Assembly (NCBI GenBank): GCA_030583785.1
Contig: CP129475.1
Span: 614,535 to 678,534 of the forward strand
Direction of reading: 5' to 3'
Source of the DNA: Candidatus Dojkabacteria bacterium
Lineage (GTDB): Bacteria > Patescibacteriota > Dojkabacteria > B142 > OLB20
Length of the DNA stretch: 64,000 bases
Part shown: one piece after another, positions 1 through 64,000 of the stretch
Numbering within the stretch: position 1 is the first letter of the stretch
Layout: every line of letters starts with the position of its first letter
The notes under the pieces: generated by a model
Database searches by the model: none
Told to the model about the DNA's origin: nothing
Seen by the model: the letters and a program-made list of their open reading frames with translations, nothing else
Program-made: the position numbers and the translations under genes

Positions 1-72
1 TCCCAAGTCGTCTTGCCTCTCAAAACATTGATGCAGTTTACAATAGAATAAAACAAGTAGTTTCTAGCTCTA

Positions 73-876
73 CTAGATAGCAACCTCCCGCGTTGAAATA
101 TGTATCATCTTTGAGAGCTCTGCCCTATCAAATAGCCATTCGATTGGAACCCAAATCTCTGCTCTTCTGAAAGGGAAATTACTATCGATAATACGAAGCT
201 CGTAGTGACCGCTTTGATCCATTCGATACGAGTCAATAAGGACAGCGTGAAGACTTGCATCGGCATCAACTTCGTTTAATTCATACATAAACTCTCCATA
301 CTTTATATTGGCTACTACCACAGAGTTCACAGAAATTAGAGGAAGCAGAATACCAGCAAAATTCAAGACATCTTCTTCTCTTTCGGTTGCATTGAATAAG
401 TTTGCCAAAGCAACCCTCGTCTGTAGCAGACTTGTCCCCCAGTGGTTGTCGTTGATCAACGACATGGTAACTCTTTTGTAGGTTGTGGCATCAATTGTAT
501 TCGGATCTTGATTTTTGTAGAACCTAGCAATGCCGGTGGGATCAAAACTATGAATATACGAACCAAAATCGTCAATAAACTCATTTTGAGTTAGGTAATG
601 ATTGAATAATCTTCGATGAGTATCTTTGATCCTTAGGGCTTCCAACGCATTCATCATTGCGACCGGAAGACACGAGGGACGATCTTCTTGTGGTAAGTAA
701 TCTCTAGGGCCTCTCTGAAATGATGTTAGTTCAGTTTGGGTATCAAAACGAACCTTCTTACCTTCAAGGTACCAAGCTCTGTTCTCATTATTAGAGTCTA
801 CACCAGAAGCAGTTAACCCATCTGGCCTACCTACTTGTTCCCCTGTTTGTGTGTTTAAAGTCTCTAGCATATACAT
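73..876 (-). CDS. hypothetical protein; possible papain-like (C39-like) cysteine peptidase fold
   Basis: 267-aa ORF immediately downstream of fur on the same strand. Contains a Cys in a small-residue helix (PSCLPVAMMNALEAL) and later His-hydrophobic strands (DNHWGT, SGHYELRIID) reminiscent of the Cys/His peptidase arrangement. No strong named motif. Confidence 0.35.
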   Translation of the reverse strand: MYMLETLNTQTGEQVGRPDGLTASGVDSNNENRAWYLEGKKVRFDTQTELTSFQRGPRDYLPQEDRPSCLPVAMMNALEALRIKDTHRRLFNHYLTQNEFIDDFGSYIHSFDPTGIARFYKNQDPNTIDATTYKRVTMSLINDNHWGTSLLQTRVALANLFNATEREEDVLNFAGILLPLISVNSVVVANIKYGEFMYELNEVDADASLHAVLIDSYRMDQSGHYELRIIDSNFPFRRAEIWVPIEWLFDRAELSKMIHISTREVAI

Positions 877-940
877 ATTTATTATATATACAGTATATCA
901 CCAGAGAGGGATAAATCAAAATAACACAATGCAAAACATA

Positions 941-1309
941 CTAGTTATTTGGGGATTTGTCCTTATGCTTACAACGACCAGTAAGCTTGAGTTCAAGACC
1001 TTCTATCTCAAACTCTGGTAATGATAAGGTTTTTAGAATTTTCTGTTTATTAATATTAAAGTGGTAAACCCTACCACAACTTGAGCAAACAGCATGCTGA
1101 TGATCATCTTCAGATAGCTCATAATGAATTTCATCCTTGTCAATCAATACTTCACGAAGTATACCTTCACGCACCAGAACGCTGAGATTTCTATAAACTG
1201 TCGCAAGATCAACCTCGTTGATAAGCTTGTTGTGTAAATCTTTAGCTGTAAAAAGCTCAGCTTGCGGAAGATTATTTAGTATTAGTTTTCTTTGTTTTGT
1301 GTTTCTCAT
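941..1309 (-). CDS. fur: Fur-family metal-responsive transcriptional regulator (Fur/Zur/PerR type)
   Basis: 122 aa. N-terminal winged-helix region (TKQRKLILNNL...ATVYRNLSVLVREGIL) and C-terminal metal site (HQHAVCSSCGRV, HFN) are typical of the Fur family. Confidence 0.85.
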   Translation of the reverse strand: MRNTKQRKLILNNLPQAELFTAKDLHNKLINEVDLATVYRNLSVLVREGILREVLIDKDEIHYELSEDDHQHAVCSSCGRVYHFNINKQKILKTLSLPEFEIEGLELKLTGRCKHKDKSPNN

Positions 1310-1311
1310 AT

Positions 1312-1364
1312 TTGCAAATGGTTTGCATTAGTGTTAACATGCTTATTGCAAATCAGTTGCATTA
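1312..1364. promoter_or_regulatory. two near-identical 19-bp palindromic operator-like sites in the fur/ATPase-operon divergent promoter
   Basis: ttgcaaatggtttgcatta (1312-1330) and ttgcaaatcagttgcatta (1346-1364). Each contains the inverted repeat TGCAAA...TTTGCA / TGCAA...TTGCA. They lie between the start codons of the divergent fur and P-loop ATPase genes. Confidence 0.45.
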
Positions 1365-1393
1365 ATTATACTAGATATTAGCTAAAACATACA

Positions 1394-2350
1394 ATGAAAA
1401 TTGCTTTTGTAGGTAAGGGCGGAAGCGGAAAAAGTACCCTTACTGCACTGTTTATAAAACATCTGCTAAAACATAACAAACAAATACTGGCCATTGATGC
1501 CGACATTAATATGCACCTAGCAGATCTTCTTGGAATTGAACTTGATCACTCTCTTAATCTCTCAGAATCCAAAAATGTTTTAACAATAAAAGCACATCTT
1601 GCCGGCAACAATCCCAGAATAAAGAAGCCTTCCCAAATTGTTAAAACTACACTACCTGCGAAGGGGTCAAATTTAGTATTCATTAAAAAAACCGATAGCC
1701 TACTTAAGCAGTTTAGCCAAAACTTTGGAGCCGATAATTTTTTTATGCATGTAGGAACTTATGAACAGGAAGATATCGGTGAAAGTTGTTACCATTCTAG
1801 CCTAGCTATACTTGAATCGCTACTTTCCCATACTATAACTGACGATAATCACCTGCTTGTAACAGATATGACAGCAGGAACCGACGCTTTTGCTGGATCC
1901 TTGCATGCTCAATTCGATTTAATAGTTATGGTGGTTGAACCGACTCAAGAAAGCACATTGGTTGCCAAACAATACAAAGCACTAGCCGAAGCCGCAAATG
2001 TCAAACAGTTCGTAACTTTCTTAGCAAACAAGATTGAGGATGAAGAAGATGTCTTGTACCTACAATCAGAACTCGGAACAGAAGTGATTGGCGAAGTTCC
2101 ATACAGCAAAGAAATTAAAATTCAACGCAGAAGCGGCAAGTCTGTGTTTGATCTACCTGTTTCAGTGGATCAGGCCTTTGACAGGATTACAACTCTAGCA
2201 CAAAAAAATCGAGCAGAAATAACTACGAGATTAAAGCTTCTAATTGAACTACACAAAAAGCATGTTCAAGCCGACTATATTGTTTCAAGACACGGAAACC
2301 TTCTTGACCAGATTGACGAATCTTTCAATTACGAAGGAATAAGTTACTAA
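1394..2350 (+). CDS. P-loop NTPase of the Mrp/MinD/CooC (deviant Walker A) family, possible metallochaperone-type ATPase
   Basis: N-terminal MKIAFVGKGGSGKSTLTA deviant Walker A (KGGxGKS/T). 318 aa. No CxxC cluster-binding motif was seen. Confidence 0.65.
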   Translation: MKIAFVGKGGSGKSTLTALFIKHLLKHNKQILAIDADINMHLADLLGIELDHSLNLSESKNVLTIKAHLAGNNPRIKKPSQIVKTTLPAKGSNLVFIKKTDSLLKQFSQNFGADNFFMHVGTYEQEDIGESCYHSSLAILESLLSHTITDDNHLLVTDMTAGTDAFAGSLHAQFDLIVMVVEPTQESTLVAKQYKALAEAANVKQFVTFLANKIEDEEDVLYLQSELGTEVIGEVPYSKEIKIQRRSGKSVFDLPVSVDQAFDRITTLAQKNRAEITTRLKLLIELHKKHVQADYIVSRHGNLLDQIDESFNYEGISY

Positions 2351-2355
2351 AAATA

Positions 2356-3783
2356 ATGCAGTCGCTTTTTTTAGAACCCAAATTAACTGGTCAACAAGCA
2401 CAACTGCTTGCCGATAGGGATCTTCTTTGGCAGATTTATCGTTCTGTAGGACAAGCGACAAATATCGTATTCCCGCAAATAGTTGTAGAAAACCTTAGGT
2501 TATTCGACAATGCTTTGTCAGAGCTGGGCGTCAAAAGCGAAATTTACTATGCACATAAACCCAATAAATCTATCTCTATTGCCAGAGAACTAGCCTTATT
2601 GAAGTCGGCAAAAATAGACATTGCATCGTATGGCGAACTAAAGTCTGCTCTCAACGCAGGATTTAACGGAAGCAGAATAGAAGCAACAGGACCAAAAGAC
2701 AGCTTTTTTCTTGCACAGCTTCTTCTACATAAGGCAACTATTAATATTGACAGCTTATCTGAGCTACAAAAGATAATTAACCTTAAGAAAAAAATCGGCT
2801 TCGAGGATCAAACACAAATATTTGTGAGACTTGCCAAACCATCAGGTCTAAATACTGAGAAGGATTCTCGCTTTGGTATACCCGACAACGAAATAGACTC
2901 CCTGTTTTCAGAACTTGATAAATACAGGGCAGAGATACGATTCAAGGGTTTCTCCTATCATCAAAATAGCTATACCCCCAGTTCAAGAATCCTTGCTCTC
3001 GAGAGAACAATTTTATTGACTCTCGAGGCACTCAAAAAAGGTTTGACGCCAGAATCAATCAATATCGGAGGTGGTTTTAAGATCAATTACATAGCGAACC
3101 GAAATCAATGGCAGGATTATGTTTCTGGCGTAATTGCAGGCATTCTGGGAACAGGAAAACACCTGGGGTGGAACAAAACAGGTCTTGGCTACTGGAACGA
3201 AAACGGAAAAATACGCGGAAGCCAAAACTTTATGAATTTCTATCAAAATGAAGACCAGTACGAGCAATTAAGTAGCCTTCTCTCACAGAAGTCAACAAAA
3301 CTTGGAGGAACATTTGCCTCCACCCTCTCTGAAATGATGCTATCGCTTTGCATTGAACCTGGCCGTTCTATGTTGGACCAGGCCGGCATGACAATTGCAG
3401 AAATCATCGACATAAAGAAATCCGCAAACGGCGAAAACATTTTGGTGATGAATATAAACCGTTCTCAACTCGACTCGTTTGAACAGGAATACATGCTAGA
3501 TCCAATATTGGTAAAACCTTTAGAAAGCAAAGAAATTGAAACAAGCGATGCTTTCCTTGCAGGCAACCTCTGCCTTGGTAGTGATTTCATAAGCAAACGC
3601 AGAGTCTTCTTTAAAAGCAGACCAGAAGTTGGTGATCTACTAATATTTACAAATACCGCAAGCTATTTAATGGACTTTGCCGAAAGCAATACGCTTCAAC
3701 AACCAATAGCTCCTAAAATAGCCGTATACAAAAAAGAAGATAAACTCTTCTTCACTAGGGACGAAAATTACTTCTCAATATAA
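2356..3783 (+). CDS. PLP-dependent decarboxylase, fold-type III (Orn/DAP/Arg decarboxylase family)
   Basis: YAHKPNKS resembles the YAxKAN PLP-lysine motif. GGGFKINY and C-terminal CLGSDF (cf. CESGD) fit the DAP/ornithine decarboxylase family. 475 aa. Separated by 5 nt from the preceding ORF. Confidence 0.55.
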   Translation: MQSLFLEPKLTGQQAQLLADRDLLWQIYRSVGQATNIVFPQIVVENLRLFDNALSELGVKSEIYYAHKPNKSISIARELALLKSAKIDIASYGELKSALNAGFNGSRIEATGPKDSFFLAQLLLHKATINIDSLSELQKIINLKKKIGFEDQTQIFVRLAKPSGLNTEKDSRFGIPDNEIDSLFSELDKYRAEIRFKGFSYHQNSYTPSSRILALERTILLTLEALKKGLTPESINIGGGFKINYIANRNQWQDYVSGVIAGILGTGKHLGWNKTGLGYWNENGKIRGSQNFMNFYQNEDQYEQLSSLLSQKSTKLGGTFASTLSEMMLSLCIEPGRSMLDQAGMTIAEIIDIKKSANGENILVMNINRSQLDSFEQEYMLDPILVKPLESKEIETSDAFLAGNLCLGSDFISKRRVFFKSRPEVGDLLIFTNTASYLMDFAESNTLQQPIAPKIAVYKKEDKLFFTRDENYFSI

Positions 3784-3787
3784 AAAA

Positions 3788-5095
3788 ATGCTGTATAAGA
3801 ATATTACTGAACTAATCGGCAATACTCCACTTCTGAAGATTGATAGGACGGTACATGGCATTCCCAACCTGAACCTTTATGCAAAACTAGAGTATATGAA
3901 TCCGTTTGGATCAGTAAAAGATAGAGCTGTCTGGGGTATTTTAAGACCTGACTTGAAAAAGATTCAAAAAGATGGCAGCAAGGTGTTAGAGATGTCGAGT
4001 GGCAATACAGCCAAGGCTATTCAATCTATCTGCAGTCAGTATGGCATACCTTTCAAAACTATTACAAATAGAATCAAGGTACAAGAGGTAAAGGATACAC
4101 TTCTACTTCAAGGTGTTGAAATAGAAGAATTGCCGGGTAGCAGCGACTGCCATGACCCAAACGATCCGAACGATCCGCTTGTCTATATTCACAAAGAACT
4201 AACTGATCGATTGCAAAAAAAATACTTCACATCTCAGTACAATAACGAAAGAAATCTGCAGGAGCATTATGAAACGACCGGAGCCGAAATCCTTGCCGAT
4301 TTAACCAAAGTAGATTATTACTTTGCAGGACTAGGAACAACAGGGTCCTCTAGAGGACCTGCTTCTAGAATACGAGAGAGAGATACGCATTTAAAGATGA
4401 TTGGTGTTGTGGCTAACAAAGATGATTATATTCCGGGGATAAGAACAAAAGACGAGATGTATGAAGTCGGCCTTTTACAACCCGACTTTTATGATGAGAT
4501 TGTTGACATCTCCGCAAAAGATGCCACAGAAGGCATGATTGAACTAATCAGAAAATGCGGGGTTCATAGTGGACCAACAGGAGGTGCTGTTTACCAGAAA
4601 ATTAAGCAATACTTTCGGGATAATCCAATTCAAGAAGAATTAGAGATAAATGCCGTCTTTATTGTTTGCGACAGAATGGAGAATTATATAAGTTATGTAA
4701 AAGAAAGACAGCCCGAAATCTTTGGGGAAGATTCAAGAATAAGCTGGAAAGATAGATCAGATGATACTAAGCAAGCGACCGAACTGGAGCCAACACAAGC
4801 TTCGGAATTGATTCACGATCCGAGTTGGCTTGTTGTCGACACAAGAAGCCCCCTAGCTTTTAAGAGTGCCCACATTGCTAATTCATTAAACATTGCCTAT
4901 GACCACTTAGATAAGATGCTCAATGATGGCAATCCGTTTTGTCTTAGCAACAAACTGCTGTTTGTGTGCGCGCTTGGTGAGAAATCTAGAAAAATTGCTT
5001 CGTACTGCGAACAGGCCGGCAGTAAAGCATATTCTCTTGCAGGTGGAATAACTTCTTGGAGGGATAAAAATCTACCATTAGAAAGAGATTTATGA
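3788..5095 (+). CDS. cysteine synthase/cystathionine-beta-synthase-like PLP enzyme (fold-type II) fused to a C-terminal rhodanese domain
   Basis: N-terminus ELIGNTPLLKI, KLEYMNPFGSVKDRA (PLP Lys) and SSGNTAKAI are hallmarks of the CysK/CysM/CBS family. C-terminal ~110 aa (LVVDTRSP...FVCALGEKSRKIASY...AGGITSW) look like a rhodanese fold with a Cys loop. The stop overlaps the next start (ATGA). Confidence 0.7.
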   Translation: MLYKNITELIGNTPLLKIDRTVHGIPNLNLYAKLEYMNPFGSVKDRAVWGILRPDLKKIQKDGSKVLEMSSGNTAKAIQSICSQYGIPFKTITNRIKVQEVKDTLLLQGVEIEELPGSSDCHDPNDPNDPLVYIHKELTDRLQKKYFTSQYNNERNLQEHYETTGAEILADLTKVDYYFAGLGTTGSSRGPASRIRERDTHLKMIGVVANKDDYIPGIRTKDEMYEVGLLQPDFYDEIVDISAKDATEGMIELIRKCGVHSGPTGGAVYQKIKQYFRDNPIQEELEINAVFIVCDRMENYISYVKERQPEIFGEDSRISWKDRSDDTKQATELEPTQASELIHDPSWLVVDTRSPLAFKSAHIANSLNIAYDHLDKMLNDGNPFCLSNKLLFVCALGEKSRKIASYCEQAGSKAYSLAGGITSWRDKNLPLERDL

Positions 5096-6270
5096 ATAAA
5101 CTAGAGAATCTTAAATCTAAGTTTCCATTTTTTGTCAACAATCCAGGGATAACCTACCTTGATAGTGCTGCTACGACTCACAAACCAAATTCGGTTATCA
5201 AGATAGTAAATGACTATTACTGCAAGAATAACGCTAATGCCGGTAGAGGCATATACTCTCAAAGCTTGAAGTTAGAAAATGATGTAGAAGATGTGCGCGA
5301 AAAGGTTGCAAACTTTATCAACGCAAAAATTGATAACATAATCTTCACCTCAGGTGCGACATCTGGAATAGAACAGATCTCAAATCTATTACTCCCTTTA
5401 TTCAATGACGGAGACGAAATCATCTTTTCACCTTTCGACCATAAATCCTTGATACAACCTTGGCATCGGACTCAACAAGTTGCAAGGAACTTTGGACAAG
5501 TAATCAAACTAGTCCCCTATTCTTACAAAGAATCAGGTGAAGCAAATTTACCAGAAATCAGAAATTTTGTTAGCAATAAAACAAGAATAATTGCCACCAC
5601 TCAGCTTCATAATATTTATGGCGAAATAACCGATGTTGCACAGCTTAAAGGTCACACACAAGATGCATTAGTATGTCTAGATGCAACGCAGAGCGTATCG
5701 CACGGAATTCTAGATGTGGAAGATCTTGGTGCAGATATAACAGTATTTTCTGGTCACAAAATGTTTGCCAGTCAAGGAGTAGGTGTTATTGCTTTGAGCG
5801 ATAGAGCAAAAGCTGTCCTTAGTCGGAGTGCTCGTATCCTAAGTTCAGAAACATTGCGATCAACTCTTGAATCGGGAACACAAAACTGGGCCGGGATCTT
5901 AAGCCTCAAACCTGCAATTGAGTTTATCGAAGAATTAGGCAGTAACAATATTCATAAACACCTTGCGTACCTCACCCAGCTTATTGTGCAAGGATTAAGA
6001 AATTTCAAGAAAGTTGAATTTACAAAGGGTCCGGCAAACTGGAGATGCGCCGACGGATACGGAATAGTGTCATTCAATGTTGCCGGTTTAGAGCCAAGCG
6101 AGCTAGGTTTTATTCTCAATGAGCAGAATATATGTGTGCGTAGCGGTGATCACTGTAACTTTAACAAGAAAGAGCAAAGCGTTAGAGTATCACTGCAAGT
6201 CTACAACGATGAAGAAGACATACAACGGTTCCTGAATGTGCTTACAAAACTATTACATCATCGGAATTAG
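5092..6270 (+). CDS. class-V aminotransferase, cysteine desulfurase (SufS/CsdA-like)
   Basis: YLDSAATT start, FSGHKMFASQGVGV (SGHK PLP-lysine motif) and RSGDHCN (cf. SufS RxGHHCA catalytic Cys loop). 392 aa. Confidence 0.75.
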   Translation: MNKLENLKSKFPFFVNNPGITYLDSAATTHKPNSVIKIVNDYYCKNNANAGRGIYSQSLKLENDVEDVREKVANFINAKIDNIIFTSGATSGIEQISNLLLPLFNDGDEIIFSPFDHKSLIQPWHRTQQVARNFGQVIKLVPYSYKESGEANLPEIRNFVSNKTRIIATTQLHNIYGEITDVAQLKGHTQDALVCLDATQSVSHGILDVEDLGADITVFSGHKMFASQGVGVIALSDRAKAVLSRSARILSSETLRSTLESGTQNWAGILSLKPAIEFIEELGSNNIHKHLAYLTQLIVQGLRNFKKVEFTKGPANWRCADGYGIVSFNVAGLEPSELGFILNEQNICVRSGDHCNFNKKEQSVRVSLQVYNDEEDIQRFLNVLTKLLHHRN

Positions 6271-6380
6271 TACCCAAGTTGTCTTACACCAAGATTCTTG
6301 TATTTTGTGGCAGTTGATGGGCTTCGGTTGTGATGCTATCGAGTCCAGCTTCTCTTGCTTGCCTTTGAGGTTCAATATAG

Positions 6381-6980
6381 TTAACTGTTCCGCTTATTTT
6401 CTTCTGTTAACTCAAATGGTAATTCAGCAAAAGACAATAACGCACATTGATTGTTGATCCAGTCCTCTGTTATTTTGAAAATTTTTGCATAAACGAAATC
6501 TGCACTACCAAACATTGCTTCTTTCCAGTTAAAACCTAATAACGAAGCATATTCTTTGACTTTTTCTTCTGTATCGGCCTCTATTTCAATCCATGGCTCA
6601 AGACCAGGCCAAGTATCGATATCAAATTCAATATCCAAATCTTTAATAACATATCGAATCCTTTTAGTCTCTTGATAAGCTTTCTCAACCAATCCAACAG
6701 AACGAAGATATTCTCTTGCCTTATCAAAATTATCGACTTCAACTTCGACTTCTTCTACTCCATCTAGTGATTGAGATACAACTCGCTTATAAGTCATTGT
6801 TATTTTATCTACCTCATCTCGTACTCTCGCCCATGCTCCTGATTTTGCAATTGGCAGATCATAAGTACATCTACGCAATAGTCTTTCATCAAAAACTTTA
6901 ACTGCACCAATGTTTTCGAGTTTCTTGATGATGTCCTCTTTATTGATGTTGATGAATTTTGCTTCGATCTCTTTACCCAT
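6381..6980 (-). CDS. CYTH-domain protein (triphosphate tunnel metalloenzyme / class IV adenylate cyclase-like)
   Basis: Starts MGKEIEAKF (the EIE.KF signature of CYTH). Acidic beta-strand repeats follow. 199 aa. Confidence 0.6.
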   Translation of the reverse strand: MGKEIEAKFININKEDIIKKLENIGAVKVFDERLLRRCTYDLPIAKSGAWARVRDEVDKITMTYKRVVSQSLDGVEEVEVEVDNFDKAREYLRSVGLVEKAYQETKRIRYVIKDLDIEFDIDTWPGLEPWIEIEADTEEKVKEYASLLGFNWKEAMFGSADFVYAKIFKITEDWINNQCALLSFAELPFELTEENKRNS

Positions 6981-7185
6981 AGAGATTAAATTGTTTATTG
7001 GATTCTAGCACATAGGTAATTAGGAGTCAGGCTAGGAATTCAAGTCTATAAAATTAGACCTACCACAAATCTGATCCTCTCAATCAAAATAAAACTGGCT
7101 TAGATATCTAATCCTGCTTTGTCAGTGTGAATCCGATACTATGAAAGTCATTAAGGTGATTTGCGAGCATAAGAATACCCAACTG

Positions 7186-7203
7186 GTGGAGATGGCGGGA
7201 ATA
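7186..7203 (-). repeat. direct duplicate of the tmRNA 3'-terminal 17 nt (with encoded CCA), att-like scar
   Basis: ATTCCCGCCATCTCCAC occurs at 7335-7351 (gene end) and again at 7187-7203, where it is followed by CA, giving ...CTCCACCA. The second copy lacks a T-arm. Confidence 0.55.
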
Positions 7204-7333
7204 GCCACAGGCCACAACTCGGGGTAGAACTCGAACTTCGCTATGCTCGTTCTCGCTAACTCCCGGTTTGTCGAACCCATGGGTTCTCTCTCATACAATC
7301 TCCACGCTGCCCACCACTTCGTGATGGTCACCG

Positions 7334-7785
7334 TGGAGATGGCGGGAATCGAACCCGCGTCCAGAAAATCGTGCATCTATGTTCTACAAGCTTAGCAGAT
7401 TTATTTCAGACGATTGGTAATAGAAACCTGCAAAAACCACCAATCGACTGCATGCATCTTCTTCGCTGTGCAAAGCATACAAGTCTGCACAGTCTGCATC
7501 CTGACTGTGTTTCTCCTTTAGTATCCCATCAGGAAAAGATAACTAAAGAAGGCTTCTAACCGCGAGCTAGGCTCGAGCGGTCTTAGGCAGCTAAGTTGAG
7601 CTGGAAGCCGAAGAAAGAGTTAACTTTCTCAGCAACTGCATCAAAAAAGCTTTGTGCTTTGTTTTCGACGATTATTTTTGTCTTCCCAGTGAGTTCTGGG
7701 AGTGTCGGTTTAGTTACAAAGATACCGAACAAAACTTTGGCTTGCCATAAACACACTATATTCTCTGTCAAAACCGGTCATCCCC
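7334..7785 (-). ncRNA. ssrA: tmRNA (ssrA)
   Basis: Minus-strand 5' end GGGGATGACCGGTTTTGACAGAG, with a G3.U wobble in the acceptor stem. 3' tRNA-like end GGACGCGGGTTCGATTCCCGCCATCTCCA (T-arm plus acceptor, CCA not encoded). Internal tag reading frame ...AEKVNSFFGFQLNLAA-TAA ends in the canonical LAA-stop. Confidence 0.8.
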
Positions 7786-7987
7786 TCACAAGTTTCGTGG
7801 ACTTTACACAAAAAAAGTGACTGAATGACCGCTAACAGTTGTCAAAGATCTAGTTTATTATAGCACGGAATTCACATTGTAAGCTTACTGATAGGCCAAG
7901 CAGAAATATCGATCCAAGATAAAAAATTAAAAACAACTAGGGATCTGCCATATATCTGTTATATAATAGATATGCATTTCATGAATT

Positions 7988-8977
7988 ATGGGAATAGATA
8001 CTTTATTACAACTTGGTTACCCAAGAAACCTTCTAGGCCGAAGAGTAGATCAAGAGTTTGTCGATCAAATTACGAGATGCGCCAACCCACTCGCAGATAA
8101 GCTACACGAAAAAAATCACTCCACAGACTATCCAGAATGGTTTGGTGGTCTTTGCGATGCAGCACTTTCTTGTTATCTCGCAAAAGATGGTAGTACTCTT
8201 AAACCGACCATAAGCTACGAAACCTCCCAGATACCTGCTGCCTATGTTTTACTAGGTTCATTAGGTAGATTCGGAGATTGGCCAAAACCAAGATTGAAAG
8301 GATATCCAGAATCTGAAACCAGCACAATCGCAGTCGCCACAAAAAAACAGGATATAATTGATGCCTTGATAGGAGCTACCAGACATAGCATTTTTAGCCA
8401 AAGAATTCTTAGAAATCTGCTTCTATACAAAGGTGATTATGACAGAGAAGAAGATATTCAGTCTGCAATTAGTAGGTTTAGAGAAGCTAGGTCAACAAAT
8501 ATCTCAGAAACAGACCAGCATTTGATTACCCCTGCATACATTGCAGGTTGGATAGATGCAGGTAAGATAGGAATTAATATCTGCCCAGAAAGAAACCCTA
8601 GCAACACAGAACAGTTAACTTTTCGCCCGATGATAACATTTGGCTACCGTAATGGGCTTGGAGCTCAGATATCAAGACTTTATGGGGGCAGTCTACGACC
8701 CGATGGAACAGCAATTATCTCTAAAGCAGAATTTGTACTTTATTTTTGCGATGATGTTGCACCACACCTAGTTACACGGCCCGAAGTCGCAGTATTACAT
8801 GCACTCTCTACAGAAAAATTGACTAGAATCGCAAGAGATGAAGGTCAAGTTCACTTGGCTGCAGACGAAACAGTAGGATACGATTGTTACACAGCTTTTT
8901 GTGAACTTACAGGAGCAAAAGCCGCTTCACTCGAAGAGCTAAAACAAAATCTGATTATAAGCGCAGAAGTTTCATAG
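7988..8977 (+). CDS. hypothetical protein
   Basis: 329-aa ORF with coding-like composition and no recognisable motif. Its 3' end overlaps trpS convergently by 23 nt. Confidence 0.45.
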   Translation: MGIDTLLQLGYPRNLLGRRVDQEFVDQITRCANPLADKLHEKNHSTDYPEWFGGLCDAALSCYLAKDGSTLKPTISYETSQIPAAYVLLGSLGRFGDWPKPRLKGYPESETSTIAVATKKQDIIDALIGATRHSIFSQRILRNLLLYKGDYDREEDIQSAISRFREARSTNISETDQHLITPAYIAGWIDAGKIGINICPERNPSNTEQLTFRPMITFGYRNGLGAQISRLYGGSLRPDGTAIISKAEFVLYFCDDVAPHLVTRPEVAVLHALSTEKLTRIARDEGQVHLAADETVGYDCYTAFCELTGAKAASLEELKQNLIISAEVS

Positions 8978-9944
8978 CATCTTTTACCCTATCAATTACA
9001 CCCTCTGCTGTCGCATAAGCCTTCTTTGTTCCTTCGTGCAATATTTCTGTCAGAACTGTCTGATCACCATACTTTTGGCGGCGAGAACTAATTGGCTCCA
9101 TTAACTCTTCTAGGCTTGCCAGTAGCTTTTGCTTGACCTCAACATCTCCAACCCGCCCTTTTATATATCGTTCTTTCAAATCTTCTACCTCAGCTTTATT
9201 TTTATTGAAAATATCGTGGTAAACAAAAACAGGATTCCCTTCAACTTTACCGGGATCAGTTGCCCGCACTCTATTTGGGTCTGTATACATGGACATGACC
9301 TTTTGTTTTAGAGATTCAGAAGATTCGTTGAGATAAATTGCATTGTTAAGGGACTTGCTCATCTTGGCATTGTTGTCTAATCCGACAAGCCTCGACACAG
9401 ATCCCACTTTCGCTTCTGGCTCGACTAGTGTCTGCCCGTATATTCCATTAAACTTACGCACCAGCTGTCTTGCCACTTCAATGTGTGGAAGCTGATCTTC
9501 ACCAACGGGTACCAAATTTGCATCATAAATTGCAATATCTGCGGCCTGACTAACCGGATACATAAAAAATCCAAGAGGTACGCTGTCTTCGAATCCCTTC
9601 TGCTTCATCTCTGTTTTAACTGTAGGATTGTGGCCGAGCTTATTTACGGATATTAAGTTGGCAAGAAAAACAGTGAGCTCTGCAGTTTGAGGAATAGCCG
9701 ACTGCAGAATAAATGTTACTTTTTCTGGATCAAGACCAACGGCAATATTATCTTGCAATACCTGCAAGACATTGTCTCTTACTTTTTCGGGTTTTTCGAA
9801 ATTATCAGTAAGTGCTTGAACATCGGCAATCAAAATGTATGTATCATAATCGTTTTGCAGTTCTACTCTGTTTTGCAACGACCCGACAAAATGCCCTAAA
9901 TGCAAAGGGCCTGTAGGTCTGTCTCCTGTTAGTATTCTTTTCAT
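8955..9944 (-). CDS. trpS: tryptophanyl-tRNA synthetase
   Basis: TGPLHLGH (HIGH motif), KMSKS present, 329 aa. Typical class-I TrpRS. Confidence 0.9.
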   Translation of the reverse strand: MKRILTGDRPTGPLHLGHFVGSLQNRVELQNDYDTYILIADVQALTDNFEKPEKVRDNVLQVLQDNIAVGLDPEKVTFILQSAIPQTAELTVFLANLISVNKLGHNPTVKTEMKQKGFEDSVPLGFFMYPVSQAADIAIYDANLVPVGEDQLPHIEVARQLVRKFNGIYGQTLVEPEAKVGSVSRLVGLDNNAKMSKSLNNAIYLNESSESLKQKVMSMYTDPNRVRATDPGKVEGNPVFVYHDIFNKNKAEVEDLKERYIKGRVGDVEVKQKLLASLEELMEPISSRRQKYGDQTVLTEILHEGTKKAYATAEGVIDRVKDAMKLLRL

Positions 9945-10050
9945 ATTTCTAGTATAAGATAGTGCATTATAGCTTATCTTGAAAAGTCTGCTTACAATTC
10001 TGGTTTATCTGCTAAATACAAGTTAACATAAACATATAAACACATAGTCT

Positions 10051-12018
10051 ATGTATCAGTGGGAATATCTTCTTAACAAGAATCCAAAAAAGGATATCAA
10101 TGAATTTTCTGCAAAAAGCGGAACGGCTGTACTTTCTAGGTATCAAAACAAAAAAGCAAATACTGTTCAATTTCGTGTGTATGTAAACAGAAAGTATGCT
10201 CGAGTAAAACTGATTGGTCCTTTTAACGATTGGGGCAGAAAACAAGATCAAGGAGAATGGCTACTCAAGCCAGATAGCAAATCCGAATTCTATACAGTTT
10301 CTATTGTCGGCGGAAAAATTAAACATAAAACCCCGTATCTCTATTTTGTAAACGGTAAGATATTAAGAGATCCGGCCTCTGCCTTTTTTGACAAAGACGG
10401 AAACAGTGTTTTTTGGGACTTCGATGATCCATCTGCCTACAACTACAAGTTTGAGAAACCAGACCTTAGAGGCAAATCCGTAAAAATACTGCAGACCGAT
10501 CTTCCGGGATTGGTAACGCATGTTGAAAATGCAAAAGGCAACAGCGGTTGGCAAATAGAGCCAGACGGCACATTCGATTTTATTCGTAGCAGTGGGGTTA
10601 TAAAAAAAATTAAAGATCTTGGATTTAATGCTATCCAGTTTTTACCCGTTGCCAGATCAATAGATGGAGGCAAATGGAGTCTGCGATACCTTGTCCCCTA
10701 TCTATATTCAATAAACAACTACTGGGGAACCCCCGATGATTTTGCAGCCATGGTTGATAAATTCCACGAGCATGGAATTGCGATCATAGTTGACCTTGTT
10801 GTCTCGCATGCTCCTTATAAAGACTATCGACTCTTTGGCAAACCTGCTGACGATGTCGGAATCCATCTCTGGCAAGACGACAAGGCAAATCAAACATATT
10901 TGGACCAAGAAACCAACTGGGGCACAAAAAGATATCGGATTGCAGATGCTAACATCCGTAGCTTTGTCAACGAATCGGCTTTATTTTGGCTGAAGCACTA
11001 CCGAGTCTCTGGCTTTCGCATCGACAATGTCGACGGAATTCTGAGATATGGCGATAACGGAGATGGACGCGAAAGACCAAATGGTAGAGAGTTTTTACGC
11101 GAGTTAACTTCTGAGGCATACAAATACGATCCTTCCGTATTCTTTCATTTTGAAGCTCATTATTTCTACAAGAATAACGCTAAATGGCTGGTGCAAAAAC
11201 TAGAAGAAGATAAAAAGGCTTTGGGTGCAACCGCATATACATCCTCAAGACTAACCTACCATTTTCATGCGGAGTATATGCCTTTTAGCGCAGATAAGTT
11301 GTCTGTCTGGAAGTATAAGCATATCAACGACGAGCAGGAATGGGGAGAATCTGCATCTACGATAGCCGATTTTCATAACCACGATGCAGCAGCAGGTCTT
11401 ATGTCTATGAGGGCGACTGGTTCGTATGCATACGATGCCCTTACAGTCAAAAACCCTGATCTTCATTACCATGCAGTAGGTAAAATTAAGGTAATGGAAG
11501 CACTAATCAGCTTTCTTGCCGAGGGTCGAACTCTGGATCTGCTTCAGTCTTTACTTCTACAAACAGGAAGCTTTGAACATGATTCAACAATCCATTGGCA
11601 ACTGGTCAATTCCGAACTTGTGCGTGCCATGCTCAACTATAAAAAAGACATAAACAAACTTCTTGATCAAGAAGAATTCTGGCCAATTAATGTGTCTCAA
11701 AGGAAAATCATTAATCTAGATGATATTAACAAATGCCTGACATTTATCAGGTCGACAAAAAAAGACGCTGGCAAACACGGATACTTGGTTCATATAAATA
11801 TTTCCGGAGCAATGCTTAAACAAATTGTCATTCCTGCTCCGATAGTTGGAGATTACAAAGTTATAATGAATTCAGATTTATTTACTTATGCCGGAAGCGG
11901 AAGGGTTCAATTTGCCGAAGTGCTAAAAAGTGCCCCAACAAATCAGTTTGAATTATTCCCACACGGTTTGCATTTAACACAAATTGCTCCGTACGGAATA
12001 GTAATCTTTAAGTACTAG
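10051..12018 (+). CDS. GH13 alpha-amylase-family enzyme with N-terminal CBM48-like domain (1,4-alpha-glucan branching enzyme-like)
   Basis: N-terminal VNRKYARVKLIGPFNDWG (CBM48/E-set). GH13 region I IVDLVVSHA and region II GFRIDNVDGI (catalytic Asp). 655 aa. Confidence 0.65.
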   Translation: MYQWEYLLNKNPKKDINEFSAKSGTAVLSRYQNKKANTVQFRVYVNRKYARVKLIGPFNDWGRKQDQGEWLLKPDSKSEFYTVSIVGGKIKHKTPYLYFVNGKILRDPASAFFDKDGNSVFWDFDDPSAYNYKFEKPDLRGKSVKILQTDLPGLVTHVENAKGNSGWQIEPDGTFDFIRSSGVIKKIKDLGFNAIQFLPVARSIDGGKWSLRYLVPYLYSINNYWGTPDDFAAMVDKFHEHGIAIIVDLVVSHAPYKDYRLFGKPADDVGIHLWQDDKANQTYLDQETNWGTKRYRIADANIRSFVNESALFWLKHYRVSGFRIDNVDGILRYGDNGDGRERPNGREFLRELTSEAYKYDPSVFFHFEAHYFYKNNAKWLVQKLEEDKKALGATAYTSSRLTYHFHAEYMPFSADKLSVWKYKHINDEQEWGESASTIADFHNHDAAAGLMSMRATGSYAYDALTVKNPDLHYHAVGKIKVMEALISFLAEGRTLDLLQSLLLQTGSFEHDSTIHWQLVNSELVRAMLNYKKDINKLLDQEEFWPINVSQRKIINLDDINKCLTFIRSTKKDAGKHGYLVHINISGAMLKQIVIPAPIVGDYKVIMNSDLFTYAGSGRVQFAEVLKSAPTNQFELFPHGLHLTQIAPYGIVIFKY

Positions 12019-12322
12019 AACTAGACGGAACACCTGCAGCAGAACTTGGCTCACCAGGTTTCAAAATTTTTTGCGGAGGCATCTGATCACTCTTTGAGCT
12101 AACAAGAATATCTCGGATAGAGACAGCAGCCCAAACTAAATTGAGAACCAGAAAATGCCAGGTCTGTGTCATTAATGCAGAAACAATTAGCAGAGAACTG
12201 CCGATTGCATTGGCTGCGTCATATCGAATGTGCTTATCGCTCCACTCCCCTCTTTGATTCATAACAAAGGCCAGAAGAACTATTGCAGCCCCAGAGAATC
12301 CAATTATTGTTGCTAAGTCCAT
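12008..12322 (-). CDS. small membrane protein (two predicted TM helices), hypothetical
   Basis: 104-aa ORF with two hydrophobic segments (IIGFSGAAIVLLAFV; SSLLIVSALMTQTWHFLVLNLVWAAV). Confidence 0.4.
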   Translation of the reverse strand: MDLATIIGFSGAAIVLLAFVMNQRGEWSDKHIRYDAANAIGSSLLIVSALMTQTWHFLVLNLVWAAVSIRDILVSSKSDQMPPQKILKPGEPSSAAGVPSSSST

Positions 12323-12339
12323 AATAAGTTTTTAAGAAG

Positions 12340-12750
12340 TTAATTACTTTGCATCTCAATAAAATCCTCGAGCATTTGACCGTGATCAAATGCCAATTTT
12401 GTAGGATCAATTTTATCAACTTCGAGGAACTCTGCTTTATGTGCGTCGTCTGCTGCTTTTGGAATACCATCAGCAAAAGCAATGAATAGAATAGAAACAC
12501 GCTGCTTAGGATCCCTTTTTGGATCGTCGTATACTGCAAACATTTCAACTTTATCAAGGATTATTCCTGTTTCTTCTTTAACCTCGCGAACAACAGCCTG
12601 TTCAGCAGTTTCGTCAAAGTTCATATATCCCCCGGGTAAAGCCAAATAGTTTTTATACGGTTCTGCTGCCCTAGTCACGAAAAGCACTTTTCCTTCGCTG
12701 TTTACAACTAAGCAATCAACTGTAAGTACTCTGTCTAGATACTTTTTCAT
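12340..12750 (-). CDS. NUDIX hydrolase
   Basis: Nudix box LPGGYMNFDETAEQAVVREVKEETGI (GX5EX7REUXEEXGU). Confidence 0.8.
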   Translation of the reverse strand: MKKYLDRVLTVDCLVVNSEGKVLFVTRAAEPYKNYLALPGGYMNFDETAEQAVVREVKEETGIILDKVEMFAVYDDPKRDPKQRVSILFIAFADGIPKAADDAHKAEFLEVDKIDPTKLAFDHGQMLEDFIEMQSN

Positions 12751-13118
12751 TTTTTTATGCTGTTTAGATATATCCCTAGATTCTGCACCATGTCTTCGCG
12801 GTTTTGATAGTCGATAAAGTTATCTGTAACTGCATGTAGCGAGGACGAATATTTAGTGCCCTTTTTGTAGATACATAGAATCGGAATGCCAATGCTGTTT
12901 GCCCAACCTAGCTCTATACCTAGGCCGATAGAAGGGTAACTAACCTCTGCCACAACCAGATCAAAACTTCTCATCTCACCTTGAGAATCGTAAAGACCAG
13001 CATTATGTTCGTGAGGAAAAACTAGTTCAAAATCTTTGCTCCAAGAGGCGGAGTGGATTGGATTGTAGTATTCTTCTTGATAATCGAAAGCTGTGGAATG
13101 AGCGAAATATATCTTCAT
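12747..13118 (-). CDS. nucleoside 2-deoxyribosyltransferase-like (NDT/Rcl-fold) protein
   Basis: MKIYFAHS N-terminus and GLGIELGWANSIGIPILCIY (conserved Glu in E[IL]G context) typical of the N-deoxyribosyltransferase fold. Overlaps the Nudix gene start by 4 nt. Confidence 0.5.
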   Translation of the reverse strand: MKIYFAHSTAFDYQEEYYNPIHSASWSKDFELVFPHEHNAGLYDSQGEMRSFDLVVAEVSYPSIGLGIELGWANSIGIPILCIYKKGTKYSSSLHAVTDNFIDYQNREDMVQNLGIYLNSIKK

Positions 13119-14449
13119 TTTTCTAAAAACTTTCTTGTTTCATTTTTATAGTCTTCAACGCTGGGCTGGTTAAACGCATCTATGTTCATGAAATGCCCCA
13201 TGTACATTATTTCTAACATTCGCATTTGCATATAAGCTCCCAAGGTTTTAGCACTGATTTCTGCAATCTCTATACGATTGCAAGGGATATTGTTGTTTGC
13301 GTAAGCTAGGTCAAGTCCGGCGATGATCGCCTCTGTAATATTTGAAAATGATTTCCCCTTTAGAGAGTCTACCAAATCTAGCTCTAGCTTTTCTGGAACC
13401 TTAACATCTAAAGAGTTATCTTGCGCATATATTATTGAAGTGAATTTGTCGTTAGGACCCCCAAAATAAAGCTGTGCCATGGAGTGTAGATCGACAGAAC
13501 CAATGGACACAACCGGTGTAATACCGGTGCGTACTTCTGCATAATGAATATTGTCTTTTTTACCTAAGCTTTCGGCCATTAATTGTCTGTACCATTTACC
13601 AAGTGATTCAAGTTCTGGGTTAAAGAAAAAGTTAACATAAGTTTCGCGGTCTTCGAGATAGTTAGTGTAGATCTCGAGAGCGGACTGCATAGCTAGGTTC
13701 TGTTTTAGGTTATATGAGCCCAACGATTTGAGCATTTCGACCGCACCTGCACGAAAGTCTTCGATATAAACGCCGGCAAGCATTAACGGGAACAACCCTA
13801 CTGCAGAAAAGACACTGAACCTGCCACCGACCTCTTTGGGAACCGGAAGAAGTAATAATCCTTTTGCCTTTGCTGCAATCCATAACTTAGATTCTATGTC
13901 GGTGGTAATAACAAACTGTTTTTTTGCATCTTTTCCGAAGCGGTTCTGCAGATATTGAAAGATTACTTCAAAATTAGCCGCAGTTTCTGTTGTTGTGCCT
14001 GATTTGCTTATTACATTAACTACAACTTGCTCTATAGACACGATGTCTCTGTCTAACAGTTCGAACAAAGCTTTAACCCGCAACGGAGAGTTTGTATCTA
14101 GAAAGAAGAGTTTTGGCGTCACCGAGTCTTTAAGGTTAGCTTCTACTCCGTTAAGAGCTTCGTAAACAGCCTGTGTTCCTAAATTGGAACCACCAATGCC
14201 GACAACAACTACCCAGCGCAAATCTGGTGAAACGACTGCGTCTACTGCAGCCCCAACTGCACTGAGAAGCTCTTCGTCGTGTGGCAGACAGAGAGATGAA
14301 GCAGGATCGTTATATTTTCGTTCGGAATAAACCTTGCCTAAATGCATTTCGTATTTTTGCAAGTACCGATTTGAGGCGAAGTATTCTTCAACCCTGTTTT
14401 TTGGCGCTGGTGTAATCTTGATTGACTGTTGCATTTTGTTTGTATCCAT
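13115..14449 (-). CDS. pgi: glucose-6-phosphate isomerase
   Basis: VVVGIGGSNLGTQAV (PGI signature GIGGSxLG) and the sugar isomerase SIS architecture. 444 aa. Confidence 0.9.
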   Translation of the reverse strand: MDTNKMQQSIKITPAPKNRVEEYFASNRYLQKYEMHLGKVYSERKYNDPASSLCLPHDEELLSAVGAAVDAVVSPDLRWVVVVGIGGSNLGTQAVYEALNGVEANLKDSVTPKLFFLDTNSPLRVKALFELLDRDIVSIEQVVVNVISKSGTTTETAANFEVIFQYLQNRFGKDAKKQFVITTDIESKLWIAAKAKGLLLLPVPKEVGGRFSVFSAVGLFPLMLAGVYIEDFRAGAVEMLKSLGSYNLKQNLAMQSALEIYTNYLEDRETYVNFFFNPELESLGKWYRQLMAESLGKKDNIHYAEVRTGITPVVSIGSVDLHSMAQLYFGGPNDKFTSIIYAQDNSLDVKVPEKLELDLVDSLKGKSFSNITEAIIAGLDLAYANNNIPCNRIEIAEISAKTLGAYMQMRMLEIMYMGHFMNIDAFNQPSVEDYKNETRKFLEK

Positions 14450-14468
14450 ATGAGTAACTTTACATTAT

Positions 14469-15089
14469 TTAGCTAAGATTTTCTAATGTGTATGCCCAGA
14501 CTAGCCCTATTACAGATTTGGCGCCCGCTGTCTTAAGAACCTGTGCACACTCTGCAAGAGTTGAGCCGGTTGTACAAACATCGTCGACCAAGACAATTCG
14601 TTTGTCTTTAATCGTGTCCGAGCTTGTTAGAGAGAAGGCATTACTTAGATTCCTTTTTCTATCTGCTTTTGATAGTTCGGCCTGATTTCTTGTGTCTTTA
14701 GTTTTAATTAGCACATTGTTTAACTTTTTATTATTTATATGCTTACAAAGCAATTCGGTATGCTGAAAACCCCTCCATTTGGTGCGCTTATTAGAAGCAG
14801 GTACCGGTATAAGATAGTCGTAATCAATAGCTTGTAACCGTGTATTCATCATAAAGGCAATGTCTGCTGCGTAATCAAAATAAAAATTAAACTTATAATC
14901 GTGCATGATTTTTTGTGCAAGCTTGTCGTAAGGAACGCAGGCTAAAACAATATCGAAACCATCGATGATTGGAACAACAGGTTGCTGCCAGATACTTCTA
15001 CATTCAGGACAAATCCAATAATTATTCTTGCCGCATACACGGCAAGTTCGAGGAAATAGTGTGCTAAAAAGTATATCGGAAACAAACAT
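14469..15089 (-). CDS. comFC: ComF-family competence protein / phosphoribosyltransferase
   Basis: N-terminal zinc ribbon (CRVCG...CPEC) and C-terminal PRTase motif IVLVDDVCTTGSTL. Confidence 0.75.
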   Translation of the reverse strand: MFVSDILFSTLFPRTCRVCGKNNYWICPECRSIWQQPVVPIIDGFDIVLACVPYDKLAQKIMHDYKFNFYFDYAADIAFMMNTRLQAIDYDYLIPVPASNKRTKWRGFQHTELLCKHINNKKLNNVLIKTKDTRNQAELSKADRKRNLSNAFSLTSSDTIKDKRIVLVDDVCTTGSTLAECAQVLKTAGAKSVIGLVWAYTLENLS

Positions 15090-15574
15090 AGATGATTATT
15101 ATTGTCTACATAATTAATACACTTTTAGTCTTAACAATTTCTTAACTTGTCCACAATTAGGGATGATTGATTGAATATCTTGTTACAAAACAAAAGAAAA
15201 CAAGACAGAAACAGCTTTTTTCACCACTACCTTTCCTCTACCAATCGATCTCGTTGCCAGACAATAATTTTCGGTTGATTCTTGCACTTGAGCCGACCGA
15301 ACAGATACCGATACCTGCAAGTTCGTACATTAATTCTCTATAAGCATGAAATAGAATTGTCGAGTGGACCCTGTATTAAAAACCCAAAGAAAATACTAAT
15401 CGTAACCACAATTACCTACCCTCCCTCAGCTTACAACAAACTTCTTAACTTCTCATGAATAATTGATTTTTACATTAAATAATTAGAAAGCTAAGTTTGT
15501 TCAACTATTATATTCAATAATTGCTTATCGATCATTTCTTTGTTAGAATTAATCTCAAATCAAATAACAATGCG

Positions 15575-15770
15575 TTGAACCGACCTAGTCATCGGGGAGC
15601 AAAGGAAAGAACATCAGTTTTTCTGACTAGTAGACTCCTTCGGGTAGGCCCGAAATAGCCGCAAGAGATGCCCGAAAAGGCATGGATCAGGGTGGAACCT
15701 CCTTATATATCGAAGGACCCTATCCGACAATCGCAGCTGTAATGCGGTTGGCGGATAGGGTTTTTTGTAT
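15575..15770 (+). promoter_or_regulatory. T-box-like leader riboswitch upstream of valS
   Basis: Conserved T-box-like sequence ATCAGGGTGGAACCTCC (cf. AGGGUGGNACCGCG) at ~15692-15708, directly 5' of an intrinsic terminator. Possible Stem-I elements: GTTGA k-turn-like motif, a GTCA loop (Val codon GUC plus purine), and AGAGA. Confidence 0.5.
15721..15766 (+). terminator. rho-independent terminator / T-box terminator hairpin
   Basis: ccctatccg...cggataggg perfect 9-bp stem followed by tttttt. Confidence 0.65.
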
Positions 15771-15785
15771 CTTATAAACATATAT

Positions 15786-18665
15786 ATGCTAACCAAGGGA
15801 CCATACGAAGCAACAATAACAGAGGAATCAATATTAAATTATTGGCTCGAAAATAAATTTTTTAAACCGGAATATCATCCAGAAAAGGGGCTACAGACCG
15901 AGGCAGAAATGCGTGCCGACCAGAGAGATCCTTTCACTATCGTTAATCCCCCACCGAACGCATATATGCGACCACATATCGGGAATGTTTCCGGATATGC
16001 ATACCAAGATGTTTTACTTCGTTACAACAGATTACTTGGTAAGAAAGTACTGGGACAACCCGGAAAAGACCACGCAGGCATACAAGGCGAGGTGGTAGTA
16101 GAAAAGATATTTCTAGAAAATAAAAAAAAGAGCAAACAAGATCTAGGACGCGAAAAATTCTACAAAGCATCGTATGCGCATTTTCAAAAACTTATGCCCA
16201 TGGTTATGGCCGACGAAAAAAGGATTGGTTTGTCAAGCGACTACGAGCGCAACCTATTTACACTTGACCCAAGAGTCGTAAATACGATTTTGAACACCTT
16301 TGTTTCTCTATATTCAGACGGAATGGTATATAAGGGCGTTCGCATCGTAAATTGGGATCCTGTTGCCAAGACCACCCTTGCAGATATCGATACCGAAAGA
16401 GTCGAAAGGGAAACGGAACTTGTTTATATTAAATACCCGCTAAAGCAAGAAATTGATGGAATAAATCATATTACAGTTGCCACAACTCGAGCAGAGACAA
16501 TGCTGGGAGATACCGCCGTTATTGTTAACCCTAAAGACGAGAGGTACAAAAAACTTATTGGAGCGATAGTGGTGCTTCCACTTGCTAATAGAGAAATCCC
16601 AATCATTACCTCTGAAAGGGTTGAGAGTGAATTTGGAACTGGAGCAGTCAAACTTACTCCGGCACATTCATACGACGATTATGTCATGATGAACGAATGG
16701 AACTCTGTTGCCAAGGAAAACGAAAAGATCGGATATATCAATGTAATTAATAAGCAGGCCAAGATGTACGGCCCAATCCCCGAAAGATACATTGGACTTA
16801 GCACCGAAGAAGCTAGAAGCAAAGTACTTGTTGACCTCGAAGAACAGGGACTCATCGAAAAGAAAGAGGCTCACACACAAAGTGTAATGGTCGGAGAAAG
16901 ATCGAAAGCTGTCATCGAACAGATAATGTCTTCACAGTGGTTCATTGATGTGGAAAGGCTTAAACAGCCGGCAATCGAGGCTGTAAAATCAGGAGAAATC
17001 CAGATCCATCCAAAATACATGACAAAAAAATACTTAACCTGGATGGAAAACCTTCATGACTGGCCAGTCTCAAGGTCTCTATGGTGGGGATACCGAATTC
17101 CTGTTTGGTACAAAGGTGAGCTTAGTGAAGATATTGACGAAAAAGGTCAGGTGATAGAGACAGTTGGAGGAGAGAAAGTCGAAAATATTAACGATGCAGT
17201 CAATAAAGGACTTGCCAAGATTCAACTTGATCCACCGGGAACAACATTTGCAGTTATTCGACATGGAGCGACAGAGCATAATCAGGAGCACAGATTAACA
17301 GGCAGAATCGACACCCCCTTAAGTGAATCAGGAATTAAAGAATGTGAGATTTATGCAAATAATCTGCAAGAATCCTTTGATTTGATAATCTCTTCGCCAC
17401 AAAAAAGGGCTTTTCAAACCGCAGAAATCATTGCTGCTAAACAAAACAGCAAACCAAACATAATTACCGACGAAAGACTTAGAGAAAGAGACTTTGGTAT
17501 CGCCGAGGGCAAAAACTGGGAAGAACTAATTACAGAAAATCCTGAACTGGCAAAAAGCAACTCTCCTCTCTTTCAACCCGAACTTCCTGAGGCAGAAACA
17601 ATTACAGAAGTTGAAAGCCGTGTTGAAGATTGGATCAAAGAAACCGCCGAAAAATATACAGGAAAGAAAATTCTTGTCGTAACACATGCGGGCGTGTACC
17701 GAGTAATTAGAAGACAACTTGGAGGAATGAATGCAGACGAATCCAGAACCGATATTGCCAACCTGCAAATGGAGAGGTATCACATTAAAGAGGAGGGCTG
17801 GATTCAAGATGAAGATGTGTTTGATACCTGGTTTAGTTCTGGACAATGGCCGTATGCCACGCTAAGAGCAAACAACATCAATGACTGCTTCTTTCCATCT
17901 GATGTTATGGAGACAGGACACGATATCCTTGAACTATGGGTAAGTCGAATGATCATGCTCTCGTTATACACAGAAAACAAGATTCCTTTCAAACATGTTT
18001 ATTTACATGGTCTGGTTAAAGCTCCCGACGGGCAAAAGATGAGTAAATCTAAAGGGAATGTCATTGCTCCGGAAGAAATCATTACCAAATACGGAGCTGA
18101 TTCACTAAGACTACTTTATGTAGTTGGGAATCGAGCCGGTTCAAGTTATCCTGTGAGCTACGAAAAACTTGAAGGATACAAAAGATTTCTTAACAAAATC
18201 TGGAATGCAGCGAAATTCGTTCTTTCAAATCTTGAAGATTTAAACATTGATCATCTTGCAAATACCGATATAAAGAATCTTAACCTTGCCGAGACCGATA
18301 GAACTATGCTCGATCATATGAACCTTTTAATCGCAGACACCACGCGTAGATTGGATAACTTTAATCTAGGCATTGCTGCGCAAGAGTTATACGATTCATT
18401 CTGGCATACTTTTGCGGATATCTATTTAGAAGAAGTAAAAATGCGCTTGTATACAAAAGATAAGGACGGCAACCCTATAAATACTTCTGAGCAAGAAAAA
18501 CAAAGCAGATTTGCAGCACAGTGGACTCTGTACAACTGCTTTAGAGAGTATCTAATTCTATTGCACCCATTTATTCCGTTTATAAGCGAACGGATTTGGC
18601 AAGATCTACCGAAAACAGACAAAGAAAGTAAAACAATTATGTATTCTCGCTGGCCCCAGCGTTAG
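15786..18665 (+). CDS. valS: valyl-tRNA synthetase with an inserted histidine-phosphatase-superfamily domain
   Basis: ValRS blocks: PPPNAYMRPHIGN (HIGH-region variant), GKDHAGIQ, VNWDPVAKTTLADIDTE, WPVSRSLWWGYRIPVWY, DTWFSSGQWP, KMSKSKGN. An insert at ~17110-17810 carries the RHG phosphatase signature (IRHGATEHN ... LVVTHAGVYR). The ATG at 15786 was chosen because the longer ORF start overlaps the leader terminator. Confidence 0.9.
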   Translation: MLTKGPYEATITEESILNYWLENKFFKPEYHPEKGLQTEAEMRADQRDPFTIVNPPPNAYMRPHIGNVSGYAYQDVLLRYNRLLGKKVLGQPGKDHAGIQGEVVVEKIFLENKKKSKQDLGREKFYKASYAHFQKLMPMVMADEKRIGLSSDYERNLFTLDPRVVNTILNTFVSLYSDGMVYKGVRIVNWDPVAKTTLADIDTERVERETELVYIKYPLKQEIDGINHITVATTRAETMLGDTAVIVNPKDERYKKLIGAIVVLPLANREIPIITSERVESEFGTGAVKLTPAHSYDDYVMMNEWNSVAKENEKIGYINVINKQAKMYGPIPERYIGLSTEEARSKVLVDLEEQGLIEKKEAHTQSVMVGERSKAVIEQIMSSQWFIDVERLKQPAIEAVKSGEIQIHPKYMTKKYLTWMENLHDWPVSRSLWWGYRIPVWYKGELSEDIDEKGQVIETVGGEKVENINDAVNKGLAKIQLDPPGTTFAVIRHGATEHNQEHRLTGRIDTPLSESGIKECEIYANNLQESFDLIISSPQKRAFQTAEIIAAKQNSKPNIITDERLRERDFGIAEGKNWEELITENPELAKSNSPLFQPELPEAETITEVESRVEDWIKETAEKYTGKKILVVTHAGVYRVIRRQLGGMNADESRTDIANLQMERYHIKEEGWIQDEDVFDTWFSSGQWPYATLRANNINDCFFPSDVMETGHDILELWVSRMIMLSLYTENKIPFKHVYLHGLVKAPDGQKMSKSKGNVIAPEEIITKYGADSLRLLYVVGNRAGSSYPVSYEKLEGYKRFLNKIWNAAKFVLSNLEDLNIDHLANTDIKNLNLAETDRTMLDHMNLLIADTTRRLDNFNLGIAAQELYDSFWHTFADIYLEEVKMRLYTKDKDGNPINTSEQEKQSRFAAQWTLYNCFREYLILLHPFIPFISERIWQDLPKTDKESKTIMYSRWPQR

Positions 18666-19830
18666 GAATGACTATTTCAAAGGTTGTATCGTATTTGCTA
18701 GCTTGAAAATCTGGCTCAACCTCCAAATCCTCGACAACAACCTGCCCATCTTCACCTAATGTAACTTTAACGGTGTACTTTCCGTCGCCATCTGTAGAAG
18801 AAACACGCACACTACCACCTGCTGTGGATGCATTATGAAGTAGAAGATTTAAGCCCAGGCCAGTACTGCCTCTGCCCGAATTGCCCTCCTCGAAGCGACT
18901 TTGAACTTTGTCTCTTTCCATACCCTTGGCTGTATCTGAAACCGAGTAAACAATATCATCACCAACATTATTTACAGCAACTTTAATACTCTTATCTAGA
19001 ATAATGCCATCTCCTTCTCTTTTCTTAAACATTTTCTGAGCATTGTTCACCAATTCTAGAATATCTAGGATGCGAAGAAAACTTTCTTCTCTTGGCATTT
19101 CACCTGTTTCTATATAATTGATGGTTCCATCTGACTGCTTCATTTTTCCATAACCATCAATTATCCTTTTTAGTTGCTCAAAAGGTACTTGCGGATCGTG
19201 GTCTCTTTTATCTCCGCCCCAAGCCAAAGACAGAAATTCTGTTATCCGAAGAAATGCTGCGAAATTTTTTGAAAATTTTGAAAGTGTATCATCAGTATCG
19301 TATTCTGTTGGAACCTCTAGCATTGTTAGGGGAACAGCCAGAACAGAATATAAGTTACCTAAGGTATGCTGAACTTCTTTAGACTCTTCACTATCAGAGG
19401 AAATTAACGAAGAATCTCTGGTAACAGGTAATTCACTAAACAAGATGTCATACGGCTTAGGACTAATTTTAAACCTTCTACCATTAATTTCCGTTTCGTT
19501 ATCCAGCCCAAGTGATTCAATATATGCCTCGACAGTTTCTTTTCCTTTTTCATCTCTAAAGTAAGAGACAAAAGTGCCTAAACCCTTAATTAACCTAGTA
19601 GTGACTATTGGATCGCCTTCGTATTCAACAACTTTTATTGTACCGTTATATTCGAATCTAATAATACTGGTATTCGGGTCATAACTTATGCCTAATATTT
19701 TACCCTCCTCTAGCATTATCCCGGAAAAATTCTCTATCTGCTCGTTCATTCTTTCGTTTGCAATCTCAAAAGGGGTTCTATTATCTGTCTCAGAAGTATT
19801 CTGACTTATGATGTCTTGCGAAGTAGTCAT
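18637..19830 (-). CDS. protein with C-terminal histidine-kinase-like ATPase (GHKL/HATPase_c) domain, no TM helices and no recognisable HisKA
   Basis: C-terminus DTAKGMERDKV...GNSGRGSTGLGLNL (N/G1/G2 boxes of the Bergerat fold). N-terminal ~280 aa unrecognised. 397 aa. Confidence 0.5.
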   Translation of the reverse strand: MTTSQDIISQNTSETDNRTPFEIANERMNEQIENFSGIMLEEGKILGISYDPNTSIIRFEYNGTIKVVEYEGDPIVTTRLIKGLGTFVSYFRDEKGKETVEAYIESLGLDNETEINGRRFKISPKPYDILFSELPVTRDSSLISSDSEESKEVQHTLGNLYSVLAVPLTMLEVPTEYDTDDTLSKFSKNFAAFLRITEFLSLAWGGDKRDHDPQVPFEQLKRIIDGYGKMKQSDGTINYIETGEMPREESFLRILDILELVNNAQKMFKKREGDGIILDKSIKVAVNNVGDDIVYSVSDTAKGMERDKVQSRFEEGNSGRGSTGLGLNLLLHNASTAGGSVRVSSTDGDGKYTVKVTLGEDGQVVVEDLEVEPDFQASKYDTTFEIVIPNAGASENT

Positions 19831-19839
19831 AATAATTAA

Positions 19840-20661
19840 TTATTTAATTAAAAACAGAATTTCGTTCCAGATCAATTGAATATTAGCAGGCTGATTCTTC
19901 TTTTGTACAGAACCTCGCGGCAGAAGAAAAGGAGAGTCAGTTTCTAGAACAATTCCTTGCGAGTACAAATCTTTAGGAGTCTTGATATCTGAGTCTTTAA
20001 GATATTTAGTTAAGCCTTTGCGCAAATCCTTTGCAGAAGAATAGGTTATTATTCCGTTGATCCCCACAAGGTGTCCGCGCTCTCTAATTTCTAGTAGTTG
20101 TCCATAATCCCCAGTAAAGCTATGCATAACCACTTTTGCTTTGGGGTGTTTATCTAAGAGTTGTAGACATTCGTGTAACGAATCTCTGCTATGTACAGTG
20201 AGAGGCAAATCATGCTTGATCGCAAGCATGATTTGCCCTTCAAACAACTCCCTTTGAATTCCGACACATTCATCGTATTCCTGCTTAGAAAAATTCTGTT
20301 TACGAGGCCAGTAGAAATCAAGTCCACATTCACCGATCATTATCGGATCGTAGTCGGTTACTATCTTATCAAGCTCTGTTAATAATTCAGAAAGTTTGGT
20401 TTTAATGTCAGTAACATAATTACTCCCCCCTTTTATTGCCAATTCCGGGTGATAACCACAAGTATAAAAAACGCCTTCTATTCCTGCGTCTTTGTCTGCA
20501 ATTGCATCGTTACCTCTGACTGCCACGCTTATTGCCGCATGCACACCTGCCGCTTTTGCATCAAGCATTATTTGGCCTATATCTGCATCTTGAGAATAGT
20601 TCAGATGACAGTGAGAATCGAAGAGATAGTCACCGTTTAGAAGTGATGTAAATGAGGTCAT
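19840..20661 (-). CDS. tatD: TatD-family metal-dependent hydrolase/DNase
   Basis: FDSHCHL N-terminal His pair and IGECGLDFYW (GEIGLD motif). Confidence 0.85.
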   Translation of the reverse strand: MTSFTSLLNGDYLFDSHCHLNYSQDADIGQIMLDAKAAGVHAAISVAVRGNDAIADKDAGIEGVFYTCGYHPELAIKGGSNYVTDIKTKLSELLTELDKIVTDYDPIMIGECGLDFYWPRKQNFSKQEYDECVGIQRELFEGQIMLAIKHDLPLTVHSRDSLHECLQLLDKHPKAKVVMHSFTGDYGQLLEIRERGHLVGINGIITYSSAKDLRKGLTKYLKDSDIKTPKDLYSQGIVLETDSPFLLPRGSVQKKNQPANIQLIWNEILFLIK

Positions 20662-22391
20662 ACCTTTTCTGAAACAACCTGATCTCGATCAAGCTTGGTG
20701 AATAATATTTCTGGAGCAGAACTCAACGCAAAAGAATTTCTTACCTGTGGCTGCCAGAGATCTAGATCGACACTAACCCCTGGGAGATTGATCCCAAGCA
20801 TAGCCATTAATTTACTAGAAGAATTAGGCAGAATCGGTGCAATCAAAACAGACAGATTTGCCAGCAGATTTAGTAGATTAAGCATAATTTCTTCAGCCTC
20901 TTCGGGCTTTTCTTTTATCACTTTCCAGATTGCCTGAGTTTCAAAGTACTGATTCCCAAACTTTGCCAAAGCCATTATTTCGTTAACTGCGGGCGATATT
21001 TCTGCCATATCAAGCAGAGACGAGGTCTTGGCAAAGCATGTTGAAACCTTTGCCTGCACTTTTGTATCAATTTTGTAATCATCAATTGTTAAATGCGAAT
21101 CATATCTTGCGGCAAAGAATGTTAGAGAGCGATTTACTAAATTGCCAAAATTAGCGACTAATTCGTTGTTTATTGCATCCGTAAATCCTTCCCAGGTGAA
21201 GTTTGCTTCTTTGTGTTCGGGAAGATTTGCCGATATATAATAACGAACTGCATCTGTTCCAAATTTGTCGGCCATTTGTGCAGAATCTATCGTCCAACCG
21301 CGGCTTTTACTGAATTTTTTGCCTTCGTAGTTCATAAATTTGTTTACCACAACATGAGTTGGGAGCTTGTAGCCTCTTTTGCTGCCAATAAGTTGAGCAG
21401 GCCACATCAGCGTGTGAAAAACAAGATTATCTTGTCCCATAAAATAGTAATGTTCAGAATCTTGATTTAGCCACCAATTTTGCCAGTCAGTATCCTGACT
21501 TTCACCCTTAGTGAAAATAATGTCCTCGTTCTCGGATTCAAGCACCGCCCATTCTTGAGGTGCAGACAGGTAACCAATTACAGCTTCAAACCAAACATAT
21601 ATCTTCTTTCCGTCATAATTTTCAAGCTGTTTGGATTTATCAAGTTTTAAGATTTCTTCGACCGGAAGATCTATTGCCCAGTCCATGTCTCGGGTTATTG
21701 CCCTTTTCTTCATACCCTCTTTGAGCCATCCGTTCGTTTCTTTCCAAACCCAGTTTCTCCAGATGTCTTTTTTATCTTCGACATACTGCTTTAGTTCGTT
21801 ATCGAGTTTAGAAAAATCAAGGAAGTAATGTTCTGTGTCTTTAAGTTCAACAGGTGAACCACTTAATTTGCTTACAGGATCGATAAGTTCTCCATCTTCT
21901 ATCCAGCGTCCGCAGGATTCACACTGATCGCTTCTTTGTTGACCTGCCTTACAGTATGGACAGGTACCTTCTACATATCTATCTGGCAGGAATTGATTAT
22001 CTTGAGTTGCGAAATATTGCTTCATTGTTCCTTTGACAATGTAATCATTCTTTAATAGATCAAGGAACAATTCTTGGACCACCCGTTTATGGTTTTCTGT
22101 TTGCGTTGAAGTGTAGAGATTGTAGCTCAATCGATACTTCTTGAAAAGCTGAATATCGTTCTGATGGTATTGTTTAACAATTTCTGCAGGCTGAACTCCT
22201 TTTTTGTCGGCTTCGACTGTAATCGGTGTACCGTGAGTATCTGAACCCGAGACCATAAGCACATCGTTACCTCGGAGTCGTTGATATCTGGCAACAATGT
22301 CTGCCGGAATAAGGTAACCGGCAAGATGACCGAGGTGAATGTCTCCGTTAACATAGGGCCAAGCAACGCCTACAAGAATTTTTTTATGCAT
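20658..22391 (-). CDS. metG: methionyl-tRNA synthetase (short form)
   Basis: PYVNGDIHLGHLAGY (HIGH), zinc knuckles CPYC...CESCG, KFSKSRG (KMSKS). 577 aa, with no C-terminal tRNA-binding extension. Confidence 0.9.
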   Translation of the reverse strand: MHKKILVGVAWPYVNGDIHLGHLAGYLIPADIVARYQRLRGNDVLMVSGSDTHGTPITVEADKKGVQPAEIVKQYHQNDIQLFKKYRLSYNLYTSTQTENHKRVVQELFLDLLKNDYIVKGTMKQYFATQDNQFLPDRYVEGTCPYCKAGQQRSDQCESCGRWIEDGELIDPVSKLSGSPVELKDTEHYFLDFSKLDNELKQYVEDKKDIWRNWVWKETNGWLKEGMKKRAITRDMDWAIDLPVEEILKLDKSKQLENYDGKKIYVWFEAVIGYLSAPQEWAVLESENEDIIFTKGESQDTDWQNWWLNQDSEHYYFMGQDNLVFHTLMWPAQLIGSKRGYKLPTHVVVNKFMNYEGKKFSKSRGWTIDSAQMADKFGTDAVRYYISANLPEHKEANFTWEGFTDAINNELVANFGNLVNRSLTFFAARYDSHLTIDDYKIDTKVQAKVSTCFAKTSSLLDMAEISPAVNEIMALAKFGNQYFETQAIWKVIKEKPEEAEEIMLNLLNLLANLSVLIAPILPNSSSKLMAMLGINLPGVSVDLDLWQPQVRNSFALSSAPEILFTKLDRDQVVSEKV

Positions 22392-22890
22392 CCTGTGTTT
22401 GTTTTGAATCTTTTAAATCTGAAACTGATCTTGCCGAGAAAGCATATTCTATCAAAACAGCAAGCAATACCACAGCAAAAATATTATACCAAATTAGACC
22501 ACCAATACTTTTGAGAAAAACTAAAGTACAAATTATTATAAAGATCAACGCTCCCCGCCTTAAAGCAGCAAAATGATTCGGCTGTTCATAGAATTTTTTA
22601 AAGAAAATTTTGTCTATAAGCATATGAATCCCGGCAAATGTTAGCACCTGACCACCTCCAAAAATTAGCAACATGATTATGACATTTCTAATGTCAAGGA
22701 GCTTCCAAATGGTACCCAGTTGTATCGAGTTTTCAACAAATTCAATAAATTCCGAACCGCTTTCCATTCCATACCTTGAAATTGCAAGATCCACTTCAGA
22801 GAAGTTCCAAGGAGATAGATAATTGAAGGCATAGGAAAACAAAAGAAAAAAAAGGATCCCTGCAACTATTGCTATTACAGATTGTCTCAT
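22384..22890 (-). CDS. integral membrane protein, hypothetical
   Basis: 168 aa with four predicted hydrophobic helices. Overlaps the metG start. Confidence 0.4.
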   Translation of the reverse strand: MRQSVIAIVAGILFFLLFSYAFNYLSPWNFSEVDLAISRYGMESGSEFIEFVENSIQLGTIWKLLDIRNVIIMLLIFGGGQVLTFAGIHMLIDKIFFKKFYEQPNHFAALRRGALIFIIICTLVFLKSIGGLIWYNIFAVVLLAVLIEYAFSARSVSDLKDSKQTQDA

Positions 22891-23177
22891 TAGAACAATA
22901 CTTCTTGTTCTAGTATTTCGGGGTCGACGATTTCTGACTGGAAGTTATCGTCAAGTTCACCATCGCGAACAAAGAACCCCTGATCAAGAACTCGAACAGA
23001 ATCTAAAACATCGGTACCTAGGCTTGAGGATATCTGCAAGTTCACAACTCTTTTCTGGAATTCGATATTTGTTCCACTTATAGACTGGTAAAACTCAAAA
23101 CCACCGACAACTAACATGGTGATAACCGCTATTACTATCAATAGAATCCAGGACTTACTCATTACAGTGAATTCCAA
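22890..23177 (-). CDS. small N-terminally membrane-anchored protein (possible pilus-assembly accessory, PilP-position)
   Basis: 95 aa with an N-terminal TM (WILLIVIAVITMLVVGG). Sits directly after the PilO-like gene, overlapping it by 16 nt. Confidence 0.3.
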   Translation of the reverse strand: MEFTVMSKSWILLIVIAVITMLVVGGFEFYQSISGTNIEFQKRVVNLQISSSLGTDVLDSVRVLDQGFFVRDGELDDNFQSEIVDPEILEQEVLF

Positions 23178-23767
23178 AAATAATAGGTAATGTTCATATT
23201 TAAATCATAGTCCTTGCCTCCTAATGACTCTTGCACCTTACTTTCGGAGTAACCGATAGATCTAACCTCGATAGGTATAGGGAAACTTTCGATGGATCCC
23301 AATAATTGTTGCATTGAAGCAAGACTACATTTTGTAACAATAGATCCTTCGACGCTAAGCAGGTTGGTTATATGAATAATATCTGGCTTAGTGGGCAGCT
23401 TTGACGGCCCTAGAGAAACTGTTTCGACACTGCAACCAGATGCTTCTGCCATTCTGCTAATGTTAGCAATCACAAGTTCGTCGTTTCTTCCATCGGGTAA
23501 GAATTGTTCGAGTAGTGCAATCTCTTCTGAATAACGAGCCTCTTGAGCAGCAAGTTGCTTAAGTGCATTTTCTTTATCTGTAAGCTGCTTAAGATAAGTG
23601 CGTTTTTCGTCGTTTAATTTGTTTTGATCTGTTATTGATAGAAAAGCAGGTCTGATGGCCAAGAAAAACATAAGAACGGCAACAAACAATGTTATCAATA
23701 GAACCGCATAGGTCTTTCCCTGCGGTGTTGCTAAGACTTTTGTTGTTTTTCTTGGCCCTGCCGGCAT
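23162..23767 (-). CDS. type IV pilus assembly protein PilO-like
   Basis: N-terminal TM, coiled-coil (ENALKQLAAQEARYSEEIALLEQ), then a C-terminal alpha/beta domain. Positioned after the PilN-like gene. Confidence 0.5.
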   Translation of the reverse strand: MPAGPRKTTKVLATPQGKTYAVLLITLFVAVLMFFLAIRPAFLSITDQNKLNDEKRTYLKQLTDKENALKQLAAQEARYSEEIALLEQFLPDGRNDELVIANISRMAEASGCSVETVSLGPSKLPTKPDIIHITNLLSVEGSIVTKCSLASMQQLLGSIESFPIPIEVRSIGYSESKVQESLGGKDYDLNMNITYYFWNSL

Positions 23768-23777
23768 ATTAATACAA

Positions 23778-24365
23778 TTAATTTAACTTACTTACAATTT
23801 GTTCAATTTGTTGAAACTCTCTATTCTCTTGAATAGCAATATCTGCTGATAACGAAAAGGCGGCGTCTATAACCGCGCCCTCACCTTCTATAGAATCAAG
23901 AGTTGCCCTAGAGAATGTATTTGAGTTTTTAAAGTTTTCCTCCATAACTCCGATCTCTGCAACAGGTGCCGTACCGCTAACAAAGACTCCCGAACTCGGG
24001 TTAATTAGAACTGTTAATTCTTTGCCACCCGGGGGGAGATAGCTGCTCACTTCGGCAAAGATTCCAGAAAATACAGGAGTAGATTCCCAGTTGTCTCTGT
24101 AGGCACTAGTTCGCTGCTGAATATTCAGATATCTGAGTTCAGACGACTGAAAAACAAGAACGATAGATTCTTTGGTCTTAATTTCTTCGTTTAAGTTATT
24201 GCTTTGAACATCGATAACTATTCGGATTGCAAAAGCCAAAACTACAACCAATTCGACGAGAATGACGACTATTCTGGCAGAACCAACAGCCCAGTCGTAG
24301 ACTTTTGTCCAGACTGTAGGCGGTTCTATTTGAGGTCTTAATAAATTGAATCCTTTTTTTGACAT
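23778..24365 (-). CDS. type IV pilus assembly protein PilN-like
   Basis: N-terminal GFNLLRPQ (the INLLP-like PilM-binding motif) followed by a TM helix and a periplasmic domain. 195 aa. Confidence 0.55.
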   Translation of the reverse strand: MSKKGFNLLRPQIEPPTVWTKVYDWAVGSARIVVILVELVVVLAFAIRIVIDVQSNNLNEEIKTKESIVLVFQSSELRYLNIQQRTSAYRDNWESTPVFSGIFAEVSSYLPPGGKELTVLINPSSGVFVSGTAPVAEIGVMEENFKNSNTFSRATLDSIEGEGAVIDAAFSLSADIAIQENREFQQIEQIVSKLN

Positions 24366-24406
24366 TGGACAGTATACTGCTGAAAATACTTTAGCATACT
24401 ATCTAA

Positions 24407-24730
24407 TCAATCTGAAGATTCTGGATTCTCTAAAGTATTGTCAGGAAAATCGTCGAAGCAATACATAAGTGTACATGCAACTTCTCCGTTCATACATGAA
24501 CAGGTGTTGCACCCGTCGCTGTCAAGAAAGGATTCTCCGTTTTTATATGTAGCACCATTATAATTGCAATTCTGCTGAGGAATTATGCTTGGAAGTTCTA
24601 ATCCAAGCCGATTTGAAGCAAAAACTAGTACTGCACCAAGCAGAAAAGCGATTACTACACTAAGTATCCAGAAAAAGATTAACAAAAAGTTTTTATCTGT
24701 TTTACTTAAATTCATGTTTCCATTATACAA
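24407..24730 (-). CDS. small membrane-anchored cysteine-rich protein (VWC-like 8-Cys pattern)
   Basis: N-terminal TM helix, then CNYNGATYKNGESFLDSDGCNTCSCMNGEVACTLMYC, which matches CxxxGxxYxxGExFxxxxxCxxCxCxxGxxxCxxxxC. Confidence 0.5.
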   Translation of the reverse strand: MYNGNMNLSKTDKNFLLIFFWILSVVIAFLLGAVLVFASNRLGLELPSIIPQQNCNYNGATYKNGESFLDSDGCNTCSCMNGEVACTLMYCFDDFPDNTLENPESSD

Positions 24731-24810
24731 AATACCGCTCGTGAGTACTACATTTGACCTATTATAAAATGCGATTTGATATGCAATAATTTAGTAATTA
24801 ATATACGAAC

Positions 24811-25440
24811 ATGAAATACTATCTCAATTTAATCTTTCGACCGAGTCTCTACTCAACTCAAGGCAATAGGTTTAATGCCAAGGCTGTTCTTTTAGTATAT
24901 ATAGCTATTAGTTTAGTAGGTGGCGTAATAAGTATTCCACTTGCCCTTCAAGATCCTGCTTTAATTGGTTTTGACAGAACCTTCATAATCACAATACTTG
25001 CCGGAGCAATTTTATTCTCTTACTTTGTTGCTGCCGCAATATATCTTGTACAGATTGCTGGATCGACAGTTTTGATAGATTCCAGTTCACCAAAACCTTC
25101 GTTAAAAGAAGTTACCAGAATCTATATTCTCTCCCTCGTTCCCTATATGGTATACAGCCTACTACTAACATTTATCTACCTGCTGTTTATACCGCTTGTT
25201 TATCTTGATGGAAGCTTCTATGTTGCCTACAACATATTTTCAACATTGGTTATCTGCACCACACCTATCTTCATGATTTGGAGTTATTACATTATCGTAG
25301 CGGCAATAAAATCTTACTATAAAACGACTACAGGAAACGCAGTCTTATCCGGGTGCTTACCTGTTCTCGTGCTGTATTTTTTGATCTTTCTATGTGGAGT
25401 AATGTTCTCGGTCTTATTTACTCTGCTCCTTTTGGCCTAA
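24811..25440 (+). CDS. Yip1-domain-like integral membrane protein
   Basis: 209 aa with five hydrophobic helices. The N-terminal soluble stretch followed by a helix bundle resembles the Yip1/DUF1282 family. Confidence 0.4.
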   Translation: MKYYLNLIFRPSLYSTQGNRFNAKAVLLVYIAISLVGGVISIPLALQDPALIGFDRTFIITILAGAILFSYFVAAAIYLVQIAGSTVLIDSSSPKPSLKEVTRIYILSLVPYMVYSLLLTFIYLLFIPLVYLDGSFYVAYNIFSTLVICTTPIFMIWSYYIIVAAIKSYYKTTTGNAVLSGCLPVLVLYFLIFLCGVMFSVLFTLLLLA

Positions 25441-26303
25441 CCGTAAACTTGGTCATAAAACCTAGTAATATTTTCGGGACTACCCGCAACTATTCTAAGC
25501 ATCTGCCTTGGGTCATTAAGCTTAGCAAGATTAATCTCGTTACCTTCCCAATCCATAATTTTGTGCCCTCCTGATGCAATAATTGTCTGAGCTGCCGCAA
25601 TATCCCAGGGATAACATCCTCCGTTGACCACTAGATTGTATTTACCGGTAACAAGACCTGTAATATCTGCTGCTAAAGACCCCGGTTGTGGAGCATCACC
25701 AAAACTGCGGGGATCGACAACTGGAGATCCTTTTAGTATTGAATATATCCTTCTTAGGGTTTCTATACTTTGGTGATTATAATGAGCGGCAACTCGCCAT
25801 TGATCAGTATGCAAAGTTGTTGGTCCTATTTCAACTATTCGTCCATTCCTCCAAGTATAAATATTGTTGCCATCTTCTCCCTGGTAACCAATTAGCATGG
25901 ATCCCTTTGCGGGCTGAATTATGCCTAGAGCCGAATGATCCGATCTTATGCCTACAGAAATCGCCCAGTTTCCCGTACCTTTAACATAAGAACTTGTGCC
26001 GTCTAACGGATCGAGATACACCGTGACTTCTGCTCTCTCTACAAATGGATAGGCCGCAGCATTTTCGGTATCTTTCTCTTCCATGACAAATGACAACCCC
26101 TGCCCTTCGTATACCCCTGCAAGCACACTAGCAAGATAGTCCTGGACTCTACTATCTGTATCCGTTACGAGTGAACCGTCTTCTTTACGGTATATACCTA
26201 CCTGACCAGAAGACAATCCTGCATTATTTTTTGCAAAAATTATTGCATTAGCAATTGGTTCAAGGGCTGGGAACTTAGCCACTTTGATTTCAAGTGTTTC
26301 CAT
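25437..26303 (-). CDS. inositol monophosphatase / CysQ-family phosphatase
   Basis: Motifs VTDTD, YLDPLDGT and WDIAAAQ (IMPase/FBPase/CysQ metal-binding signatures). Confidence 0.75.
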   Translation of the reverse strand: METLEIKVAKFPALEPIANAIIFAKNNAGLSSGQVGIYRKEDGSLVTDTDSRVQDYLASVLAGVYEGQGLSFVMEEKDTENAAAYPFVERAEVTVYLDPLDGTSSYVKGTGNWAISVGIRSDHSALGIIQPAKGSMLIGYQGEDGNNIYTWRNGRIVEIGPTTLHTDQWRVAAHYNHQSIETLRRIYSILKGSPVVDPRSFGDAPQPGSLAADITGLVTGKYNLVVNGGCYPWDIAAAQTIIASGGHKIMDWEGNEINLAKLNDPRQMLRIVAGSPENITRFYDQVYG

Positions 26304-26361
26304 GTTTTAATTGTAAAGTGGCTGGATTTTAGCATATATTTACAATATATTGATACGACAC

Positions 26362-26595
26362 TTATCTTTTCGAGATAAATTGAAATCTCGGAACGGCCTT
26401 GCCTTCAACCTGAACACTCTCGTTAAACATTGTTAGAGGCCTTACCCACAAAGCATTCTCGCCGAAATCTTCGCTCTTATACAATGCCCTGTATACCACA
26501 AGTTCCTCGAGTGTTTCGCTATGATGGGCAACACCTAAGACCTCGTACTCTTTTCCTTTGTAATGCCTGTATATCCCAAGTTGTATTTCTTCCAT
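26362..26595 (-). CDS. DUF1653-like small protein
   Basis: YRHYKGKEYEVLGVAHHSETLEELVVYRALY...WVRP pattern typical of DUF1653. Confidence 0.5.
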   Translation of the reverse strand: MEEIQLGIYRHYKGKEYEVLGVAHHSETLEELVVYRALYKSEDFGENALWVRPLTMFNESVQVEGKAVPRFQFISKR

Positions 26596-26597
26596 TG

Positions 26598-27548
26598 CTA
26601 TGATCCTGACTTGGAATAAACCCTAAGTAGAAACTTTTTTATCCAGCCTTCAAGAAAATCATGTTCTATAGCATGTAAATTTTCAAGGCGATGCTCATCA
26701 GTTTTCTCAGAAATGATCTCATCAAAATATTGCGCCATCGAACGGAAATAATACATGAGAGTATAGAAATCGGTACTAACCTTGTTTGGCGTAAAAGTAG
26801 GAACAACTTTGTTGTAACCAACAAAAAACTTACTGGACGGAATCCATGTGTCTCTTTCTGCCGGAGCCAAAAGGATTGAATCCCAGTCAATTATGTACAA
26901 GTCATTAGGTGATTTCACTAGGGTATTGCCACCCGCATCGCCATGCGTAATAACTTTTGGCAGATCAAGGCCGATCATTTGCTTGGTGAGCGACTGGAAC
27001 AAATCGTATTCAAAACGAATCCGCTTTTCGTACTTAAGTAGTATTTGTTTTAGCTTCTTTGTAACTTCGTCTGTTACTAGTTGCGAAGACAAGATGCCTT
27101 CTAAGCGTGACTCAAACGAATCTTTATAAGCATAGCTATAATCTTCGGTGGGAATTGGAACTTCAATCATTGCAGTAATACCATGGATTTTTGCAAGCAA
27201 GCTTCCAAAGGCCTCTTCGCTGTAATCATACGACTGCAAAGCATCAAAGGCATTAAATAGCACAAGGATTGCCTTATCAATCTCGACATAATAATTGTTT
27301 GCATTTGTGAGAATTGGCCAATTGATGCGATCAATTCCAGCCTTATGCATTGCATCAAGCACAGGCAAACTGGCTACTACTTCGGGTATGAATAGTTGTT
27401 TATCAATATATTTTACAAAGAACCTTTGCTTATTTTCTGATTCAGCAAACCATGTCTCGGCAACAAATTGTCTTGGTGCTGGCTTTAAGCCTAGAACTCT
27501 AAAGCCATAGTTATCTTCAATGATTCTTGTTATCTTGGCCTCAGTCAT
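26598..27548 (-). CDS. aminoglycoside/choline-kinase-like phosphotransferase (APH family)
   Basis: ITHGDAGGNTLV (Brenner HGDxxxxN catalytic loop) and IIDWDS (DxD metal loop). Confidence 0.65.
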   Translation of the reverse strand: MTEAKITRIIEDNYGFRVLGLKPAPRQFVAETWFAESENKQRFFVKYIDKQLFIPEVVASLPVLDAMHKAGIDRINWPILTNANNYYVEIDKAILVLFNAFDALQSYDYSEEAFGSLLAKIHGITAMIEVPIPTEDYSYAYKDSFESRLEGILSSQLVTDEVTKKLKQILLKYEKRIRFEYDLFQSLTKQMIGLDLPKVITHGDAGGNTLVKSPNDLYIIDWDSILLAPAERDTWIPSSKFFVGYNKVVPTFTPNKVSTDFYTLMYYFRSMAQYFDEIISEKTDEHRLENLHAIEHDFLEGWIKKFLLRVYSKSGS

Positions 27549-27563
27549 TTTTCGTTATTTTCT

Positions 27564-27986
27564 TTAACTCGATATTCCATTATCATATCCTGGCATTAAC
27601 AATGCTTTTTTTATTACCTTTGTTAATTCTTCTAGATTTATGTCTTCCATTTTTTTAAAACGAATACAACTTTTACCTACATTCACCTTTCCAAGTTTGT
27701 CTTTATATTTTTCTGCAAGGTACTCTTTTTCCTCTAGGGCGCAAACATATAAACTCATATAATTCTTCTGGTTAGCAAGAGCTATCAAAGGCCACTTCAC
27801 AACTTCTTTTTTGTAGTTTTTATAGAGGAAAGAACCGTATCCAAGCATGTTATAAGCAAAGAAGCTTTTAAGATCGGGAGAGAGTCCTTGAAGGAACTTG
27901 TGCAGGTAAATTATTGCTTCTTTTCTTTCCTCTGGAAGAGAATCAATATACTCGTTTATAGTAGTTGCCTTTGTTGGCTTGAACAT
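27564..27986 (-). CDS. DUF1801 (YdhG-like) domain protein
   Basis: 140 aa. N-terminal INEYIDSLPEERKEAI pattern and C-terminal LEELTKVIKKAL are typical of the family. Confidence 0.4.
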   Translation of the reverse strand: MFKPTKATTINEYIDSLPEERKEAIIYLHKFLQGLSPDLKSFFAYNMLGYGSFLYKNYKKEVVKWPLIALANQKNYMSLYVCALEEKEYLAEKYKDKLGKVNVGKSCIRFKKMEDINLEELTKVIKKALLMPGYDNGISS

Positions 27987-28029
27987 TTTACCTTGTAAAG
28001 AAAACTAGGTGCGAGATTCTGCAGTTAAC

Positions 28030-28121
<92 letters not shown>

Positions 28122-28241
28122 ACTATTACGGCCTTTTTACACGACGTTTTGGCATGGCAATTATAACAGTATCCGCCCAGATAATAAACCATTGAGTAAA
28201 TTCTTCTCTAGGTTTAGAATGAAGAATATTAGTATTCGTAA

Positions 28242-29057
28242 ATGAAAAAGCCCCTTCTCCTTAGATTGTTTGTTTTTCTGTCTGTGATCGGAACCATAAC
28301 TGTAAATGTTCTGGCAAACGCCTTGCCTATAGCAGGTAGAACGACAGCAGAAGTTTCCGATTATTTTCGGGTATTTTTTGTCCCAGCAGGATATGTATTT
28401 GCAATCTGGGGACTAATTTACCTGGCATTGATCTCCTATTCAGTCTTTCAACTGAGAAAATCCACATACAAAAACGAGCTGTATAACAAGATAGCTCCTT
28501 TTGTAATTGTGGGATCAATTGCCAATGCTGTCTGGGTACTACTTTGGCACAACCTTCAGATCGAACTAACGCTAATTGCAATGCTTACCTTACTAATGAG
28601 CCTGATTGCTATTTACTTGTTAATTGATAAACACTCAAAGAAAGATAATAGTCTCGCATACAACCTATTTGTAAAAGGTACTTTTTCCCTTTACTTAGGA
28701 TGGATCAGTGTCGCCACCATTGCTAATGTGACAAATATTCTATTCCTTCAGCTTTATATGTTGCCGGGTACGATGGCCGAAATTATTCCATCGCTAAGCT
28801 CAGAAAGGTTGTTATTTGGGTTAGCTAATGAATTATGGGCAGCTATTATGATTGTTATCGCTGGACTACTGGCAAGCTTATTTATCTTAAGGCATAAAGA
28901 TTATGTTTTTGCTTCAGTTATCACTTGGGCTTTATTCGGTATCTACATGAAGTTTCAAGAAACAAATCAAATAGCATTTTCTGTCGTGCTGGCGTTTATT
29001 ATCATGTTGCTGGCAATTCTTCTACCAAGAAAAGCTTTATTAAAGAAAACTAAATGA
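28242..29057 (+). CDS. multi-pass membrane protein, possibly TspO/MBR (CrtK)-like
   Basis: 271 aa, Trp/Tyr-rich helices (FFVPAGYVFAIWGLIYLAL; LYLGWISVATIANV). First gene of the crt-type operon. Confidence 0.3.
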   Translation: MKKPLLLRLFVFLSVIGTITVNVLANALPIAGRTTAEVSDYFRVFFVPAGYVFAIWGLIYLALISYSVFQLRKSTYKNELYNKIAPFVIVGSIANAVWVLLWHNLQIELTLIAMLTLLMSLIAIYLLIDKHSKKDNSLAYNLFVKGTFSLYLGWISVATIANVTNILFLQLYMLPGTMAEIIPSLSSERLLFGLANELWAAIMIVIAGLLASLFILRHKDYVFASVITWALFGIYMKFQETNQIAFSVVLAFIIMLLAILLPRKALLKKTK

Positions 29058-30802
29058 ACAGCGAATTAATTCTTCTTGGACAAGGACTATTTTCATCTGC
29101 TGTCATTGTCTGCTTGTTTATGACCTTTGTTTATCTAATCGGACTAATCAAAAAAGATAACGGAATAGTTGATATTGCTTGGGGAATAGGATTCTCTCTC
29201 ATTGCTGTTTACACATATCTAAATTTTGCAGGAAGTGCCTCTAAGCAACTCTTAATAACCTTACTAGTACTTATCTGGGGTAGCAGGCTCGCTCTGTATA
29301 TTGCGCTTCGCAACAAGAACAAAGGCGAAGACAAACGCTATGCAGATTTTCGCAAAAGATGGAAGAAATACTGGCCACTTCAAAGCTACCTTAAGATTTA
29401 CATGCTACAAGGGTTGCTTATGCTCTTAATATCCTTACCGATAATCATCGTTAACACACTGGGCTCGCCCCAGCTATTCCTTATCAACATCATTGGTATT
29501 CTCGTCTGGGAATTCGGATTCATATTCGAAACTATCGCAGATATGCAGATGTTAAACTTTAAAAGTAACAAAGCCAATAAGGGTAAGATCCTCAAAACCG
29601 GCCTATGGAGATACAGCAGACATCCAAACTATTTTGGAGAAGCTGTGGCATGGTGGGGGATTTTTCTTATCACGATTGGCTCTCCGATATGGTGGATTGC
29701 TTTAATCAGCCCGGTTCTAATCACTTATCTTTTGCTTAAGGTTTCCGGGGTAACACTTCTAGAAAAGAACTTGTCGAAAAGAAAAGGCTATCAGGAATAC
29801 ATCAACGAAACCTCTGCCTTTCTTCCGCTTCCACCAAAAACAGCTGACAACCGCTACACGGATATAGTTCTTCCACTTTCAATTGTTTTTGCGGTTATGT
29901 TTTGCATTGTTCCATTCCTTACTCCACTCCCATACATAAACACTCTAAGTAACGACGAACTTGATACTCCAGGTGCCACCTTTATTCAAATCGAAGGAAT
30001 TAAAACTCTATACCTGACAGCTGGTCCCGTTGACGGAGAGACGGTTATATTAATTCATGGATTTGGAGGGAACGCGTATGACTGGCGCAAAACAATCCCT
30101 TATCTTGCCGATCTTGGCTACAGAGTTTATGCACTTGATTTAAAAGGTTTTGGATTAGCAGACAAAAAACTGGAGGAGAACTACTCACATTCTGCACAAG
30201 CATCTTTCGTTGTTGCCTTTATGGACAAGCTAGGAATTGAGAAAGCTTCTATAGTTGGACATAGCATGGGTGGCAATGTTTCTGCACATGCTGTACAGAG
30301 GTATCCGGAGCGCTTCACCAAACTCATACTTGTAAGTGCGGCAGTGGTTGAAAACTCTTTCCCAATTGGAATTAATACTCTACTTCAGAATGAACCCTTT
30401 GTTCGCTGGGGCAGAATACTTCTACGAACATTCGTAAATGAAGATACGGCTTCCAATCTACTTGAAGATGCGTTGTATATTGACACAGCTATAGAAAAGG
30501 CGGATTTGAACCTACATACACAAATGCTTAGAACGGCAAATTGGGAACTTGCTCTAATAGGAATTATTCGCGACTCAGGCAACAATGCCTTGCCAAAAGG
30601 TTTGGACACAATTACAATCGACACAGGCATTATCTGGGGAGAAAAAGATTCGTGGGTACCCCCAAGTTCAGGGGAATCACTTAACGAGCGTATACCAAAT
30701 TCAACATATTCAGTTATTCCTGATGCCGGTCATTTACCGATGTTAGAGAAAAGCGACGAATTCAATAAATTGTTAAGCGAAAAACTAGAGAATGAAAACT
30801 AA
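29054..30802 (+). CDS. fusion protein: N-terminal DUF1295/ICMT/steroid-5-alpha-reductase-like membrane domain plus C-terminal alpha/beta-hydrolase
   Basis: GLWRYSRHPNYFGEAVAWWGIF (RHPNYFGE signature of the DUF1295/ICMT/PEMT superfamily). C-terminal ILIHGFGGNAYDWRK and GHSMGG nucleophile elbow. Start overlaps the upstream stop. Confidence 0.65.
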   Translation: MNSELILLGQGLFSSAVIVCLFMTFVYLIGLIKKDNGIVDIAWGIGFSLIAVYTYLNFAGSASKQLLITLLVLIWGSRLALYIALRNKNKGEDKRYADFRKRWKKYWPLQSYLKIYMLQGLLMLLISLPIIIVNTLGSPQLFLINIIGILVWEFGFIFETIADMQMLNFKSNKANKGKILKTGLWRYSRHPNYFGEAVAWWGIFLITIGSPIWWIALISPVLITYLLLKVSGVTLLEKNLSKRKGYQEYINETSAFLPLPPKTADNRYTDIVLPLSIVFAVMFCIVPFLTPLPYINTLSNDELDTPGATFIQIEGIKTLYLTAGPVDGETVILIHGFGGNAYDWRKTIPYLADLGYRVYALDLKGFGLADKKLEENYSHSAQASFVVAFMDKLGIEKASIVGHSMGGNVSAHAVQRYPERFTKLILVSAAVVENSFPIGINTLLQNEPFVRWGRILLRTFVNEDTASNLLEDALYIDTAIEKADLNLHTQMLRTANWELALIGIIRDSGNNALPKGLDTITIDTGIIWGEKDSWVPPSSGESLNERIPNSTYSVIPDAGHLPMLEKSDEFNKLLSEKLENEN

Positions 30803-32273
30803 ACATATAGTAGTAATTGGTGCGGGTTATGGTGGTCTTTCTGCCGCTGCTTTATTGGCACACAAAGGCTACAAGGTCACTGTTCTCGAAAAGCACAATC
30901 AACCGGGTGGCAGGGCCAGACTCCTAGAAGATAAGGGTTTCAAATTTGATATCGGCCCCTCCTGGTATATGATGCCAGAAATGTTTGATCGGCTATTTAG
31001 CCTAACCAACAAGAACAGAGAAGATTACTACAAAATTAAAAGGTTAGATCCGTCGTATCGTATATTCTTTAACCAGAACGACTCTATAGATATTCCCAGC
31101 AATGCAGATCAGGTGGGAGATCTGTTTGAAACCCTAGAAAAGGGTTCTAAACAAGAATTAGAAAGATATCTGGCCGATGCTAAGTACAAATACGACATGG
31201 CAACAAAAGAATTTCTTTACAAAAGATTCTCCTCGATTTTCTCGTTGTTAGATAGAAATCTGGTTCTGGATCCGGCCGGCTACGATATTCTTAAGAATTT
31301 TCACAAACATACAAAAAAATACTTCAAAAACGATCGAATTATTAAAATTATTGAGTGGATGATTACCTTTCTTGGAAGCTCTCCATACAATGCACCCGCG
31401 ATCTATTCGCTCATAGCACATGCCGAATTTAATCTAGGAATTTGGTACCCAGAAGGGGGCTTAATTAGCGTTTCTAATGGACTTGCCAAACTGGCAGAAG
31501 ACTGTGGTGCTGTAATTAAACTCAACTCAGAAGTACTCAAAATTAACTGCAAAGATAGCAAAGCTGTTTCGGTTACTACAAATAAAGAAACAATTCCTGC
31601 CGATGCAATAATTGCCAACTCAGAATACTCCTTTACAGAAATGTACCTTCTCGATGAACAACACCGAACATACGACAAAAATTACTGGGAAAAGAAGACT
31701 TACTCGCCGTCTTCCCTTCTCTTTTATGTTGGTCTAAATAAAAAACTAAAAACAGTGATTCATCACAATTTATATCTAGACGAAGAATCTGACTGGGAAG
31801 GACATTTTGACTCGCTTTATAAAAACAAACGCTGGCCAGAGAACCCTATGTTCTATCTAAGTGTCACATCTTGTAGCGATAAAACCGTTGCGCCAAAAGA
31901 GAATGAGAACCTTGTCTTTCTAATCCCCATTGCACCAGGAATCGAAGATACTCCAGAGGTTCGCGAGCACTACTTCAACAACCTGATTGATCGTTTTGAA
32001 AAAATTAATGGAGAGAGTATTCGCGACCACATCGTAGTTAAACACAGCTACGCCATTAACGACTTCGTTCGAGACTATGGGGCTTTTAAGGGCAACGCTT
32101 TTGGTATGGCACATACATTGTTCCAAACCGCTAACTTTAGACCAGATATTCGCAGTAAAAAGGTAAAAAATCTTTTTTATACAGGTTGCATGACACAACC
32201 GGGAATCGGTACACCACTTTCTATTGTATCTGCAGAAGTAGCTGTTAAAGAATTGAATAAAAATATTTCGTAA
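30792..32273 (+). CDS. crtI: phytoene desaturase-family FAD oxidoreductase
   Basis: IVVIGAGYGGLSAAALLAHKGYKVTVLEKHNQPGGRA dinucleotide-binding fold. 493 aa, CrtI-family length and composition. Confidence 0.8.
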   Translation: MKTKHIVVIGAGYGGLSAAALLAHKGYKVTVLEKHNQPGGRARLLEDKGFKFDIGPSWYMMPEMFDRLFSLTNKNREDYYKIKRLDPSYRIFFNQNDSIDIPSNADQVGDLFETLEKGSKQELERYLADAKYKYDMATKEFLYKRFSSIFSLLDRNLVLDPAGYDILKNFHKHTKKYFKNDRIIKIIEWMITFLGSSPYNAPAIYSLIAHAEFNLGIWYPEGGLISVSNGLAKLAEDCGAVIKLNSEVLKINCKDSKAVSVTTNKETIPADAIIANSEYSFTEMYLLDEQHRTYDKNYWEKKTYSPSSLLFYVGLNKKLKTVIHHNLYLDEESDWEGHFDSLYKNKRWPENPMFYLSVTSCSDKTVAPKENENLVFLIPIAPGIEDTPEVREHYFNNLIDRFEKINGESIRDHIVVKHSYAINDFVRDYGAFKGNAFGMAHTLFQTANFRPDIRSKKVKNLFYTGCMTQPGIGTPLSIVSAEVAVKELNKNIS

Positions 32274-32303
32274 AAGTGTACACCACTATCAACTAGTTTA
32301 TTT

Positions 32304-33122
32304 ATGGGCTCACAAGAAATCTTTAAACAAGGAAGCAGGACTTTCTACTATAGTAGCAAGTTCTTTCCTGCCGACAAATTAGAAGATGTAACAAAACTCT
32401 ATGCTTTTGTTAGGGTAGCTGACGATTATGTAGATAGCTTTCCACAACAAATCGATGAATTCAATAAATTCTACCAAGAATACAAATCTGCGTTAGCATC
32501 TAAAGAAATCTCCAATAATCAAATTATTGCCGACTTCATTCAATTAGCGAATAAGTATAACTTTGAAGATAGCTGGACAGAGAGCTATTTTGAATCAATG
32601 GCCGCCGACCTGAAAACCATTCGTTGTAATAATCTTGAAGAAACAAAAAAATATATCTTCGGATCAGCTGTTGTTGTGGGCTATATGATGTCGAGGATTT
32701 TAGAAATTGACGACAGACATCAACCACAGGCAGCCTTTTTAGCAGAGGCGTTTCAGTATATAAACTTCATTCGCGACATAGACGAAGACAACAAACGAAA
32801 CAGAAATTACTTCCCTCAAGATGAACTTAAAAAACATGGTTTAAAAGATCTTACATTTGATACTATCAGTAACAACAAAGATGGTTTTGTGAGCTTTATA
32901 AACGAACAGCTCGATAGATATTTCTCTTGGCAGAATCAGGCAATAGCAGCCTTTAAGTACATTCCAAGAAGGTACAGAATTCCTTTGCAGACAGCGGTAG
33001 AAATGTATTCCTGGACAGGAAGAACAATCAGAAAAAATCCTATGGTTATCTATGAACGCAAGGTGAAGCCAACAAAAACTCGAATCATACTTACAGGTTT
33101 AAAAAGAATCATTAGTCTATGA
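32304..33122 (+). CDS. crtB: phytoene/squalene synthase-family enzyme
   Basis: YAFVRVADDYVD (first Asp-rich motif of phytoene synthase) and a second region FIRDIDED. Confidence 0.8.
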   Translation: MGSQEIFKQGSRTFYYSSKFFPADKLEDVTKLYAFVRVADDYVDSFPQQIDEFNKFYQEYKSALASKEISNNQIIADFIQLANKYNFEDSWTESYFESMAADLKTIRCNNLEETKKYIFGSAVVVGYMMSRILEIDDRHQPQAAFLAEAFQYINFIRDIDEDNKRNRNYFPQDELKKHGLKDLTFDTISNNKDGFVSFINEQLDRYFSWQNQAIAAFKYIPRRYRIPLQTAVEMYSWTGRTIRKNPMVIYERKVKPTKTRIILTGLKRIISL

Positions 33123-33799
33123 ACTACTCTTATCTTCTCTTAAACCTAATCATTCTAATCGGACCTCTGCTTTTATCTTTTGAGAAGCGCGTTAGATACA
33201 TATCGAAAATAAAGCATGTTTTGATTTCAATTTTTCTAGTCAGTATTCCTTTCATTCTGTGGGATCAATACGCTACCCTCAACGGACATTGGAGCTTCAG
33301 CAAAGAACATACTACAGGAATCAATATTGGCATGCTTCCTATCGAAGAAGTCATGTTTTTCTTGACTGTGCCATTTAGCTGCCTTTTCGTCTACGAGGTA
33401 ATTAATTATTTCTTTAAAGACAAAAAAACAAAGGTGTCCGCATATGTATTTGCTTTTGTAGGGGCCTTACTAAGCCTAATTGCATTTACTAATCCGGATA
33501 AGGGTTATACATTAATAGTAAGCACACTTGGTTCGTCTTTGTTCTTTGCCTTGGCATTTATTAGGCCCGTTTTGGTTATGAAAAGAAACTATCTAATATT
33601 TCTGGCAGTGACACTTGTTCTATTTCTGGTTTTCAATTCAATCCTAACAGGGATTCCCATAGTCAGCTATGGAGCCGATGAAATCCTTGGAATACGAATT
33701 GGAACAATTCCCATTGAGGATTTTGTATATAATTCAGTTATGCTGACTTTATATCTGCTGGTTTACAATTGGTCAAAAATGTTTTTCAAAAAAGATTGA
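33119..33799 (+). CDS. lycopene cyclase-domain protein (two tandem CrtYc/d-type repeats)
   Basis: MLPIEEVMFFLTVPF and GTIPIEDFVY, two copies of the PxE(E/D) lycopene-cyclase-domain motif in a 226-aa, 6-7 TM protein. Confidence 0.55.
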   Translation: MNYSYLLLNLIILIGPLLLSFEKRVRYISKIKHVLISIFLVSIPFILWDQYATLNGHWSFSKEHTTGINIGMLPIEEVMFFLTVPFSCLFVYEVINYFFKDKKTKVSAYVFAFVGALLSLIAFTNPDKGYTLIVSTLGSSLFFALAFIRPVLVMKRNYLIFLAVTLVLFLVFNSILTGIPIVSYGADEILGIRIGTIPIEDFVYNSVMLTLYLLVYNWSKMFFKKD

Positions 33800-34521
33800 T
33801 ACTGTTAGCGATAATTGCTCTGACATTAGCTTTTGGCAGCATCTTTGTTCAATTGCCTGATTTTTTTTCTTTCGTTCCGGATTTAACATTGTTGCTGTTT
33901 GCTTCTCCGCTAATTTATTTGCTAATTAAGGAACGAAATATTTCCCACATCTTGGCTGCTACTTTCTTGTTTGTTGCCGGGTTCTTACTTGAACATTTAA
34001 GTTCACTTTACGGATTTCCTTACGGAAAGTTTAGTTATGCTAATGAATTCCTTCTCAATCTAGCAGGGACCCCGATAGTAATTGGTATAGCTTGGATGGT
34101 AATAATTATGGGGGTTCGCTTTTTAGTTCCAAAGAAACTTGGTCTTATTGTAACTTTGTTAGTCTCTGCTTTTCTCGCAGTTGCAGTCGATTTAGTGATT
34201 GATCCACCAGCAGTTCAGCTTGGCTATTGGACCTGGGTAGAAACAGGACCCTACTATAACATCCCGATATCAAATTTTTTTGGCTGGTTCTTGGCAGGTT
34301 TATTGCTGACTTCAGGAATATTTAAACTAACGGAGAACTCCACAACTGAATTTAAAGCTTCGGCTTTTAAGTCACTTTTCTTAATAGTCAGTTATTGGAC
34401 CTTTACAAGCATTATGCTGGGGATGATTGTTCCTTTTATCGTAGGGATCAGTCTGATGATTTTAATAAGTCGTGCGGGCGGTTTTGAAGGTCATGAAAAA
34501 CCGCCCGCACACCTGTCTTAG
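33769..34521 (+). CDS. integral membrane protein, possible carotenoid-modifying (CruF-like) enzyme
   Basis: 250-aa polytopic membrane protein translationally coupled to the cyclase gene. Assignment rests on context and topology only. Confidence 0.3.
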   Translation: MVKNVFQKRLILLAIIALTLAFGSIFVQLPDFFSFVPDLTLLLFASPLIYLLIKERNISHILAATFLFVAGFLLEHLSSLYGFPYGKFSYANEFLLNLAGTPIVIGIAWMVIIMGVRFLVPKKLGLIVTLLVSAFLAVAVDLVIDPPAVQLGYWTWVETGPYYNIPISNFFGWFLAGLLLTSGIFKLTENSTTEFKASAFKSLFLIVSYWTFTSIMLGMIVPFIVGISLMILISRAGGFEGHEKPPAHLS

Positions 34522-35807
34522 GCCTTTACTTCGCCTTTAACACGCATCTGCACTACTATTGCCAGAAACGCAACAACACCGAAAAGAACCATCAGCATCG
34601 AGTATTCTGGAACAGTTACAGCTACCGGAAAGAACCCCAAGAAGAGCAAAATCAAAGGTAATAAAGATCGCAGAGAATATTTTGCTCCCATTGTTCTTGC
34701 ACTTAAATACATCATCATGCCACCTATTAGAAGCAGAGCAATAAGAAAAGCTCCGTATAGAGGCATTGAAAACTCTACACCCGAAGACAACGGAACAAAG
34801 AAATCAATTGTCGGATCTAAAGTAAAACTGGATAAGTAATGGATGAGCGGAAAAAACACGACAAACAAAACTGTATAGATACTCATATCAACATAGCTCA
34901 TCGCCTTCTTGGCCTTGTTTGCCAGGAATAAAAGCGCCGCAATGAAAACTACATAGATTGGAGTCATAGTCAGATAAACCCTCGAAACTTGAGCTGCAGG
35001 ATCCATCTTTCCACCGACATTGACAGACACAACAGGGGCCGAGAACAGCTTTTCTTTATCCCATGTAAGTTTTACTCCGTTGTCTGAAAACTCTCTTACA
35101 TCAACACTTAACCCATAATTTACATTGTAAGACCTAGTGCCTTCTATTGTTACCTCGAGCGCAAAATCTTGTGCATCAACTGAGTCCATCCATCCACTAT
35201 ACTCAAACATTGACAATCCAACCGTGTTATAGCTTATGCGAATCTCTCTTTCTGTACCAGCATCCATTTCTCCTTTCCATTCGATTTTATTATTAACATA
35301 GCCATAATAAGCATCAATGGTTTCAGATTTCTTGATTGGATAATCGACTCCATCTACAAGCAGAATAACATTAGATACTTCGTCTGCAGAAGGGTTAACT
35401 GGCAAAGGAAAACTAAATGTCGTTTCGACCTTACGATCAGAGGTATTCATAACCACATAGTCTGCAAGGAAAGTTGTTTTATAGGTTGGCTGATAACTCA
35501 ATCCAACTTTTACAAAATCCGCGACAATTTTAACCTCAGCATCGGTGGAAACAATCCTCACTACATTATCTGTACTGAGTTTTCTTTCTTCACCCTGTGT
35601 TATTAAATATGTTTTTTCTAGCGCAGGAGCCTGCTGAGTCAACGGGCCATTATATACCTCACCGATGTTCATGTAATTGTCATAAAATACACCACTTCGA
35701 TAAGACGAAACAGTTGACATGACAACGCTAAAGAGCGCAATCAGCATCGTAAAAACTATGCCGAGCAGAATATATCCAGTGAGTTTACCTGGAATCTTTA
35801 ATGACAT
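34518..35807 (-). CDS. CreD-like inner membrane protein
   Basis: N-terminal TM, ~250-aa extracytoplasmic domain, then a C-terminal cluster of ~5 TM helices. 429 aa. Confidence 0.4.
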   Translation of the reverse strand: MSLKIPGKLTGYILLGIVFTMLIALFSVVMSTVSSYRSGVFYDNYMNIGEVYNGPLTQQAPALEKTYLITQGEERKLSTDNVVRIVSTDAEVKIVADFVKVGLSYQPTYKTTFLADYVVMNTSDRKVETTFSFPLPVNPSADEVSNVILLVDGVDYPIKKSETIDAYYGYVNNKIEWKGEMDAGTEREIRISYNTVGLSMFEYSGWMDSVDAQDFALEVTIEGTRSYNVNYGLSVDVREFSDNGVKLTWDKEKLFSAPVVSVNVGGKMDPAAQVSRVYLTMTPIYVVFIAALLFLANKAKKAMSYVDMSIYTVLFVVFFPLIHYLSSFTLDPTIDFFVPLSSGVEFSMPLYGAFLIALLLIGGMMMYLSARTMGAKYSLRSLLPLILLFLGFFPVAVTVPEYSMLMVLFGVVAFLAIVVQMRVKGEVKA

Positions 35808-35894
35808 ATGCTGGGATATAAAAAATAAATTAGATTTGCTTGAATTGAAGCTAATGCTTACAATTCATGTACAATATCGAAAATAAGTCAGCGC

Positions 35895-36554
35895 ATGTTA
35901 CAAGTTCACATCCTCACAATCTTTCCCGAAATGTTCGCTTCGCCCTTTGCCGAAAGTATAATTAGACGGGCAATAGATAAGGGGACTCTTTCAATTAGTA
36001 TACATGATTTAAGAAAGTGGACTAAAGACAAGCATCGAAGCGTCGATGACAAGCCTTTCGGAGGAGGACCGGGCATGGTCATGATGGTAGAGCCGATCTA
36101 CCTAGCAATAGAAGAGATAAAAGCACAATTGAATGAGGATCCTTTCATTATCGTTACAGGTGCAAAGGGTAAACAGTTCAATCAACAGGCAGCCGAAGAG
36201 CTCAGTAAGAAATCCTCAATCATAATTATATGTGGCAGGTATGAAGGTATAGATCAAAGAGTTGTAGACCATATAGCCGATACAGAATACTCGATAGGTC
36301 CATATGTACTCACCGGAGGCGAACTTCCTGCAATGGTTATGACAGATTCAATAAGTAGACTTTTACCAGATGTTTTAGGAAACAGCGAATCTCTTGATTA
36401 CGAATCTCATTCAGCAGAAGGCGTTCTTGAAGCACCACAGTATACTAGACCTGCAGAGTTCACTACAGCAGATGGTCAGATTTGGGCTGTCCCTGAAATC
36501 CTGTTAAGTGGAAATCATCAAGCAATCGACGAATGGCGAAAAAATCAAGGATAA
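35895..36554 (+). CDS. trmD: tRNA (guanine37-N1)-methyltransferase
   Basis: ILTIFPEMF, DKPFGGGPGMVM and IIICGRYEGIDQR (SPOUT TrmD motifs). Confidence 0.9.
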   Translation: MLQVHILTIFPEMFASPFAESIIRRAIDKGTLSISIHDLRKWTKDKHRSVDDKPFGGGPGMVMMVEPIYLAIEEIKAQLNEDPFIIVTGAKGKQFNQQAAEELSKKSSIIIICGRYEGIDQRVVDHIADTEYSIGPYVLTGGELPAMVMTDSISRLLPDVLGNSESLDYESHSAEGVLEAPQYTRPAEFTTADGQIWAVPEILLSGNHQAIDEWRKNQG

Positions 36555-37087
36555 ATAAAACTGCAGTTATTGTTTCTTTTCTCCTGAATCCTTTGATAAT
36601 GGTATTCTTACAATTATTGCTTATTCATAGAGTTTATAATGTTTCTCTAGAGTCAATCTTGCTTACTACATCTGCATTCATCGTCCCTGTGATCGGTTAT
36701 ATACTATTTGCTGTTGTTATAACCAAGAGAGCGGATTACGAGTTTACAAACAAGGAGAGTCGTTTTCCGGTGCTTGTTATTGCGTTGCTTGGCTTAATGA
36801 TTTCAATTGCGATATCTCTTCAAATTAATTCCGTTTTAACAGAATATTTGCTTAAGTTTCTGGTGATTATGTTAATCCTTTCGATTTTGACCTACTACTG
36901 GAAGGTTAGTTTTCATGCAACCTTTTTTGGGTTAACAGTTTTGTATTTTGCAAGCCTTGTATCAAGCGTTTTGCTTCTACTCTATTTATTGCTACCTTTA
37001 TTGTTCTGGGCCAGAATGGAACTAAAGAAGCATACGCTGCTCCAACTAATTATCGGAAGCTTAATTCCGCTTATTGCTGTTCTTTAA
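36533..37087 (+). CDS. integral membrane protein, hypothetical
   Basis: 184 aa, 5-6 hydrophobic helices. Overlaps the trmD stop. Confidence 0.4.
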   Translation: MAKKSRINKTAVIVSFLLNPLIMVFLQLLLIHRVYNVSLESILLTTSAFIVPVIGYILFAVVITKRADYEFTNKESRFPVLVIALLGLMISIAISLQINSVLTEYLLKFLVIMLILSILTYYWKVSFHATFFGLTVLYFASLVSSVLLLLYLLLPLLFWARMELKKHTLLQLIIGSLIPLIAVL

Positions 37088-37724
37088 AAACTTTGATTAT
37101 TTCATGAAGTTCAGAAGCAACTTCGTCAATACTTTTTGATCCATCAATCTCGTGAAGTATGCCGATTTCTCGGTAATGATCGACAACGGGACCGGTTTTG
37201 GTTCGATCTTCTGACAACCTCATCTTAACGGCATCGGGTTTATCGTCGGCTCTTTGAAGTAATGTTGCACCATCTTTGTCGCAAACACCTGCGACCTTAG
37301 GTGGGTCGAAAAGAGTGTGGTAGACGGTATTACATACCGGGCAAGTCCATCTGTTGGCAAGCCTTTTAACTGCTTCTTCGTCGCTTAAGTTAAAGTAGAT
37401 TACTTTGTCGATCTTCTTTTCGATAGAGGCCAGCATTTCTTCTGTAGGTTTAATTTGCTCTAAAGTGCGAACCACACCATTTAAGACAATATCGTCGGCC
37501 TCTGCCTTGGATATGTGTTTTTTTAAGATCTCTAATACAAGCTCGTCTGGTACAAGTTTACCCGCATCGTAATATTGCTTTGATTTCATTCCAAGTTCAG
37601 TATTATCTTGCATTTCTTGTCGAAACAAAGAGCCGGTAGAAATGTTTGCAAAGCCTGAACTTTCTAATAGTTGAGTCTGAGTATCTTTTCCGCTGCCTTT
37701 AGGACCTACAAATAAAAGTATCAT
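37071..37724 (-). CDS. adk: adenylate kinase
   Basis: P-loop GPKGSGKDTQ, and a zinc lid with CPVCNTVYH...CDKDG. Confidence 0.85.
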   Translation of the reverse strand: MILLFVGPKGSGKDTQTQLLESSGFANISTGSLFRQEMQDNTELGMKSKQYYDAGKLVPDELVLEILKKHISKAEADDIVLNGVVRTLEQIKPTEEMLASIEKKIDKVIYFNLSDEEAVKRLANRWTCPVCNTVYHTLFDPPKVAGVCDKDGATLLQRADDKPDAVKMRLSEDRTKTGPVVDHYREIGILHEIDGSKSIDEVASELHEIIKVFKEQQ

Positions 37725-37733
37725 TAGAAAAAT

Positions 37734-38495
37734 TCAATTAAAGAAAAAAATATGTAGAACAATACTAAATATCACAAGCACAACACTGAAAGCAACAAGA
37801 AAAGACTCGATTATTTTACTAATTTTACCCTGATAGAAATTATTTTTCGTTGAGAACAGTAGCCCAAGCACTATTCCAGATAATAATCCGCCAATATGTG
37901 CTGCATTGTTTATTGAAAAACCTGACCCGACAACATTGAACCCGAATCCGAACATTAAGTTAATAATTACAAAAAACCATAATCCACTAATATTGACAGG
38001 TATTCTAGGATTGTAGTCGTCGTTTTTATAGCTGTTGCCGAGTAATAGACCAATTAATCCAAAAACAGCACCCGAAGCACCAACCGATATTGGGTAAACT
38101 GTAGTTGCTCCCCCTGTAGAAAAAGCACCTACCAAAGAAACAACAACGCTGGCAATAGATCCAAAGAAGGCAGACAATACATAAACTGCCAAAAGTTTTC
38201 GGCGACCGTAAAATAGTTCTATAGCTTCTCCGAGTCCGAACAGCACATACATATTTAGTGCTAAGTGTATTAAACTGCCATGCAGAAATGCGGGAAGCAC
38301 GAGTCTCCAAACTTGCCCCGAAAGAATGCTGGGTAGATGTTCAGCTCCAAATATATAAAGGGTGCGGGTATCGCTGGAAAACATATTGGTATTTCCCCAG
38401 AAAAAAAAGCTGAAGGCTACAGTTAAGATATAAACAATAATATTAATTGCGACAAGAACATGCGTAATTTTAATATTTGAAACGAAACTCGACAT
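37734..38495 (-). CDS. rhomboid-family intramembrane serine protease
   Basis: GASGAVFGLIG (GxSG catalytic Ser) and AHIGGLLSG (catalytic His) within a 6-TM core. Confidence 0.8.
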   Translation of the reverse strand: MSSFVSNIKITHVLVAINIIVYILTVAFSFFFWGNTNMFSSDTRTLYIFGAEHLPSILSGQVWRLVLPAFLHGSLIHLALNMYVLFGLGEAIELFYGRRKLLAVYVLSAFFGSIASVVVSLVGAFSTGGATTVYPISVGASGAVFGLIGLLLGNSYKNDDYNPRIPVNISGLWFFVIINLMFGFGFNVVGSGFSINNAAHIGGLLSGIVLGLLFSTKNNFYQGKISKIIESFLVAFSVVLVIFSIVLHIFFFN

Positions 38496-38525
38496 GTTAG
38501 AATAAGAATAATTTAGGATTAGCAG

Positions 38526-38795
38526 ATGACAACGGACAGCACAAAAAAATCAATACTAATGTATTCTACCTCATGGTGCTCAGATTGCATTAGAGCAAAA
38601 ATGTTTTTTGATGAGCATAAAATAGATTATACCGAAATCGACATAGATTATGACAGCGACGCAGAAGCTAAAGTTCTTAAACTTAATAAGGGTTTAAGGT
38701 CTGTGCCGACAATCATTATTAGCCAAGAAGGCAAAGAAGATCTGATTCTTGTCGAACCTGATCGAAGAAGACTTGAAGAAACATTTCTTAAATAG
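38526..38795 (+). CDS. glutaredoxin-like (NrdH/YruB-type) thiol-disulfide protein
   Basis: YSTSWCSDCIRAK (CxxC) and SVPTIII cis-Pro motif. 89 aa. Confidence 0.7.
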   Translation: MTTDSTKKSILMYSTSWCSDCIRAKMFFDEHKIDYTEIDIDYDSDAEAKVLKLNKGLRSVPTIIISQEGKEDLILVEPDRRRLEETFLK

Positions 38796-38817
38796 AGTCT
38801 TATAAAGAAAGCTATAA

Positions 38818-40392
38818 CTAAATCTTTTCTATCTTGTAGCATACAATCTCGTCGCCGGCAGCAAGGTCGGCATATGAAGGCTCAAACAGTATTCCGCAAT
38901 CCTGTCCCTTTTTAACTTCTTTCACTTCGTTTTTATTCTGTCTTAGCTGAGTAATTTTCGCATCTGCCATCTCGGTACCTGCTCTGTCTATGAATATTCT
39001 GTAACCTTTGACAACCGTACCCTTAACAACTTCGCAACCTGCAACGATAGATTTGTTTGACAGCACGAATACTTGCTTAACTCTTGCTCTAGCAACCTCA
39101 ACCTTTTCGAGGATCGGATCTGCCATGCTGTTCATAGCATCGGCGATCTCGTCGACCATCTCGTAAATAATATCGTACGACCTAACTAAGACTCTGTCTT
39201 TTTGAGCAAGATCAGATACTTTTTTGGGAACATCGACCTGAAATCCAAGCACAACAGCTCTTGCAGCCTTGGCTGTTTGAACATCTCTTTCTGTAATTGG
39301 ACCTACACCTGAATCAATGACTTTGATCTGAACTTCTTCGTCGTTAAGGTTTACTAGTTCATGGGTTGCCGCTTCGAGAGTACCCTGAGAGTCAGTTTTA
39401 AGCACAACATTAAGGAACTTTATTTCGTCTTCGGTTTTAGCATCGGCAAGCAGGTCGGCAAGAAAAGCAAGATCGTTCTCCTCGCCAGGTTCTTCGTTTT
39501 CTTTTTCTGCTTCAAGTAAATCTCTTTCACCAAGTTGAATTTCTTTACTTAGCTGTTTTGCAGTTTTTTCGTCGGCAACAATATTTATATACGATCCGGT
39601 TGGCAAAACATTATCAATGCCAATAATATTTATCGGGTCACCCTGTTCTGCAGTCGCTAATTGTTCGCCGTTTTCATTCATTAGAGTGCGAATTTTTGAA
39701 TATCCCTGTTCATGAATAACATAACTCCCCTGTTTAATTTCGCCGGACTTTACAAGTACCAAAGAAACGGGTCCAAGAGCTTTATCAAGAACTGACTCAA
39801 GTATAAACGCTGTCCCCTGCATACCCTGCGGAGCATCAACCTTTTGGATTTCTTGAAGTTCTGCAGTAGCAAGAATTGATTCAAGTAGCTCGTTAATACC
39901 TGTTTTCTTTATCGCTGATACCTCGTTAACAATGACACTTCCTCCGTATTCTTCAATTTCTAGTCCAGCAGATGATAGCTCTTGCTTGAGCTTATTCAGA
40001 TTTTTTCCGGGAATATCGATTTTATTAATTGCTACTACAATTGGAACATTGCTTTCTTTGGCGAATGCTATTGACTCTTTGGTTTGTGGTTGCACTCCGT
40101 CGTCTGCTGCAACAACAAGTAAAACAATATCTGTCACTTTTGCACCTCTTGATCTCATAGAGCTAAATGCTTCGTGTCCAGGTGTGTCGATAAATGATAT
40201 TTTTTGCCCCTCAAAATCAATTTGATGAGCTCTGGTATTTTGTGTAATTCCGCCAATTTCTCCTGAAGTGACATCAGTTCCGCGGATTGCATCTAACAAT
40301 GATGTCTTACCGTGGTCTACATGCCCCATAACGGCAACTATAGGGGTTCTTTTGATATCGTACTTATTTTGTTTATTCTTCTTTTCAGCCAC
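38818..40392 (-). CDS. infB: translation initiation factor IF-2 (short form)
   Basis: PIVAVMGHVDHGKTSLLD G1, DTPGHEAF G3, NKID G4. 524 aa, lacking the long N-terminal region typical of most bacterial IF-2. Confidence 0.9.
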   Translation of the reverse strand: MAEKKNKQNKYDIKRTPIVAVMGHVDHGKTSLLDAIRGTDVTSGEIGGITQNTRAHQIDFEGQKISFIDTPGHEAFSSMRSRGAKVTDIVLLVVAADDGVQPQTKESIAFAKESNVPIVVAINKIDIPGKNLNKLKQELSSAGLEIEEYGGSVIVNEVSAIKKTGINELLESILATAELQEIQKVDAPQGMQGTAFILESVLDKALGPVSLVLVKSGEIKQGSYVIHEQGYSKIRTLMNENGEQLATAEQGDPINIIGIDNVLPTGSYINIVADEKTAKQLSKEIQLGERDLLEAEKENEEPGEENDLAFLADLLADAKTEDEIKFLNVVLKTDSQGTLEAATHELVNLNDEEVQIKVIDSGVGPITERDVQTAKAARAVVLGFQVDVPKKVSDLAQKDRVLVRSYDIIYEMVDEIADAMNSMADPILEKVEVARARVKQVFVLSNKSIVAGCEVVKGTVVKGYRIFIDRAGTEMADAKITQLRQNKNEVKEVKKGQDCGILFEPSYADLAAGDEIVCYKIEKI

Positions 40393-40498
40393 AGTTTGTT
40401 TTAATTACTAAGGGATTCTAACACATTGGGCACTTATAATTAAGTTAAATTTCGATAATTGATCTGCTATAATAACGACTAGCAATTAATTAGTTCGA

Positions 40499-41437
40499 GT
40501 GCCAATGGCCAAAAGAGATTATTACGACATTTTAGGGATAGAAAAGTCTGCAACAACAAAGCAGATCAAATCCGCATATCGTAAGCTTGCCAAGGAATAC
40601 CATCCCGACAGAAATAAAAGCGCAGATGCTGAAGAAAAGTTCAAAGAAGTTCAAGAAGCTTACGAAATACTTTCAGACGATCAAAAACGAAAAGCATATG
40701 ACCAATATGGACACGCAGGAACACAGGGTTTTGGCGGAGCCGGTGCAGGTTTTGACTTTAGTGGCGGCATGGGCGGTATAAATTTTGACTTTGGAGATTT
40801 TGGATCAATTGAGGATATTTTCGAACAATTTTTTGGTGGCGGCATGGGTGGCATGAGAAACAGACCAAGACGAGGCCAAGACATAGGTGTTCGCTTAACA
40901 ATAAAATTTAAAGAGGCAGTGTTTGGAGTAGAAAAAGAAATTAACTACAGAGTTCGCGAAGCTTCTGGATCAGATAAAACCGAGACCATGAAAATTAAGA
41001 TTCCGGCAGGAATTCCTGATAATGCAGTGCTTCGTTTTCAAAACAAAGGACATGCAGGAATCAACGGCGGCCCTTCAGGTGACCTACTTGTAAATATCGA
41101 GGTTGAAATTGACGACACCTTTGAAAGAAGAGGTTCTGACATCTATACAAACATAGAGATCGATGTGTTCAAGGCAGTTCTTGGAGCAGAAGTTGACATC
41201 GACACAGTTCACGGAAAAACAAAACTAAAAATCCCTGCCGGCATACAGCCAGAAACCGTGCTTCGTCTGTCAGGAAAAGGCGGACCAAAACTTAGAGGCA
41301 ATGGTACAGGCGACCAGTATACACGCGTTATGATTAAGATTCCGAAAAAACTTTCAACCGAGCAAAAAAAGCTTTGGGAGGAACTTTCAACAAAAGAATC
41401 AAAGCCCGGATTTGTTGATCGAATTTTTGGAAAGTAA
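40499..41437 (+). CDS. DnaJ-family co-chaperone without zinc-finger (class II, CbpA-like)
   Basis: J-domain with YHPDRN (HPD), then a G/F-rich region. No CxxCxGxG repeats. C-terminal substrate-binding domains. Confidence 0.75.
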   Translation: MPMAKRDYYDILGIEKSATTKQIKSAYRKLAKEYHPDRNKSADAEEKFKEVQEAYEILSDDQKRKAYDQYGHAGTQGFGGAGAGFDFSGGMGGINFDFGDFGSIEDIFEQFFGGGMGGMRNRPRRGQDIGVRLTIKFKEAVFGVEKEINYRVREASGSDKTETMKIKIPAGIPDNAVLRFQNKGHAGINGGPSGDLLVNIEVEIDDTFERRGSDIYTNIEIDVFKAVLGAEVDIDTVHGKTKLKIPAGIQPETVLRLSGKGGPKLRGNGTGDQYTRVMIKIPKKLSTEQKKLWEELSTKESKPGFVDRIFGK

Positions 41438-41526
41438 ACCAGAAATAAAAAATTGTGGATAAATAAAATTTTTCCGTTCTAACCACAACCTCCACAACAC
41501 ATTTCATTTGAAGTGTATATTTGAAT

Positions 41527-41575
41527 TTGACAAAATAAATTTTTAATGCGTATACTGATGTCATACGCATCGAGA
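41527..41575 (+). promoter_or_regulatory. sigma70-like promoter with overlapping perfect palindrome (operator candidate)
   Basis: TTGACA (41527-41532), 18-nt spacer, TATACT (41551-41556). The inverted repeat ATGCGTATAC/GTCATACGCAT (41545-41572 approx.) spans the -10 box. Confidence 0.45.
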
Positions 41576-41597
41576 ATTAATTTGTACCTTAATACAT

Positions 41598-42368
41598 ATG
41601 GTCAATTTGCAAGATACATGCTGTCTAGACATATCCTTCGATCCCGATAGCAATTCCCTCCTTTTTAACGACCAAGTAACCCCAACCGAGTCAAGAAAAA
41701 TAATGCTTAAAAATCTTACTCCGGCACTATTAAACAAAAACCTTACTTACCCAAGACAAGTGTACGAGGAGTATATACAGGTATCACATATTGAAGATAT
41801 CGAAATTATGCAGAAAGGCTTCTATTACGATTTAATCTGCCTTCCATCGGGTCTACTGGGAGTAGAATTCATAAAATCGCATGTTTACTATTCGCCTTTA
41901 TCCGACGATAGAATTAGTACATTGGTCGAAGTTCACCTCGGTACCTTAACTGTAATCATGCAAAAAAACAAACCTAGAGGTGAGTATGATTTTCACACCG
42001 AGGTAGACGAAGGATTACTTGTCACATTAAGAAGAGGCGAAAAACTTGCAATACCTCAAGGTTACTTCTACACATTTATTAACACAGAAGAATCCCCGGC
42101 TGTATTTGTAAGAATGCATAGGGGTCATGATGTTATTGATTATTCGCTAATTCAAAAAGAAAGAGGTCTTGCTTATTATGCGATCAGAAAGAACGCCCGA
42201 CTCGAGGTTGTTCTCAACCCAGTGTACAGAGGCATCCCAAAAATAAAAAAAATTAAACCAGAAAACACACTGACACCCTTTTCGATCGACTCAACAAGAT
42301 CGCTCTATACGCAACTCAGAGAAGACATTGGAAGATTTACCGAAATCATTATCGAGGCACATATATAG
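41598..42368 (+). CDS. hypothetical protein, possible cupin-like beta-barrel
   Basis: 256-aa ORF downstream of a strong promoter. Weak cupin-like strand pattern (GEKLAIPQGYFYTFINTEE). Confidence 0.3.
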   Translation: MVNLQDTCCLDISFDPDSNSLLFNDQVTPTESRKIMLKNLTPALLNKNLTYPRQVYEEYIQVSHIEDIEIMQKGFYYDLICLPSGLLGVEFIKSHVYYSPLSDDRISTLVEVHLGTLTVIMQKNKPRGEYDFHTEVDEGLLVTLRRGEKLAIPQGYFYTFINTEESPAVFVRMHRGHDVIDYSLIQKERGLAYYAIRKNARLEVVLNPVYRGIPKIKKIKPENTLTPFSIDSTRSLYTQLREDIGRFTEIIIEAHI

Positions 42369-42399
42369 ATATGCAATAATTGACTAAGCAGCTTTAGTC

Positions 42400-42640
42400 T
42401 TGCTATTATTCGCTTAAGTTCTTCTCGACAGAAAAGGCTTAAATAAGTCCCAGAAAAATGTACGCGAACCATTTTGATGAGAAAGCCTGTGAAGAGCATT
42501 TGTCGAAGCTAGCTTCGAGCAGTTCCAACAATTAAATAGTCAATAAAGTATAATATAAGAGGTGGCACCACTCCTCGTTTTTGGAGTCCTTATGTTTGGC
42601 TATTAGCGTAGTCAGGCATAAGGATTTTTTTATTTTTTAT
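42400..42640 (+). promoter_or_regulatory. T-box-like leader riboswitch upstream of serS with terminator
   Basis: TAAGAGGTGGCACCACTCC (42556-42574) resembles the T-box consensus AGGGUGGNACC. The UGGC would pair with an NCCA end having discriminator G, as in the tRNA-Ser in this window. Followed by terminator tccttatg...cataagga plus T-run (42587-42640). Confidence 0.45.
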
Positions 42641-42649
42641 ATCAAAACT

Positions 42650-44014
42650 ATGGTTGATGTACAGTTTGTAAGAGAAAACCCAGAGCGAATGAGGGCTATC
42701 ATCAATAGCGGAAGAGGCAACCCCGAAAAGGCAAATATCGATCTTTGGCTTAAGCTAGATAAAGAGAGAACACTACTAGTTCAACAACGAGATGCTTTAA
42801 ATACCAAAAAGAATGAGCTAGCAAATTTAGGCAAATCTGGAGCAACAAGCGATGATATCAGAAAAAAAGGACAAGAGCTCAAACAAGAGTCTCAAAAAAT
42901 CGAAGAAAGCCTAACCAGGATCGAGAAAGAATGGCAAGAGATACTTGCGTGGATGCCAAATATTCCACATCAAGATATGCCCGAAGGCAAAGGAGAAGAT
43001 GACAATCTAATAATCAGAGCTTGGGATCCTGCAAATGGTTATGTAGAAAACTTCAACGAAGTGCGTGTAAAAGATTCAGTTAATCCTTTTCCTGCAAGAT
43101 CAATGCATTGGGACAAAGAAGACCTTAAAGCTAAACATCATCTGGAGATTGGAGAAGCACTTGAGCTTATAGATAACAATCAGGGAGCAAAAGTATCCGG
43201 ATCAAGATTTACATACATCGTTGGAGACCTAGCTTTAATGCAGTATGCAATCCAACAATTACTCTTTTCGAAATTGCTGTCTATGGGATTTAAACAAATA
43301 ATCCCTCCCCTGCTGGTTAGAGAAGTTGCATTATTTGGAACAAGTCATTTTCCCGAACAGGTGGATCAGGTCTATAAAATTGACAACACCTATCTTGAAG
43401 ACAGCAGCAAGCCTCTCTACCTTGTTGGCTCTTCAGAGCCATCTAACTTCTCGTACTTCATTGATAAAACTCTAAGCGCAGAAACCCTTCCTATAAAGCT
43501 TTTCGCTTACACTTCTTGTTTTAGGTCAGAGGCGGGATCGTGGGGACGAGATACCAAAGGCATAAAAAGGCTTCATCAGTTCGATAAAATTGAAATGAAT
43601 GTTGTCTGTAACCCCGAAGAATCAGACAAAATATTTGACGAACTTCTGTCAGTTAATGAATGGTTGCTACAAGAGCTTCGACTCCCTTATCATCTGGTTC
43701 TTAAATGCACAGGAGACGCAGGTTACATGGCCAGTTCTAAGCAAATTGATCCAGAAGTCTGGCTTCCTGGTCAAAAGGAGTTTATGGAGGTAATGACAGA
43801 CACCAATACAACCGATTACCAGGCAAGGAGACTAAACATTAAATTCAAGGATGAAACTGGAGCAAAAAAATATGTGCACACAGTTAACGATACTGGAGTT
43901 GCCATGGGAAGAATGTTAATTGCAATCATCGACAATTATCAGCAAGCTGATGGAACGATCAAGGTCCCAGAAGCACTAAGGAAGTTTATGGGCAAAGACT
44001 ATATCGGAAAGTAA
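42650..44014 (+). CDS. serS: seryl-tRNA synthetase
   Basis: N-terminal coiled-coil arm. Class II motifs (motif 2 FRSEAGSWGRDTKGIKRLHQFDKIE, motif 3 GVAMGRMLIAI). Start set to MVDVQFVREN because the longer ORF reads through the leader terminator. Confidence 0.9.
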   Translation: MVDVQFVRENPERMRAIINSGRGNPEKANIDLWLKLDKERTLLVQQRDALNTKKNELANLGKSGATSDDIRKKGQELKQESQKIEESLTRIEKEWQEILAWMPNIPHQDMPEGKGEDDNLIIRAWDPANGYVENFNEVRVKDSVNPFPARSMHWDKEDLKAKHHLEIGEALELIDNNQGAKVSGSRFTYIVGDLALMQYAIQQLLFSKLLSMGFKQIIPPLLVREVALFGTSHFPEQVDQVYKIDNTYLEDSSKPLYLVGSSEPSNFSYFIDKTLSAETLPIKLFAYTSCFRSEAGSWGRDTKGIKRLHQFDKIEMNVVCNPEESDKIFDELLSVNEWLLQELRLPYHLVLKCTGDAGYMASSKQIDPEVWLPGQKEFMEVMTDTNTTDYQARRLNIKFKDETGAKKYVHTVNDTGVAMGRMLIAIIDNYQQADGTIKVPEALRKFMGKDYIGK

Positions 44015-44841
44015 TGCCCGAGTTACCAGAAGTCGAAACAATAGTCCGCCAAATAAGGCCCGGTGTCTTGGGTCAGAGAATTGTTGGATTCTCTCTAAGA
44101 GCGGGAGGCGAAAGCTTGGTAAAGCCTTACTCAGAAGAAGACTTGAAAAGATTATTGTTCGATAAAACAATAATCAGTCTAAGCAGAATAGGTAAATTTA
44201 TTCGCTTTCAGTTGAGCGACAATTCAGCCATCATCTCGCACCTAAGGATGACAGGGCGGCTGTATTTAGCCGAAAGAATTGACGATCACAAGCACAATCG
44301 CTTGGGTTTATTTCTTGAAGATGCGGTTCTCAACTTTCTGGACACCAGAAGATTTGCTACCTTTCACTACCTGCCTTCTAAATCGCTGTACAAAGGACTA
44401 TTAAATCTCGGACCCGATGCACTAAGTGACGAATTCAATTCCGATTATCTAGTAAAAGCATTGGCAAATAGAACCAAGTCCATTTATGCCAGTTTAATGG
44501 ATCAATCGATAGTCGCTGGACTTGGCAATATATATGCAAACGAGACGCTCTATGCCGCTAGAATTCATCCATTACAACCATCTCGGGGAATCGATGAGAC
44601 AAAGGCGAAAAAAATAGTCTCGCACGCAAAGAGGATTCTTAATGAAGCACTTGAATTTAGAGGCACAACCCTTATTGATAGAACATATCTGGATGCAGAA
44701 GGAGAAGGTGGAAATTACTTTAACAGACTAAATGTTTACGGAAAAAGCAAAACACTAGACGGAAACAACCCTGTCGAGAAAACTAAAATCGGTGGCAGGA
44801 CAGTATATTTTTCACCCAAGAAGCAGATGCTTGGAGATTAG
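44014..44841 (+). CDS. mutM: formamidopyrimidine-DNA glycosylase (Fpg/Nei family), zinc-less C-terminus
   Basis: MPELPEVETI N-terminus (catalytic Pro2/Glu3) and a helix-two-turn-helix region. The C-terminus lacks the CxxC zinc finger. Confidence 0.85.
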   Translation: MPELPEVETIVRQIRPGVLGQRIVGFSLRAGGESLVKPYSEEDLKRLLFDKTIISLSRIGKFIRFQLSDNSAIISHLRMTGRLYLAERIDDHKHNRLGLFLEDAVLNFLDTRRFATFHYLPSKSLYKGLLNLGPDALSDEFNSDYLVKALANRTKSIYASLMDQSIVAGLGNIYANETLYAARIHPLQPSRGIDETKAKKIVSHAKRILNEALEFRGTTLIDRTYLDAEGEGGNYFNRLNVYGKSKTLDGNNPVEKTKIGGRTVYFSPKKQMLGD

Positions 44842-45947
44842 ATGAACTGAGTAAGCGTAAGCCTAGGAGAACGATCGATTTTATCGGTTTCTGTAAAATC
44901 TGCTTCGAGATATTTATAATACCCTACAAGTGCTATCATAGCAGCGTTATCAACAAACATTTTCTTAGTATAAGCATACTTAAGTTCGAGCTTTTTTTGT
45001 TTGCAGAAATCGCGGACTCTTTTTCGGACATAAGCATTTGAGACTACCCCACCACCAAGAAGTATTGTATTAGGTTTATATTTGGCGGTTAGCATAGTTA
45101 TTCTATCAAGCAAGTGTGTTACAGCAGAAACTTGAAATCCGGCGGCAATATCTGCAATTTGTTGCCGAGTAAGAGGCTTTGCTTCTTTCATCTTTTTTAC
45201 TAAATAATAGAGGGCTGTCTTTAGTCCTGAGTAACTAAAGGCTTCTCTCTTATCCCCTTTAAGTGGAACGGGAATGCTGAATTTTGTAGGATCACCCTGT
45301 TTTGCCATTTCGGTTAATGCCTTGGCTCCAGGAAAACCAAGTCCCAACATTCGCGCAACTTTGTCGTAGGCCTCGCCCATTGCATCATCCATAGTTTCGG
45401 CTACGATCTGATAGTTTCTCCAGTTATTAATTAGAACAAGTTCTGTGTGTCCTCCAGAAATCAAAACGCCCAAAGCAGGATACTTCAGATTTCGATAATC
45501 CATTCCTTTTGCACCCTTATTGTTTGCAGCCAGTGCTGATAACAAATGCCCCTCCATGTGATTAACACTGATTAGTGGAATAGAATACTTATCAGCGAAG
45601 TTAATTGCTCCTTCAATGCCGACACCCAGAGCGATAGCCAAACCCGGACCAACAGTAACTGCAACAGCATTAATAGCTTCTGGTTTAACACTTTTATCAA
45701 TTTTTGCTGCCCTGGAAAAAGCCTCTTCTATTACCTTTGGCAGCCTTTCGCGATGTGCATTTCTGGCAATGTCTGGCACGACCCCACCAAAAGACATATG
45801 AAGATCATCTTGTGAACTTACAACATTGGCAAGAACTTGATTATTGCGAGTTATTGCAACAGAGGTGTCATCACAACTTGTATCTATCCCTAGGATATAA
45901 CAGTTTTCGGTTTTATTTCGTCTCTTATCGGCGTTATTCTTATTCAT
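44838..45947 (-). CDS. tsaD: tRNA N6-adenosine threonylcarbamoyltransferase (Kae1/TsaD family)
   Basis: ILGIDTSCDDTSVAI, NHMEGHLLSA (HxxH metal site) and the ASKH actin-like fold. 369 aa. Confidence 0.9.
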   Translation of the reverse strand: MNKNNADKRRNKTENCYILGIDTSCDDTSVAITRNNQVLANVVSSQDDLHMSFGGVVPDIARNAHRERLPKVIEEAFSRAAKIDKSVKPEAINAVAVTVGPGLAIALGVGIEGAINFADKYSIPLISVNHMEGHLLSALAANNKGAKGMDYRNLKYPALGVLISGGHTELVLINNWRNYQIVAETMDDAMGEAYDKVARMLGLGFPGAKALTEMAKQGDPTKFSIPVPLKGDKREAFSYSGLKTALYYLVKKMKEAKPLTRQQIADIAAGFQVSAVTHLLDRITMLTAKYKPNTILLGGGVVSNAYVRKRVRDFCKQKKLELKYAYTKKMFVDNAAMIALVGYYKYLEADFTETDKIDRSPRLTLTQFI

Positions 45948-47055
45948 GCGATTTCACAATCTTAATTCTTCTAGTGTCTTTGTTTGTGTAAAGAATCTCT
46001 ACATTGAAGCGAATAACCTTTACCCCATTCTTAATTGCCTGTTGTGTTTTTTCTCTAATCATTTCTTCAGCTGCTCCTGCCCATTCTATGGCGATAATGT
46101 TTCTGTGCGCAAAGTAGCTTTCTTGAAGGACTTCTTCTAGCTCTGCGACCGATGCCATCCTCCAGGTATCAATATGGATTAGTTTTAGGCCATCATGCGT
46201 ATCGTATTCATTAAGTAATGAGTATGTTGGAGATTTTATGGTTTCGTTAATTCCAAGGGCCAAAGCCACTCCTTTCATAAACTGCGTCTTCCCTGCCCCG
46301 AGTTCTGCGTTGAACGAGATTATAATTAAGGATTCTGCTTTCCCTTTAATGTTTTCCTTTGTAAAAGATGTTCCTAAATCGATCATTTCTTCATAACTTG
46401 TGATTTCTTTCTCGATGATTGGAGTATCGAAAGAGATTGCGCCGCTTCGAATAACTTGCATATCTAGTGTAGTTGTATCAATTACTGTTGAAGTTGGCCT
46501 TTTTGGAAGTTCACCATAATCTAATATCAGATCCAGCATTTCTGTTTTTCGGGCAGGGTTATTCGCTAGAATATCCTCGATACTGTAGGGTGTTTTCTTT
46601 CCAGCCCTATTGGCAGAAGTAGCACTTATCCCCTCTTTAAGCTCTTTAAGTAGTTTAAGAGTAAAATCGAAATCCGGAATTCTTATTCCAAGAGTAGCCT
46701 TTTCGGATTCCAGCCTTGTATCGGCATAATGTTTACTATTACATACAACTGTTAAGGGGCCTGGAAGAAATTGCTTAAAAAGTTGATCTGCTTCATTGTT
46801 TATCTCTACATATCTTTCTGCTGTTTCTCGGTCTGCTACTGCAACCGAAATCGCTTTTCCAACAGGCCTTTCCTTGTATTGCAAAAGCTTTGTTACAGCC
46901 TCGGAATTTGTTGCGAGAGCGCCAACTCCATAAGCTGTTTCTGTAGGAAAAACTATCAAGCCACCATTTCTTAGAACCTTTACGGCCTCTGTAATTGCCT
47001 GCGTTTTGTTTTGTTCATCAATGAGTAATCTTTTCATGAGGTGATTATAAGTCAA
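45940..47055 (-). CDS. fusion of threonylcarbamoyl-AMP synthase (TsaC/YrdC domain) and TsaE (YjeE P-loop ATPase)
   Basis: N-terminus LRNGGLIVFPTETAYGVGA (YrdC/Sua5 signature). C-terminus FNAELGAGKTQFMKGVALALG...TYSLLNEY (TsaE Walker A and signature). Confidence 0.7.
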   Translation of the reverse strand: MTYNHLMKRLLIDEQNKTQAITEAVKVLRNGGLIVFPTETAYGVGALATNSEAVTKLLQYKERPVGKAISVAVADRETAERYVEINNEADQLFKQFLPGPLTVVCNSKHYADTRLESEKATLGIRIPDFDFTLKLLKELKEGISATSANRAGKKTPYSIEDILANNPARKTEMLDLILDYGELPKRPTSTVIDTTTLDMQVIRSGAISFDTPIIEKEITSYEEMIDLGTSFTKENIKGKAESLIIISFNAELGAGKTQFMKGVALALGINETIKSPTYSLLNEYDTHDGLKLIHIDTWRMASVAELEEVLQESYFAHRNIIAIEWAGAAEEMIREKTQQAIKNGVKVIRFNVEILYTNKDTRRIKIVKSHE

Positions 47056-47073
47056 ACTTGAATTTTTCAGAAA

Positions 47074-48309
47074 TCAGTCTTCTTCAATGATTTTCTTTAG
47101 TTCGATCTGCTGAAGCCTAATTGTCCTTCCGTACTTGAAGAATAAGTATAAGGCTGCTATAACCATAATTATTCCAGTGTATGCAAATCCATCTTTAATA
47201 CTAAAATATTCAGCCATCAATCCTCCGAGAAAAGGACCGATTATATAGCCGAGATCAATTGCTACACCTCTTAGCCCGATTAGATGAGTTCCCTGTTCGT
47301 TTAATCTATCAATTAAGTGGGCAAACAGCCCTTCAGTAAGGGTGTACGAAAGCGAGCTGAAGAATCCACTAATAAATCCTAGGGCAAGCAAGATGTGCAA
47401 ATCCTCGCTTAAAAGAAATAGGATTAAAAAGATTCCGGATAAACCCAAAGAGAAAAGCATAGCCTTAACTTCTCCGAATTTATCTGCCCATTTTGGAGCA
47501 TAATAAGTGACTGCTAATCCCGGGATGATATATACAGGAACAAATAGTGCCGCCAGTTCGGGAGATTGCTTAGCATAATATACTGTTAAAAGCGGTCCCA
47601 AAGTCCAATAAATTGCATCCAAAATCATAAGAATCACCATAACCAGTAAGACTGGATATGTATTTCTAGACAACAATTTCCAAATCTTTAACTCGTTGAC
47701 AAAAGAAAGCATTTTACTTGGAGCATGCTGTACATCTTTGCTTCTTTGCGGAGCAAACAGAATAAAGAAAAGCAGACCAATTACAGCAAAGGAAATATAC
47801 AGAAAGAACGATAGATCAAAACTTCTCTGCTCAAGACTTGGAGCTATTATCATGGGAAGCAAGATTGAAGAGATCGTAACTACTAACATGATCATCCCAC
47901 TAGTCTTTACATGTTCTCGATGTGGAACGTGGTTGCCAAGAAACTCTTCATGTCCAAAGCTAAACATTTCGTAGTACAAGCCAGCCAGGATTGTCAGAAC
48001 TAAAAGAGGCCAGACGCCGGGGATAAATAAAAATATGGGGACAAGCAAAGCTATCATAAATCCTGCTAAATAAAAGAATCTGTAATGTCTACCCGCAAAT
48101 CTCCAACTGGTGATCATATTAAAGATAACAGCCATGAAAGAGCCTGCACTAACTATGATTCCAAGAAGCAACAGATTACTTACTGTATCTTCGATAAGCA
48201 CAGGCAGAAGATAAGTTAGTACGATATCGGCTGATGACCAGAAGAAGAATAAGGTAAGGAAAAAAGGAATCTTACGGGCAGAATTTTGTGCAAAAAATTT
48301 TCTGTACAT
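47074..48309 (-). CDS. MFS-type transporter
   Basis: 411 aa, 12 predicted TM helices in two six-helix halves. Confidence 0.65.
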   Translation of the reverse strand: MYRKFFAQNSARKIPFFLTLFFFWSSADIVLTYLLPVLIEDTVSNLLLLGIIVSAGSFMAVIFNMITSWRFAGRHYRFFYLAGFMIALLVPIFLFIPGVWPLLVLTILAGLYYEMFSFGHEEFLGNHVPHREHVKTSGMIMLVVTISSILLPMIIAPSLEQRSFDLSFFLYISFAVIGLLFFILFAPQRSKDVQHAPSKMLSFVNELKIWKLLSRNTYPVLLVMVILMILDAIYWTLGPLLTVYYAKQSPELAALFVPVYIIPGLAVTYYAPKWADKFGEVKAMLFSLGLSGIFLILFLLSEDLHILLALGFISGFFSSLSYTLTEGLFAHLIDRLNEQGTHLIGLRGVAIDLGYIIGPFLGGLMAEYFSIKDGFAYTGIIMVIAALYLFFKYGRTIRLQQIELKKIIEED

Positions 48310-48379
48310 GTAGCAATTATGACAAAAATGAAAACCCTGTACCAGAAGTACAGGGCTCCATAATTTCAGTTAATGATGG

Positions 48380-48661
48380 TTATTTAACCATATCTTTAAA
48401 TTCCTTACCTGGTCTGAAAACAGGAACTGTTCTTGCAGGAATCTTGATGGTCTCACCAGATTGAGGATTTCGGCCTGTGCGTGCTGCTCTTTTTGATGCA
48501 CGGAATGTACCGAAACCTGTCAATGTGACTGAGTCGCCTTTGGCAACATTACTCATAACTGCTGACATGAATGCTTCTAGAGCATCTGCAGCAGCCTTTT
48601 TTGTAAGGCCTGTTTTACCGGCGATAAAATCTACCAATGTGCTTTTATTCATTGTGGGCAC
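48380..48661 (-). CDS. hup: HU-family DNA-binding protein
   Basis: MNKSTLVDFIAGKTGLTKK...GFGTF...R.GRNP.SGE (HU/IHF signature beta-arm). Confidence 0.9.
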   Translation of the reverse strand: MPTMNKSTLVDFIAGKTGLTKKAAADALEAFMSAVMSNVAKGDSVTLTGFGTFRASKRAARTGRNPQSGETIKIPARTVPVFRPGKEFKDMVK

Positions 48662-48982
48662 CCCCTTTCGTGATTGGATTTCTTTTCATGTAAGTTGTTT
48701 TGAAAAGATAAGAGAATATGGGCACAGTATGTACTATCGTGACAAGGAATGTCAAGTATTCGCTTGTTATATAGGGATTCCCACTACTCTACCCAAAGTA
48801 GAGCGTAACAATATTTTAAAAACGCCCCGAGGTAGTAGGAATAATAACATTGCCAGCCAAGAAGCATTGCACGAGTTGAGTTTCCAAAAACCTAACCTTT
48901 TAACAACCTGCAACTGGGCATCAAGCCAAAGAACCAGATTTCACTTAAAGGAGAATTGTATACGATTTTTTTTCGTGAAAAA

Positions 48983-49783
48983 TTATGCCGATATCGTGCG
49001 ATCGAGCCTATTAATTGAAACTGCCTTACCCTTTATTATTTCAATTACAACAGAATTAAATACCCTTCTACCTTGTGTTTGCATTTGTTTCGCTTTTTTA
49101 AACGGATACTTAAAATTATGAATTACTTCATCAAATCCGGCCCATAACGATGCATCAAGCGGTCCAACCATTCCCAGGTCGCTCACAAATGCTGCCCTAC
49201 CGATAATTCTTGCATCTGCAGTTGGAACATGAGTGTGAGTCCCTACGACTGCACTTACCCGCTCGGCAAGGTAATAGGCAAAAGAAATCTTCTCGGCAGT
49301 TGCCTCTGCATGGAAATCAATAACAATAGCGTCTGTTTCTTTTACTCCGTCTTCCTTCAGTTTCTCTAGCAGAGTATCAATCGACCAGAAGGGATTCCTG
49401 ACAAATTCATGCATAAACACCTGACCCAACATATTTATAATAACTAGCTTTTCCGAACCCATATCAATTACCTCGTAACCCTTTCCTGGAATCTGCTCTT
49501 CTTGTTCATAATTGTAAGGCCGCACAAGAGGCAGCCTTAGATCCTGCAGATCATTAAGAAAATCTGAAATCTTCCAAACATGATCACCGCTGGTGAAAAA
49601 ATCAATTCCATAACCAGATAGCTCGTCTAAAATCTGTCTTGTTATTCCGTATCCGCCGGCTGCGTTTTCACAGTTGGCAATCACGAAATCTATTCCCTCG
49701 TTGGCCTTAATTTGTGGTAATAATTTTGCTACTGTTTCTCTTCCTGGTCTTCCAGAAATATCCCCTATGCACATTATCTTCAT
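48983..49783 (-). CDS. YmdB-like metallophosphoesterase (2',3'-cyclic-nucleotide phosphodiesterase family)
   Basis: MKIMCIGDISGRPGR...FVIANCENAAGGYG N-terminal motifs of the YmdB/TIGR00282 family. Confidence 0.75.
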   Translation of the reverse strand: MKIMCIGDISGRPGRETVAKLLPQIKANEGIDFVIANCENAAGGYGITRQILDELSGYGIDFFTSGDHVWKISDFLNDLQDLRLPLVRPYNYEQEEQIPGKGYEVIDMGSEKLVIINMLGQVFMHEFVRNPFWSIDTLLEKLKEDGVKETDAIVIDFHAEATAEKISFAYYLAERVSAVVGTHTHVPTADARIIGRAAFVSDLGMVGPLDASLWAGFDEVIHNFKYPFKKAKQMQTQGRRVFNSVVIEIIKGKAVSINRLDRTISA

Positions 49784-49805
49784 TTCAATTCAAGCTAAAG
49801 TTAGA

Positions 49806-50394
49806 TATGTTAAAATACCTTATGGTAAAAGATATCCTACAAATTGGTCATCCGATTTTAACTCAAAAGACCCGTACTGTCACGGATTTTGAAGACTCTG
49901 TAGTTCGCGAGACAATCGTTAACCTTTTAGACACCTGTATTGCCAACAAGTCGATTTCAGCTGGACTGGCTGCTCCGCAAATTGGCTCAGATCTAAGCAT
50001 CTGCGTTGTCAGGAGAACAGATCTAGAAGATAGTCGCTCAAAAAAGATTGCAGACGATCAGCTTTGGAAAGTACTAATTAACCCGACCATTTCAGGACAA
50101 AGCGATTCATTTAGTGAAATCTGGGAAGCCTGTCTTAGCATTGGAACAGGAAGAGATAGACTATACGGTCCTGTATCCAGACCAGCCGAAGTAGAAATCA
50201 GTTTTGCCGATGAACAGGGTAATAGGAGAACAATCGCCGGTGAAGGATTCTTTTCTCACCTTCTACAACATGAGATTGATCATTTAAATGGAAAGCTGTT
50301 TATTTCGTATATCAGCAACCCCTCTAACCTCTGGAGGTCTGCCGATCTAGACAACTATCTTGCAGAAAACGATCAATACCCCATAATTAAGTAG
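49806..50394 (+). CDS. def: peptide deformylase
   Basis: GLAAPQIG, EACLS (EGCLS motif), HEIDHLNG (HExxH). Start chosen at MLKYLMVKDIL. Confidence 0.85.
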
Positions 50395-51835
50395 CCTTAT
50401 CCCCTACCCTGTATAAAAAAGCTTCATCGATATGCTCTGTTTTAACGGCTTCGCATAATTCAAGATCAGCAATAGAACGCGCTACAGACAACACTTTGTG
50501 GTAGGAACGAACAGACATGTTAAGACCATCTGCTAGATAGATGATTCTTGTGTTGGCCTTATTTGTTATTGGACTAGACTTTCGTTGCCTTGCAAATTCA
50601 ACCGCTTGTTGAACTTTATACCTAATATTCTCTGACTTTTCTATTTTATTGGAATTACTTGCCTTTGATAGATTGACCCTATTTACAACAAAGTTCATGT
50701 CGATTCTATCAATGATTGGTCCGCTGATTTTTTTATTATAACGCAATACTCCTGCAGGAGAACAAATGCATTCGTTGTTTGGATCTCCTAAATATCCACA
50801 TTTACATGGATTCATTGCTGCCAAAAGTTGAAAATCTGCCGGAAAAACCACAGAGTGCAGAGATCTATTAATGGTAACGCATTTTTCTTGAAGAGGTTGC
50901 CTGAGGGATTCTATTGCTTGAGTTGAAAACTCGTTGAATTCATCGAGAAACAGTATTCCGTTGTGGGCTAATGTAATCTCTCCGGGCTTAAGAGTCGAAC
51001 CACCACCACACAGCGAGGTTCGAGTAATTGTGTGATGTGGGGAACGAAATGGCCTGTTTATAATAAGCAACTCTTGCTTGGACACAATACCCGCAACACT
51101 GTGTATTTTTGTTGTCTCTAGTTTTTGATCGAGCGTCATTGGCGGCAAAATTGACGATAAAGACCTTGCAAGCATACTTTTTCCGGATCCAGGCGAACCA
51201 GACAACAGAATGTGATGTCTGCCTGTGGCAGCAATTTGCAGTGCCCTCTTTGCTTGATCTTGACCGATAATTTCTGAAAAATCGTAATTATTCTCGCATA
51301 TTTCCGCAGATTGAAAATCTGCCGTCGAAACACTCATTCGCCTTGGATTACTGCATTCCGAAAGGTTTTTGATTCCATAGGCATTAATTCCCGCAATAAT
51401 ACCCGATTCTTTTGCGTTAATTGTTGAGGTAATTAGCTTAGAATAACCCTTTTTCTTAATTGAATCTGCCACCACAAGAACTCCGGGTAGTCTTTTAAGT
51501 GTTCCATACAATGACAATTCTCCCCAGTAGATTGCATTTGATTTCTGTTTTAGCTGACCTGAAGCAACTAAAACTGCAACAGCAATTGGCAAATCAAAAC
51601 CAGCGCCACTTTTAACAAGCTCTGCAGGAGCAAGATTAATAGTAATTCTACTTAAAGGGAAAGAATAACCCGAAGACTTAATAGCTACACGAACCCTTTC
51701 TCTAGCTTCGAGCACTGCCCTACCCGGGAGTCCGACAATATCAAACCTAGGCAGGCCGGGATCTATGCTAGCTTCTACATCAATAATATCTGCATTTAGC
51801 CCAAAAATTGCTGCTGTTTTTACTTGTGCATACAT
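50387..51835 (-). CDS. comM: Mg-chelatase-like AAA+ ATPase YifB/ComM
   Basis: HILLSGSPGSGKSMLARSL Walker A, N-terminal Lon-like domain, C-terminal ChlI-like region. Confidence 0.85.
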   Translation of the reverse strand: MYAQVKTAAIFGLNADIIDVEASIDPGLPRFDIVGLPGRAVLEARERVRVAIKSSGYSFPLSRITINLAPAELVKSGAGFDLPIAVAVLVASGQLKQKSNAIYWGELSLYGTLKRLPGVLVVADSIKKKGYSKLITSTINAKESGIIAGINAYGIKNLSECSNPRRMSVSTADFQSAEICENNYDFSEIIGQDQAKRALQIAATGRHHILLSGSPGSGKSMLARSLSSILPPMTLDQKLETTKIHSVAGIVSKQELLIINRPFRSPHHTITRTSLCGGGSTLKPGEITLAHNGILFLDEFNEFSTQAIESLRQPLQEKCVTINRSLHSVVFPADFQLLAAMNPCKCGYLGDPNNECICSPAGVLRYNKKISGPIIDRIDMNFVVNRVNLSKASNSNKIEKSENIRYKVQQAVEFARQRKSSPITNKANTRIIYLADGLNMSVRSYHKVLSVARSIADLELCEAVKTEHIDEAFLYRVGDKAT

Positions 51836-51881
51836 CTCGTAAAGATCTATACAACAAGCGTATCACAGGTTTCTTAACTAA

Positions 51882-53714
51882 TTATATTCTTTCATGTGAA
51901 AAAATATTTTGTACATTTTTTTGCCAGTTGTTTATCACAGAGAAGCCATGCATCCAAAAATCCCTATCCTGCAACGAGATATCAAGCTCTTGAAGCATTT
52001 CTATTGGATATGCGGTTCGTCCAAAAGTGAGTATCTTTTTTAACTTGTTTACTGCAACCTCTCCAGAATCTTTATACATCGCGAATAAGGATAAGGCTAA
52101 TAGTTCACCAAATGCATAGGCATATACATAAAATGGAGAATTTACGAAATGTGGAATATAGGCCCATTCGTAAGAAAAAATTTGATCAACATCGACCGAA
52201 TCTCCAAAATGAGCTAACAGATTCTGATAGTACCGACTTGACACATCCTCTGGGTTAGTTCCCTTGGCAAACAATGCAAATGCCTCCTTTTCGAACATCG
52301 AGAAATTTATCTGACGCATAATTGTTGCGTACGAATCAGCAAGCCTTTCCATAAGCAGTTTCTGCTGTGTTTCTGTATCCACGAGTTGCATCATTCTGTC
52401 AAACAATAGCAGTTCGGCAAAAGTCGAAGCCGTTTCTGCCAAGGGTAATGTAGGATTCTGTCCAGAGTAGGGGTTTACAGAAGAGTAGAGAGAATGGACT
52501 GCATGACCAAGTTCGTGGGCAAGAGTAAACACATCTCTCGTTTTACCCGTAAAGTTAAGAAACACATAGGGTGTAATCTTGGGGTGAATTGTTGCACAGA
52601 ATGCTCCCGGTGCTTTTTTCGGGCTCGGATGTGAATCGATATGACCTTCTGCAACAACTCTTTTTGCTTTATCCGCAAAATCTTTGTCAAATCCTTCGAA
52701 TGTATCAATAACTAGATCTAAAGCCTCGGCAAATGAATACTTAGTTTTATCGGAATCCTTTAGAGGTGCGTATAGATCAAATCTTCGTAGCTTAGGTATT
52801 TTAAGTAGATTTGCTTTTAATTCAAAGAAATTGTGAAAAATGCCCAGATTTTCTGAACAAACAGAGTAGAGTAGGTCGATTAGCTCGTCAGGGAGATCAT
52901 TTGCCCGGTTGCGCATTGAGATCGGTTCGTTATATCCACGCAAGTTCGCCACAGAAGACCAGTCTTTTGCAATCGCCTGGTAGATAATAAAATACTTATC
53001 TAAATTTTTCTCGTATTCCTTAAACAAAACTCGATAGGCACTCTCTCGATTCTTTGGGTTGGCATCGGTTGTTAACTTGCTAAGCTCCGCCTGAGTTCGA
53101 ATGACTTTTGTTTTCTTTTCCCCATCTAATTTTATCTTGTATTGTTGCTCAGATTCAATAATCCTTCTTAGATCAAGCAGTGGCTCAGATAGTTGCAGAT
53201 CCTTTTGAAGAATTATCCTTTCCTCAACATCCGAAAGCGTATGCAAAGCAAGTTCCCTAGATCGCCAAAGTAAATGCTTATGTTCTGGAACGATAGAGAA
53301 GAGGACCTCCGCTTGTTCATCGTTTAATTTCTCAGGACCAACCACATCTTTACCCTGAAGCCAGTGATCAATAAAACGAACAGACTCTTCTGCTGCAATA
53401 ACAATATCTAATGCCGTTGCTTTCATTTCCCTAGCTTTGATATCTGTTCTGTCAGTAAGTTCTTTAAGAGCAGGGTAATCATATATGCAAGCAATTACGG
53501 ATTTAAGATACTCAATTTCATTTAACATTTTTACAAACTGCTTCTTCTCCATTTGTGGAGAAAGATGCTTTCGCCAGGTGACGATCTTATCTATTCTCTT
53601 CTTTGTATCCGCAATTAATTGAGGAAAGGTTTCATTAGTAGCAATGTCGCTTAAATCCCATAATAGACTATCTTTCATATTGGAAAAACTAAGTAATAGT
53701 CTCGATTGTAACAA
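51882..53714 (-). CDS. pepF: oligoendopeptidase F (M3 family)
   Basis: HELGHAVHS (HExxH) with a downstream E. 610 aa. Confidence 0.8.
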   Translation of the reverse strand: MLQSRLLLSFSNMKDSLLWDLSDIATNETFPQLIADTKKRIDKIVTWRKHLSPQMEKKQFVKMLNEIEYLKSVIACIYDYPALKELTDRTDIKAREMKATALDIVIAAEESVRFIDHWLQGKDVVGPEKLNDEQAEVLFSIVPEHKHLLWRSRELALHTLSDVEERIILQKDLQLSEPLLDLRRIIESEQQYKIKLDGEKKTKVIRTQAELSKLTTDANPKNRESAYRVLFKEYEKNLDKYFIIYQAIAKDWSSVANLRGYNEPISMRNRANDLPDELIDLLYSVCSENLGIFHNFFELKANLLKIPKLRRFDLYAPLKDSDKTKYSFAEALDLVIDTFEGFDKDFADKAKRVVAEGHIDSHPSPKKAPGAFCATIHPKITPYVFLNFTGKTRDVFTLAHELGHAVHSLYSSVNPYSGQNPTLPLAETASTFAELLLFDRMMQLVDTETQQKLLMERLADSYATIMRQINFSMFEKEAFALFAKGTNPEDVSSRYYQNLLAHFGDSVDVDQIFSYEWAYIPHFVNSPFYVYAYAFGELLALSLFAMYKDSGEVAVNKLKKILTFGRTAYPIEMLQELDISLQDRDFWMHGFSVINNWQKNVQNIFSHERI

Positions 53715-53721
53715 AATATTT

Positions 53722-54216
53722 CTACTTAGATAGCTTCTTTACAACAAAGACTATAAGGGGCAGAGCAATGACAATCAGAATCAATAACGGTATCTGGACT
53801 AATTCAAGCGTGTCTATCCAGATAGTTATTCCTATACTTTGAGCATCAGCCGAATCGACTGTATCAACTGCTGACCTGGCGGCATCAAAGTATGTTGCGC
53901 TATCAGACTCTTGAAGTAGACCAATTTCGTTAGAACTCGCGATTGAGTTCTGTTGAGCAGAGTCAAATTCATTAATAATTTGTGCTGAAAATAGAATCAT
54001 AGCAACAAATAAGATAGCCGAAAAAACTGAAGCAAGTAGGGGACGATATAAAAATAGTTTTATTAAGACCACCCATGAAGGTCCCTTTTTATTCAGCGAT
54101 AGCGTGTTGATTTCTGCTTTAGTCAAAATCCTCTCCAGCAATCTATCCTCGTTTCTCTTCGAGAGAGAATTGTTCTTGGACCAATTTTTTAATTCTTCTT
54201 CAATTTTCATTATCAT
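53722..54216 (-). CDS. membrane protein, putative anti-sigma factor
   Basis: 164 aa with a single TM segment. Overlaps the stop of the ECF sigma gene. Confidence 0.4.
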   Translation of the reverse strand: MIMKIEEELKNWSKNNSLSKRNEDRLLERILTKAEINTLSLNKKGPSWVVLIKLFLYRPLLASVFSAILFVAMILFSAQIINEFDSAQQNSIASSNEIGLLQESDSATYFDAARSAVDTVDSADAQSIGITIWIDTLELVQIPLLILIVIALPLIVFVVKKLSK

Positions 54217-54724
54217 TTCGATATTCTAAAGCAATTTTCTGAGCACTCTTTAAAGCACGATGATGAAGTACCTTTGCGGTATTTGTTTTTATTCCCATGC
54301 TTTCGGCCGCTTCCTGTAGAGAGAACCGAGATAAATAAATTAGTTCTAAAATTGTTCTATAGCGATTATTGAGTTTGGTCATAATGCTTTGTAATCTATA
54401 GTCAGATTTAATGGTTCCTGATTCCTCTACACGATAATCCTCATGTCCCTCAGGCAAGTGCACATATCTGGATTCGTTTTTATAATACTTTGCTAACTCA
54501 TTACGCGTTATTGCAAACAACCATGTTTTAAAGGAACTCTCAGCCCTAAATTTTGCTATATTCGTGAAGGCTTTAACAAAAACCTCTGAACAAATATCTT
54601 CGGCAGCGCTATTACTGTCAACCCGAAACCTAATATAGGAATATAACCACACAATGTTGGCACGATAAAGCTCGGCTAGCGCTTGCTTGTCGCCTGATTT
54701 TGCAGAGGAGATAAGATCGATCAT
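54200..54724 (-). CDS. ECF-type sigma-70 family RNA polymerase sigma factor
   Basis: Region 2 (WLYSYIRFRV...) and region 4 HTH (LSRFSLQEAAESMGIKTNTAKVLHHRALK). 174 aa. Confidence 0.8.
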   Translation of the reverse strand: MIDLISSAKSGDKQALAELYRANIVWLYSYIRFRVDSNSAAEDICSEVFVKAFTNIAKFRAESSFKTWLFAITRNELAKYYKNESRYVHLPEGHEDYRVEESGTIKSDYRLQSIMTKLNNRYRTILELIYLSRFSLQEAAESMGIKTNTAKVLHHRALKSAQKIALEYRNDNEN

Positions 54725-54750
54725 GTCTACTTATTATTAGATCGAGATGG

Positions 54751-55539
54751 TTACACAGTCAACGAGGAAACAGCGGTTTTAAATAGCCTTGCAAGTTCTG
54801 CGCTTTTAATTACATTAACCGCAAAATTACTCTTCGATATTGTTCCGAAGAGAAGATTGTCTTCATAAACGATTGTATCGGTTTTTATTGCAAGTTTTGA
54901 TTTGTTGATTATGCTTGTCTTTCTAAGCTCTCTTTCATCTCGCTTGTTAAATTCTTGTATTGATTCACCTTTATTGGCAACCAAGATGGTTTTAACCTGC
55001 CTTCTCAATAAGGCATTTCGCAGTTTAGGCTCTGGAGCCTCGAAGTCGTCAAGATCAGGAACAAGAATATAAACTTCGCTTGCAGGAGAATCAAAAAAGA
55101 TATAGTTCATAATCTCTTTGTAGCCTGTTTCTCCATGATAAAACATTGTTTGAGGCTTGTTGGCATTACGATTGAACATTGTTTCCATGCGAGGCATCGC
55201 CTCTGTGAGCACGGTTTCAAGCTCTCGAAGTTCTCGTCTGCGCTGGTCTAGCAGATCCTTAAGTAAACGAGGATCATCTGCACGAAAGAATATTCTGTTT
55301 TTTTGCTCAAACTGAGAAATCAGGCCGCGTTTAATTAGACTATTTGCATATTCATAAACATTTGTGCGACCAATATTTGTTCTTTTAGCTATCTCGCTTG
55401 CTGAGGCTTCTCCGAATTGTAACAACGAAGAATAGACTTCGGCCTCGCCCTTATTTAAACCGAGATCAACCAGCTCCTTAATAAACATCTTATGATTAGT
55501 GTTTATAGTAATTGTATACACAATAAAAAGCCCCGACAA
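54751..55539 (-). CDS. TrmB-family transcriptional regulator
   Basis: N-terminal HTH LGLNKGEAEVYSSLLQFGEASASEIAKRTNIGRTNVYEYANSLIKRGLI. Confidence 0.65.
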   Translation of the reverse strand: MSGLFIVYTITINTNHKMFIKELVDLGLNKGEAEVYSSLLQFGEASASEIAKRTNIGRTNVYEYANSLIKRGLISQFEQKNRIFFRADDPRLLKDLLDQRRRELRELETVLTEAMPRMETMFNRNANKPQTMFYHGETGYKEIMNYIFFDSPASEVYILVPDLDDFEAPEPKLRNALLRRQVKTILVANKGESIQEFNKRDERELRKTSIINKSKLAIKTDTIVYEDNLLFGTISKSNFAVNVIKSAELARLFKTAVSSLTV

Positions 55540-55637
55540 TGACTTTTTGCAAAAATACCTTATAAATCTAGAGAAAATAGAAACTTGAAGCTATGTGATA
55601 GAGCAGGAGATGTGTTTATTGGTTGAAGACAGGCGAG

Positions 55638-56801
55638 TTAGTTCCAGCTGAAGCGGTTTTCAAGGTTATAAATATCGTCTAATATCCGGCTTCTAACGCT
55701 CTTAATAGTGCGATCGTCATGGAAACTATTCCCACCAATAGTAATCTGTATACGGGGAAGCATTTCATCCATCTGTTCGCCCAGCTCTCTACCTATTAAA
55801 CCATATTCGTTTGTTAGCCAATATACAGGTGAATACAGATTGGAATCATAATCTACATCGTATCTTTTCATCATTAAATCGTTGGCATATAGCGAGCCCG
55901 ATTTAGAGTATGTTAATCTAACAAAGACTCCTTCTGGAGAATACCCAGATATTGTTTGAGATACTCTCTTGACCGAAAATACATCCTTTAATCTATCTTC
56001 TTGAAATGTCGCAGTATCCTGAGCGTAGGATAACATTGTTCCTAGTAGGTGCATCGTTTCAAGTGGATGCTTTTTTAGTGCTGAGTGCCTTACTCCTTCC
56101 GCTATGCAGGCTTTTATCATGCTTCTAATTTCATGGTGCACATCATCTGATCTGTTACGCAACCTTGTAACCAAAGAAGGAGCATCTTGTTTATGTCCAC
56201 TAATTCTACTTACCAGCGATAACAGGGTACTTCTCAAACCTCTGGCCGGAGCTAACAAACCTTCAATCTCCTCCATAGTACGAATAACTATCTCTTCAGG
56301 AATAGACCCTCTTATTTGCTCAAACAGTCCCAATAAATTTTGCGTTAGGCCTCTTTCAGAATAGATTGGCTGAAGATTTTTATTCCGAATTTGATTTGCA
56401 AATGTATCAATAATAGCTTCAGAAGCCTTAACTACAATATCAGCAGATAGTAAGGTATCAACGGACTCTTCAATACCGAGTTCTCTTTCAACGCTATCGA
56501 GAGTGTTGGTAAGAACATTCGACTCATAAAGTCTGTCCTTAGAATCTGAAGACGGTTGAAGTTGGAAATGATATGACGGATGAGGATTAATGCTGGTTTC
56601 CAGATCTCTTGTCAGTTCAGGATTAATACCTGTTGGTACAAAGATACCTTCTGGATATGGTATGTAATGTGTTTGAAAATCTTTTAATCTTTGCTCGAAT
56701 TCTCTTCTATCGTTTTGATTAAGAAAGGAAACTGTATGTAAAGACTTCGTTTCTTTTACAAAGGGTATAGAATTGTTATCTCGACCTAATTCTCTTTCCA
56801 T
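55638..56801 (-). CDS. hypothetical protein
   Basis: 387-aa ORF. No recognisable motif. Confidence 0.45.
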   Translation of the reverse strand: MERELGRDNNSIPFVKETKSLHTVSFLNQNDRREFEQRLKDFQTHYIPYPEGIFVPTGINPELTRDLETSINPHPSYHFQLQPSSDSKDRLYESNVLTNTLDSVERELGIEESVDTLLSADIVVKASEAIIDTFANQIRNKNLQPIYSERGLTQNLLGLFEQIRGSIPEEIVIRTMEEIEGLLAPARGLRSTLLSLVSRISGHKQDAPSLVTRLRNRSDDVHHEIRSMIKACIAEGVRHSALKKHPLETMHLLGTMLSYAQDTATFQEDRLKDVFSVKRVSQTISGYSPEGVFVRLTYSKSGSLYANDLMMKRYDVDYDSNLYSPVYWLTNEYGLIGRELGEQMDEMLPRIQITIGGNSFHDDRTIKSVRSRILDDIYNLENRFSWN

Positions 56802-56882
56802 TTTCCTATTATATCACAGTTATATATTAATTTCATAACAATATATTGTCTTTATACGCAGTTTTGTTATATTGGTTACATA

Positions 56883-57449
56883 ATGGAAATATCTCGCAGC
56901 GAAGCAATTAAAATCCTAGACGACCTGGTAAAGAATAGAAACCTTACTAAACACATGTATTGCGTCGAGGCTACTATGCGCTTTTACGCAAAACTCTTTA
57001 ATACAGACGAAGAAAAATGGGCGATTGCAGGACTTCTTCACGATGCAGATTGGGAAGCTTATCCAGAAGAGCATCCCGCAAAGATTGTTGAAATCTTAAT
57101 TTCGATGAACGCCGAAGAAGACATAATACAGGCAATTGCCTCTCATGGTAATAATTCAGAAAAGTATGGCAACAGATTTCAAGAAAGAAAGACCTTGCTA
57201 GATAAAACCCTTTTTGCGTGCGATGAATTATCGGGATTCGTAGTTGCAGTAGCACTAGTACGCCCAGGCAGGCTAACCGACCTAAATCCAAAATCATTCA
57301 TAAAGAAACTTAAAGACAAATCGTTTGCAGCTCAAGTCAGTAGAGAAGACATATATCAAGGAGCGGAAGAAATTGGGATCGAACTTAAAGAGCATATCGC
57401 AAATGTAATTTCCGCAATCAAGACCATCGAGGCAGAAATCTTCGATTGA
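56883..57449 (+). CDS. HD-domain phosphohydrolase
   Basis: H...GLLHDADWEAY...H pattern (HD motif). 188 aa. Confidence 0.75.
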   Translation: MEISRSEAIKILDDLVKNRNLTKHMYCVEATMRFYAKLFNTDEEKWAIAGLLHDADWEAYPEEHPAKIVEILISMNAEEDIIQAIASHGNNSEKYGNRFQERKTLLDKTLFACDELSGFVVAVALVRPGRLTDLNPKSFIKKLKDKSFAAQVSREDIYQGAEEIGIELKEHIANVISAIKTIEAEIFD

Positions 57450-57484
57450 TTACGAATAATGAAAGTTATTCTGTATAATTCGCC

Positions 57485-58252
57485 ATGGGTCCAGAATTTC
57501 AATCACCAAAAATATTAACACTTGCCAACGCTGAAGATATCGACCCTCGTCGGGTAATTTTTGAGATGCAAAAGGACATTGCCCCTGGTTCAGAAATAAT
57601 TGTTCACGGTTTTGGTTGTAGTGTAGGCCTAAAAAACCCTTTTCTACAAGGTTATGTTCACAAAAGGCGAATAGATATTTCAACAAGTAGACACAGTATA
57701 AATCCCAGAGTAATTGTTCATACATATGCCACATTAGGTTCTCAGGCTTTTACAAACACTATTCTTGCAGGGATATTCTCAAGCGAATGGCAAACCAGCA
57801 GAGGAAACCAAGCTATTCGAATTGGGAGAATTCCCAACGACAATGGTATCAGCTATTGCCAACTGGGAGAGCCTATACCTGCATCAATAGTTGAAGAACC
57901 TAGTCCTTTTAGAATTAATTACAGAATAGGTATGATGCGCGATGGTTACGAACTGACAATAATTCCTTACGGAGGAAATATTCTAGCCGGTTTACAAATC
58001 ACTGACCAAGAACAACTATTTCATCCTTCACAGATTGCAGATATGCTGAACCAATTAAACCTATCTAGGGTTGATCTAGACGAGAATGTGAATCTAGCAA
58101 TTGCTCCTTCGGCAAACTTTGAAGAAGGAGGAAACATTCTAACCAGACATACAAATCACTTCTCAGGGCAGACATTCTATAACCTATTCGAACTTAGAGA
58201 AGGAAAATGGTTTGAAAGAAAGCCCACATCAACGGATTCCAGAACCGCCTGA
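57485..58252 (+). CDS. hypothetical protein
   Basis: 255-aa ORF 35 nt downstream of the HD gene. No recognisable motif. Confidence 0.45.
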   Translation: MGPEFQSPKILTLANAEDIDPRRVIFEMQKDIAPGSEIIVHGFGCSVGLKNPFLQGYVHKRRIDISTSRHSINPRVIVHTYATLGSQAFTNTILAGIFSSEWQTSRGNQAIRIGRIPNDNGISYCQLGEPIPASIVEEPSPFRINYRIGMMRDGYELTIIPYGGNILAGLQITDQEQLFHPSQIADMLNQLNLSRVDLDENVNLAIAPSANFEEGGNILTRHTNHFSGQTFYNLFELREGKWFERKPTSTDSRTA

Positions 58253-58254
58253 AA

Positions 58255-58914
58255 CTAAATAACACTAATTAATTTTGACTTAATGATCAACCTTTGTGTA
58301 TTCCCGTTTTCGCAAGTCTGAAGAGTCAAGGCAGGGTAGGCCGAATCTGCTGTGTATACAAAAGTATCTTCTGGATTAACAACAAACATCTCTTCGACAC
58401 TATAAACATATAGCTCGTTGTTAAAGGTAATTAGTATCTCATCTCCTTTTTGCAGTTCTCCAAGTCTATTAAAGAATCCGCTGCTGCCTTCGCGATGGGC
58501 AAATAAATAAACATTCCCGTCGTTTTTCGCTTGAAAGGGAAGTAGTGTGTACTTACCATGAGCAATGTCTTTTTCAATCACCGCAAGGTATTCTGCAGTA
58601 TTAATTGGATCAACATTGGCGACAATCCGTTTGTTGAGCGATATCTTTGGTATTTGGATAGAAAAATCTTCAATAACAACCTCGCTTCGGATAATCGGTG
58701 CCACAGTTATTGCTTCGACAGTACCGGAATCAGGTCTTTCAATAGGATCAAAGATAGTGTTTGCCCCGACTACAAAAGTGTTTTCAGGCGAGAAGAGTGC
58801 TATAAGCGAAATGCTTAACCCAATAGTGAAGAACGAAATTAACGAGGCAATTGTTAATACTTTCATTAGGCAATGTTTATATACATATATTATATCAAAA
58901 CATTGCTTTTGCAC
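58255..58914 (-). CDS. sortase-family transpeptidase
   Basis: N-terminal TM anchor, LFAHREG (His), TLQTCENGN (TLxTC catalytic Cys). Confidence 0.75.
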   Translation of the reverse strand: MQKQCFDIIYVYKHCLMKVLTIASLISFFTIGLSISLIALFSPENTFVVGANTIFDPIERPDSGTVEAITVAPIIRSEVVIEDFSIQIPKISLNKRIVANVDPINTAEYLAVIEKDIAHGKYTLLPFQAKNDGNVYLFAHREGSSGFFNRLGELQKGDEILITFNNELYVYSVEEMFVVNPEDTFVYTADSAYPALTLQTCENGNTQRLIIKSKLISVI

Positions 58915-58917
58915 CTA

Positions 58918-60615
58918 CTAGCCGCCAATCTGTGCCAACTTGTTAAAATCTATATGCAGAAGAAAATACTTGTCACCCTGCTTTAACTGAATAACTCTTG
59001 TTCCCTTAATAACAAGAGCTTCATCAACATTTTCGCGCACCAGCCTCGGCAGGTTACTACTGACATTTTGAATAAACAGGCTCGCTATTCCTGCCGTTTT
59101 ATTTGATGTGTAAAGGATTTCGTTGTCATTTAGGAACTGCAAACTGCCATGAACAGAGGGCAAAAAGGTCATCTTCGTTTTTATTTTCGTCTCCAAGTCA
59201 ATTAACCAAATATTCGTACCTGATCCGGCATCATTTAACATCAAGGCAAGATTCGATCCCGGGGATATATCTGTAATCCTAAAGGCGCCCTCACTTATCT
59301 TGACTGCATCGGAACCATCTGTTGCAACCTTGTAGACACCGTCGGAAGTTGAAAACACAACAGTATCGCTTCTTAATATGGCAGATAGGACTGGCGAGTC
59401 TCCGGAGTAGAGGACGGTGGAATCTTCGAGCTTTGGCTCCTTGTCTCTTGAAAAATAGTGCAGTTTATCTGTTTGAGAGTTATCAATAAACAAAACGCCA
59501 GAACTGTTTAAGTCGTAGCTAACACCATCTAGAGAGACAGGTCTTATTGTCTGTATGGTAGCATCGGATAGATTAACAAGACTTATCGTAGAAGATCCGC
59601 AAAGAACCACAGCTCTAGCTTTACTTTGACTTTGGATACTGCAGTCTAAGAGGGACTCTGCTAAATTAACAGCTCTTTTTCCATCAAGGTTAGAAATAAT
59701 AATGTTTCTACTTATGCCGTCGTCTTTTAGAGTAACAATTTTGCCTGTTTCTACAAGAGAGATTTCACCTAAAGAATTTTGGCCTTGGACAAGTTTAATT
59801 TCTTTGGTGAACTCTTCAAATCCATCTTTCCTGATCTTGATCTTAAATCCTTCACCAATGTCTAAGTCAACCAACTTGAGCTGTCCCTGCTCAAACAGTT
59901 TTGAATCTATAGCTTCAAATACTCCATTGTTGTTAATTTCAACTACTTTAGGAACAATCGACTCTCCGGTTAACCAGTTAGTGATTTCTCCAACAACATC
60001 TGCTGTGGGAGCCAACACTAGATCAAGCTCGAATCTACCTGGAACAACATCAATTTCTCGCGTTTCGTTTTTATAATACGGCGAGGTCATTACCAGTTTA
60101 TATTTACCAGTAAGTAAGCGACCTGTTTCGATCACAAAATCACTGTTATAAGAAAAATCGACATCATTTAGCTTGAAACTAAACTCGGAAGAATAAAAAG
60201 GCTGATCAGCTGGAGGACCTAGCTTTATTGCCAACTCTCCGAACTCTTGTCTATTGAGAATAACATCAAATCTGTTTGCGAATCTTTGTAAGCGAATCTC
60301 TTCTTTTATTCCGGCAAAACCGTTTGCTGAGATATCAATCTCGTATAATCCATACACTAAACCATCAATAAAGAATTTTCCTTCTGAATCTGTGCTTGTC
60401 GACTTACCCTGAAGTTTAACAGTCGCTGCTTGAATTGGATTATTGGAACTATCAAGAACCCGACCTTCTATATATACAGGAACTATACCTCTGTCAAAAC
60501 CAAGCACAATAAAGACAATCGGGAAGAGCACAAACAGTATGACTGCTACAGGTAAAATTACTATCAGCTTTTTATTATTAAAGACCTTTTTTATAAGATT
60601 TAGCAATGTAGCCAT
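58918..60615 (-). CDS. N-terminally anchored surface protein with carboxypeptidase-regulatory-like beta-sandwich repeats and a C-terminal beta-rich domain
   Basis: N-terminal TM. GRVLDSSNNPIQAATVKLQG...DSEGKFFIDGLVYGLYEIDISANGF (CarbopepD_reg-like). 565 aa. Immediately upstream of the sortase on the same strand. Confidence 0.5.
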   Translation of the reverse strand: MATLLNLIKKVFNNKKLIVILPVAVILFVLFPIVFIVLGFDRGIVPVYIEGRVLDSSNNPIQAATVKLQGKSTSTDSEGKFFIDGLVYGLYEIDISANGFAGIKEEIRLQRFANRFDVILNRQEFGELAIKLGPPADQPFYSSEFSFKLNDVDFSYNSDFVIETGRLLTGKYKLVMTSPYYKNETREIDVVPGRFELDLVLAPTADVVGEITNWLTGESIVPKVVEINNNGVFEAIDSKLFEQGQLKLVDLDIGEGFKIKIRKDGFEEFTKEIKLVQGQNSLGEISLVETGKIVTLKDDGISRNIIISNLDGKRAVNLAESLLDCSIQSQSKARAVVLCGSSTISLVNLSDATIQTIRPVSLDGVSYDLNSSGVLFIDNSQTDKLHYFSRDKEPKLEDSTVLYSGDSPVLSAILRSDTVVFSTSDGVYKVATDGSDAVKISEGAFRITDISPGSNLALMLNDAGSGTNIWLIDLETKIKTKMTFLPSVHGSLQFLNDNEILYTSNKTAGIASLFIQNVSSNLPRLVRENVDEALVIKGTRVIQLKQGDKYFLLHIDFNKLAQIGG

Positions 60616-60693
60616 AGTTACAATTAGTCATTGATCTGTTACAATTACTATAGGTGCCCCTAGTTGGGCATTTTTATTTTTTAGCCAGCCGAA

Positions 60694-61518
60694 TTGAAAA
60701 ACGCTAAAAAGATTCTTATTCTGATAGGGAATCAAATAAATCCAGACATATATCTAAGTTTACATTTGCTCGCCGATGCTGGCAAATCAATTTTCGGAAA
60801 GGATATCGAATATGCAGGAGCAAGAAATGTTTCCGAAACATATAAAGAGGTGCTTCCAATGCCCGAGATCAACTATCTAAGTAGCATCCCTCCCAAAAGT
60901 TTTGTCCTTGAATTCAAAAATCAAAAAAACAAGGTAGAGAATGTTCAATGGAGCCAAGAAGAAGACAAGCTTACCCTGTTTTTGACAATGCAAGCAGGCG
61001 ATATGAATCCTGCAAACTTTAACCTAAAAATCCATGGAGCAAACCATGATCTTGTCCTTGTCGTTGGGGCAAGTAGACCAGAAGAACTGGGAGAGTTCTA
61101 CGCTCAAGCAGAACAACTTTTTTCTGAGGCAGAAATTGTTGTCTTCTCAACAAACCCTGATTGTAAATTTTCAAGAGCCAAAACATATCAAACAGGCAGC
61201 ACCAGTTCAGTTTCGGAACAAGTCCTGATTTATCTCGAAAACCAAGGTGTGCGGATAAATGAAGTAAGAGCTACTAGACTACTCTCTGGGATTTTTTCAG
61301 CAACAGGTAGATTTAAGCACAACCTATCATCGGCATTAACCTATGAACTTGCTGCAAGGTTAACAAAATACGGCGCCAAAAACGATCTTGCTACAAAACT
61401 AATGGAACAACTTGAGGGTGCCAATTCTGCAACAACTCAACAAGTTCCAACTATAGAAAAAAAGGGGGAAGATGCGTTCGTCTCTATTCCAAAGCAAACA
61501 GCAAATGAGCGCAAATAG
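60694..61518 (+). CDS. NrnA/DHH-family-like protein with degenerate catalytic motifs (paralog 1)
   Basis: Alignable to NrnA blocks: NPDIYLS (cf. DPDAYGS), STSSVSEQVLIYL (cf. TSASSVSEMIYEL), SGIFSATGRF (cf. AGIVGDTGRF). The DHH triad position reads FSTN. Confidence 0.55.
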   Translation: MKNAKKILILIGNQINPDIYLSLHLLADAGKSIFGKDIEYAGARNVSETYKEVLPMPEINYLSSIPPKSFVLEFKNQKNKVENVQWSQEEDKLTLFLTMQAGDMNPANFNLKIHGANHDLVLVVGASRPEELGEFYAQAEQLFSEAEIVVFSTNPDCKFSRAKTYQTGSTSSVSEQVLIYLENQGVRINEVRATRLLSGIFSATGRFKHNLSSALTYELAARLTKYGAKNDLATKLMEQLEGANSATTQQVPTIEKKGEDAFVSIPKQTANERK

Positions 61519-62695
61519 CCTAGAGAAAATCAAAACAGCCAACACAATATTACTTGCATTATCCGAAGAAGCCGATCTTGACGCTTTAGCTGCAGCTTTT
61601 GCTCTTAGTGAACTTCTTAGATCGGTAGGAAAAAAACCTAGCATCCTTCTTGATAAAAAACACTATGATGAAAAATTGAAGGCACTTTTCCCTCCGGGAA
61701 GCAACAAGTTTATTCAGGAAAATGAACCGGGAAGCCTTGTGTTGACAATCGAAAGGATCAATTCATCTATAAAAGAGATTCGCTGGAAAGAAGAGAACAG
61801 TAAGCTAAATATTTATATTACTGCAGAAAATAGTAACCTAAACGAAAAAGATTTGATTATTAAACGCACAGGATCATCTGCAGATATTACTATTCTTATC
61901 GACCTAATAGACCCAAAGAAGCTTGGCAACTATTACGAGTTAAACAAAGACTCACTTTCTGATGATAGAGTTGTTTCTTTGGTATATGAAGGTGAAATTT
62001 TACCAATTATCTCTCAGAAAGCTTTAACCTTAATTCAGGGGTTAGAAATTGAGCTTTCTCAGCAGGCTGCGACATATCTGTTGGCGGGAATATACTGGAA
62101 GACTTTGAACCTCACTAACAATGCTAATTCTTTACTATTAATTACAGCAGGCAACTTAGCCAAGAAAACAAACGATATAAGCGAGGCAATAAATATCGCC
62201 AATATCAAACTTGAGCAGTCCGAGATTAAGATTCTTCAAAAGCTAAACAGCGAGATGCAAGATAGAGGAGACGGAGTATTTACTTGTTTTGTTGATGAAT
62301 CATCCCTGATGCCAAGCCCAAGAATATTTAACAAGTTCTTTACATCGTTGCCGATGAAAAAGGGGAGAGCAATAATTGCTGTGTTTGGAAGTAAGAACAC
62401 TAAAGAATCGTTGGTCTTGGTCAAACCCATAGAAAAAAGTGTTCGTAGGATTATTGAACAAAAATTTGAAAGCAGAAGCATTCCCGAAGGTCTGGTTATC
62501 ATGATAAAATCCGAGCCTCAGGTCGCCATGACAACGATTCTCGGTGTACTGAGCCCCAAACCAGAAATTCCCAAGGAGCCCAAACAGGAGATTACTCCTA
62601 AAGAGATTGACCCACTTGCTGCCGCAACAGACATTCCAGAACCTTTAGATCTGGAAAAACTAAGTTCTACTGAGCCTTTGAAAGATAATTACTAA
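61505..62695 (+). CDS. NrnA/DHH-DHHA1-like protein with degenerate catalytic motifs (paralog 2)
   Basis: LSEEADLDALAAAFAL (motif I-like), ILIDLID (motif II-like), no DHH triad, AGIYWKT in place of the GD motif. C-terminal DHHA1-like region without GGGH. Start set at the internal ATG to avoid overlap. Confidence 0.5.
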   Translation: MSANSLEKIKTANTILLALSEEADLDALAAAFALSELLRSVGKKPSILLDKKHYDEKLKALFPPGSNKFIQENEPGSLVLTIERINSSIKEIRWKEENSKLNIYITAENSNLNEKDLIIKRTGSSADITILIDLIDPKKLGNYYELNKDSLSDDRVVSLVYEGEILPIISQKALTLIQGLEIELSQQAATYLLAGIYWKTLNLTNNANSLLLITAGNLAKKTNDISEAINIANIKLEQSEIKILQKLNSEMQDRGDGVFTCFVDESSLMPSPRIFNKFFTSLPMKKGRAIIAVFGSKNTKESLVLVKPIEKSVRRIIEQKFESRSIPEGLVIMIKSEPQVAMTTILGVLSPKPEIPKEPKQEITPKEIDPLAAATDIPEPLDLEKLSSTEPLKDNY

Positions 62696-64000
62696 GCTTC
62701 TGTTTTCTTAGAAGCATTTGCCAAGAAAGCTTCGGCATCGCTAATCAACACATCTCTGGGTTTTGATCCGTTTGGAGGCCCTACAACCCCGTGCTCTTCA
62801 AGTTCATCAAGGAGTCTGGCAGCTCTGTTGTAGCCGACACTTAACTTGCGCTGAAGGAGTGAAGCAGACCCTTTTTGAGCATTAACAATAACCCTTACTG
62901 CATTTGCAAATTGGTTGTCATCTGATAGGTTTAAGTCTGCTCCCTCTGGAGCGTTTGGATCTCCCTGTTTTTCAATAACCTCTCTGGTGTATCTAACTTC
63001 GGGAACCTGGTCTTTTATGTAAGCAACTACCCTTTGGATTTCGTCTGGGGCAACCCACATTCCTTGAATTCTTTTTGCTTTTGAGTGCGATGGGTCTTTA
63101 AAGAGCATGTCTCCTCTGCCTAACAAAGATTCGGCTCCTATGTGATCTAATATGACTCGCGAGTCAATTTGTGTAGTAACACTCATACCAACTCTTCCGG
63201 GAATATTTGCCTTAATAAGTCCCGTTATGACATCGACCGAAGGTCTTTGTGTTGCTAAGACAAGGTGAATTCCGGTTGCACGAGCCTTTTGAGCCAAGCG
63301 AACAATCGCACCTTCTGTTTCGACTTTATTAGTCGACATCATCATGTCTGCCATCTCGTCTATAACAATGACAATGTAGGGGAAGGCTGCAAACCCCATC
63401 ATTTGGTTGTAACCTTCGATGTTTCTGACTTTTGTTTCTCTAAAAATCGTGTAGCGTCGTTCCATTTCTGCAATTGCCCACTTAAGTGCATTCAAAACCT
63501 TTTCCATTTCTGTAATCACCGGTGTTAGCAGGTGGGGGATTCCGTTGTAGTCACTTAGTTCGACCTGTTTCGGGTCTACCATTATAAACTTAACCTCGTC
63601 TGGAGTTTTTGTCATAAGCAAGCTAACAATGAATCCGTTTGTAAGAATGGATTTTCCTGAACCCGTTGCTCCTGCAATCAGTAGATGCGGCATTTTTTGT
63701 AGATCAAAAAGCATATGCTCGCCGGCGATATCCTTTCCAAGGGCTAATGGAAGGTGTAGCCCGCCATCTTTCATTCTGCTGTCAGATAAGATTTCTTTGA
63801 TAAAAACAGATTCTCTTTCTGTGTTTGGAACTTCTATGCCGACATAAGAAGTACCGGGAATTGGGGCTTCAATACGCACTGCGTTAGAAGATGTAGCCAA
63901 AGCAAGCGCCAAGTCATTTGCCAGATTTGCTATCTTTGAGACCTTTGTTCCAAGTGCGATATCAAGAGCGTATTGTGTAACAGTCGGACCGACTAGAACA
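62692..64000 (-). CDS. ftsK: DNA translocase FtsK/SpoIIIE, C-terminal motor and gamma domains (5'-partial, continues beyond the window edge)
   Basis: LLIAGATGSGKS Walker A, VIVIDEMADMM Walker B, C-terminal winged-helix gamma domain (LLQRKLSVGYNRAARLLDELE). The reading frame stays open to position 64000. Confidence 0.85.
   Translation of the reverse strand, partial: VLVGPTVTQYALDIALGTKVSKIANLANDLALALATSSNAVRIEAPIPGTSYVGIEVPNTERESVFIKEILSDSRMKDGGLHLPLALGKDIAGEHMLFDLQKMPHLLIAGATGSGKSILTNGFIVSLLMTKTPDEVKFIMVDPKQVELSDYNGIPHLLTPVITEMEKVLNALKWAIAEMERRYTIFRETKVRNIEGYNQMMGFAAFPYIVIVIDEMADMMMSTNKVETEGAIVRLAQKARATGIHLVLATQRPSVDVITGLIKANIPGRVGMSVTTQIDSRVILDHIGAESLLGRGDMLFKDPSHSKAKRIQGMWVAPDEIQRVVAYIKDQVPEVRYTREVIEKQGDPNAPEGADLNLSDDNQFANAVRVIVNAQKGSASLLQRKLSVGYNRAARLLDELEEHGVVGPPNGSKPRDVLISDAEAFLANASKKTEA

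Follow-up and report, generated by a model that had tools for sequence, protein, structure and literature searches.

A conserved gene module of PLP-dependent enzymes, a CooC-like ATPase and a Fur-family regulator in Candidatus Dojkabacteria: a candidate zinc-responsive metallophore pathway

Gene organization of the locus

The window analysed here is a 64 kb stretch (64,000 nucleotides) of the Candidatus Dojkabacteria contig CP129475.1. Near its start, four closely packed plus-strand genes point away from a Fur-family gene on the opposite strand, with two candidate operators in the spacer between them:

941-1309, minus strand: Fur-family gene (122 aa), divergent from the four-gene block
1312-1328, no strand assigned: candidate operator site 1, TTGCAA-ATGGT-TTGCAT (6-5-6), abutting the Fur start codon
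1346-1362, no strand assigned: candidate operator site 2, TTGCAA-ATCAG-TTGCAT, overlapping a plausible -35 element of the plus-strand operon
1394-2350, plus strand: CooC-like deviant-Walker-A ATPase (318 aa)
2356-3783, plus strand: fold-type-III PLP decarboxylase (475 aa)
3788-5095, plus strand: PALP+rhodanese fusion (435 aa)
about 3803-4672, plus strand: PALP domain of the fusion
about 4790-5065, plus strand: rhodanese domain of the fusion
5092-6270, plus strand: SufS-like cysteine-desulfurase-family PLP enzyme (392 aa)

The plus-strand ORFs are spaced by 5 nt, 4 nt and then a 4-nt overlap, the divergent intergenic region between the Fur and ATPase genes measures 84 bp, and base composition is without anomaly. 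The ORFs, strands, gaps and overlap of a first-pass annotation of this DNA proved exact, its domain calls were each matched by Pfam profile searches, and the motifs that it listed (YAHKPN, CLGSDF, KDR as part of SVKDR, SGHK and RSGDHC) all occur in the translations.

The PALP-rhodanese fusion resembles AMA synthase and SbnA

Pfam profiles delimited a PALP domain (5e-43, residues 6-295) and a rhodanese domain (9e-12, residues 335-426) in the fusion protein. Against NCBIfam, the top family was SbnA (TIGR03945; 144 bits, cutoff 350), followed by CysM (141 bits, cutoff 413), cysKM (139, cutoff 344) and cysK (106, cutoff 351); CysM was also the best sequence match in the PDB, and the sequence scores CysM as high as SbnA. 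A Foldseek search with the AF2 model (pLDDT 85) placed AMA synthetase (8h4h/8h4q) at ranks 1-4, aligned through both domains over 461-469 columns, and SbnA at ranks 5-8. Identity to AMA synthase is 21-22%.

The active sites are strictly conserved. All 85 family members keep the PLP lysine K44 and the Asn-loop S70-S71-G72-N73, as well as C121, C294 and C394; within the rhodanese loop C-x-x-G-x-x-S/T, C394 and G397 occur in 85/85 and S400 in 83/85. The rhodanese part aligns with GlpE, the catalytic cysteine being matched, and the prokaryotic family bears an invariant insert of its own, S-D/E-C-x-D-P...D-P. Together, predicted fold and conserved residues point to an AMA-synthase/SbnA-like beta-substituting enzyme. 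Compared with CysK/CysM, the protein keeps the active-site motifs but misses the curated cutoffs; the cutoff of the SbnA family is likewise missed, and an SbnB-like gene is absent from the window and the conserved loci.

AMA synthase of Aspergillus oryzae (PDB 8H4H/8H4Q), which likewise joins a cysteine-synthase-like PALP domain to a rhodanese-like domain, is the best structural match of the fusion and the only solved structure that shares its two-domain architecture; Fusarium Fda4 is related to it and has the same architecture. Both AMA synthase and Fda4 form a C-N bond from O-phosphoserine and an amino acid, for which sulfur is not needed, and the product of AMA synthase, AMA, serves as a natural Zn2+ metallophore (PMC8829947, PMC8319579). 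The Fda4 cluster further contains a flavin oxidase and an N-acetyltransferase (Fda3/Fda5), paralleled by a flavin oxidase and a GNAT protein in Obscuribacterales loci. AMA synthase differs, however, in being fungal, in working without a decarboxylase, a CooC-like ATPase or a desulfurase as partner, and in having no known use of sulfur; the insert and the three invariant cysteines characterise the prokaryotic family.

The first-pass annotation had also drawn an analogy with SbnA and SbnH of staphyloferrin B synthesis in Staphylococcus aureus, which is apt because SbnA is the second-best structural match of the fusion. That pathway likewise pairs a CysK-like O-phosphoserine enzyme with a fold-type-III decarboxylase in a Fur-regulated metallophore route, but SbnA has no rhodanese domain, the SbnB-type dehydrogenase and NIS synthetase are absent from the present module, and its decarboxylase belongs to a Y4yA-like subfamily.

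The decarboxylase and the SufS-like enzyme

The decarboxylase matched Orn_Arg_deC_N (1e-16) and Orn_DAP_Arg_deC in Pfam, and its best PDB matches were DAP decarboxylases (1e-13). Across 69 family members, K68, H202, G238-240, E334-P335-G336, C406 and D410 are at least 95% conserved, and homologues carry the name 'Y4yA family PLP-dependent enzyme'. By homology, the protein is a member of an uncharacterised Y4yA-like subfamily of fold-type-III PLP decarboxylases. It scored below the cutoff of the diaminopimelate decarboxylase model for LysA, TIGR01048 (101 bits, cutoff 298), the fold-III catalytic residues being conserved all the same.

The last gene product matched Aminotran_5 (2e-84), scored 281 bits against the sufS model TIGR01979 (cutoff 475) and aligned with B. 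subtilis SufS (1e-50) at both the PLP lysine (SGHK) and the catalytic cysteine (RSGDHC against RAGHHC), residues that every true member of the family retains. Judged by these matches, it is a SufS-like (type II) enzyme of the cysteine-desulfurase family. Neither a SufE, SufU or CsdE acceptor nor suf genes were found adjacent to it in the window or to its counterparts in the loci. That a protein-bound donor might supply sulfur to an aminoacrylate has precedents in the CysM-CysO system of M. tuberculosis and in SufS-SufE/SufU relays, and the idea fits the invariant rhodanese cysteine with its SufS-like partner. The module nevertheless differs from these in lacking CysO, MoeZ and Mec as well as SufE/SufU; its sulfur would come from cysteine itself, and those systems have no counterpart to the decarboxylase or to the zinc context described below.

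A CooC paralogue with an altered metal motif

The ATPase matched CbiA in Pfam (5e-12) and returned CbiA/MinD-class matches in profile searches. The best fold match of its AF2 model (pLDDT 88) was CooC1 (PDB 3KJE), the ATPase of CODH nickel insertion, and its family profile favoured CooC1 over MinD (2e-22 vs 5e-6). Both proteins share a deviant Walker A motif, GKGGxGK(S/T), and a metal-binding motif at the same position, where the Cys132-Tyr-His134 of the ATPase (nt 1787-1795) aligns on the Cys-Tyr-Cys of CooC1; 20 homologues all keep GKGGSGKST and C132/Y133/H134 unchanged. By profile and predicted fold, the protein is thus a CooC paralogue in which the CxC metal motif has changed to CxH, and it is a probable metallochaperone. 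It departs from CooC1 in about 60 additional aa that form a helical region at the C-terminus, in a module context of zinc type rather than nickel/CO, and in that no CODH/ACS genes occur in any locus examined. JGI labels relatives of the ATPase 'CO dehydrogenase maturation factor'. This CooC-like, metallochaperone-type identity had not been used in the first-pass annotation.

Conservation of the module

Of 80 reference-genome loci, 79 have the decarboxylase gene immediately before the fusion, and roughly 72 have a SufS-like gene that adjoins or lies no more than about 3 kb away. The ATPase was found in 15 loci and Fur-family genes in 14, with the complete set of Fur, ATPase, decarboxylase, fusion and Aminotran_5 genes in L082/83, L084, L019 and L087. 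Several otherwise complete modules (L002, L003, L086 and L089) lack the SufS-like gene. Reciprocal searches seeded with the ATPase or the decarboxylase always returned the same module, which spreads across many bacterial phyla, from tiny symbionts to Streptomyces, and reaches a Nanohaloarchaeon (L086). The five-gene block is a real, widely conserved module whose invariant core is the decarboxylase and the fusion, and the grouping goes far beyond chance.

The proposal that these genes form one functional module, not separate cysK, lysA and sufS genes, is borne out by this co-conservation over many phyla and an archaeon. Two checks set out in the first-pass annotation, one on the PLP lysine and rhodanese cysteine of the fusion and one on co-occurrence in other genomes, left its reading unrefuted, K44 and C394 being present in all 85 family members and the genes co-conserved. 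That housekeeping cysK, lysA and sufS merely lie by chance beside a Fur gene is almost certainly wrong: the nearest named family of each protein is indeed a housekeeping one, but no protein reaches its family cutoff, the fixed order is co-conserved across phyla and domains, and the SDC-DP...DP insert and the CxH motif are family-specific invariants. A chance grouping was accordingly rejected on the co-conservation analysis. The first-pass annotation had not recognised the combination as a described system; our literature search found no paper describing it either, and the module is apparently undescribed.

The same distribution bears on a reading in which the ATPase would work with the SufS-like enzyme and the rhodanese domain to build or mend a metal-sulfur site, for instance as a zinc-independent stand-in for the Zn-dependent SufU or as a device inserting metal into a client enzyme during metal shortage. 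CooC1 as best match of the ATPase, the conserved position of the metal motif, and COG0523 chaperones adjacent to the module in L086 and L088 are all compatible with such a maturation system, as is the need of type II desulfurases for a dedicated acceptor, of which no other is encoded nearby. Fur-family control, moreover, is typical of suf-type operons. We nonetheless regard this reading as very unlikely, given that the core consists of decarboxylase and fusion, that the ATPase occurs in only 15 loci and the SufS-like enzyme is dispensable, that a strictly conserved decarboxylase and complete beta-replacement active sites would have no role in cluster assembly, and that no candidate client metalloenzyme is co-conserved.

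Regulator, operators and metal context

The product of 941-1309 is, judged by its profile match (PF01475 FUR, 1.1e-19), a Fur-family metalloregulator. It reaches no NCBIfam equivalog, the best being PerR with 55 bits against a cutoff of 200, and its nearest solved structures are BsPerR (3e-9), Fur, MtZur (7e-7), ScZur (4e-5) and Nur (3e-4). An H-x-H...C-x-x-C region is present, in which HQHAVCSSCG aligns to HYHAICENCG of PerR. By sequence, then, the window regulator is nearest PerR/Fur.

The pattern TGCAA-N3-5-TTGCA occurs no more than twice in the 64 kb window, both times inside the 84-bp spacer. Site 1 matches the Nur box of S. coelicolor, tTGCaa-N5-ttGCAA, at 11/12 positions (PMC2691836), and both candidate operators have the 6-5-6, Nur-like form and not the n-1-n form of Zur sites. 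The -35 element at site 2 was assigned by eye only, and a promoter consensus scan gave nothing above chance. The two operator-like sites in the spacer speak for a repressed, metal-responsive module; their Nur-like form and the PerR/Fur affinity of the regulator weaken the case for zinc in particular as the metal sensed at this locus.

Among related loci, the operon continues into Fur-ZnuA-ZnuC-ZnuB in L004, ZnuABC and CobW flank the module in L088, and COG0523/CobW immediately precedes it in L086 with NikR nearby. In L089 the genes divergent from the module encode a ZIP transporter, Fur and a TonB-dependent receptor, and 26 Nocardia-type loci have a gene for an HMA/CopZ-like protein embedded in them. 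Further lineage-specific extras are a SAM methyltransferase and, in Obscuribacterales, a flavin amine oxidase with a GNAT protein. The E. coli Zur motif TRWNAYRWTATAWYRTNWCA (PMC6103462) has its sole perfect occurrence (20/20) in 1.53 Mb in the divergent promoter of the proteobacterial locus L089, and sites with a single mismatch precede both the L087 operon and its Fur gene, with a chance expectation of at most 0.07 per locus. Zur boxes of the actinobacterial type, taken from PMC5472717, recur at a constant position in some 28 Streptomyces loci; they also precede the ATPase homologue and the decarboxylase in L067 and, in L076, an L28 paralogue. In L019 a perfect TGAAAATGATTTTCA stands upstream of Fur, and the scan also found a Zur box in the promoter region of L082. 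The context across loci is consistently that of metal limitation, mainly zinc; the metal-responsive control proposed from the Fur linkage is thereby strongly supported and sharpened towards zinc by the neighbouring genes and the canonical Zur boxes in promoters of relatives.

Some loci fit less well. In most Streptomyces loci the box precedes the methyltransferase and not the decarboxylase, no Zur box was found in the scan of Nocardia loci, and L082 is flanked by oxidative-stress genes (desulfoferrodoxin, MarR, glutathione-peroxidase-like and thioredoxin-reductase-like), all of which count against the zinc reading; L087 is flanked by KatG.

Such neighbours lend some support to a literal persulfide relay, in which the SufS-like enzyme would charge the rhodanese cysteine, the sulfur would pass to the aminoacrylate on the PALP domain and decarboxylation would follow, giving a sulfur-containing amine or low-molecular-weight thiol that would serve mainly redox or persulfide chemistry, controlled by a PerR-type regulator, instead of metal capture. 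The PerR affinity of the window regulator, the redox genes beside L082 and KatG beside L087 would suit this, as would the invariance of C394, C121 and C294, the alignment of the rhodanese domain with true sulfurtransferases, and the kept lysine and cysteine of a SufS-like enzyme whose gene is co-located in most loci. We still consider it unlikely as the main function, since what recurs around the module is zinc-uptake genes and Zur boxes rather than redox genes, four complete modules do without the SufS-like gene, characterised enzymes of the same architecture perform sulfur-free C-N chemistry, and moving sulfur from Cys to Cys would amount to a futile net cycle. Persulfide-fed beta-replacement, the central claim of the first-pass annotation, thus stands in part: the invariance of both cysteines makes it plausible, but it is only one possibility, given sulfur-free AMA synthase and Fda4 and the loci lacking the SufS-like enzyme, and it may be secondary.

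Zinc limitation would also suit a metabolic bypass, in which the enzymes would take over from a zinc-requiring step in primary metabolism, towards lysine, DAP, lanthionine, a polyamine or a cysteine-type metabolite for example, as FolE2 does in Zur regulons. Zinc-independent paralogues are common in Zur regulons (PMC2770081, PMC6103462), the decarboxylase is LysA-like, and very small genomes that have little secondary metabolism still keep the module. This reading is highly improbable in our view: no known zinc-dependent enzyme has such a reaction set, and the TonB-dependent receptor of L089, the methyltransferase, oxidase and GNAT genes and the kinship with AMA synthase suggest a secreted specialised product.

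A candidate metallophore pathway

The explanation that we favour, with a probability of about 0.5, is a Zur/Fur-repressed metal-limitation module, most likely zinc-responsive, that would make an amino-acid-derived metallophore. When metal is scarce, the repressor would leave both 6-5-6 candidate operators and the four genes would be co-expressed. By homology, the PALP domain would convert O-phospho- or O-acetyl-serine to a PLP-aminoacrylate for capture by a nucleophile, which on the model of AMA synthase, Fda4 and SbnA would be an amino-acid amine, giving a 2-amino-2-carboxyethyl conjugate. The LysA-like decarboxylase may then remove a carboxylate from a diamino-dicarboxylate-type intermediate so that an aminoethyl or ethylenediamine-type unit remains, in line with the proposal for EDDS. 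In loci that have it, the SufS-like enzyme could place a persulfide on rhodanese Cys394, possibly relayed to Cys121/Cys294, and its sulfur would join the product or act as the nucleophile; this step is the least certain. The CooC-derived ATPase, through its Cys-x-His site, might load or unload the chelator or hand metal to client proteins. Tailoring and transport would fall to the extras of individual loci, namely the SAM methyltransferase, the flavin amine oxidase with GNAT, the CopZ-like HMA protein, the TonB-dependent receptor and ZnuABC.

Several observations pull the other way. The window ORFs tested beside the operon included no exporter, receptor or metal transporter, which counts against a metallophore. 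Identity to AMA synthase is no more than 21-22%, and the equal scores of CysM and SbnA would allow a nitrogen or a sulfur nucleophile. We know of no metallophore pathway that needs a CooC-type ATPase.

A broader and rather doubtful extension would make the module an unrecognised zincophore system of Bacteria and Archaea, in which protein persulfide, passed from the SufS-like enzyme to the rhodanese cysteine, would feed the AMA-synthase-like enzyme, and the Y4yA-type decarboxylase would then yield a sulfur-containing aminoethyl/aminocarboxylate chelator, with the CooC-derived ATPase re-tooled from Cys-x-Cys (nickel) to Cys-x-His as metal partner. If so, it could be a main zinc route of ultra-small CPR/DPANN symbionts, because the module is kept in their genomes.

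Bacterial metallophore operons offer further parallels. EDDS is reported by Spohn et al. 2016 to be made by an SbnA-like PLP enzyme and a DAP-decarboxylase-like enzyme that yield an ethylenediamine-type aminopolycarboxylate; its gene set reportedly includes an SbnB-like enzyme and has no rhodanese domain, desulfurase or CooC-like ATPase. The [S,S]-EDDS operon aesA-D of Amycolatopsis japonicum resembles the module as a Zur-repressed zincophore pathway (PMC9252823). Opine-type operons (staphylopine cnt and pseudopaline) differ in using a nicotianamine-synthase-like enzyme and an opine dehydrogenase, but they too are small Zur-regulated operons for amino-acid-derived, broad-spectrum metallophores, and in Gram-negatives they come with a TonB-dependent receptor (PMC10563805), as found beside the module in L089.

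Operon organization

ORF calling and Pfam resolved a Fur-family gene and four further genes.

Genes of the operon region (window positions; ORF calling, Pfam)
941-1309, minus strand, Fur-family gene
1394-2350, plus strand, CooC-like ATPase (NTPase) gene
2356-3783, plus strand, fold-III PLP decarboxylase gene
3788-5095, plus strand, PALP-rhodanese fusion gene
5092-6270, plus strand, SufS-like gene

The first-pass annotation had placed a candidate persulfide-relay biosynthetic operon at 941-6270; its five ORF positions match our ORF list exactly, each domain it named was recovered by Pfam and all the motifs it quoted occur in the translations. Among the last four genes the first two gaps measure 5 and 4 nt, and the final pair overlaps by 4 nt. 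None of the five operon proteins reached a curated NCBIfam equivalog cutoff, and thus none is an ordinary cysK, cysM, sbnA, lysA or sufS product. Base composition is unremarkable, an Rfam gathering scan of the window returned a tmRNA and tRNA only, with no riboswitch or other RNA element at the operon, and a scan for consensus promoters and terminators gave no signal above chance.

The window DNA is also present on a Logan metagenome contig. The operon region is flanked by a 267-aa ORF (73-876, minus strand), which adjoins the Fur-family gene on the Logan contig too, and by a 329-aa ORF (7988-8977, plus strand), both lacking Pfam and NCBIfam matches. Directly past the operon lies a CYTH/class-IV adenylate-cyclase-like gene (6381-6980, minus strand), and in L084, an unrelated locus, a second one (14548-15156) occurs ~4 kb away from the module, a proximity that may be coincidence or a weak link.

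Conservation of the module across genomes

The fusion is a member of a large family: all of the best 120 database matches to it (120/120) carry both PALP and rhodanese domains. Querying one genome per species with the fusion yielded 80 loci, from Nocardia, Streptomyces, Actinoplanes, Obscuribacterales, Micavibrio, Bdellovibrionota, Bryobacterales, Bacillales, Clostridia, Patescibacteria/Uhrbacteria and a gammaproteobacterial MAG. Their gene content was established by tblastn with the window proteins and by ORF clustering; many apparently conserved clusters were antisense shadow ORFs of high-GC genomes and were discarded. The decarboxylase lies directly 5' of the fusion in 79 of the 80 loci. 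A SufS-like gene is found near the fusion in roughly 72/80, directly 3' in Streptomyces, Actinoplanes, Obscuribacterales and others, and ~3 kb 5' in Nocardia. The NTPase occurs in 15 loci, nearly all non-actinomycete, and the complete five-gene set with Fur recurs in L082/83, L084, L019 and L087.

Searches with the other proteins led back to the same module. NTPase homologues returned it in a proteobacterium (L087) and a Nanohaloarchaeon (L086), while decarboxylase homologues, a narrow family of 142 matches named 'Y4yA family' in NCBI/UniRef, reached it in two Ktedonobacteria loci (L088, L090) and in L089, from a Gram-negative bacterium. The module is present in hundreds of genomes, including predatory bacteria, Chloroflexota, Nanohaloarchaea and Patescibacteria, the last of these much sampled in metagenomes. 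Decarboxylase and fusion form its invariant core, and the SufS-like gene and NTPase are frequent accessories. Because of this core, a reading as Fe-S assembly was rejected, and chance juxtaposition of housekeeping genes, to which we give a vanishingly small probability, was refuted.

Some loci depart from the common layout. The archaeal cluster (L086, 6429-12299) runs CobW/COG0523, a 163-aa protein, NTPase, decarboxylase, a 201-aa protein and fusion, with the SufS-like gene absent; its two small proteins, like a 140-aa ORF 3' of the fusion in L087, belong to no known family. In both Ktedonobacteria loci decarboxylase and fusion are separated by an additional stand-alone PALP enzyme (318 aa, 8467-9423), with up to three further Aminotran_5 genes close by, an arrangement that suggests a more complex form of the pathway.

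The fusion enzyme resembles aspergillomarasmine A synthase

The AF2 model of the fusion (pLDDT 85) retrieved aspergillomarasmine A (AMA) synthetase at PDB ranks 1-4 (8H4H, apo; 8H4Q, with O-phosphoserine, OPS), with both domains aligned, followed by SbnA and then by CBS and CysM. Across 85 members of the fusion family, K44, the Asn loop, C121, Q150, C294-D295-R296 and rhodanese C394/G397 are invariant. The rhodanese portion of the fusion can be aligned to GlpE and other true sulfurtransferases, the catalytic Cys being matched; the rhodanese-like domain of AMA synthase is too divergent to be retrieved by C-terminal queries against the PDB.

C121 lies in a family-specific insert, S-D/E-C-x-D-P...D-P, in which Cys121, Asp123 and Pro124 are conserved in 85/85 and Asp129 in 83/85 sequences. 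In the model the insert forms a loop of low confidence (pLDDT 57-69), which could bind metal or relay persulfide. The window version reads S-D-C-H-D-P-N-D-P-N-D-P (4142-4177, fusion residues 119-130).

AMA synthase condenses OPS with aspartate first and then OPS with toxin A, and AMA is a natural Zn2+ metallophore (PMC8829947, PMC8319579). Fda4 of Fusarium, likewise a PLP enzyme with a rhodanese-like domain, condenses OPS and alanine, after which a flavin oxidase frees L-Dap (PMC12751119; bioRxiv 10.1101/2025.10.30.685158).

Decarboxylase, SufS-like enzyme and NTPase

The decarboxylase retains all of the fold-III catalytic set across 69 members, and its nearest relatives are DAP decarboxylases. 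The SufS-like enzyme matches B. subtilis SufS at 1e-50 with lysine and catalytic cysteine in place, as in all true members; some Streptomyces proteins read ...D(G/S)LCQ..., with the catalytic Cys kept. For the NTPase, structure prediction based on database homologues gave a model of pLDDT 88 with CooC1 as best fold match, and the family profile scored CooC1 at 2e-22 versus MinD at 5e-6. The Cys-Tyr-Cys of CooC1 aligns exactly with the invariant Cys132-Tyr-His134 of the NTPase. In CooC the CxC motif forms the metal site where the two subunits of the dimer meet; similar motifs are used by the chaperones UreG (CPH) and HypB (CH). CooC itself belongs to the MinD class (PMC2770081). With a chaperone-like NTPase and a desulfurase-type partner, the module might be read as a metal-centre or sulfur-trafficking maturation system; both proteins are accessories to the core, and we hold this reading to be quite unlikely.

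Metal-related genes neighbour the module

In the Patescibacteria locus L004, the operon continues into Fur-ZnuA-ZnuC-ZnuB-YibE/F. ZnuABC flanks one side of the module and CobW the other in L088, and in the archaeal L086 a CobW/COG0523 GTPase immediately precedes the module, with a NikR-family gene close by; COG0523 chaperones have been linked to Zur (PMC2770081). In L089, DUF2946, a TonB-dependent receptor and Fur are divergent from the module, and a ZIP transporter adjoins. Fur-family genes occur in the flanks of 14 loci, directly 3' of the fusion in Micavibrio, and Nocardia-type loci (n=26) encode a CopZ-like HMA-domain protein between SufS-like gene and decarboxylase. This context consistently points to metal limitation, chiefly of zinc.

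The Nocardia protein (L007, 5249-6523, and 25 other loci) is ~425 aa long, its C-terminal 60 aa forming a CopZ/CopP-like MxCxxC domain and its N-terminal ~340 aa matching no recognisable family; it fills the accessory slot held by the NTPase in other lineages.

Candidate operators and regulation

Across the 1.53 Mb of loci, the search motif for E. coli Zur boxes, TRWNAYRWTATAWYRTNWCA (PMC6103462), is matched perfectly only once, within the divergent promoter (129 bp) of L089. In L087, sites of this type with one mismatch lie just 5' of the operon and of the Fur gene; shuffled controls gave <=0.07 one-mismatch sites per locus. The actinobacterial Zur box (tGaNNatSatNNtCa, or taaTGaNAANNNTTNtCANta; PMC5472717) appears as TGGAAACCGTTT(T/C)CA in ~28 Streptomyces loci at a fixed position, flanked by the SufS-like gene and by that of a conserved SAM methyltransferase whose nearest relatives are carboxyl O-methyltransferases. 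L067 has a box of this type directly 5' of the NTPase homologue and of the decarboxylase, and L019 has a perfect TGAAAATGATTTTCA 5' of its Fur gene.

In Actinoplanes (L076, 10637-10700), a Zur-type box precedes an ORF starting MSNVCDVTGAK, ~1.3 kb from the fusion gene; this ORF resembles a zinc-independent paralogue of ribosomal protein L28 and provided an internal positive control for the Zur box. A zinc-sparing bypass of primary metabolism might be considered for the module as well; the fusion is closest in structure to a metallophore synthase, and we judge such a bypass very unlikely.

The 84-bp spacer of the window operon holds two candidate sites, TTGCAA-ATGGT-TTGCAT and TTGCAA-ATCAG-TTGCAT, the only two of the TGCAA-N3-5-TTGCA type in the 64 kb. 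They fit the 6-5-6 Nur box (S. coelicolor, PMC2691836) and not the n-1-n Zur/Fur/Per boxes. The window regulator is nearest to PerR and Fur and weakly similar to Nur. Given the paired sites and the Fur-family regulator, metal-responsive repression of the window operon is likely. Despite the Nur-box fit, nickel is not favoured as the signal, since the regulator resembles Nur only weakly and the context across lineages is zinc-type throughout. A pathway for redox chemistry or for a low-molecular-weight thiol, the reading that goes with a PerR-type regulator, appears unlikely.

Proposed pathway

The best-supported reading of the module is a Zur/Fur-repressed pathway to an amino-acid-derived metallophore. 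The fusion would catalyse an AMA-synthase/SbnA-type beta-substitution on the aminoacrylate formed from O-phospho(acetyl)serine, and the LysA-like decarboxylase would strip a carboxylate off the resulting diamino-dicarboxylate-type conjugate, leaving an aminoethyl or ethylenediamine-type unit. In the EDDS pathway, an ethylenediamine-type unit is proposed to arise by such a decarboxylation. That pathway is under Zur control (PMC9252823). Lineage-specific tailoring and transport may involve the methyltransferase, a flavin oxidase with GNAT, the TonB-dependent receptor and ZnuABC, and the CooC-derived ATPase may serve metal handling.

The persulfide relay of the first-pass annotation survives in part. 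The invariant rhodanese cysteine makes it plausible, as does a true desulfurase-type partner in most cases; since it is dispensable in some lineages and lacks precedent in enzymes of the same architecture, we keep sulfur incorporation into the product as a sub-question, with odds somewhat short of even.

Novelty and significance

No description of the module turned up in full-text searches of the literature. Each enzyme type is already known, as are Zur-regulated metallophore operons; what appears to be undescribed is a Y4yA-type decarboxylase together with a prokaryotic AMA-synthase-like PALP-rhodanese enzyme, commonly accompanied by a SufS-like enzyme and a CxH CooC paralogue. The combination spans bacterial phyla, CPR and one DPANN archaeon, and sits consistently in zinc-uptake islands with Zur-type operators.

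The clinical interest of AMA lies in its removal of zinc from metallo-beta-lactamases. If the module makes a chelator, it would represent a new, widespread metal-acquisition route, show what the Y4yA decarboxylase subfamily and a CooC paralogue with an altered metal motif do, place prokaryotic relatives of AMA synthase in hand and offer a way into the responses of minimal-genome symbionts to metal scarcity. The known bacterial zincophores are few, namely EDDS, the staphylopine/pseudopaline types and some zinc-binding siderophores (PMC10563805). The existence of cultivable, genetically tractable carriers makes the chelator question directly testable, and a widespread, coherent and testable module is of clear interest.

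Other features of the window

A tmRNA gene (7331-7785, minus strand; Rfam 121 bits, ARAGORN tag VENKAQSFFDAVAEKVNSFFGFQLNLAA) overlaps an 84-aa ORF (7122-7376) that is unlikely to be a real gene. One class-I aminoacyl-tRNA synthetase, of the Ile/Val/Leu type (15765-18665, plus strand; 966 aa), is unusual in architecture: an inserted, complete histidine-phosphatase domain (His_Phos_1, residues 497-679, 1.8e-43) separates its catalytic core from its anticodon-binding domain. A carotenoid-like block (29054-33122, plus strand) encodes a DUF1295-alpha/beta-hydrolase fusion, a flavin amine-oxidase/phytoene-desaturase-like protein and a squalene/phytoene synthase. The many aminoacyl-tRNA synthetases and the short IF-2 of the window suggest a source organism with a small genome, of the Patescibacteria type.

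Follow-up and report, generated by a model that had tools for sequence, protein, structure and literature searches.

What kind of regulator stands ahead of the valyl-tRNA synthetase gene valS in this Dojkabacteria genome, and does it fit the ways in which T-box riboswitches are thought to capture tRNA? T-box riboswitches serve as a model of how one RNA recognises another, and they have been put forward as an antibiotic target. In current reviews they fall into two groups: transcriptional T-boxes, with a long Stem I and a platform for fast capture, and translational actinobacterial T-boxes, with an ultrashort Stem I and no time limit. According to such reviews, transcriptional T-boxes normally need an elbow-binding platform for fast tRNA capture, and a short Stem I combined with an intrinsic terminator is atypical. 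A conserved ultrashort decoding module joined to an intrinsic terminator would be a natural test case for this kinetic argument. In the window (the whole 64-kb stretch of DNA that was analysed), the leader elements, from promoter through terminator, occupy positions 15541-15770 (Table 1). By computation they are present, conserved and covarying, their alternative folds exclude one another, and they are homologous to T-boxes. We put at roughly 87% the probability that the leader is a T-box riboswitch which senses tRNA-Val and regulates valS through transcription attenuation.

Table 1. Positions of the valS gene, the elements of its leader and the second leader in the window
Feature	Position	Strand	Details
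Extended -10 promoter TGTTAGAAT	15541-15549	+	Read from sequence; -10 hexamer TAGAAT at 15544-15549
K-turn 5' strand	15572-15578	+	C-stem GC, 3-nt bulge GUU, then GA; sequence motif only
Short Stem I hairpin	15580-15595	+	16 nt, 4 bp; CCGA 15580-83 with UCGG 15592-95
Specifier loop CCUAGUCA	15584-15591	+	Apical, 8 nt; specifier GUC 15588-15590, then A15591
K-turn 3' strand	15596-15600	+	G, GA, GC (GGAGC); complements 5' strand; sequence motif only
Stem II	15602-15640	+	Base helix AAGGA 15602-06 with UCCUU 15636-40; distal hairpin UCAG/CUGA
Stem II S-turn / loop-E motif	15629-15635 (3' strand)	+	AAGAAC 5' strand, AGUAGAC 3' strand
Stem IIA/B pseudoknot CGGGUAGGCCCGAAAUAGCC	15641-15660	+	20 nt; IIA CGG/CCG, IIB GGC/GCC
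Purine string and Stem III	15663-15683	+	AAGAG (RRRxG) 15663-67; AUGCC-CGAAAA-GGCAU 15668-83
Antiterminator (discriminator core)	15684-15725	+	Folds once terminator 3' arm is omitted; dG -13.3
Helix A1	15684-92 with 15718-25	+	(GGAU-C-)AGGG with CCCU(AUCC), 4(+4) bp
T-box bulge UGGAACC	15693-15699	+	7 nt, between A1 and A2; N = A15696
Helix A2	15700-04 with 15713-17	+	UCCUU with AAGGA, 5 bp
Intrinsic terminator	15711-15766	+	About 27-bp interrupted hairpin; dG -36.6 kcal/mol; U6 15761-66
Terminator arms CCCTATCCG / CGGATAGGG	15718-15726 / 15752-15760	+	Followed by T6 15761-15766
valS, ValRS gene, regulated	15786-18665	+	ATG 15786; His-phosphatase domain inserted
Second leader, 5' of serS	42419-42631		Same build as valS leader

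The identity of the downstream gene is clear. Its product matches the Pfam families tRNA-synt_1 (2e-104), Anticodon_1 (5e-26) and His_Phos_1 (1.7e-43), and shares 99% identity with the ValRS of candidate division WS6 bacterium OLB21. The promoter aligns with TGCTACAAT of L007, the nearest homologous leader, and every homologous leader has the motif TGnTAnAAT 8-35 nt 5' of its Stem I; judged from these letters, transcription of the valS leader would start at about 15556.

The preliminary description, which had proposed that valS is preceded by a T-box-like leader with an intrinsic terminator, placed the T-box sequence ATCAGGGTGGAACCTCC directly 5' of the terminator arms and a run of six T. The sequence is indeed there, at 15686-15702, and the real hairpin is longer than described. 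AGGGUGGAACCUCC agrees with the T-box consensus AGGGUGGNACCGCG at 11 of 13 specified positions, and the 64-kb window holds a single copy of the exact core AGGGTGGNACC. A second motif match, AAGGTGGCACC at 29972 on the minus strand, lies within a 582-aa open reading frame on the other strand, has no terminator and was dismissed as chance. Folding the antiterminator against the terminator, as had been suggested, yields a textbook 7-nt-bulge antiterminator that pairs with the 5' strand of the terminator; the 5' arm at 15711-27 includes the 3' strands of both A2 and A1 (15713-15725), and the two folds are mutually exclusive. Given unedited homologues, RNAalifold recovers the antiterminator de novo; eight of its nine pairs show compensatory changes, and A1 and A2 are 100% paired in the 13 leaders of a helix-only alignment. 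A1+A2 pairing of at least 9 bp 3' of the bulge also arises in 7% of shuffles: the single-sequence evidence for a T-box is modest, and the comparative evidence is decisive.

That comparative evidence comes from seventeen valS leaders of Dojkabacteria (WS6, Patescibacteria). A leave-out covariance model, trained on 11 distant relatives with the window and its near-copy L007 excluded, has its top match in the 64 kb (both strands, filters off) at 15627-15722, with 47.9 bits and E 1.4e-10, and backs the original proposal; the A1/A2 region forms the core of this match, and the second-ranked match is the serS leader (E 0.018). The Rfam model RF00230, which the preliminary description had named as a check, behaved differently, finding no match in the window leader either at its gathering score or at E<=10. 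Of eight homologous leaders it does match seven, with scores of 35-59 bits (E values from 3e-10 to 3e-4) against a gathering threshold of 93 bits and in alignments that skip most of the model's Stem I, and it scores the canonical valS leaders of Bacillus and Veillonella, used as positive controls, at 131 and 109 bits. Because both the controls and the homologues were scored by RF00230, we do not take the miss as a refutation. Stem I in this leader is a 4-bp hairpin with an apical codon, and the Rfam model therefore fails.

Alignment strategy mattered. In the helix-only alignment 97.4% of cells pair, compensatory changes occur in 19 of 21 pairs, none of 500 shuffles was as good and a shift of the partners by a single column reduces pairing to about 50%, figures that are inflated because the alignment was hand-picked. 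A covariance model built on this 'collapsed' alignment (R1) misaligned the real leader, at 9.5 bits, since real insertions do not fit into its artificially short loops; it was dropped for a model of natural sequences (R2). When full-length natural leaders were aligned with MAFFT and folded with RNAalifold, only the antiterminator and part of IIA were recovered, Stem I and Stem II being lost to misalignment because their lengths range from 0 to about 200 nt; Stem I was instead assessed by single-sequence folding.

At the 5' end of the leader, the GTTGA element earlier noted as k-turn-like (15574-15578) fits the K-turn consensus as a sequence motif, in the form GC[GUU]GA / G-GA-GC. The K-turn of L007 reads GC[UUU]GA...C GA GC, and several homologues carry a weaker version, GC[AUU]UGA / AAGC. 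The GTCA that had been read as a valine codon within a loop is likewise in place (15588-15591): in the window leader GUC lies in the hairpin loop of the minimum-energy fold with a probability of being unpaired of 0.97, and in single-sequence folds it occupies the terminal loop of 12 of 14 homologues, whose apical loops span 7-11 nt. All four pairs of Stem I covary, with 100% pairing in the helix-only alignment. The GUC specifier is kept in all 17 Dojkabacteria valS leaders, followed in most homologous leaders by A, in five by C and in one by G. The gene downstream of GUC-A encodes ValRS, so that specifier codon and gene agree. Its third base, C, obeys the 'C-rule' that has been linked to the Stem II S-turn (PMC7778990). 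Two other readings of this region were rejected: a whole-leader minimum-energy fold in which CUAGUCA pairs with UGACUAG and buries GUC, a pairing kept in no homologue, and a protein-binding tRNA mimic as in E. coli thrS, since the conserved loop is the Val codon and not the Val anticodon.

Between Stem I and the discriminator the remaining T-box elements follow in order. The base helix of Stem II shows compensatory changes in five of five pairs, with 98.5% of cells paired in the helix-only alignment, and its S-turn agrees with the GAA / AGUA of the Rfam Stem II consensus in the RF00230 alignment of the homologues. In the pseudoknot, the helix-only alignment shows 100% pairing for IIA, which covaries in L163 and L165, and 85% pairing for IIB; RNAalifold recovers IIA in part, de novo, from natural leaders. 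The sequences of IIB can differ wholly, as in L165 (GAUC/GAUC), L166 (CUAAC/GUUAG) and L170 (AGCU/AGCU). The F-box position is divergent, with CCGAAAUAG in place of CCGUUACAG. Stem III, with 5 bp, is seen in leader folds and has GG at its 3' flank against the consensus AA of the RRRxG - Stem III - AA motif (PMC7583486). AAGWG is kept at the purine-string position in homologues, several of which have no Stem III at all. The AGAGA motif previously remarked on is present at 15664-15668, not as an AG bulge of Stem I but as part of the purine string 5' of Stem III.

With class I T-boxes (RF00230; for example B. subtilis tyrS) the window leader has much in common: the opposition of antiterminator and terminator, the T-box bulge, an S-turn in Stem II, the IIA/B pseudoknot, the RRRxG string with Stem III (apart from its 3' flank), a specifier that matches the gene, and the C-rule. 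Could it be a canonical class I T-box of the Bacillus valS type, with a long Stem I, which Rfam misses through divergence? Its T-box core is of the canonical kind, it has an F-box-like element, Stem III and a terminator, and the Bacillus and Veillonella valS leaders found by the same search are canonical. The 5' domain speaks against it: the 17 nt between the K-turn strands (15579-15595) are too few for a distal domain, sequence 5' of the promoter, itself only about 20 nt away, would not be transcribed, GUC occupies a terminal loop here as in most homologues, the Rfam alignments drop the model's Stem I, and AGAGA falls 3' of the pseudoknot, outside Stem I. The long Stem I, the internal Specifier loop, the AG bulge and the distal interdigitated T-loop platform (IDTM) of class I are all absent, and A2 is closed by U-A rather than G.U. 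The class I reading is contradicted by the sequence already, and we regard it as next to impossible. The preliminary description needs correcting to this extent: the leader is not a T-box of the canonical long-Stem-I type.

Sherwood et al. reportedly described, in 2015, ultrashort-Stem-I T-boxes ahead of ileS in Nocardia farcinica and Mycobacterium tuberculosis. Such class III T-boxes (class names from PMC10482949; structures 6UFM / 6UFG, cited in PMC7583486) resemble the window leader closely. The N. farcinica ileS K-turn has the same arrangement, GGC[GAC]GA...G GA GCC, with an identical GGAGC 3' strand; a 4-bp Stem I holds the codon plus A in its apical loop (CCAUCA, in the place of CCUAGUCA); the S-turn of N. 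farcinica T99 (AAGAAC...AGUAGAA) was counted as identical to that of the window; and a compact IIA/B pseudoknot, CGGGUGAGCCCCGUCACAGCU, corresponds to CGGGUAGGCCCGAAAUAGCC. Both lack an elbow-binding platform, and both continue with Stem III and a UGGNACC bulge between A1 and A2. Element by element, the 5' domain of the window leader thus corresponds in sequence to the crystallised decoding domain of N. farcinica ileS, and the class III traits of a short Stem I without IDTM, an apical Specifier, a Stem II S-turn and IIA/B are all found. Plain similarity to T99, 65% over 89 nt, does not by itself discriminate, being the best in the window by a small margin, with 64.5 here against 63.5 at an unrelated site. 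There are differences too: the specifier is Val (GUC) and not Ile (AUC), and the genes are valS and serS rather than ileS; the apical loop has 8 nt (7-11 nt in homologues) against 5-6 nt in class III (PMC10482949); the expression platform is an intrinsic terminator, whereas all described class III members use a Shine-Dalgarno sequestrator; and the host belongs to the Patescibacteria / CPR (Dojkabacteria) rather than the Actinobacteria. With the class II glycine T-box of B. subtilis glyQS the leader shares transcriptional control and the same discriminator domain. The glyQS K-turn also has the form seen here, GC[GAU]GA...C-GA-GC. In glyQS, however, Stem I is long and Stem II and IIA/B are missing, the reverse of the window leader. 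Two homologous leaders, L004 and L083, are without Stem II and without IIA/B, and match neither class.

Since a class III-type decoding domain has so far been described only for translational T-boxes (PMC7583486, PMC10482949), the hairpin at the 3' end might instead sequester the ribosome-binding region of valS, as in actinobacterial ileS. Three homologues (L002, L165 and L083) have no convincing U-tailed terminator, and two carry large insertions in helix A2, a trait that a review links to translational T-boxes. The window hairpin itself has the look of a terminator: its base is G+C-rich, U6 follows it directly, and neither a Shine-Dalgarno-like, purine-rich ribosome-binding sequence nor a start codon lies inside it, the ATG standing 20 nt past the U-tract. 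A U-tailed hairpin overlapping A2'/A1' recurs in 11 of 14 homologues, and in L007, whose terminator is nearly identical to that of the window, as in L167, one or two other genes intervene between leader and valS, so that these leaders cannot act on the initiation of valS translation. Translational control is, on this evidence, highly improbable.

A further question is which tRNA the discriminator would contact. Bacterial tRNA-Val normally carries A73. The N of UGGN is A in the window (15696), as the preliminary description reported, and its caveat about the effector tRNA was sound: N = A predicts U73. In 13 of the 17 leaders, the nearest homologue included, N is U. As N = A would mismatch the usual A73 and L007 has U, the window copy may respond weakly. 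No tRNA-Val gene lies in the window or in 18 Dojkabacteria loci. Taken together, GUC in 17 leaders and U at N in 13 leave little doubt that tRNA-Val would be the effector.

Helix A2 is closed by U15700-A15717 in the window, and by U-A in L007 too. Of the other homologues nine have G-C at this place and three have A-U, while G.U is confined to L096, L162 and L165. A G.U pair closing A2 is described as the steric sensor of the aminoacyl group (PMC7583486), and the window leader has U-A in its place. The change of N from U to A and the missing G.U raise the prospect that this copy is a decaying relic, an 'off-leaky' fixed attenuator that here no longer senses tRNA charging. The off-consensus F-box and 3' flank of Stem III would suit such a relic, as would the lack of any leader in the close ValRS relatives L081, L082 and L095, which makes the element dispensable in the lineage. 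Decay is hard to square with the state of the helices: the window leader and L007 are 79% identical, with compensatory differences in Stem I, Stem II, IIB and Stem III and every helix intact, which points to continuing selection on structure. N = A turns up independently in L161, and two further leaders, intact in other respects, have N = C; the U-A closing pair is shared with L007, whose N is U; and three base pairs to CCA would still be possible. We consider a relic very improbable.

If the leader is a working T-box, we infer that it would operate as follows. Transcription would begin just 3' of the extended -10 box, and the nascent leader would fold into a short-Stem-I decoding module. In this module the K-turn would orient Stem I so that the GUC loop is displayed beside the S-turn of Stem II, with the IIA/B pseudoknot holding the whole together. 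The GAC anticodon of tRNA-Val would bind by pairing with GUC, and the groove between Stem I and Stem II would clamp that pairing with no elbow platform involved. When the tRNA is uncharged, its 3' CCA would pair with the UGG of the bulge, stabilise A1/A2 and allow read-through into valS. When it is charged or absent, the much more stable terminator with its U6 would form from the same strand, and transcription in vivo would presumably end about 20 nt ahead of the valS start codon.

In a wider reading, to which we give somewhat less than an even chance, the Dojkabacteria (CPR) would hold a lineage of transcription-terminating T-boxes that dispense with elbow contact and grip the anticodon between Stem I and Stem II, a clamp that had been seen only in translational ileS leaders of Actinobacteria; pairing at N would be relaxed, and L004 and L083 would be minimal riboswitches made of a codon loop and a discriminator. 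Should these leaders prove functional, an elbow platform would not be a general requirement of kinetically controlled, transcriptional T-boxes, and a truncated Stem I would not generally need Stem II to bind tRNA. We found no report of T-boxes in Patescibacteria in the literature searched, and standard searches (Rfam, and Rfam-derived databases such as TBDB) miss them.

The Dojkabacteria family would answer to valine and serine, not to isoleucine. The preliminary description had invoked a second leader upstream of serS in support of its call, and it does lend support: the serS leader has the same architecture, with a UCG specifier, and a UGGC whose N fits the G73 carried by the window's tRNA-Ser. 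The serS codon loop, UCUC-N-AC at 42419-42433, is conserved across two other serS leaders, and serS leaders carry UCN-A. So reduced-genome Patescibacteria would appear to keep track of tRNA charging in the control of two synthetase genes or more. A palindromic hairpin at 42503-42518, considered as an alternative serS specifier (AGC), was rejected; it occupies the position of Stem III when serS leaders are compared.

Antiterminator and terminator folds, homologous leaders and a leave-out covariance model agree that a T-box leader with an intrinsic terminator lies upstream of valS, as the preliminary description had proposed, and we put the probability that this is a real tRNA-Val T-box riboswitch controlling valS at roughly 0.87. 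Every sequence feature on which that proposal drew (the core, the terminator arms, T6, GTTGA, GTCA and AGAGA) was found in place, although AGAGA corresponds to the purine string (RRRxG) on the 5' side of Stem III and not to the AG bulge of Stem I. Folded without the 3' arm of the terminator, the leader adopts a textbook antiterminator (dG -13.3), so that the alternative pairing on which the proposal had been made to depend does form, complete with its 7-nt bulge; the full sequence folds into a 27-bp U-tailed hairpin on the antiterminator's own strand (dG -36.6). The closing pair of helix A2 is U-A, as against the G.U 'steric sensor'. Because 7% of shuffles reach at least 9 bp of A1 and A2 pairing, this single-sequence evidence would alone be only suggestive.

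Features of the valS and serS leaders and of a carotenoid-type gene set in the window
Feature	Sequence	Position	Strand	Remark
valS T-box core	ATCAGGGTGGAACCTCC	15686-15702	+	seen in sequence
valS terminator arms	CCCTATCCG + CGGATAGGG	15718-26, 15752-60	+	seen in sequence
Run after terminator 3' arm	T6	15761-66	+	seen in sequence
K-turn strand	GTTGA	15574-78	+	seen in sequence
Specifier region	GTCA	15588-91	+	seen in sequence
Purine string	AGAGA	15664-68	+	seen in sequence
Helix A1	AGGG/CCCU, lengthened by GGAU/AUCC			predicted fold
T-box bulge	UGGAACC			7 nt, unpaired; predicted fold
Helix A2	UCCUU/AAGGA			predicted fold
valS start	ATG	15786	+	valyl-tRNA synthetase ORF, Pfam tRNA-synt_1 2e-104
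serS promoter	TTGACT / TGCTATTAT		+	
serS apical-loop hairpin		42419-42433	+	specifier UCG, 42425-27
serS Stem II		42436-42487	+	covarying
serS Stem III		42503-42518	+	
serS bulge	UGGCACC	42563-69	+	
serS terminator		42587-42631	+	
serS start	ATG	42650	+	
DUF1295 / alpha-beta-hydrolase fusion		29054-30802	+	ahead of carotenoid-type set
CrtI-like flavin amine oxidase		30792-32273	+	
Phytoene/squalene synthase		32304-33122	+	
Lycopene cyclase domain protein		33119-33799	+	

The Rfam T-box model RF00230, which has a long Stem I, matched nothing in the window at its gathering score and nothing in 15400-15850 with lax filters at E<=10; a significant score, whose absence the preliminary description had counted against its own reading, was thus not returned by this model. 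The search itself works, since valS leaders of Bacillus and Veillonella scored 131 and 109 bits. With lax filters, seven of eight homologous leaders reached 35-59 bits (E 3e-10 to 3e-4), including 48.6 bits for the nearest homologue, L007 from WS6 OLB20, in alignments that mostly delete the model's Stem I. A covariance model covering the leader's 3' half, built from 11 distant relatives with the window and L007 left out, was run over the whole window with filters off. Its top match was 15627-15722 (47.9 bits, E about 1e-10) and its second the serS leader (16.1 bits, E 0.018); all other matches in the window had E>2.

Scans of genome and metagenome collections based on ValRS, a protein search and contig look-ups yielded 17 distinct Dojkabacteria valS leaders, the window's included. 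Every one of them has an extended -10 box (TGnTAnAAT), a short hairpin with GUC-N at the end of its terminal loop, an AAGWG string and the UGGNACC bulge; a helix containing an internal loop rich in purines and a CGGGUAAGCCCGUUACAGCU-like element of 20-24 nt are each present in all except two, and Stem III is optional. The L007 leader is 79% identical to the window's, and where the two differ in Stem I, Stem II, IIB or Stem III, the changes are compensatory. From unedited homologues RNAalifold found de novo a 5-bp A1, the 7-nt bulge and a 4-bp A2, with compensatory changes at 8 of 9 A1 and A2 pairs, and part of IIA; for 12 of 14 leaders, unconstrained single-sequence folding put GUC in the terminal loop of a hairpin. 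A helix-only alignment of 13 leaders, its segments copied from real sequence with order and spacing confirmed by regular expression, holds standard pairs in 97.4% of cells and compensatory changes at 19 of 21 pairs; these segments were hand-picked, a choice biased towards this structure, although each is anchored to a conserved landmark. None of 500 shuffles reached the observed pairing values, and sliding partners by one column lowered pairing to about 50%.

The two K-turn strands, GC[GUU]GA (15572-78) and GGAGC (15596-600), are separated by only 17 nt, which limits Stem I to a hairpin of 4 bp that carries the codon in its apical loop of 8 nt. This leaves no room for the distal platform with which canonical T-boxes bind the tRNA elbow, and the architecture is the 'ultrashort' or class III type described for actinobacterial ileS leaders (PMC7583486; PMC10482949). 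Element by element, 15571-15664 aligns with the decoding domain of N. farcinica ileS that has been crystallised (PMC10651847, Supplementary Table 2): GGC[GAC]GA-U-CCGG-CCAUCA-CCGG-G-GA-GCC against GC[GUU]GA-A-CCGA-CCUAGUCA-UCGG-G-GA-GC in the window for K-turn, Stem I and Specifier loop, AAGAAC / AGUAGAA against AAGAAC / AGUAGAC for the S-turn strands, and CGGGUGAGCCCCGUCACAGCU against CGGGUAGGCCCGAAAUAGCC for the IIA/B pseudoknot. The likeness rests on this correspondence and not on score, since at 65% plain identity over 89 nt the leader is just marginally the window's best site.

Class III leaders have been described as translational and actinobacterial, whereas the module here belongs to a CPR lineage and is coupled to an intrinsic terminator. 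The competing hairpin is directly followed by U6, contains neither a ribosome-binding sequence nor a start codon and ends 20 nt ahead of the ATG, and in L007 and L167 the leader heads an operon in which valS is the last gene; transcription attenuation is therefore the best reading of the window's leader. A U-tailed hairpin with the A2'/A1' strand as its 5' arm occurs in 11 of 14 leaders, and L002, L165 and L083, which are missing a clear terminator, may have a different mode of action. Insertions of 50-100 nt interrupt helix A2 at L002:2895-2965 and L096:3877-3985, that of L002 containing an internal U-tailed hairpin; such insertions are tied to translational T-boxes (T-box review). L004:100-300 and L083:5560-5830 retain a Stem I with GUC in its apical loop, a 28-40-nt unstructured linker replacing Stem II and the IIA/B pseudoknot, and would in effect be minimal T-boxes without both known tRNA-body contacts; a truncated Stem I without Stem II hardly binds tRNA (T-box review). 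L004 keeps a strong terminator; L083 has none and its leader abuts the start codon.

Three leaders (L007, L167, L083) are either separated from valS by one or two genes or immediately adjacent to it on its upstream side. The L007 T-box (1499-1720) heads a unit of a 281-aa ORF, a NUDIX hydrolase and valS, and that of L167 (1400-1660) precedes a 183-aa ORF and valS; given this placement, both probably control non-synthetase genes too. No T-box leader was found upstream of valS in L081, L082 and L095, although these are close ValRS relatives, and the leader is therefore patchily distributed within Dojkabacteria. Their ValRS, which most resemble the window's enzyme in catalytic-core sequence, are without its histidine-phosphatase insertion (His_Phos_1, 1.7e-43, aa 490-672, 17253-17801 (+)). 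Other or extra inserts in Dojkabacteria relatives are a HAD hydrolase, a PF06821 serine hydrolase and a GNAT acetyltransferase, in proteins of up to 1477 aa. The window's ValRS is 99% identical to that of 'candidate division WS6 bacterium OLB21' (protein search), which places the window in a genome of the Dojkabacteria (WS6), within the Patescibacteria / CPR.

No report of a T-box in Patescibacteria, the candidate phyla radiation or Saccharibacteria was found in the full-text literature searched; transcriptional T-boxes with a short Stem I may have been mentioned before in papers outside it. The short-Stem-I model of TBDB was applied only to Actinobacteria and to sequences already found by RF00230 (PMC7778990), so leaders below the RF00230 threshold are probably absent from current catalogues.

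With the same GUC specifier throughout, the leaders differ at the fourth base of UGGN: the window (15696) and L161 have A, L003 and L164 have C, and the remaining 13, L007 included, have U. As tRNA-Val normally carries A73, these first four would mismatch; no tRNA-Val gene was found in the window or the Dojkabacteria loci examined. In three serS leaders the base is C, matching G73 of the tRNA-Ser gene at 28030-28121. The second leader reported upstream of serS exists at 42419-42631 (+) (window 42380-42650), with a short-Stem-I build like that of valS and no obvious IIA/B pseudoknot. Its apical loop UCUC-N-AC presents UCG, UCA or UCU across three genomes, UCA and UCU belonging to two further Dojkabacteria serS leaders, L171 and L172, which likewise carry UGGC. 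TrpRS (8955-9944 (-)) and MetRS (20658-22391 (-)) showed no T-box-like leader, leaving valS and serS as the only two of the window's four synthetase genes with one.

Elsewhere in the window, a carotenoid-type gene set occupies 30792-33799 (+) of this CPR genome. The tmRNA gene at 7331-7785 (-) (Rfam, 121 bits) is unusually long and, compared with the model, carries large insertions; its predicted tag has 28 residues, VENKAQSFFDAVAEKVNSFFGFQLNLAA.

Follow-up and report, generated by a model that had tools for sequence, protein, structure and literature searches.

A histidine phosphatase nested within the valyl-tRNA synthetase of Dojkabacteria

Results

The valS gene in the window (the whole 64,000-nt stretch of DNA that was analysed, from a member of the Dojkabacteria (WS6) in the candidate phyla radiation, CPR/Patescibacteria) encodes a valyl-tRNA synthetase (ValRS) which holds a complete histidine phosphatase domain inside its catalytic domain, and the catalytic residues of both enzymes, ValRS and phosphatase, are intact. 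This enzyme-within-enzyme arrangement is real and recurrent, as the same domain is found at the same site in many related synthetases, while in other relatives it is encoded by a separate gene directly downstream of valS.

The ValRS host and its integrity

The valS ORF extends without interruption from the ATG at position 15786 to 18665 on the forward strand (959 aa), with a longest reading from a TTG at 15765 (966 aa), and all of the motifs quoted in the original prediction are present in frame. It passes the cut-offs of both the NCBIfam valS equivalog NF004349 (752.3 bits vs 704) and TIGR00422 (709.7 bits vs 612.1), while the Pfam search recovered the nested architecture that had been expected: tRNA-synt_1 is split in two (E=2e-104) around His_Phos_1, with Anticodon_1 following the latter. 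The class I signature is the HIGH variant H-I-G-N (15975..15986, +), and of the 109 Dojkabacteria-type ValRSs aligned, all have H64 and G66 and at least 90% have N67. Similarly, the CP1 editing-domain signature ATTRAET ... GTGAVKLTPAH (16479..16667, +) was located by alignment of relatives, where the ATTRAET and GTGAVKLTPAH...D columns are invariant or nearly so with and without the insert, and the query matches the editing domain of 1WKA (E=6e-22). The rest of the ValRS (17793..18662, +) consists of the end of CP3 (EGWIQDEDVFDTWFSSGQWP), the second Rossmann half with KMSKS (18036-18050, +) and the anticodon-binding domain; the ValRS C-terminal coiled coil is absent from this ORF. As the synthetic and editing motifs are invariant regardless of the presence of the insert, the host is, judged by its sequence, a complete class Ia ValRS, and is predicted to be editing-competent. 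The AF2 model of the whole protein has high confidence (pLDDT 93.9, pTM 0.87) and no disordered linkers, and its top Foldseek match was T. thermophilus ValRS (1GAX_A, E=1.2e-52, TM 0.73 normalised to the target). A leader RNA in the 700-nt gap 5' of valS was considered and rejected, with no credible Rfam match and no promoter or terminator signal above background in that gap.

Boundaries and fold of the insert

In the alignment to 1GAX, query residues 53-450 correspond to 32-417 and the alignment resumes only at query 681 (681-964 corresponding to 448-706), so that about 230 aa stand in place of the approximately 30-aa zinc knuckle, in agreement with the original estimate. The span first given as the insert, 17110-17810, does enclose the inserted domain, but also takes in sequence that belongs to the host: 17112..17240 (+; KGELSEDIDEKGQVIETVGG...LAKIQLDPPG) is the N-terminal part of the native, non-zinc CP3 mini-module of this lineage, which is uninterrupted in relatives. 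There the basal state of CP3 is 50 aa between WWGYRIPVWY and DVFDTWF (...SPG-EGWIQD); the assignment to CP3 follows an alignment to 6LDK and a published description in which CP3 topology differs among species (PMC7191050). With boundaries taken from these insert-free relatives, the inserted His_Phos_1 (branch 1) domain covers 17241..17792 (+), i.e. 184 aa (residues 486-669), and sits exactly between ...DPPG and EGWIQD..., essentially without linkers, at the tip of CP3, which is a peripheral subdomain of variable structure.

The match to Pfam His_Phos_1 (PF00300) scored 148.9 bits against a gathering threshold of 21.7 (E=1.8e-43), and covered residues 497-679 of the 966-aa reading and profile positions 3-186 of 194. 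When modelled alone the insert also gave a high-confidence AF2 structure (pLDDT 93.6, pTM 0.90), for which Foldseek returned PspA (4IJ6) with a TM of 0.88 and an rmsd of 2.1 Å, pointing to a phosphoglycerate-mutase-like alpha/beta fold. The predicted catalytic residues are the RHG motif with R492, the phospho-acceptor H493 and G494 (17259..17267), the second phosphate-binding arginine R541 in SSPQKR (17406..17408), the proton-donor glutamate E567 in RERDFG (17484..17486) and the second catalytic histidine H634 in VVTHAG (17685..17687), all on the forward strand. Together with N499, the residues R492, H493, R541, E567 and H634 fall on invariant columns in an alignment of 175 free and 62 nested homologues, hence the histidine of RHG does not occupy a variable position, one of the outcomes that could have spoken against the original prediction of an in-frame, catalytically competent module. 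Within the nested copies the R of RHG is found in 59/62 and the H in 60/62 (the remainder being gaps or one degenerate copy), the second arginine in 61/62 (and in 175/175 free copies), the glutamate in 60/62 with an aspartate in the other two, and the second histidine in 62/62. The R-H-N-R-E-H set is thus kept in 59-62 of the 62 nested copies, whereas outside this set the insert retains 36-50% identity, compared with 47-74% for the host core; that full catalytic sets survive more than 50% overall divergence argues for selection for catalysis.

Distribution and insertion hot-spots

Genomes were scanned with a 5-sequence alignment of the domain as query. The insert is present in about 30 of the 120 closest ValRSs, with a patchy distribution among close relatives. 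While it is a common feature of Dojkabacteria, ValRS and IleRS of other CPR have it as well, with His_Phos at the identical CP3 position in Falkowbacteria, Komeilibacteria, Saccharibacteria, Paceibacterota and Peribacteria. The captures in these other CPR classes are independent. The original prediction knew of no ValRS with such a domain, but the arrangement is not unique, and the protein itself is already present, un-annotated, in public databases. A GenBank/UniRef entry which is 99% identical to the protein studied here (WS6/Dojkabacteria OLB21) is labelled only "Valine--tRNA ligase", there is no NCBIfam-type model or name for His_Phos-containing ValRS or IleRS, and in the literature searched, which included few subscription journals, we came across no account of a histidine phosphatase within either synthetase.

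From the comparison of relatives it is clear that His_Phos is not the sole occupant of the CP3 point, which also holds Ser_hydrolase, two copies of Ser_hydrolase, GNAT, or tandems with His_Phos, so that CP3 can reach approximately 370 aa, equal to two enzymes. A second insertion site at the start of the CP1 editing domain contains HAD, Ham1p-like or unknown modules in relatives. The tip of CP3 and the entry to CP1 are therefore domain-insertion hot-spots, and the catalytic domains of aminoacyl-tRNA synthetases have been described as preferred hosts for insertions (PMC13114784).

The free-standing phosphatase next to valS

Next to the nested form, a free-standing orthologous His_Phos gene was present between valS and tatD-metG in four of the five syntenic insert-free loci (L091, L093, L094 and L095). 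This free Dojkabacteria phosphatase is approximately 186 aa long and is located directly downstream of valS on the same strand, in L094 even overlapping the valS stop codon by 4 nt. Conversely, the free gene was missing at all three insert-bearing loci (the window, L096 and L097): in the window, the slot between valS and tatD-metG is taken by a gene for a 397-aa HATPase_c protein (18637..19830, -) with no phosphatase gene, and no second His_Phos was found elsewhere in the window. Strict complementarity of nested and adjacent copies is weakened by the fifth syntenic insert-free locus (L098), which has neither form within 10 kb, so the relationship is not absolute. In a neighbour-joining tree without bootstraps, the valS-adjacent free genes branch within the nested-domain clade, and with such trees the change may have gone in either direction, from gene to insert or from insert to gene. 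The free-standing phosphatases were left out of the full-length ValRS alignment, as MAFFT scattered them along ValRS.

An ORF of approximately 160 aa preceding the free phosphatase in L091 and L095 was considered as a free counterpart of the nested Ser_hydrolase and rejected, since its product is a hydrophobic membrane protein that resembles none of the inserts. The idea that free homologues in CPR are generally located beside valS or ileS was likewise rejected, as the Nomurabacteria homologue lies among HD, HAD, Peptidase_S51 and Mur-ligase genes, and that of another lineage adjoins trpBA and NUDIX.

Discussion

On balance we favour the interpretation, to which we give somewhat better than even chances, that the insert is an autonomous small-molecule phosphomonoesterase, normally a neighbour of valS, which was relocated into a permissive loop; its phosphatase activity and its substrate class are both assigned from sequence and fold. 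The valS product would then be bifunctional, combining a class Ia ValRS with a 184-aa branch-1 histidine phosphatase, and would have arisen when an ancestral phosphatase gene downstream of valS moved into valS, leaving no downstream copy. The ValRS would aminoacylate and edit normally, while the insert would act on a phosphorylated small molecule of metabolism, resembling a nucleotide, a sugar or a phospho-amino acid, through a phospho-His493 intermediate with E567 as proton donor. The phosphatase would be made 1:1 with ValRS, and nesting would fix the co-expression of a long-standing valS partner gene, with no step added to aminoacylation. Of the functions suggested originally, an aminoacyl-adenylate-type substrate is without support, since the nearest folds are small-metabolite phosphomonoesterases, and members of the histidine-phosphatase superfamily are not known to act on mixed anhydrides. 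A moonlighting domain, the alternative suggestion, has better support, because relatives encode the same phosphatase in a neighbouring gene of its own.

The free gene keeps its place beside valS, in one case with the 4-nt overlap, and several CPR classes have independently captured the domain at a single CP3 point, in ValRS as well as in IleRS. Together these are a classic signature of a functional or physical partnership, and count against full autonomy because the phosphatase may serve class Ia synthetases specifically. It may thus be coupled to tRNA or aminoacylation, with nesting, or a complex formed by the adjacent gene product, placing the phosphatase beside a substrate of ValRS or IleRS, such as a nucleotide product, a near-cognate amino acid in phosphorylated form, or a tRNA whose 3'-phosphate or 2',3'-cyclic-phosphate end has to be healed before it can be charged. 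The linker-less, rigid attachment in the high-confidence AF2 model is consistent with such coupling, as are four further family-specific arginines outside the catalytic set (R83, R154, R158 and R169 in insert numbering) which are conserved in both nested and adjacent forms. We nevertheless consider functional coupling possible but on the unlikely side: the nearest structures are small-metabolite phosphatases and not nucleic-acid enzymes, the insert is patchy in close relatives with one relative having neither form nearby, unrelated Ser_hydrolase, GNAT, HAD and Ham1 modules occupy the same sites, and the free homologues of other CPR are not beside valS or ileS. In addition, from the model and knowledge of the fold, the insert probably joins CP3 via the N-terminus of strand 1 and the last strand, at the sheet edge opposite the RHG pocket. 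A broader version, which we regard as rather doubtful, is that the class Ia synthetases ValRS and IleRS of CPR have a so far overlooked accessory layer, namely a histidine phosphatase that cooperates with the synthetase, whether nested in CP3 or encoded by the adjacent gene and docked onto it. Its task might be the healing of phosphorylated 3' ends of tRNA, or the destruction of a phosphorylated near-cognate amino acid or antimetabolite, and the remaining hydrolase and GNAT inserts would then be further examples of the same principle.

The repertoire at the hot-spots, which comprises only small-molecule hydrolases and an acetyltransferase, could also be read as a detoxification or immunity layer, with nested His_Phos, Ser_hydrolase, GNAT, HAD and Ham1 directed against aminoacyl-adenylate mimics or damaged nucleotides that target class Ia synthetases. 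MccE (GNAT) and MccF (serine hydrolase) form a known immunity route against processed microcin C, and IleRS with GNAT is already covered by NCBIfam NF040702. This would be an argument purely by analogy, and we think it very improbable, since toxin, transporter or immunity genes were not seen in the locus contexts and we know of no activity of histidine phosphatases on sulfamoyl or phosphoramidate adenylates.

It seems just as improbable that the insert is a tolerated fusion accident in which catalysis is irrelevant, be it a neutral passenger or a pseudo-enzyme with a structural or regulatory role. The faster evolution of the insert compared with the host, its patchy distribution and a degenerate copy in one relative (P0137, in which CYD replaces RHG and P replaces R) would all fit a passenger, but the near-complete retention of the catalytic set across the nested copies is unexpected without selection for catalysis. 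Finally, the insert as an artefact, be it a chimeric assembly, a frameshift-joined gene pair or an intein-like element that is spliced out, is effectively refuted: at least 10 contigs, assembled from no fewer than four independent sequencing runs, carry the exact ATG-started 959-aa protein with the same neighbours, which as far as assemblies show rules out a chimera or frameshift and settles a concern raised at the outset, and besides the near-identical GenBank entry there are dozens of orthologous nested proteins. A mobile-element or intein origin was rejected as well, as there was no GC anomaly, no terminal repeats beyond chance-level 9-19-mers, no Pfam match to a Hint/intein domain in the ORF, and none of the residues typical of intein splice junctions (Cys/Ser at the N-terminal end, His-Asn before Cys/Ser/Thr at the C-terminal end), with junctions reading PPG/TTF and IKE/EGW (insert end ...HIKE/EGW).

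Aminoacyl-tRNA synthetases are among the best-studied enzymes, and their accessory domains (editing, tRNA-binding and the appended domains of eukaryotes) have each opened a line of biology. The phosphatase, nested here and a conserved valS neighbour elsewhere, and captured by independent events inside ValRS and IleRS over much of the CPR, forms with the class Ia synthetases a natural Rosetta-stone pair, which hints at a possible link between the two in organisms with minimal genomes. Should the accessory-layer reading be true, it would represent a new class of synthetase-associated quality-control or repair activity, while if there is no link, this would be a clean natural case of a neighbouring gene becoming a nested domain at a permissive loop. 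In addition, the CP3 tip and CP1 entry are natural domain-insertion sites of use in protein engineering. Natural sequences define the wild type, a precise deletion of the insert and a single H493A mutant, which opens the arrangement to direct test.

Comparison with known systems

With regard to the phosphatase, the insert shares its fold (TM 0.85-0.88, rmsd 2.1-2.7 Å) with the compact branch-1 enzymes PspA/iPSP1 (4IJ5/4IJ6), PhoE (1H2E), the riboflavin-pathway HFP (9MMH) and CobC (6NRU/6E4B), and has in common with them the R-H-N...R...E...H set, a size of approximately 180-200 aa and the lack of the dPGM C-terminal tail; these enzymes are free-standing with defined small substrates, whereas the insert is nested in a synthetase. 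A substrate cannot be transferred from known families, because the insert scored below every NCBIfam equivalog cut-off: CobC alpha-ribazole phosphatase TIGR03162 (124-128 bits vs 162.9), the PspA equivalog (75 vs 350), PhoE-like (68 vs 277) and SixA TIGR00249 (29 vs 74.5). It also scored below the subfamily cut-off of cofactor-dependent phosphoglycerate mutase, dPGM TIGR01258 (50-57 vs 81.7), with a match to only the first ~100 profile positions.

With regard to the host, the CP3 zinc knuckle of Thermus ValRS and IleRS occupies the same position in the chain as the insert, from the WWGxRIPxWY strand to the DTWFSS helix, but the known CP3 variants are structural elements of 30-60 aa, whereas CP3 here carries a whole 184-aa enzyme. 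The INS editing domain of bacterial ProRS and the free YbaK/ProXp proteins are also nested in some lineages and separate genes in others, and as with His_Phos this is an accessory enzyme domain which is either nested in a synthetase catalytic domain or separate. INS/YbaK deacylates aminoacyl-tRNA and thereby contributes in an obvious way to what the synthetase does, while we know of no role in aminoacylation for a histidine phosphatase. The M. tuberculosis Rv2228c-type RNase H/CobC-like acid phosphatase is likewise a branch-1 phosphatase fused to a nucleic-acid-processing enzyme, and its model NF005567 matches the insert (E=6.5e-27), but at 95 against a family cut-off of 326, and it is an end-to-end fusion with another partner enzyme, whereas the ValRS insert is nested. 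Finally, NF040702 (ileS_w_GNAT) also describes a class Ia synthetase with an extra catalytic domain and is already recognised by annotation pipelines; it differs from the His_Phos-containing ValRS in both inserted family and host, while relatives of the Dojkabacteria ValRS have GNAT at CP3.

A histidine phosphatase domain nested within valyl-tRNA synthetase

The valS gene is an uninterrupted open reading frame on the + strand, from 15765 (TTG) or 15786 (ATG) to 18665. In Pfam searches with the 966-aa reading, tRNA-synt_1 was found in two pieces (E=2.2e-104) around His_Phos_1 at residues 497-679 (E=1.8e-43; 148.9 bits, where the gathering score is 21.7, spanning profile positions 3-186 of 194), with Anticodon_1 as the C-terminal domain. 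The whole protein clears the NCBI valS equivalog cut-offs (752 vs 704 bits) and is a bona fide ValRS, and its halves align with Thermus ValRS 1GAX over 32-417 and 448-706, so that the extra ~230 aa stand in for the ~30-aa Zn knuckle of 1GAX. These results bear out the original prediction of a phosphatase domain within ValRS.

The insert itself comprises 184 aa (TTFAVIRHG...ERYHIKE, DNA 17241-17792 on the + strand, residues 486-669 when the 959-aa protein is counted from the ATG) and lies exactly between PPG and EGW; the span 17110-17810 originally assigned to it therefore does hold the insert, together with the native CP3 segment. Insert-free close relatives read ...NDAVxKGLAKVQLxSPG-EGWIQDEDVFDTWF at the junction, and have a constant 50-aa segment lying between WWGYRIPVWY and DVFDTWF. 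The sequence following the insert can be aligned with Candida IleRS 6LDK, starting at residue 523 of an enzyme in which CP3 covers residues 473-534 (PMC7191050), and by this alignment the host site is CP3, a peripheral subdomain with a topology that varies by species and with zinc bound only in Thermus (PMC7191050).

AlphaFold2 models had a mean pLDDT of 93.9 and pTM of 0.87 for the whole protein, without a disordered linker and with 1GAX as best PDB match, and a pLDDT of 93.6 for the insert alone. The latter model is nearest to the PspA phosphoserine phosphatase (TM 0.88, rmsd 2.1 A), with PhoE, a riboflavin-pathway HFP and CobC also among the nearest structures, which are compact small-molecule phosphomonoesterases. 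By score, catalytic residues and predicted fold, the insert is a branch-1 member of the histidine phosphatase superfamily. Its scores fall short of all NCBIfam equivalog cut-offs, those for CobC, PspA, dPGM and SixA among them, and hence no substrate can be assigned to it.

Conservation of both catalytic centres

KMSKS is present in the ValRS, and the HIGH motif (15975-15986) reads H-I-G-N, a last His to Asn variant common to essentially all 109 aligned Dojkabacteria-type ValRSs. CP1 editing motifs are invariant across this set, in insert-bearing and insert-free enzymes alike. In the insert, R492, H493, N499, R541, E567 and H634 fall on the catalytic columns, including the catalytic His as predicted, and these positions are kept in 59-62 of the 62 nested copies and likewise in 175 free-standing homologues. 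Outside them, the insert has diverged far more than its host (36-50% vs 47-74% identity to the window), which argues that the active site is under selection. From sequence and models, both enzymes look intact, making the product a predicted bifunctional polypeptide with two intact catalytic centres; with nesting and catalytic residues both in place, the proposed in-frame, catalytically competent phosphatase module is supported. The single clear exception among the nested copies is in the relative P0137 (residues ~648-834), with RHG changed to CYD and the second Arg to Pro; this degenerate copy, still within its ValRS, is possibly a pseudo-enzyme.

A free-standing phosphatase gene adjacent to valS

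The free proteins most similar to the insert (P0231, and the P0222 cluster) come from contigs that also bear insert-free Dojkabacteria valS genes. These loci and the window share the gene order Pribosyltran - valS - variable slot - tatD - metG, and a His_Phos gene of 184-192 aa, on the same strand as valS, fills the slot in four of them (L091, L093, L094 and L095), with a 4-nt overlap with the valS stop codon in L094. No His_Phos gene occupies the slot in the nested-domain loci (the window, L096 and L097), the syntenic relative L098 has neither a nested nor a free His_Phos within 10 kb, and in L099, a more distant genome, the synteny differs. The adjacent genes sit within the nested-domain clade (NJ tree, no support values) and share family-specific residues with the nested domains beyond the catalytic set, which together with the shared slot points to one orthologous family in two arrangements. 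At the level of gene order and sequence, the comparison shows the insert to be the valS-neighbour phosphatase, probably relocated, and the NJ trees, which carry no support values, fit either direction of change. Insert-bearing and insert-free ValRSs are interleaved in the core-ValRS NJ tree (also without support values), suggesting that the state changed repeatedly or was exchanged.

In the window, the valS 3' end overlaps by 29 nt (18637-18665) with the 3' end of a convergent gene, whose 397-aa product has HATPase_c (histidine-kinase-like ATPase) as its only recognisable domain. In L098, an OLB20-like locus, this slot is also taken by a related HATPase_c gene. Upstream of valS, a low-GC (0.33-0.38) stretch of ~700 nt (15090-15785) has no ORF of at least 60 aa, Rfam match, or promoter or terminator signal above background. 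The only structured RNAs found in the window are a tmRNA gene (7333-7785, - strand) whose predicted tag peptide (VENKAQSFFDAVAEKVNSFFGFQLNLAA) is unusually long and a tRNA-Ser(GCT) (28030-28121, - strand).

Distribution and insertion hot-spots

His_Phos_1 is present in 30 of the 120 closest ValRSs. When all long homologues were mapped onto a compact 774-aa Dojkabacteria ValRS, two insertion hot-spots emerged, site A at the entry to CP1 and site B in CP3, and CP3 is thus a natural insertion hot-spot. Site B contains His_Phos alone or together with Ser_hydrolase or GNAT, or, in variants lacking His_Phos, one Ser_hydrolase (PF06821), two in tandem, or GNAT; ValRSs with site-B modules (P0162, P0120, P0108, P0171, P0196) reach 1477 aa. 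Site A, equivalent to window 16430-16480 at the start of CP1, where the window ValRS has no insert, contains a ~120-aa module that matches nothing in Pfam, or a HAD, Ham1p-like or His_Phos (P0233) domain. The ~120-aa module occurs in many Dojkabacteria ValRSs, while others have HAD plus that module, or the Ham1p-like (ITPase) domain (examples are P0121, residues 220-340, P0104, P0106, P0159 and P0195).

Exhaustive searching of 1.84 billion representatives, combined with a scan of GTDB species genomes, recovered ValRS with nested His_Phos also in Falkowbacteria, Komeilibacteria, Saccharibacteria and Sungbacteria, and IleRS with nested His_Phos, sometimes in two copies, in Saccharibacteria, Paceibacterota, Peribacteria and other Patescibacteria. 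The homologues recovered from non-CPR genomes were free-standing. Nested His_Phos always interrupts PF00133 at profile position ~265-288 (277 in the window). When copies were compared by nearest neighbour, the nested ones of Dojkabacteria grouped together; the IleRS and other CPR copies are nearest to free phosphatases, indicating independent captures. A 2-kb contig labelled Gammaproteobacteria (L019), with a ValRS-type ORF and nested His_Phos, is probably mis-binned CPR DNA; three MAG loci with that label (L031, L056, L061) encode proteins of ~600 aa in which His_Phos is C-terminal to a further part. In Nomurabacteria (L005-L007, around P0013), a free His_Phos gene lies upstream of Mur ligases among small hydrolase genes (YfbR-like HD nucleotidase, HAD, Peptidase_S51), a setting that may link the family, outside Dojkabacteria, to nucleotides or house-cleaning.

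Possible role of the nested phosphatase

We somewhat favour a reading in which the ValRS would function normally and the insert would act autonomously as a phosphomonoesterase on a small phosphorylated metabolite, via a phospho-His493 intermediate, with nesting locking its co-expression to valS. This is suggested by the small-metabolite structural relatives, the unrelated enzymes at the same sites, the patchy presence, and the known permissiveness for insertions of CP3 and of synthetase catalytic domains, the latter being recognised frequent insertion hosts (PMC13114784). From the fold topology, the insert joins CP3 at the N-terminal end of strand 1 and at the last strand; the RHG pocket lies at the opposite edge of the sheet and is therefore probably directed away from the attachment point. 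True coupling of the phosphatase to tRNA or aminoacylation is the main alternative, less likely than this reading, and is favoured by the conserved adjacency of the free gene to valS and by the independent capture of His_Phos at one and the same position in both ValRS and IleRS. A role in detoxification or immunity is improbable, and a neutral pseudo-enzyme equally so. An artefact can practically be discounted: at least 10 contigs, assembled from no fewer than four independent sequencing runs, carry the exact 959-aa product with neighbours unchanged, a 99%-identical protein is present in GenBank/UniRef, GC content does not shift over the length of the insert, repeats at its borders are short and at chance level, and neither Pfam nor the junction residues gave an intein signature.

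A full-text literature search turned up no account of ValRS or IleRS carrying a histidine phosphatase, and in the databases such proteins go by no other name than "valine--tRNA ligase" or "class I tRNA ligase family protein". As a sequence, the individual protein is on record already; what appears undescribed so far is the nested phosphatase, along with the repertoire at the hot-spots and the alternation between nested and adjacent forms. The finding also has a wider scope and a firmer footing than the initial reading of the window could reveal. Nested accessory enzymes are known in synthetases, such as the CP1 editing domains, the INS domain of ProRS vs the free YbaK, and the GNAT domain of the NCBI ileS_w_GNAT model.
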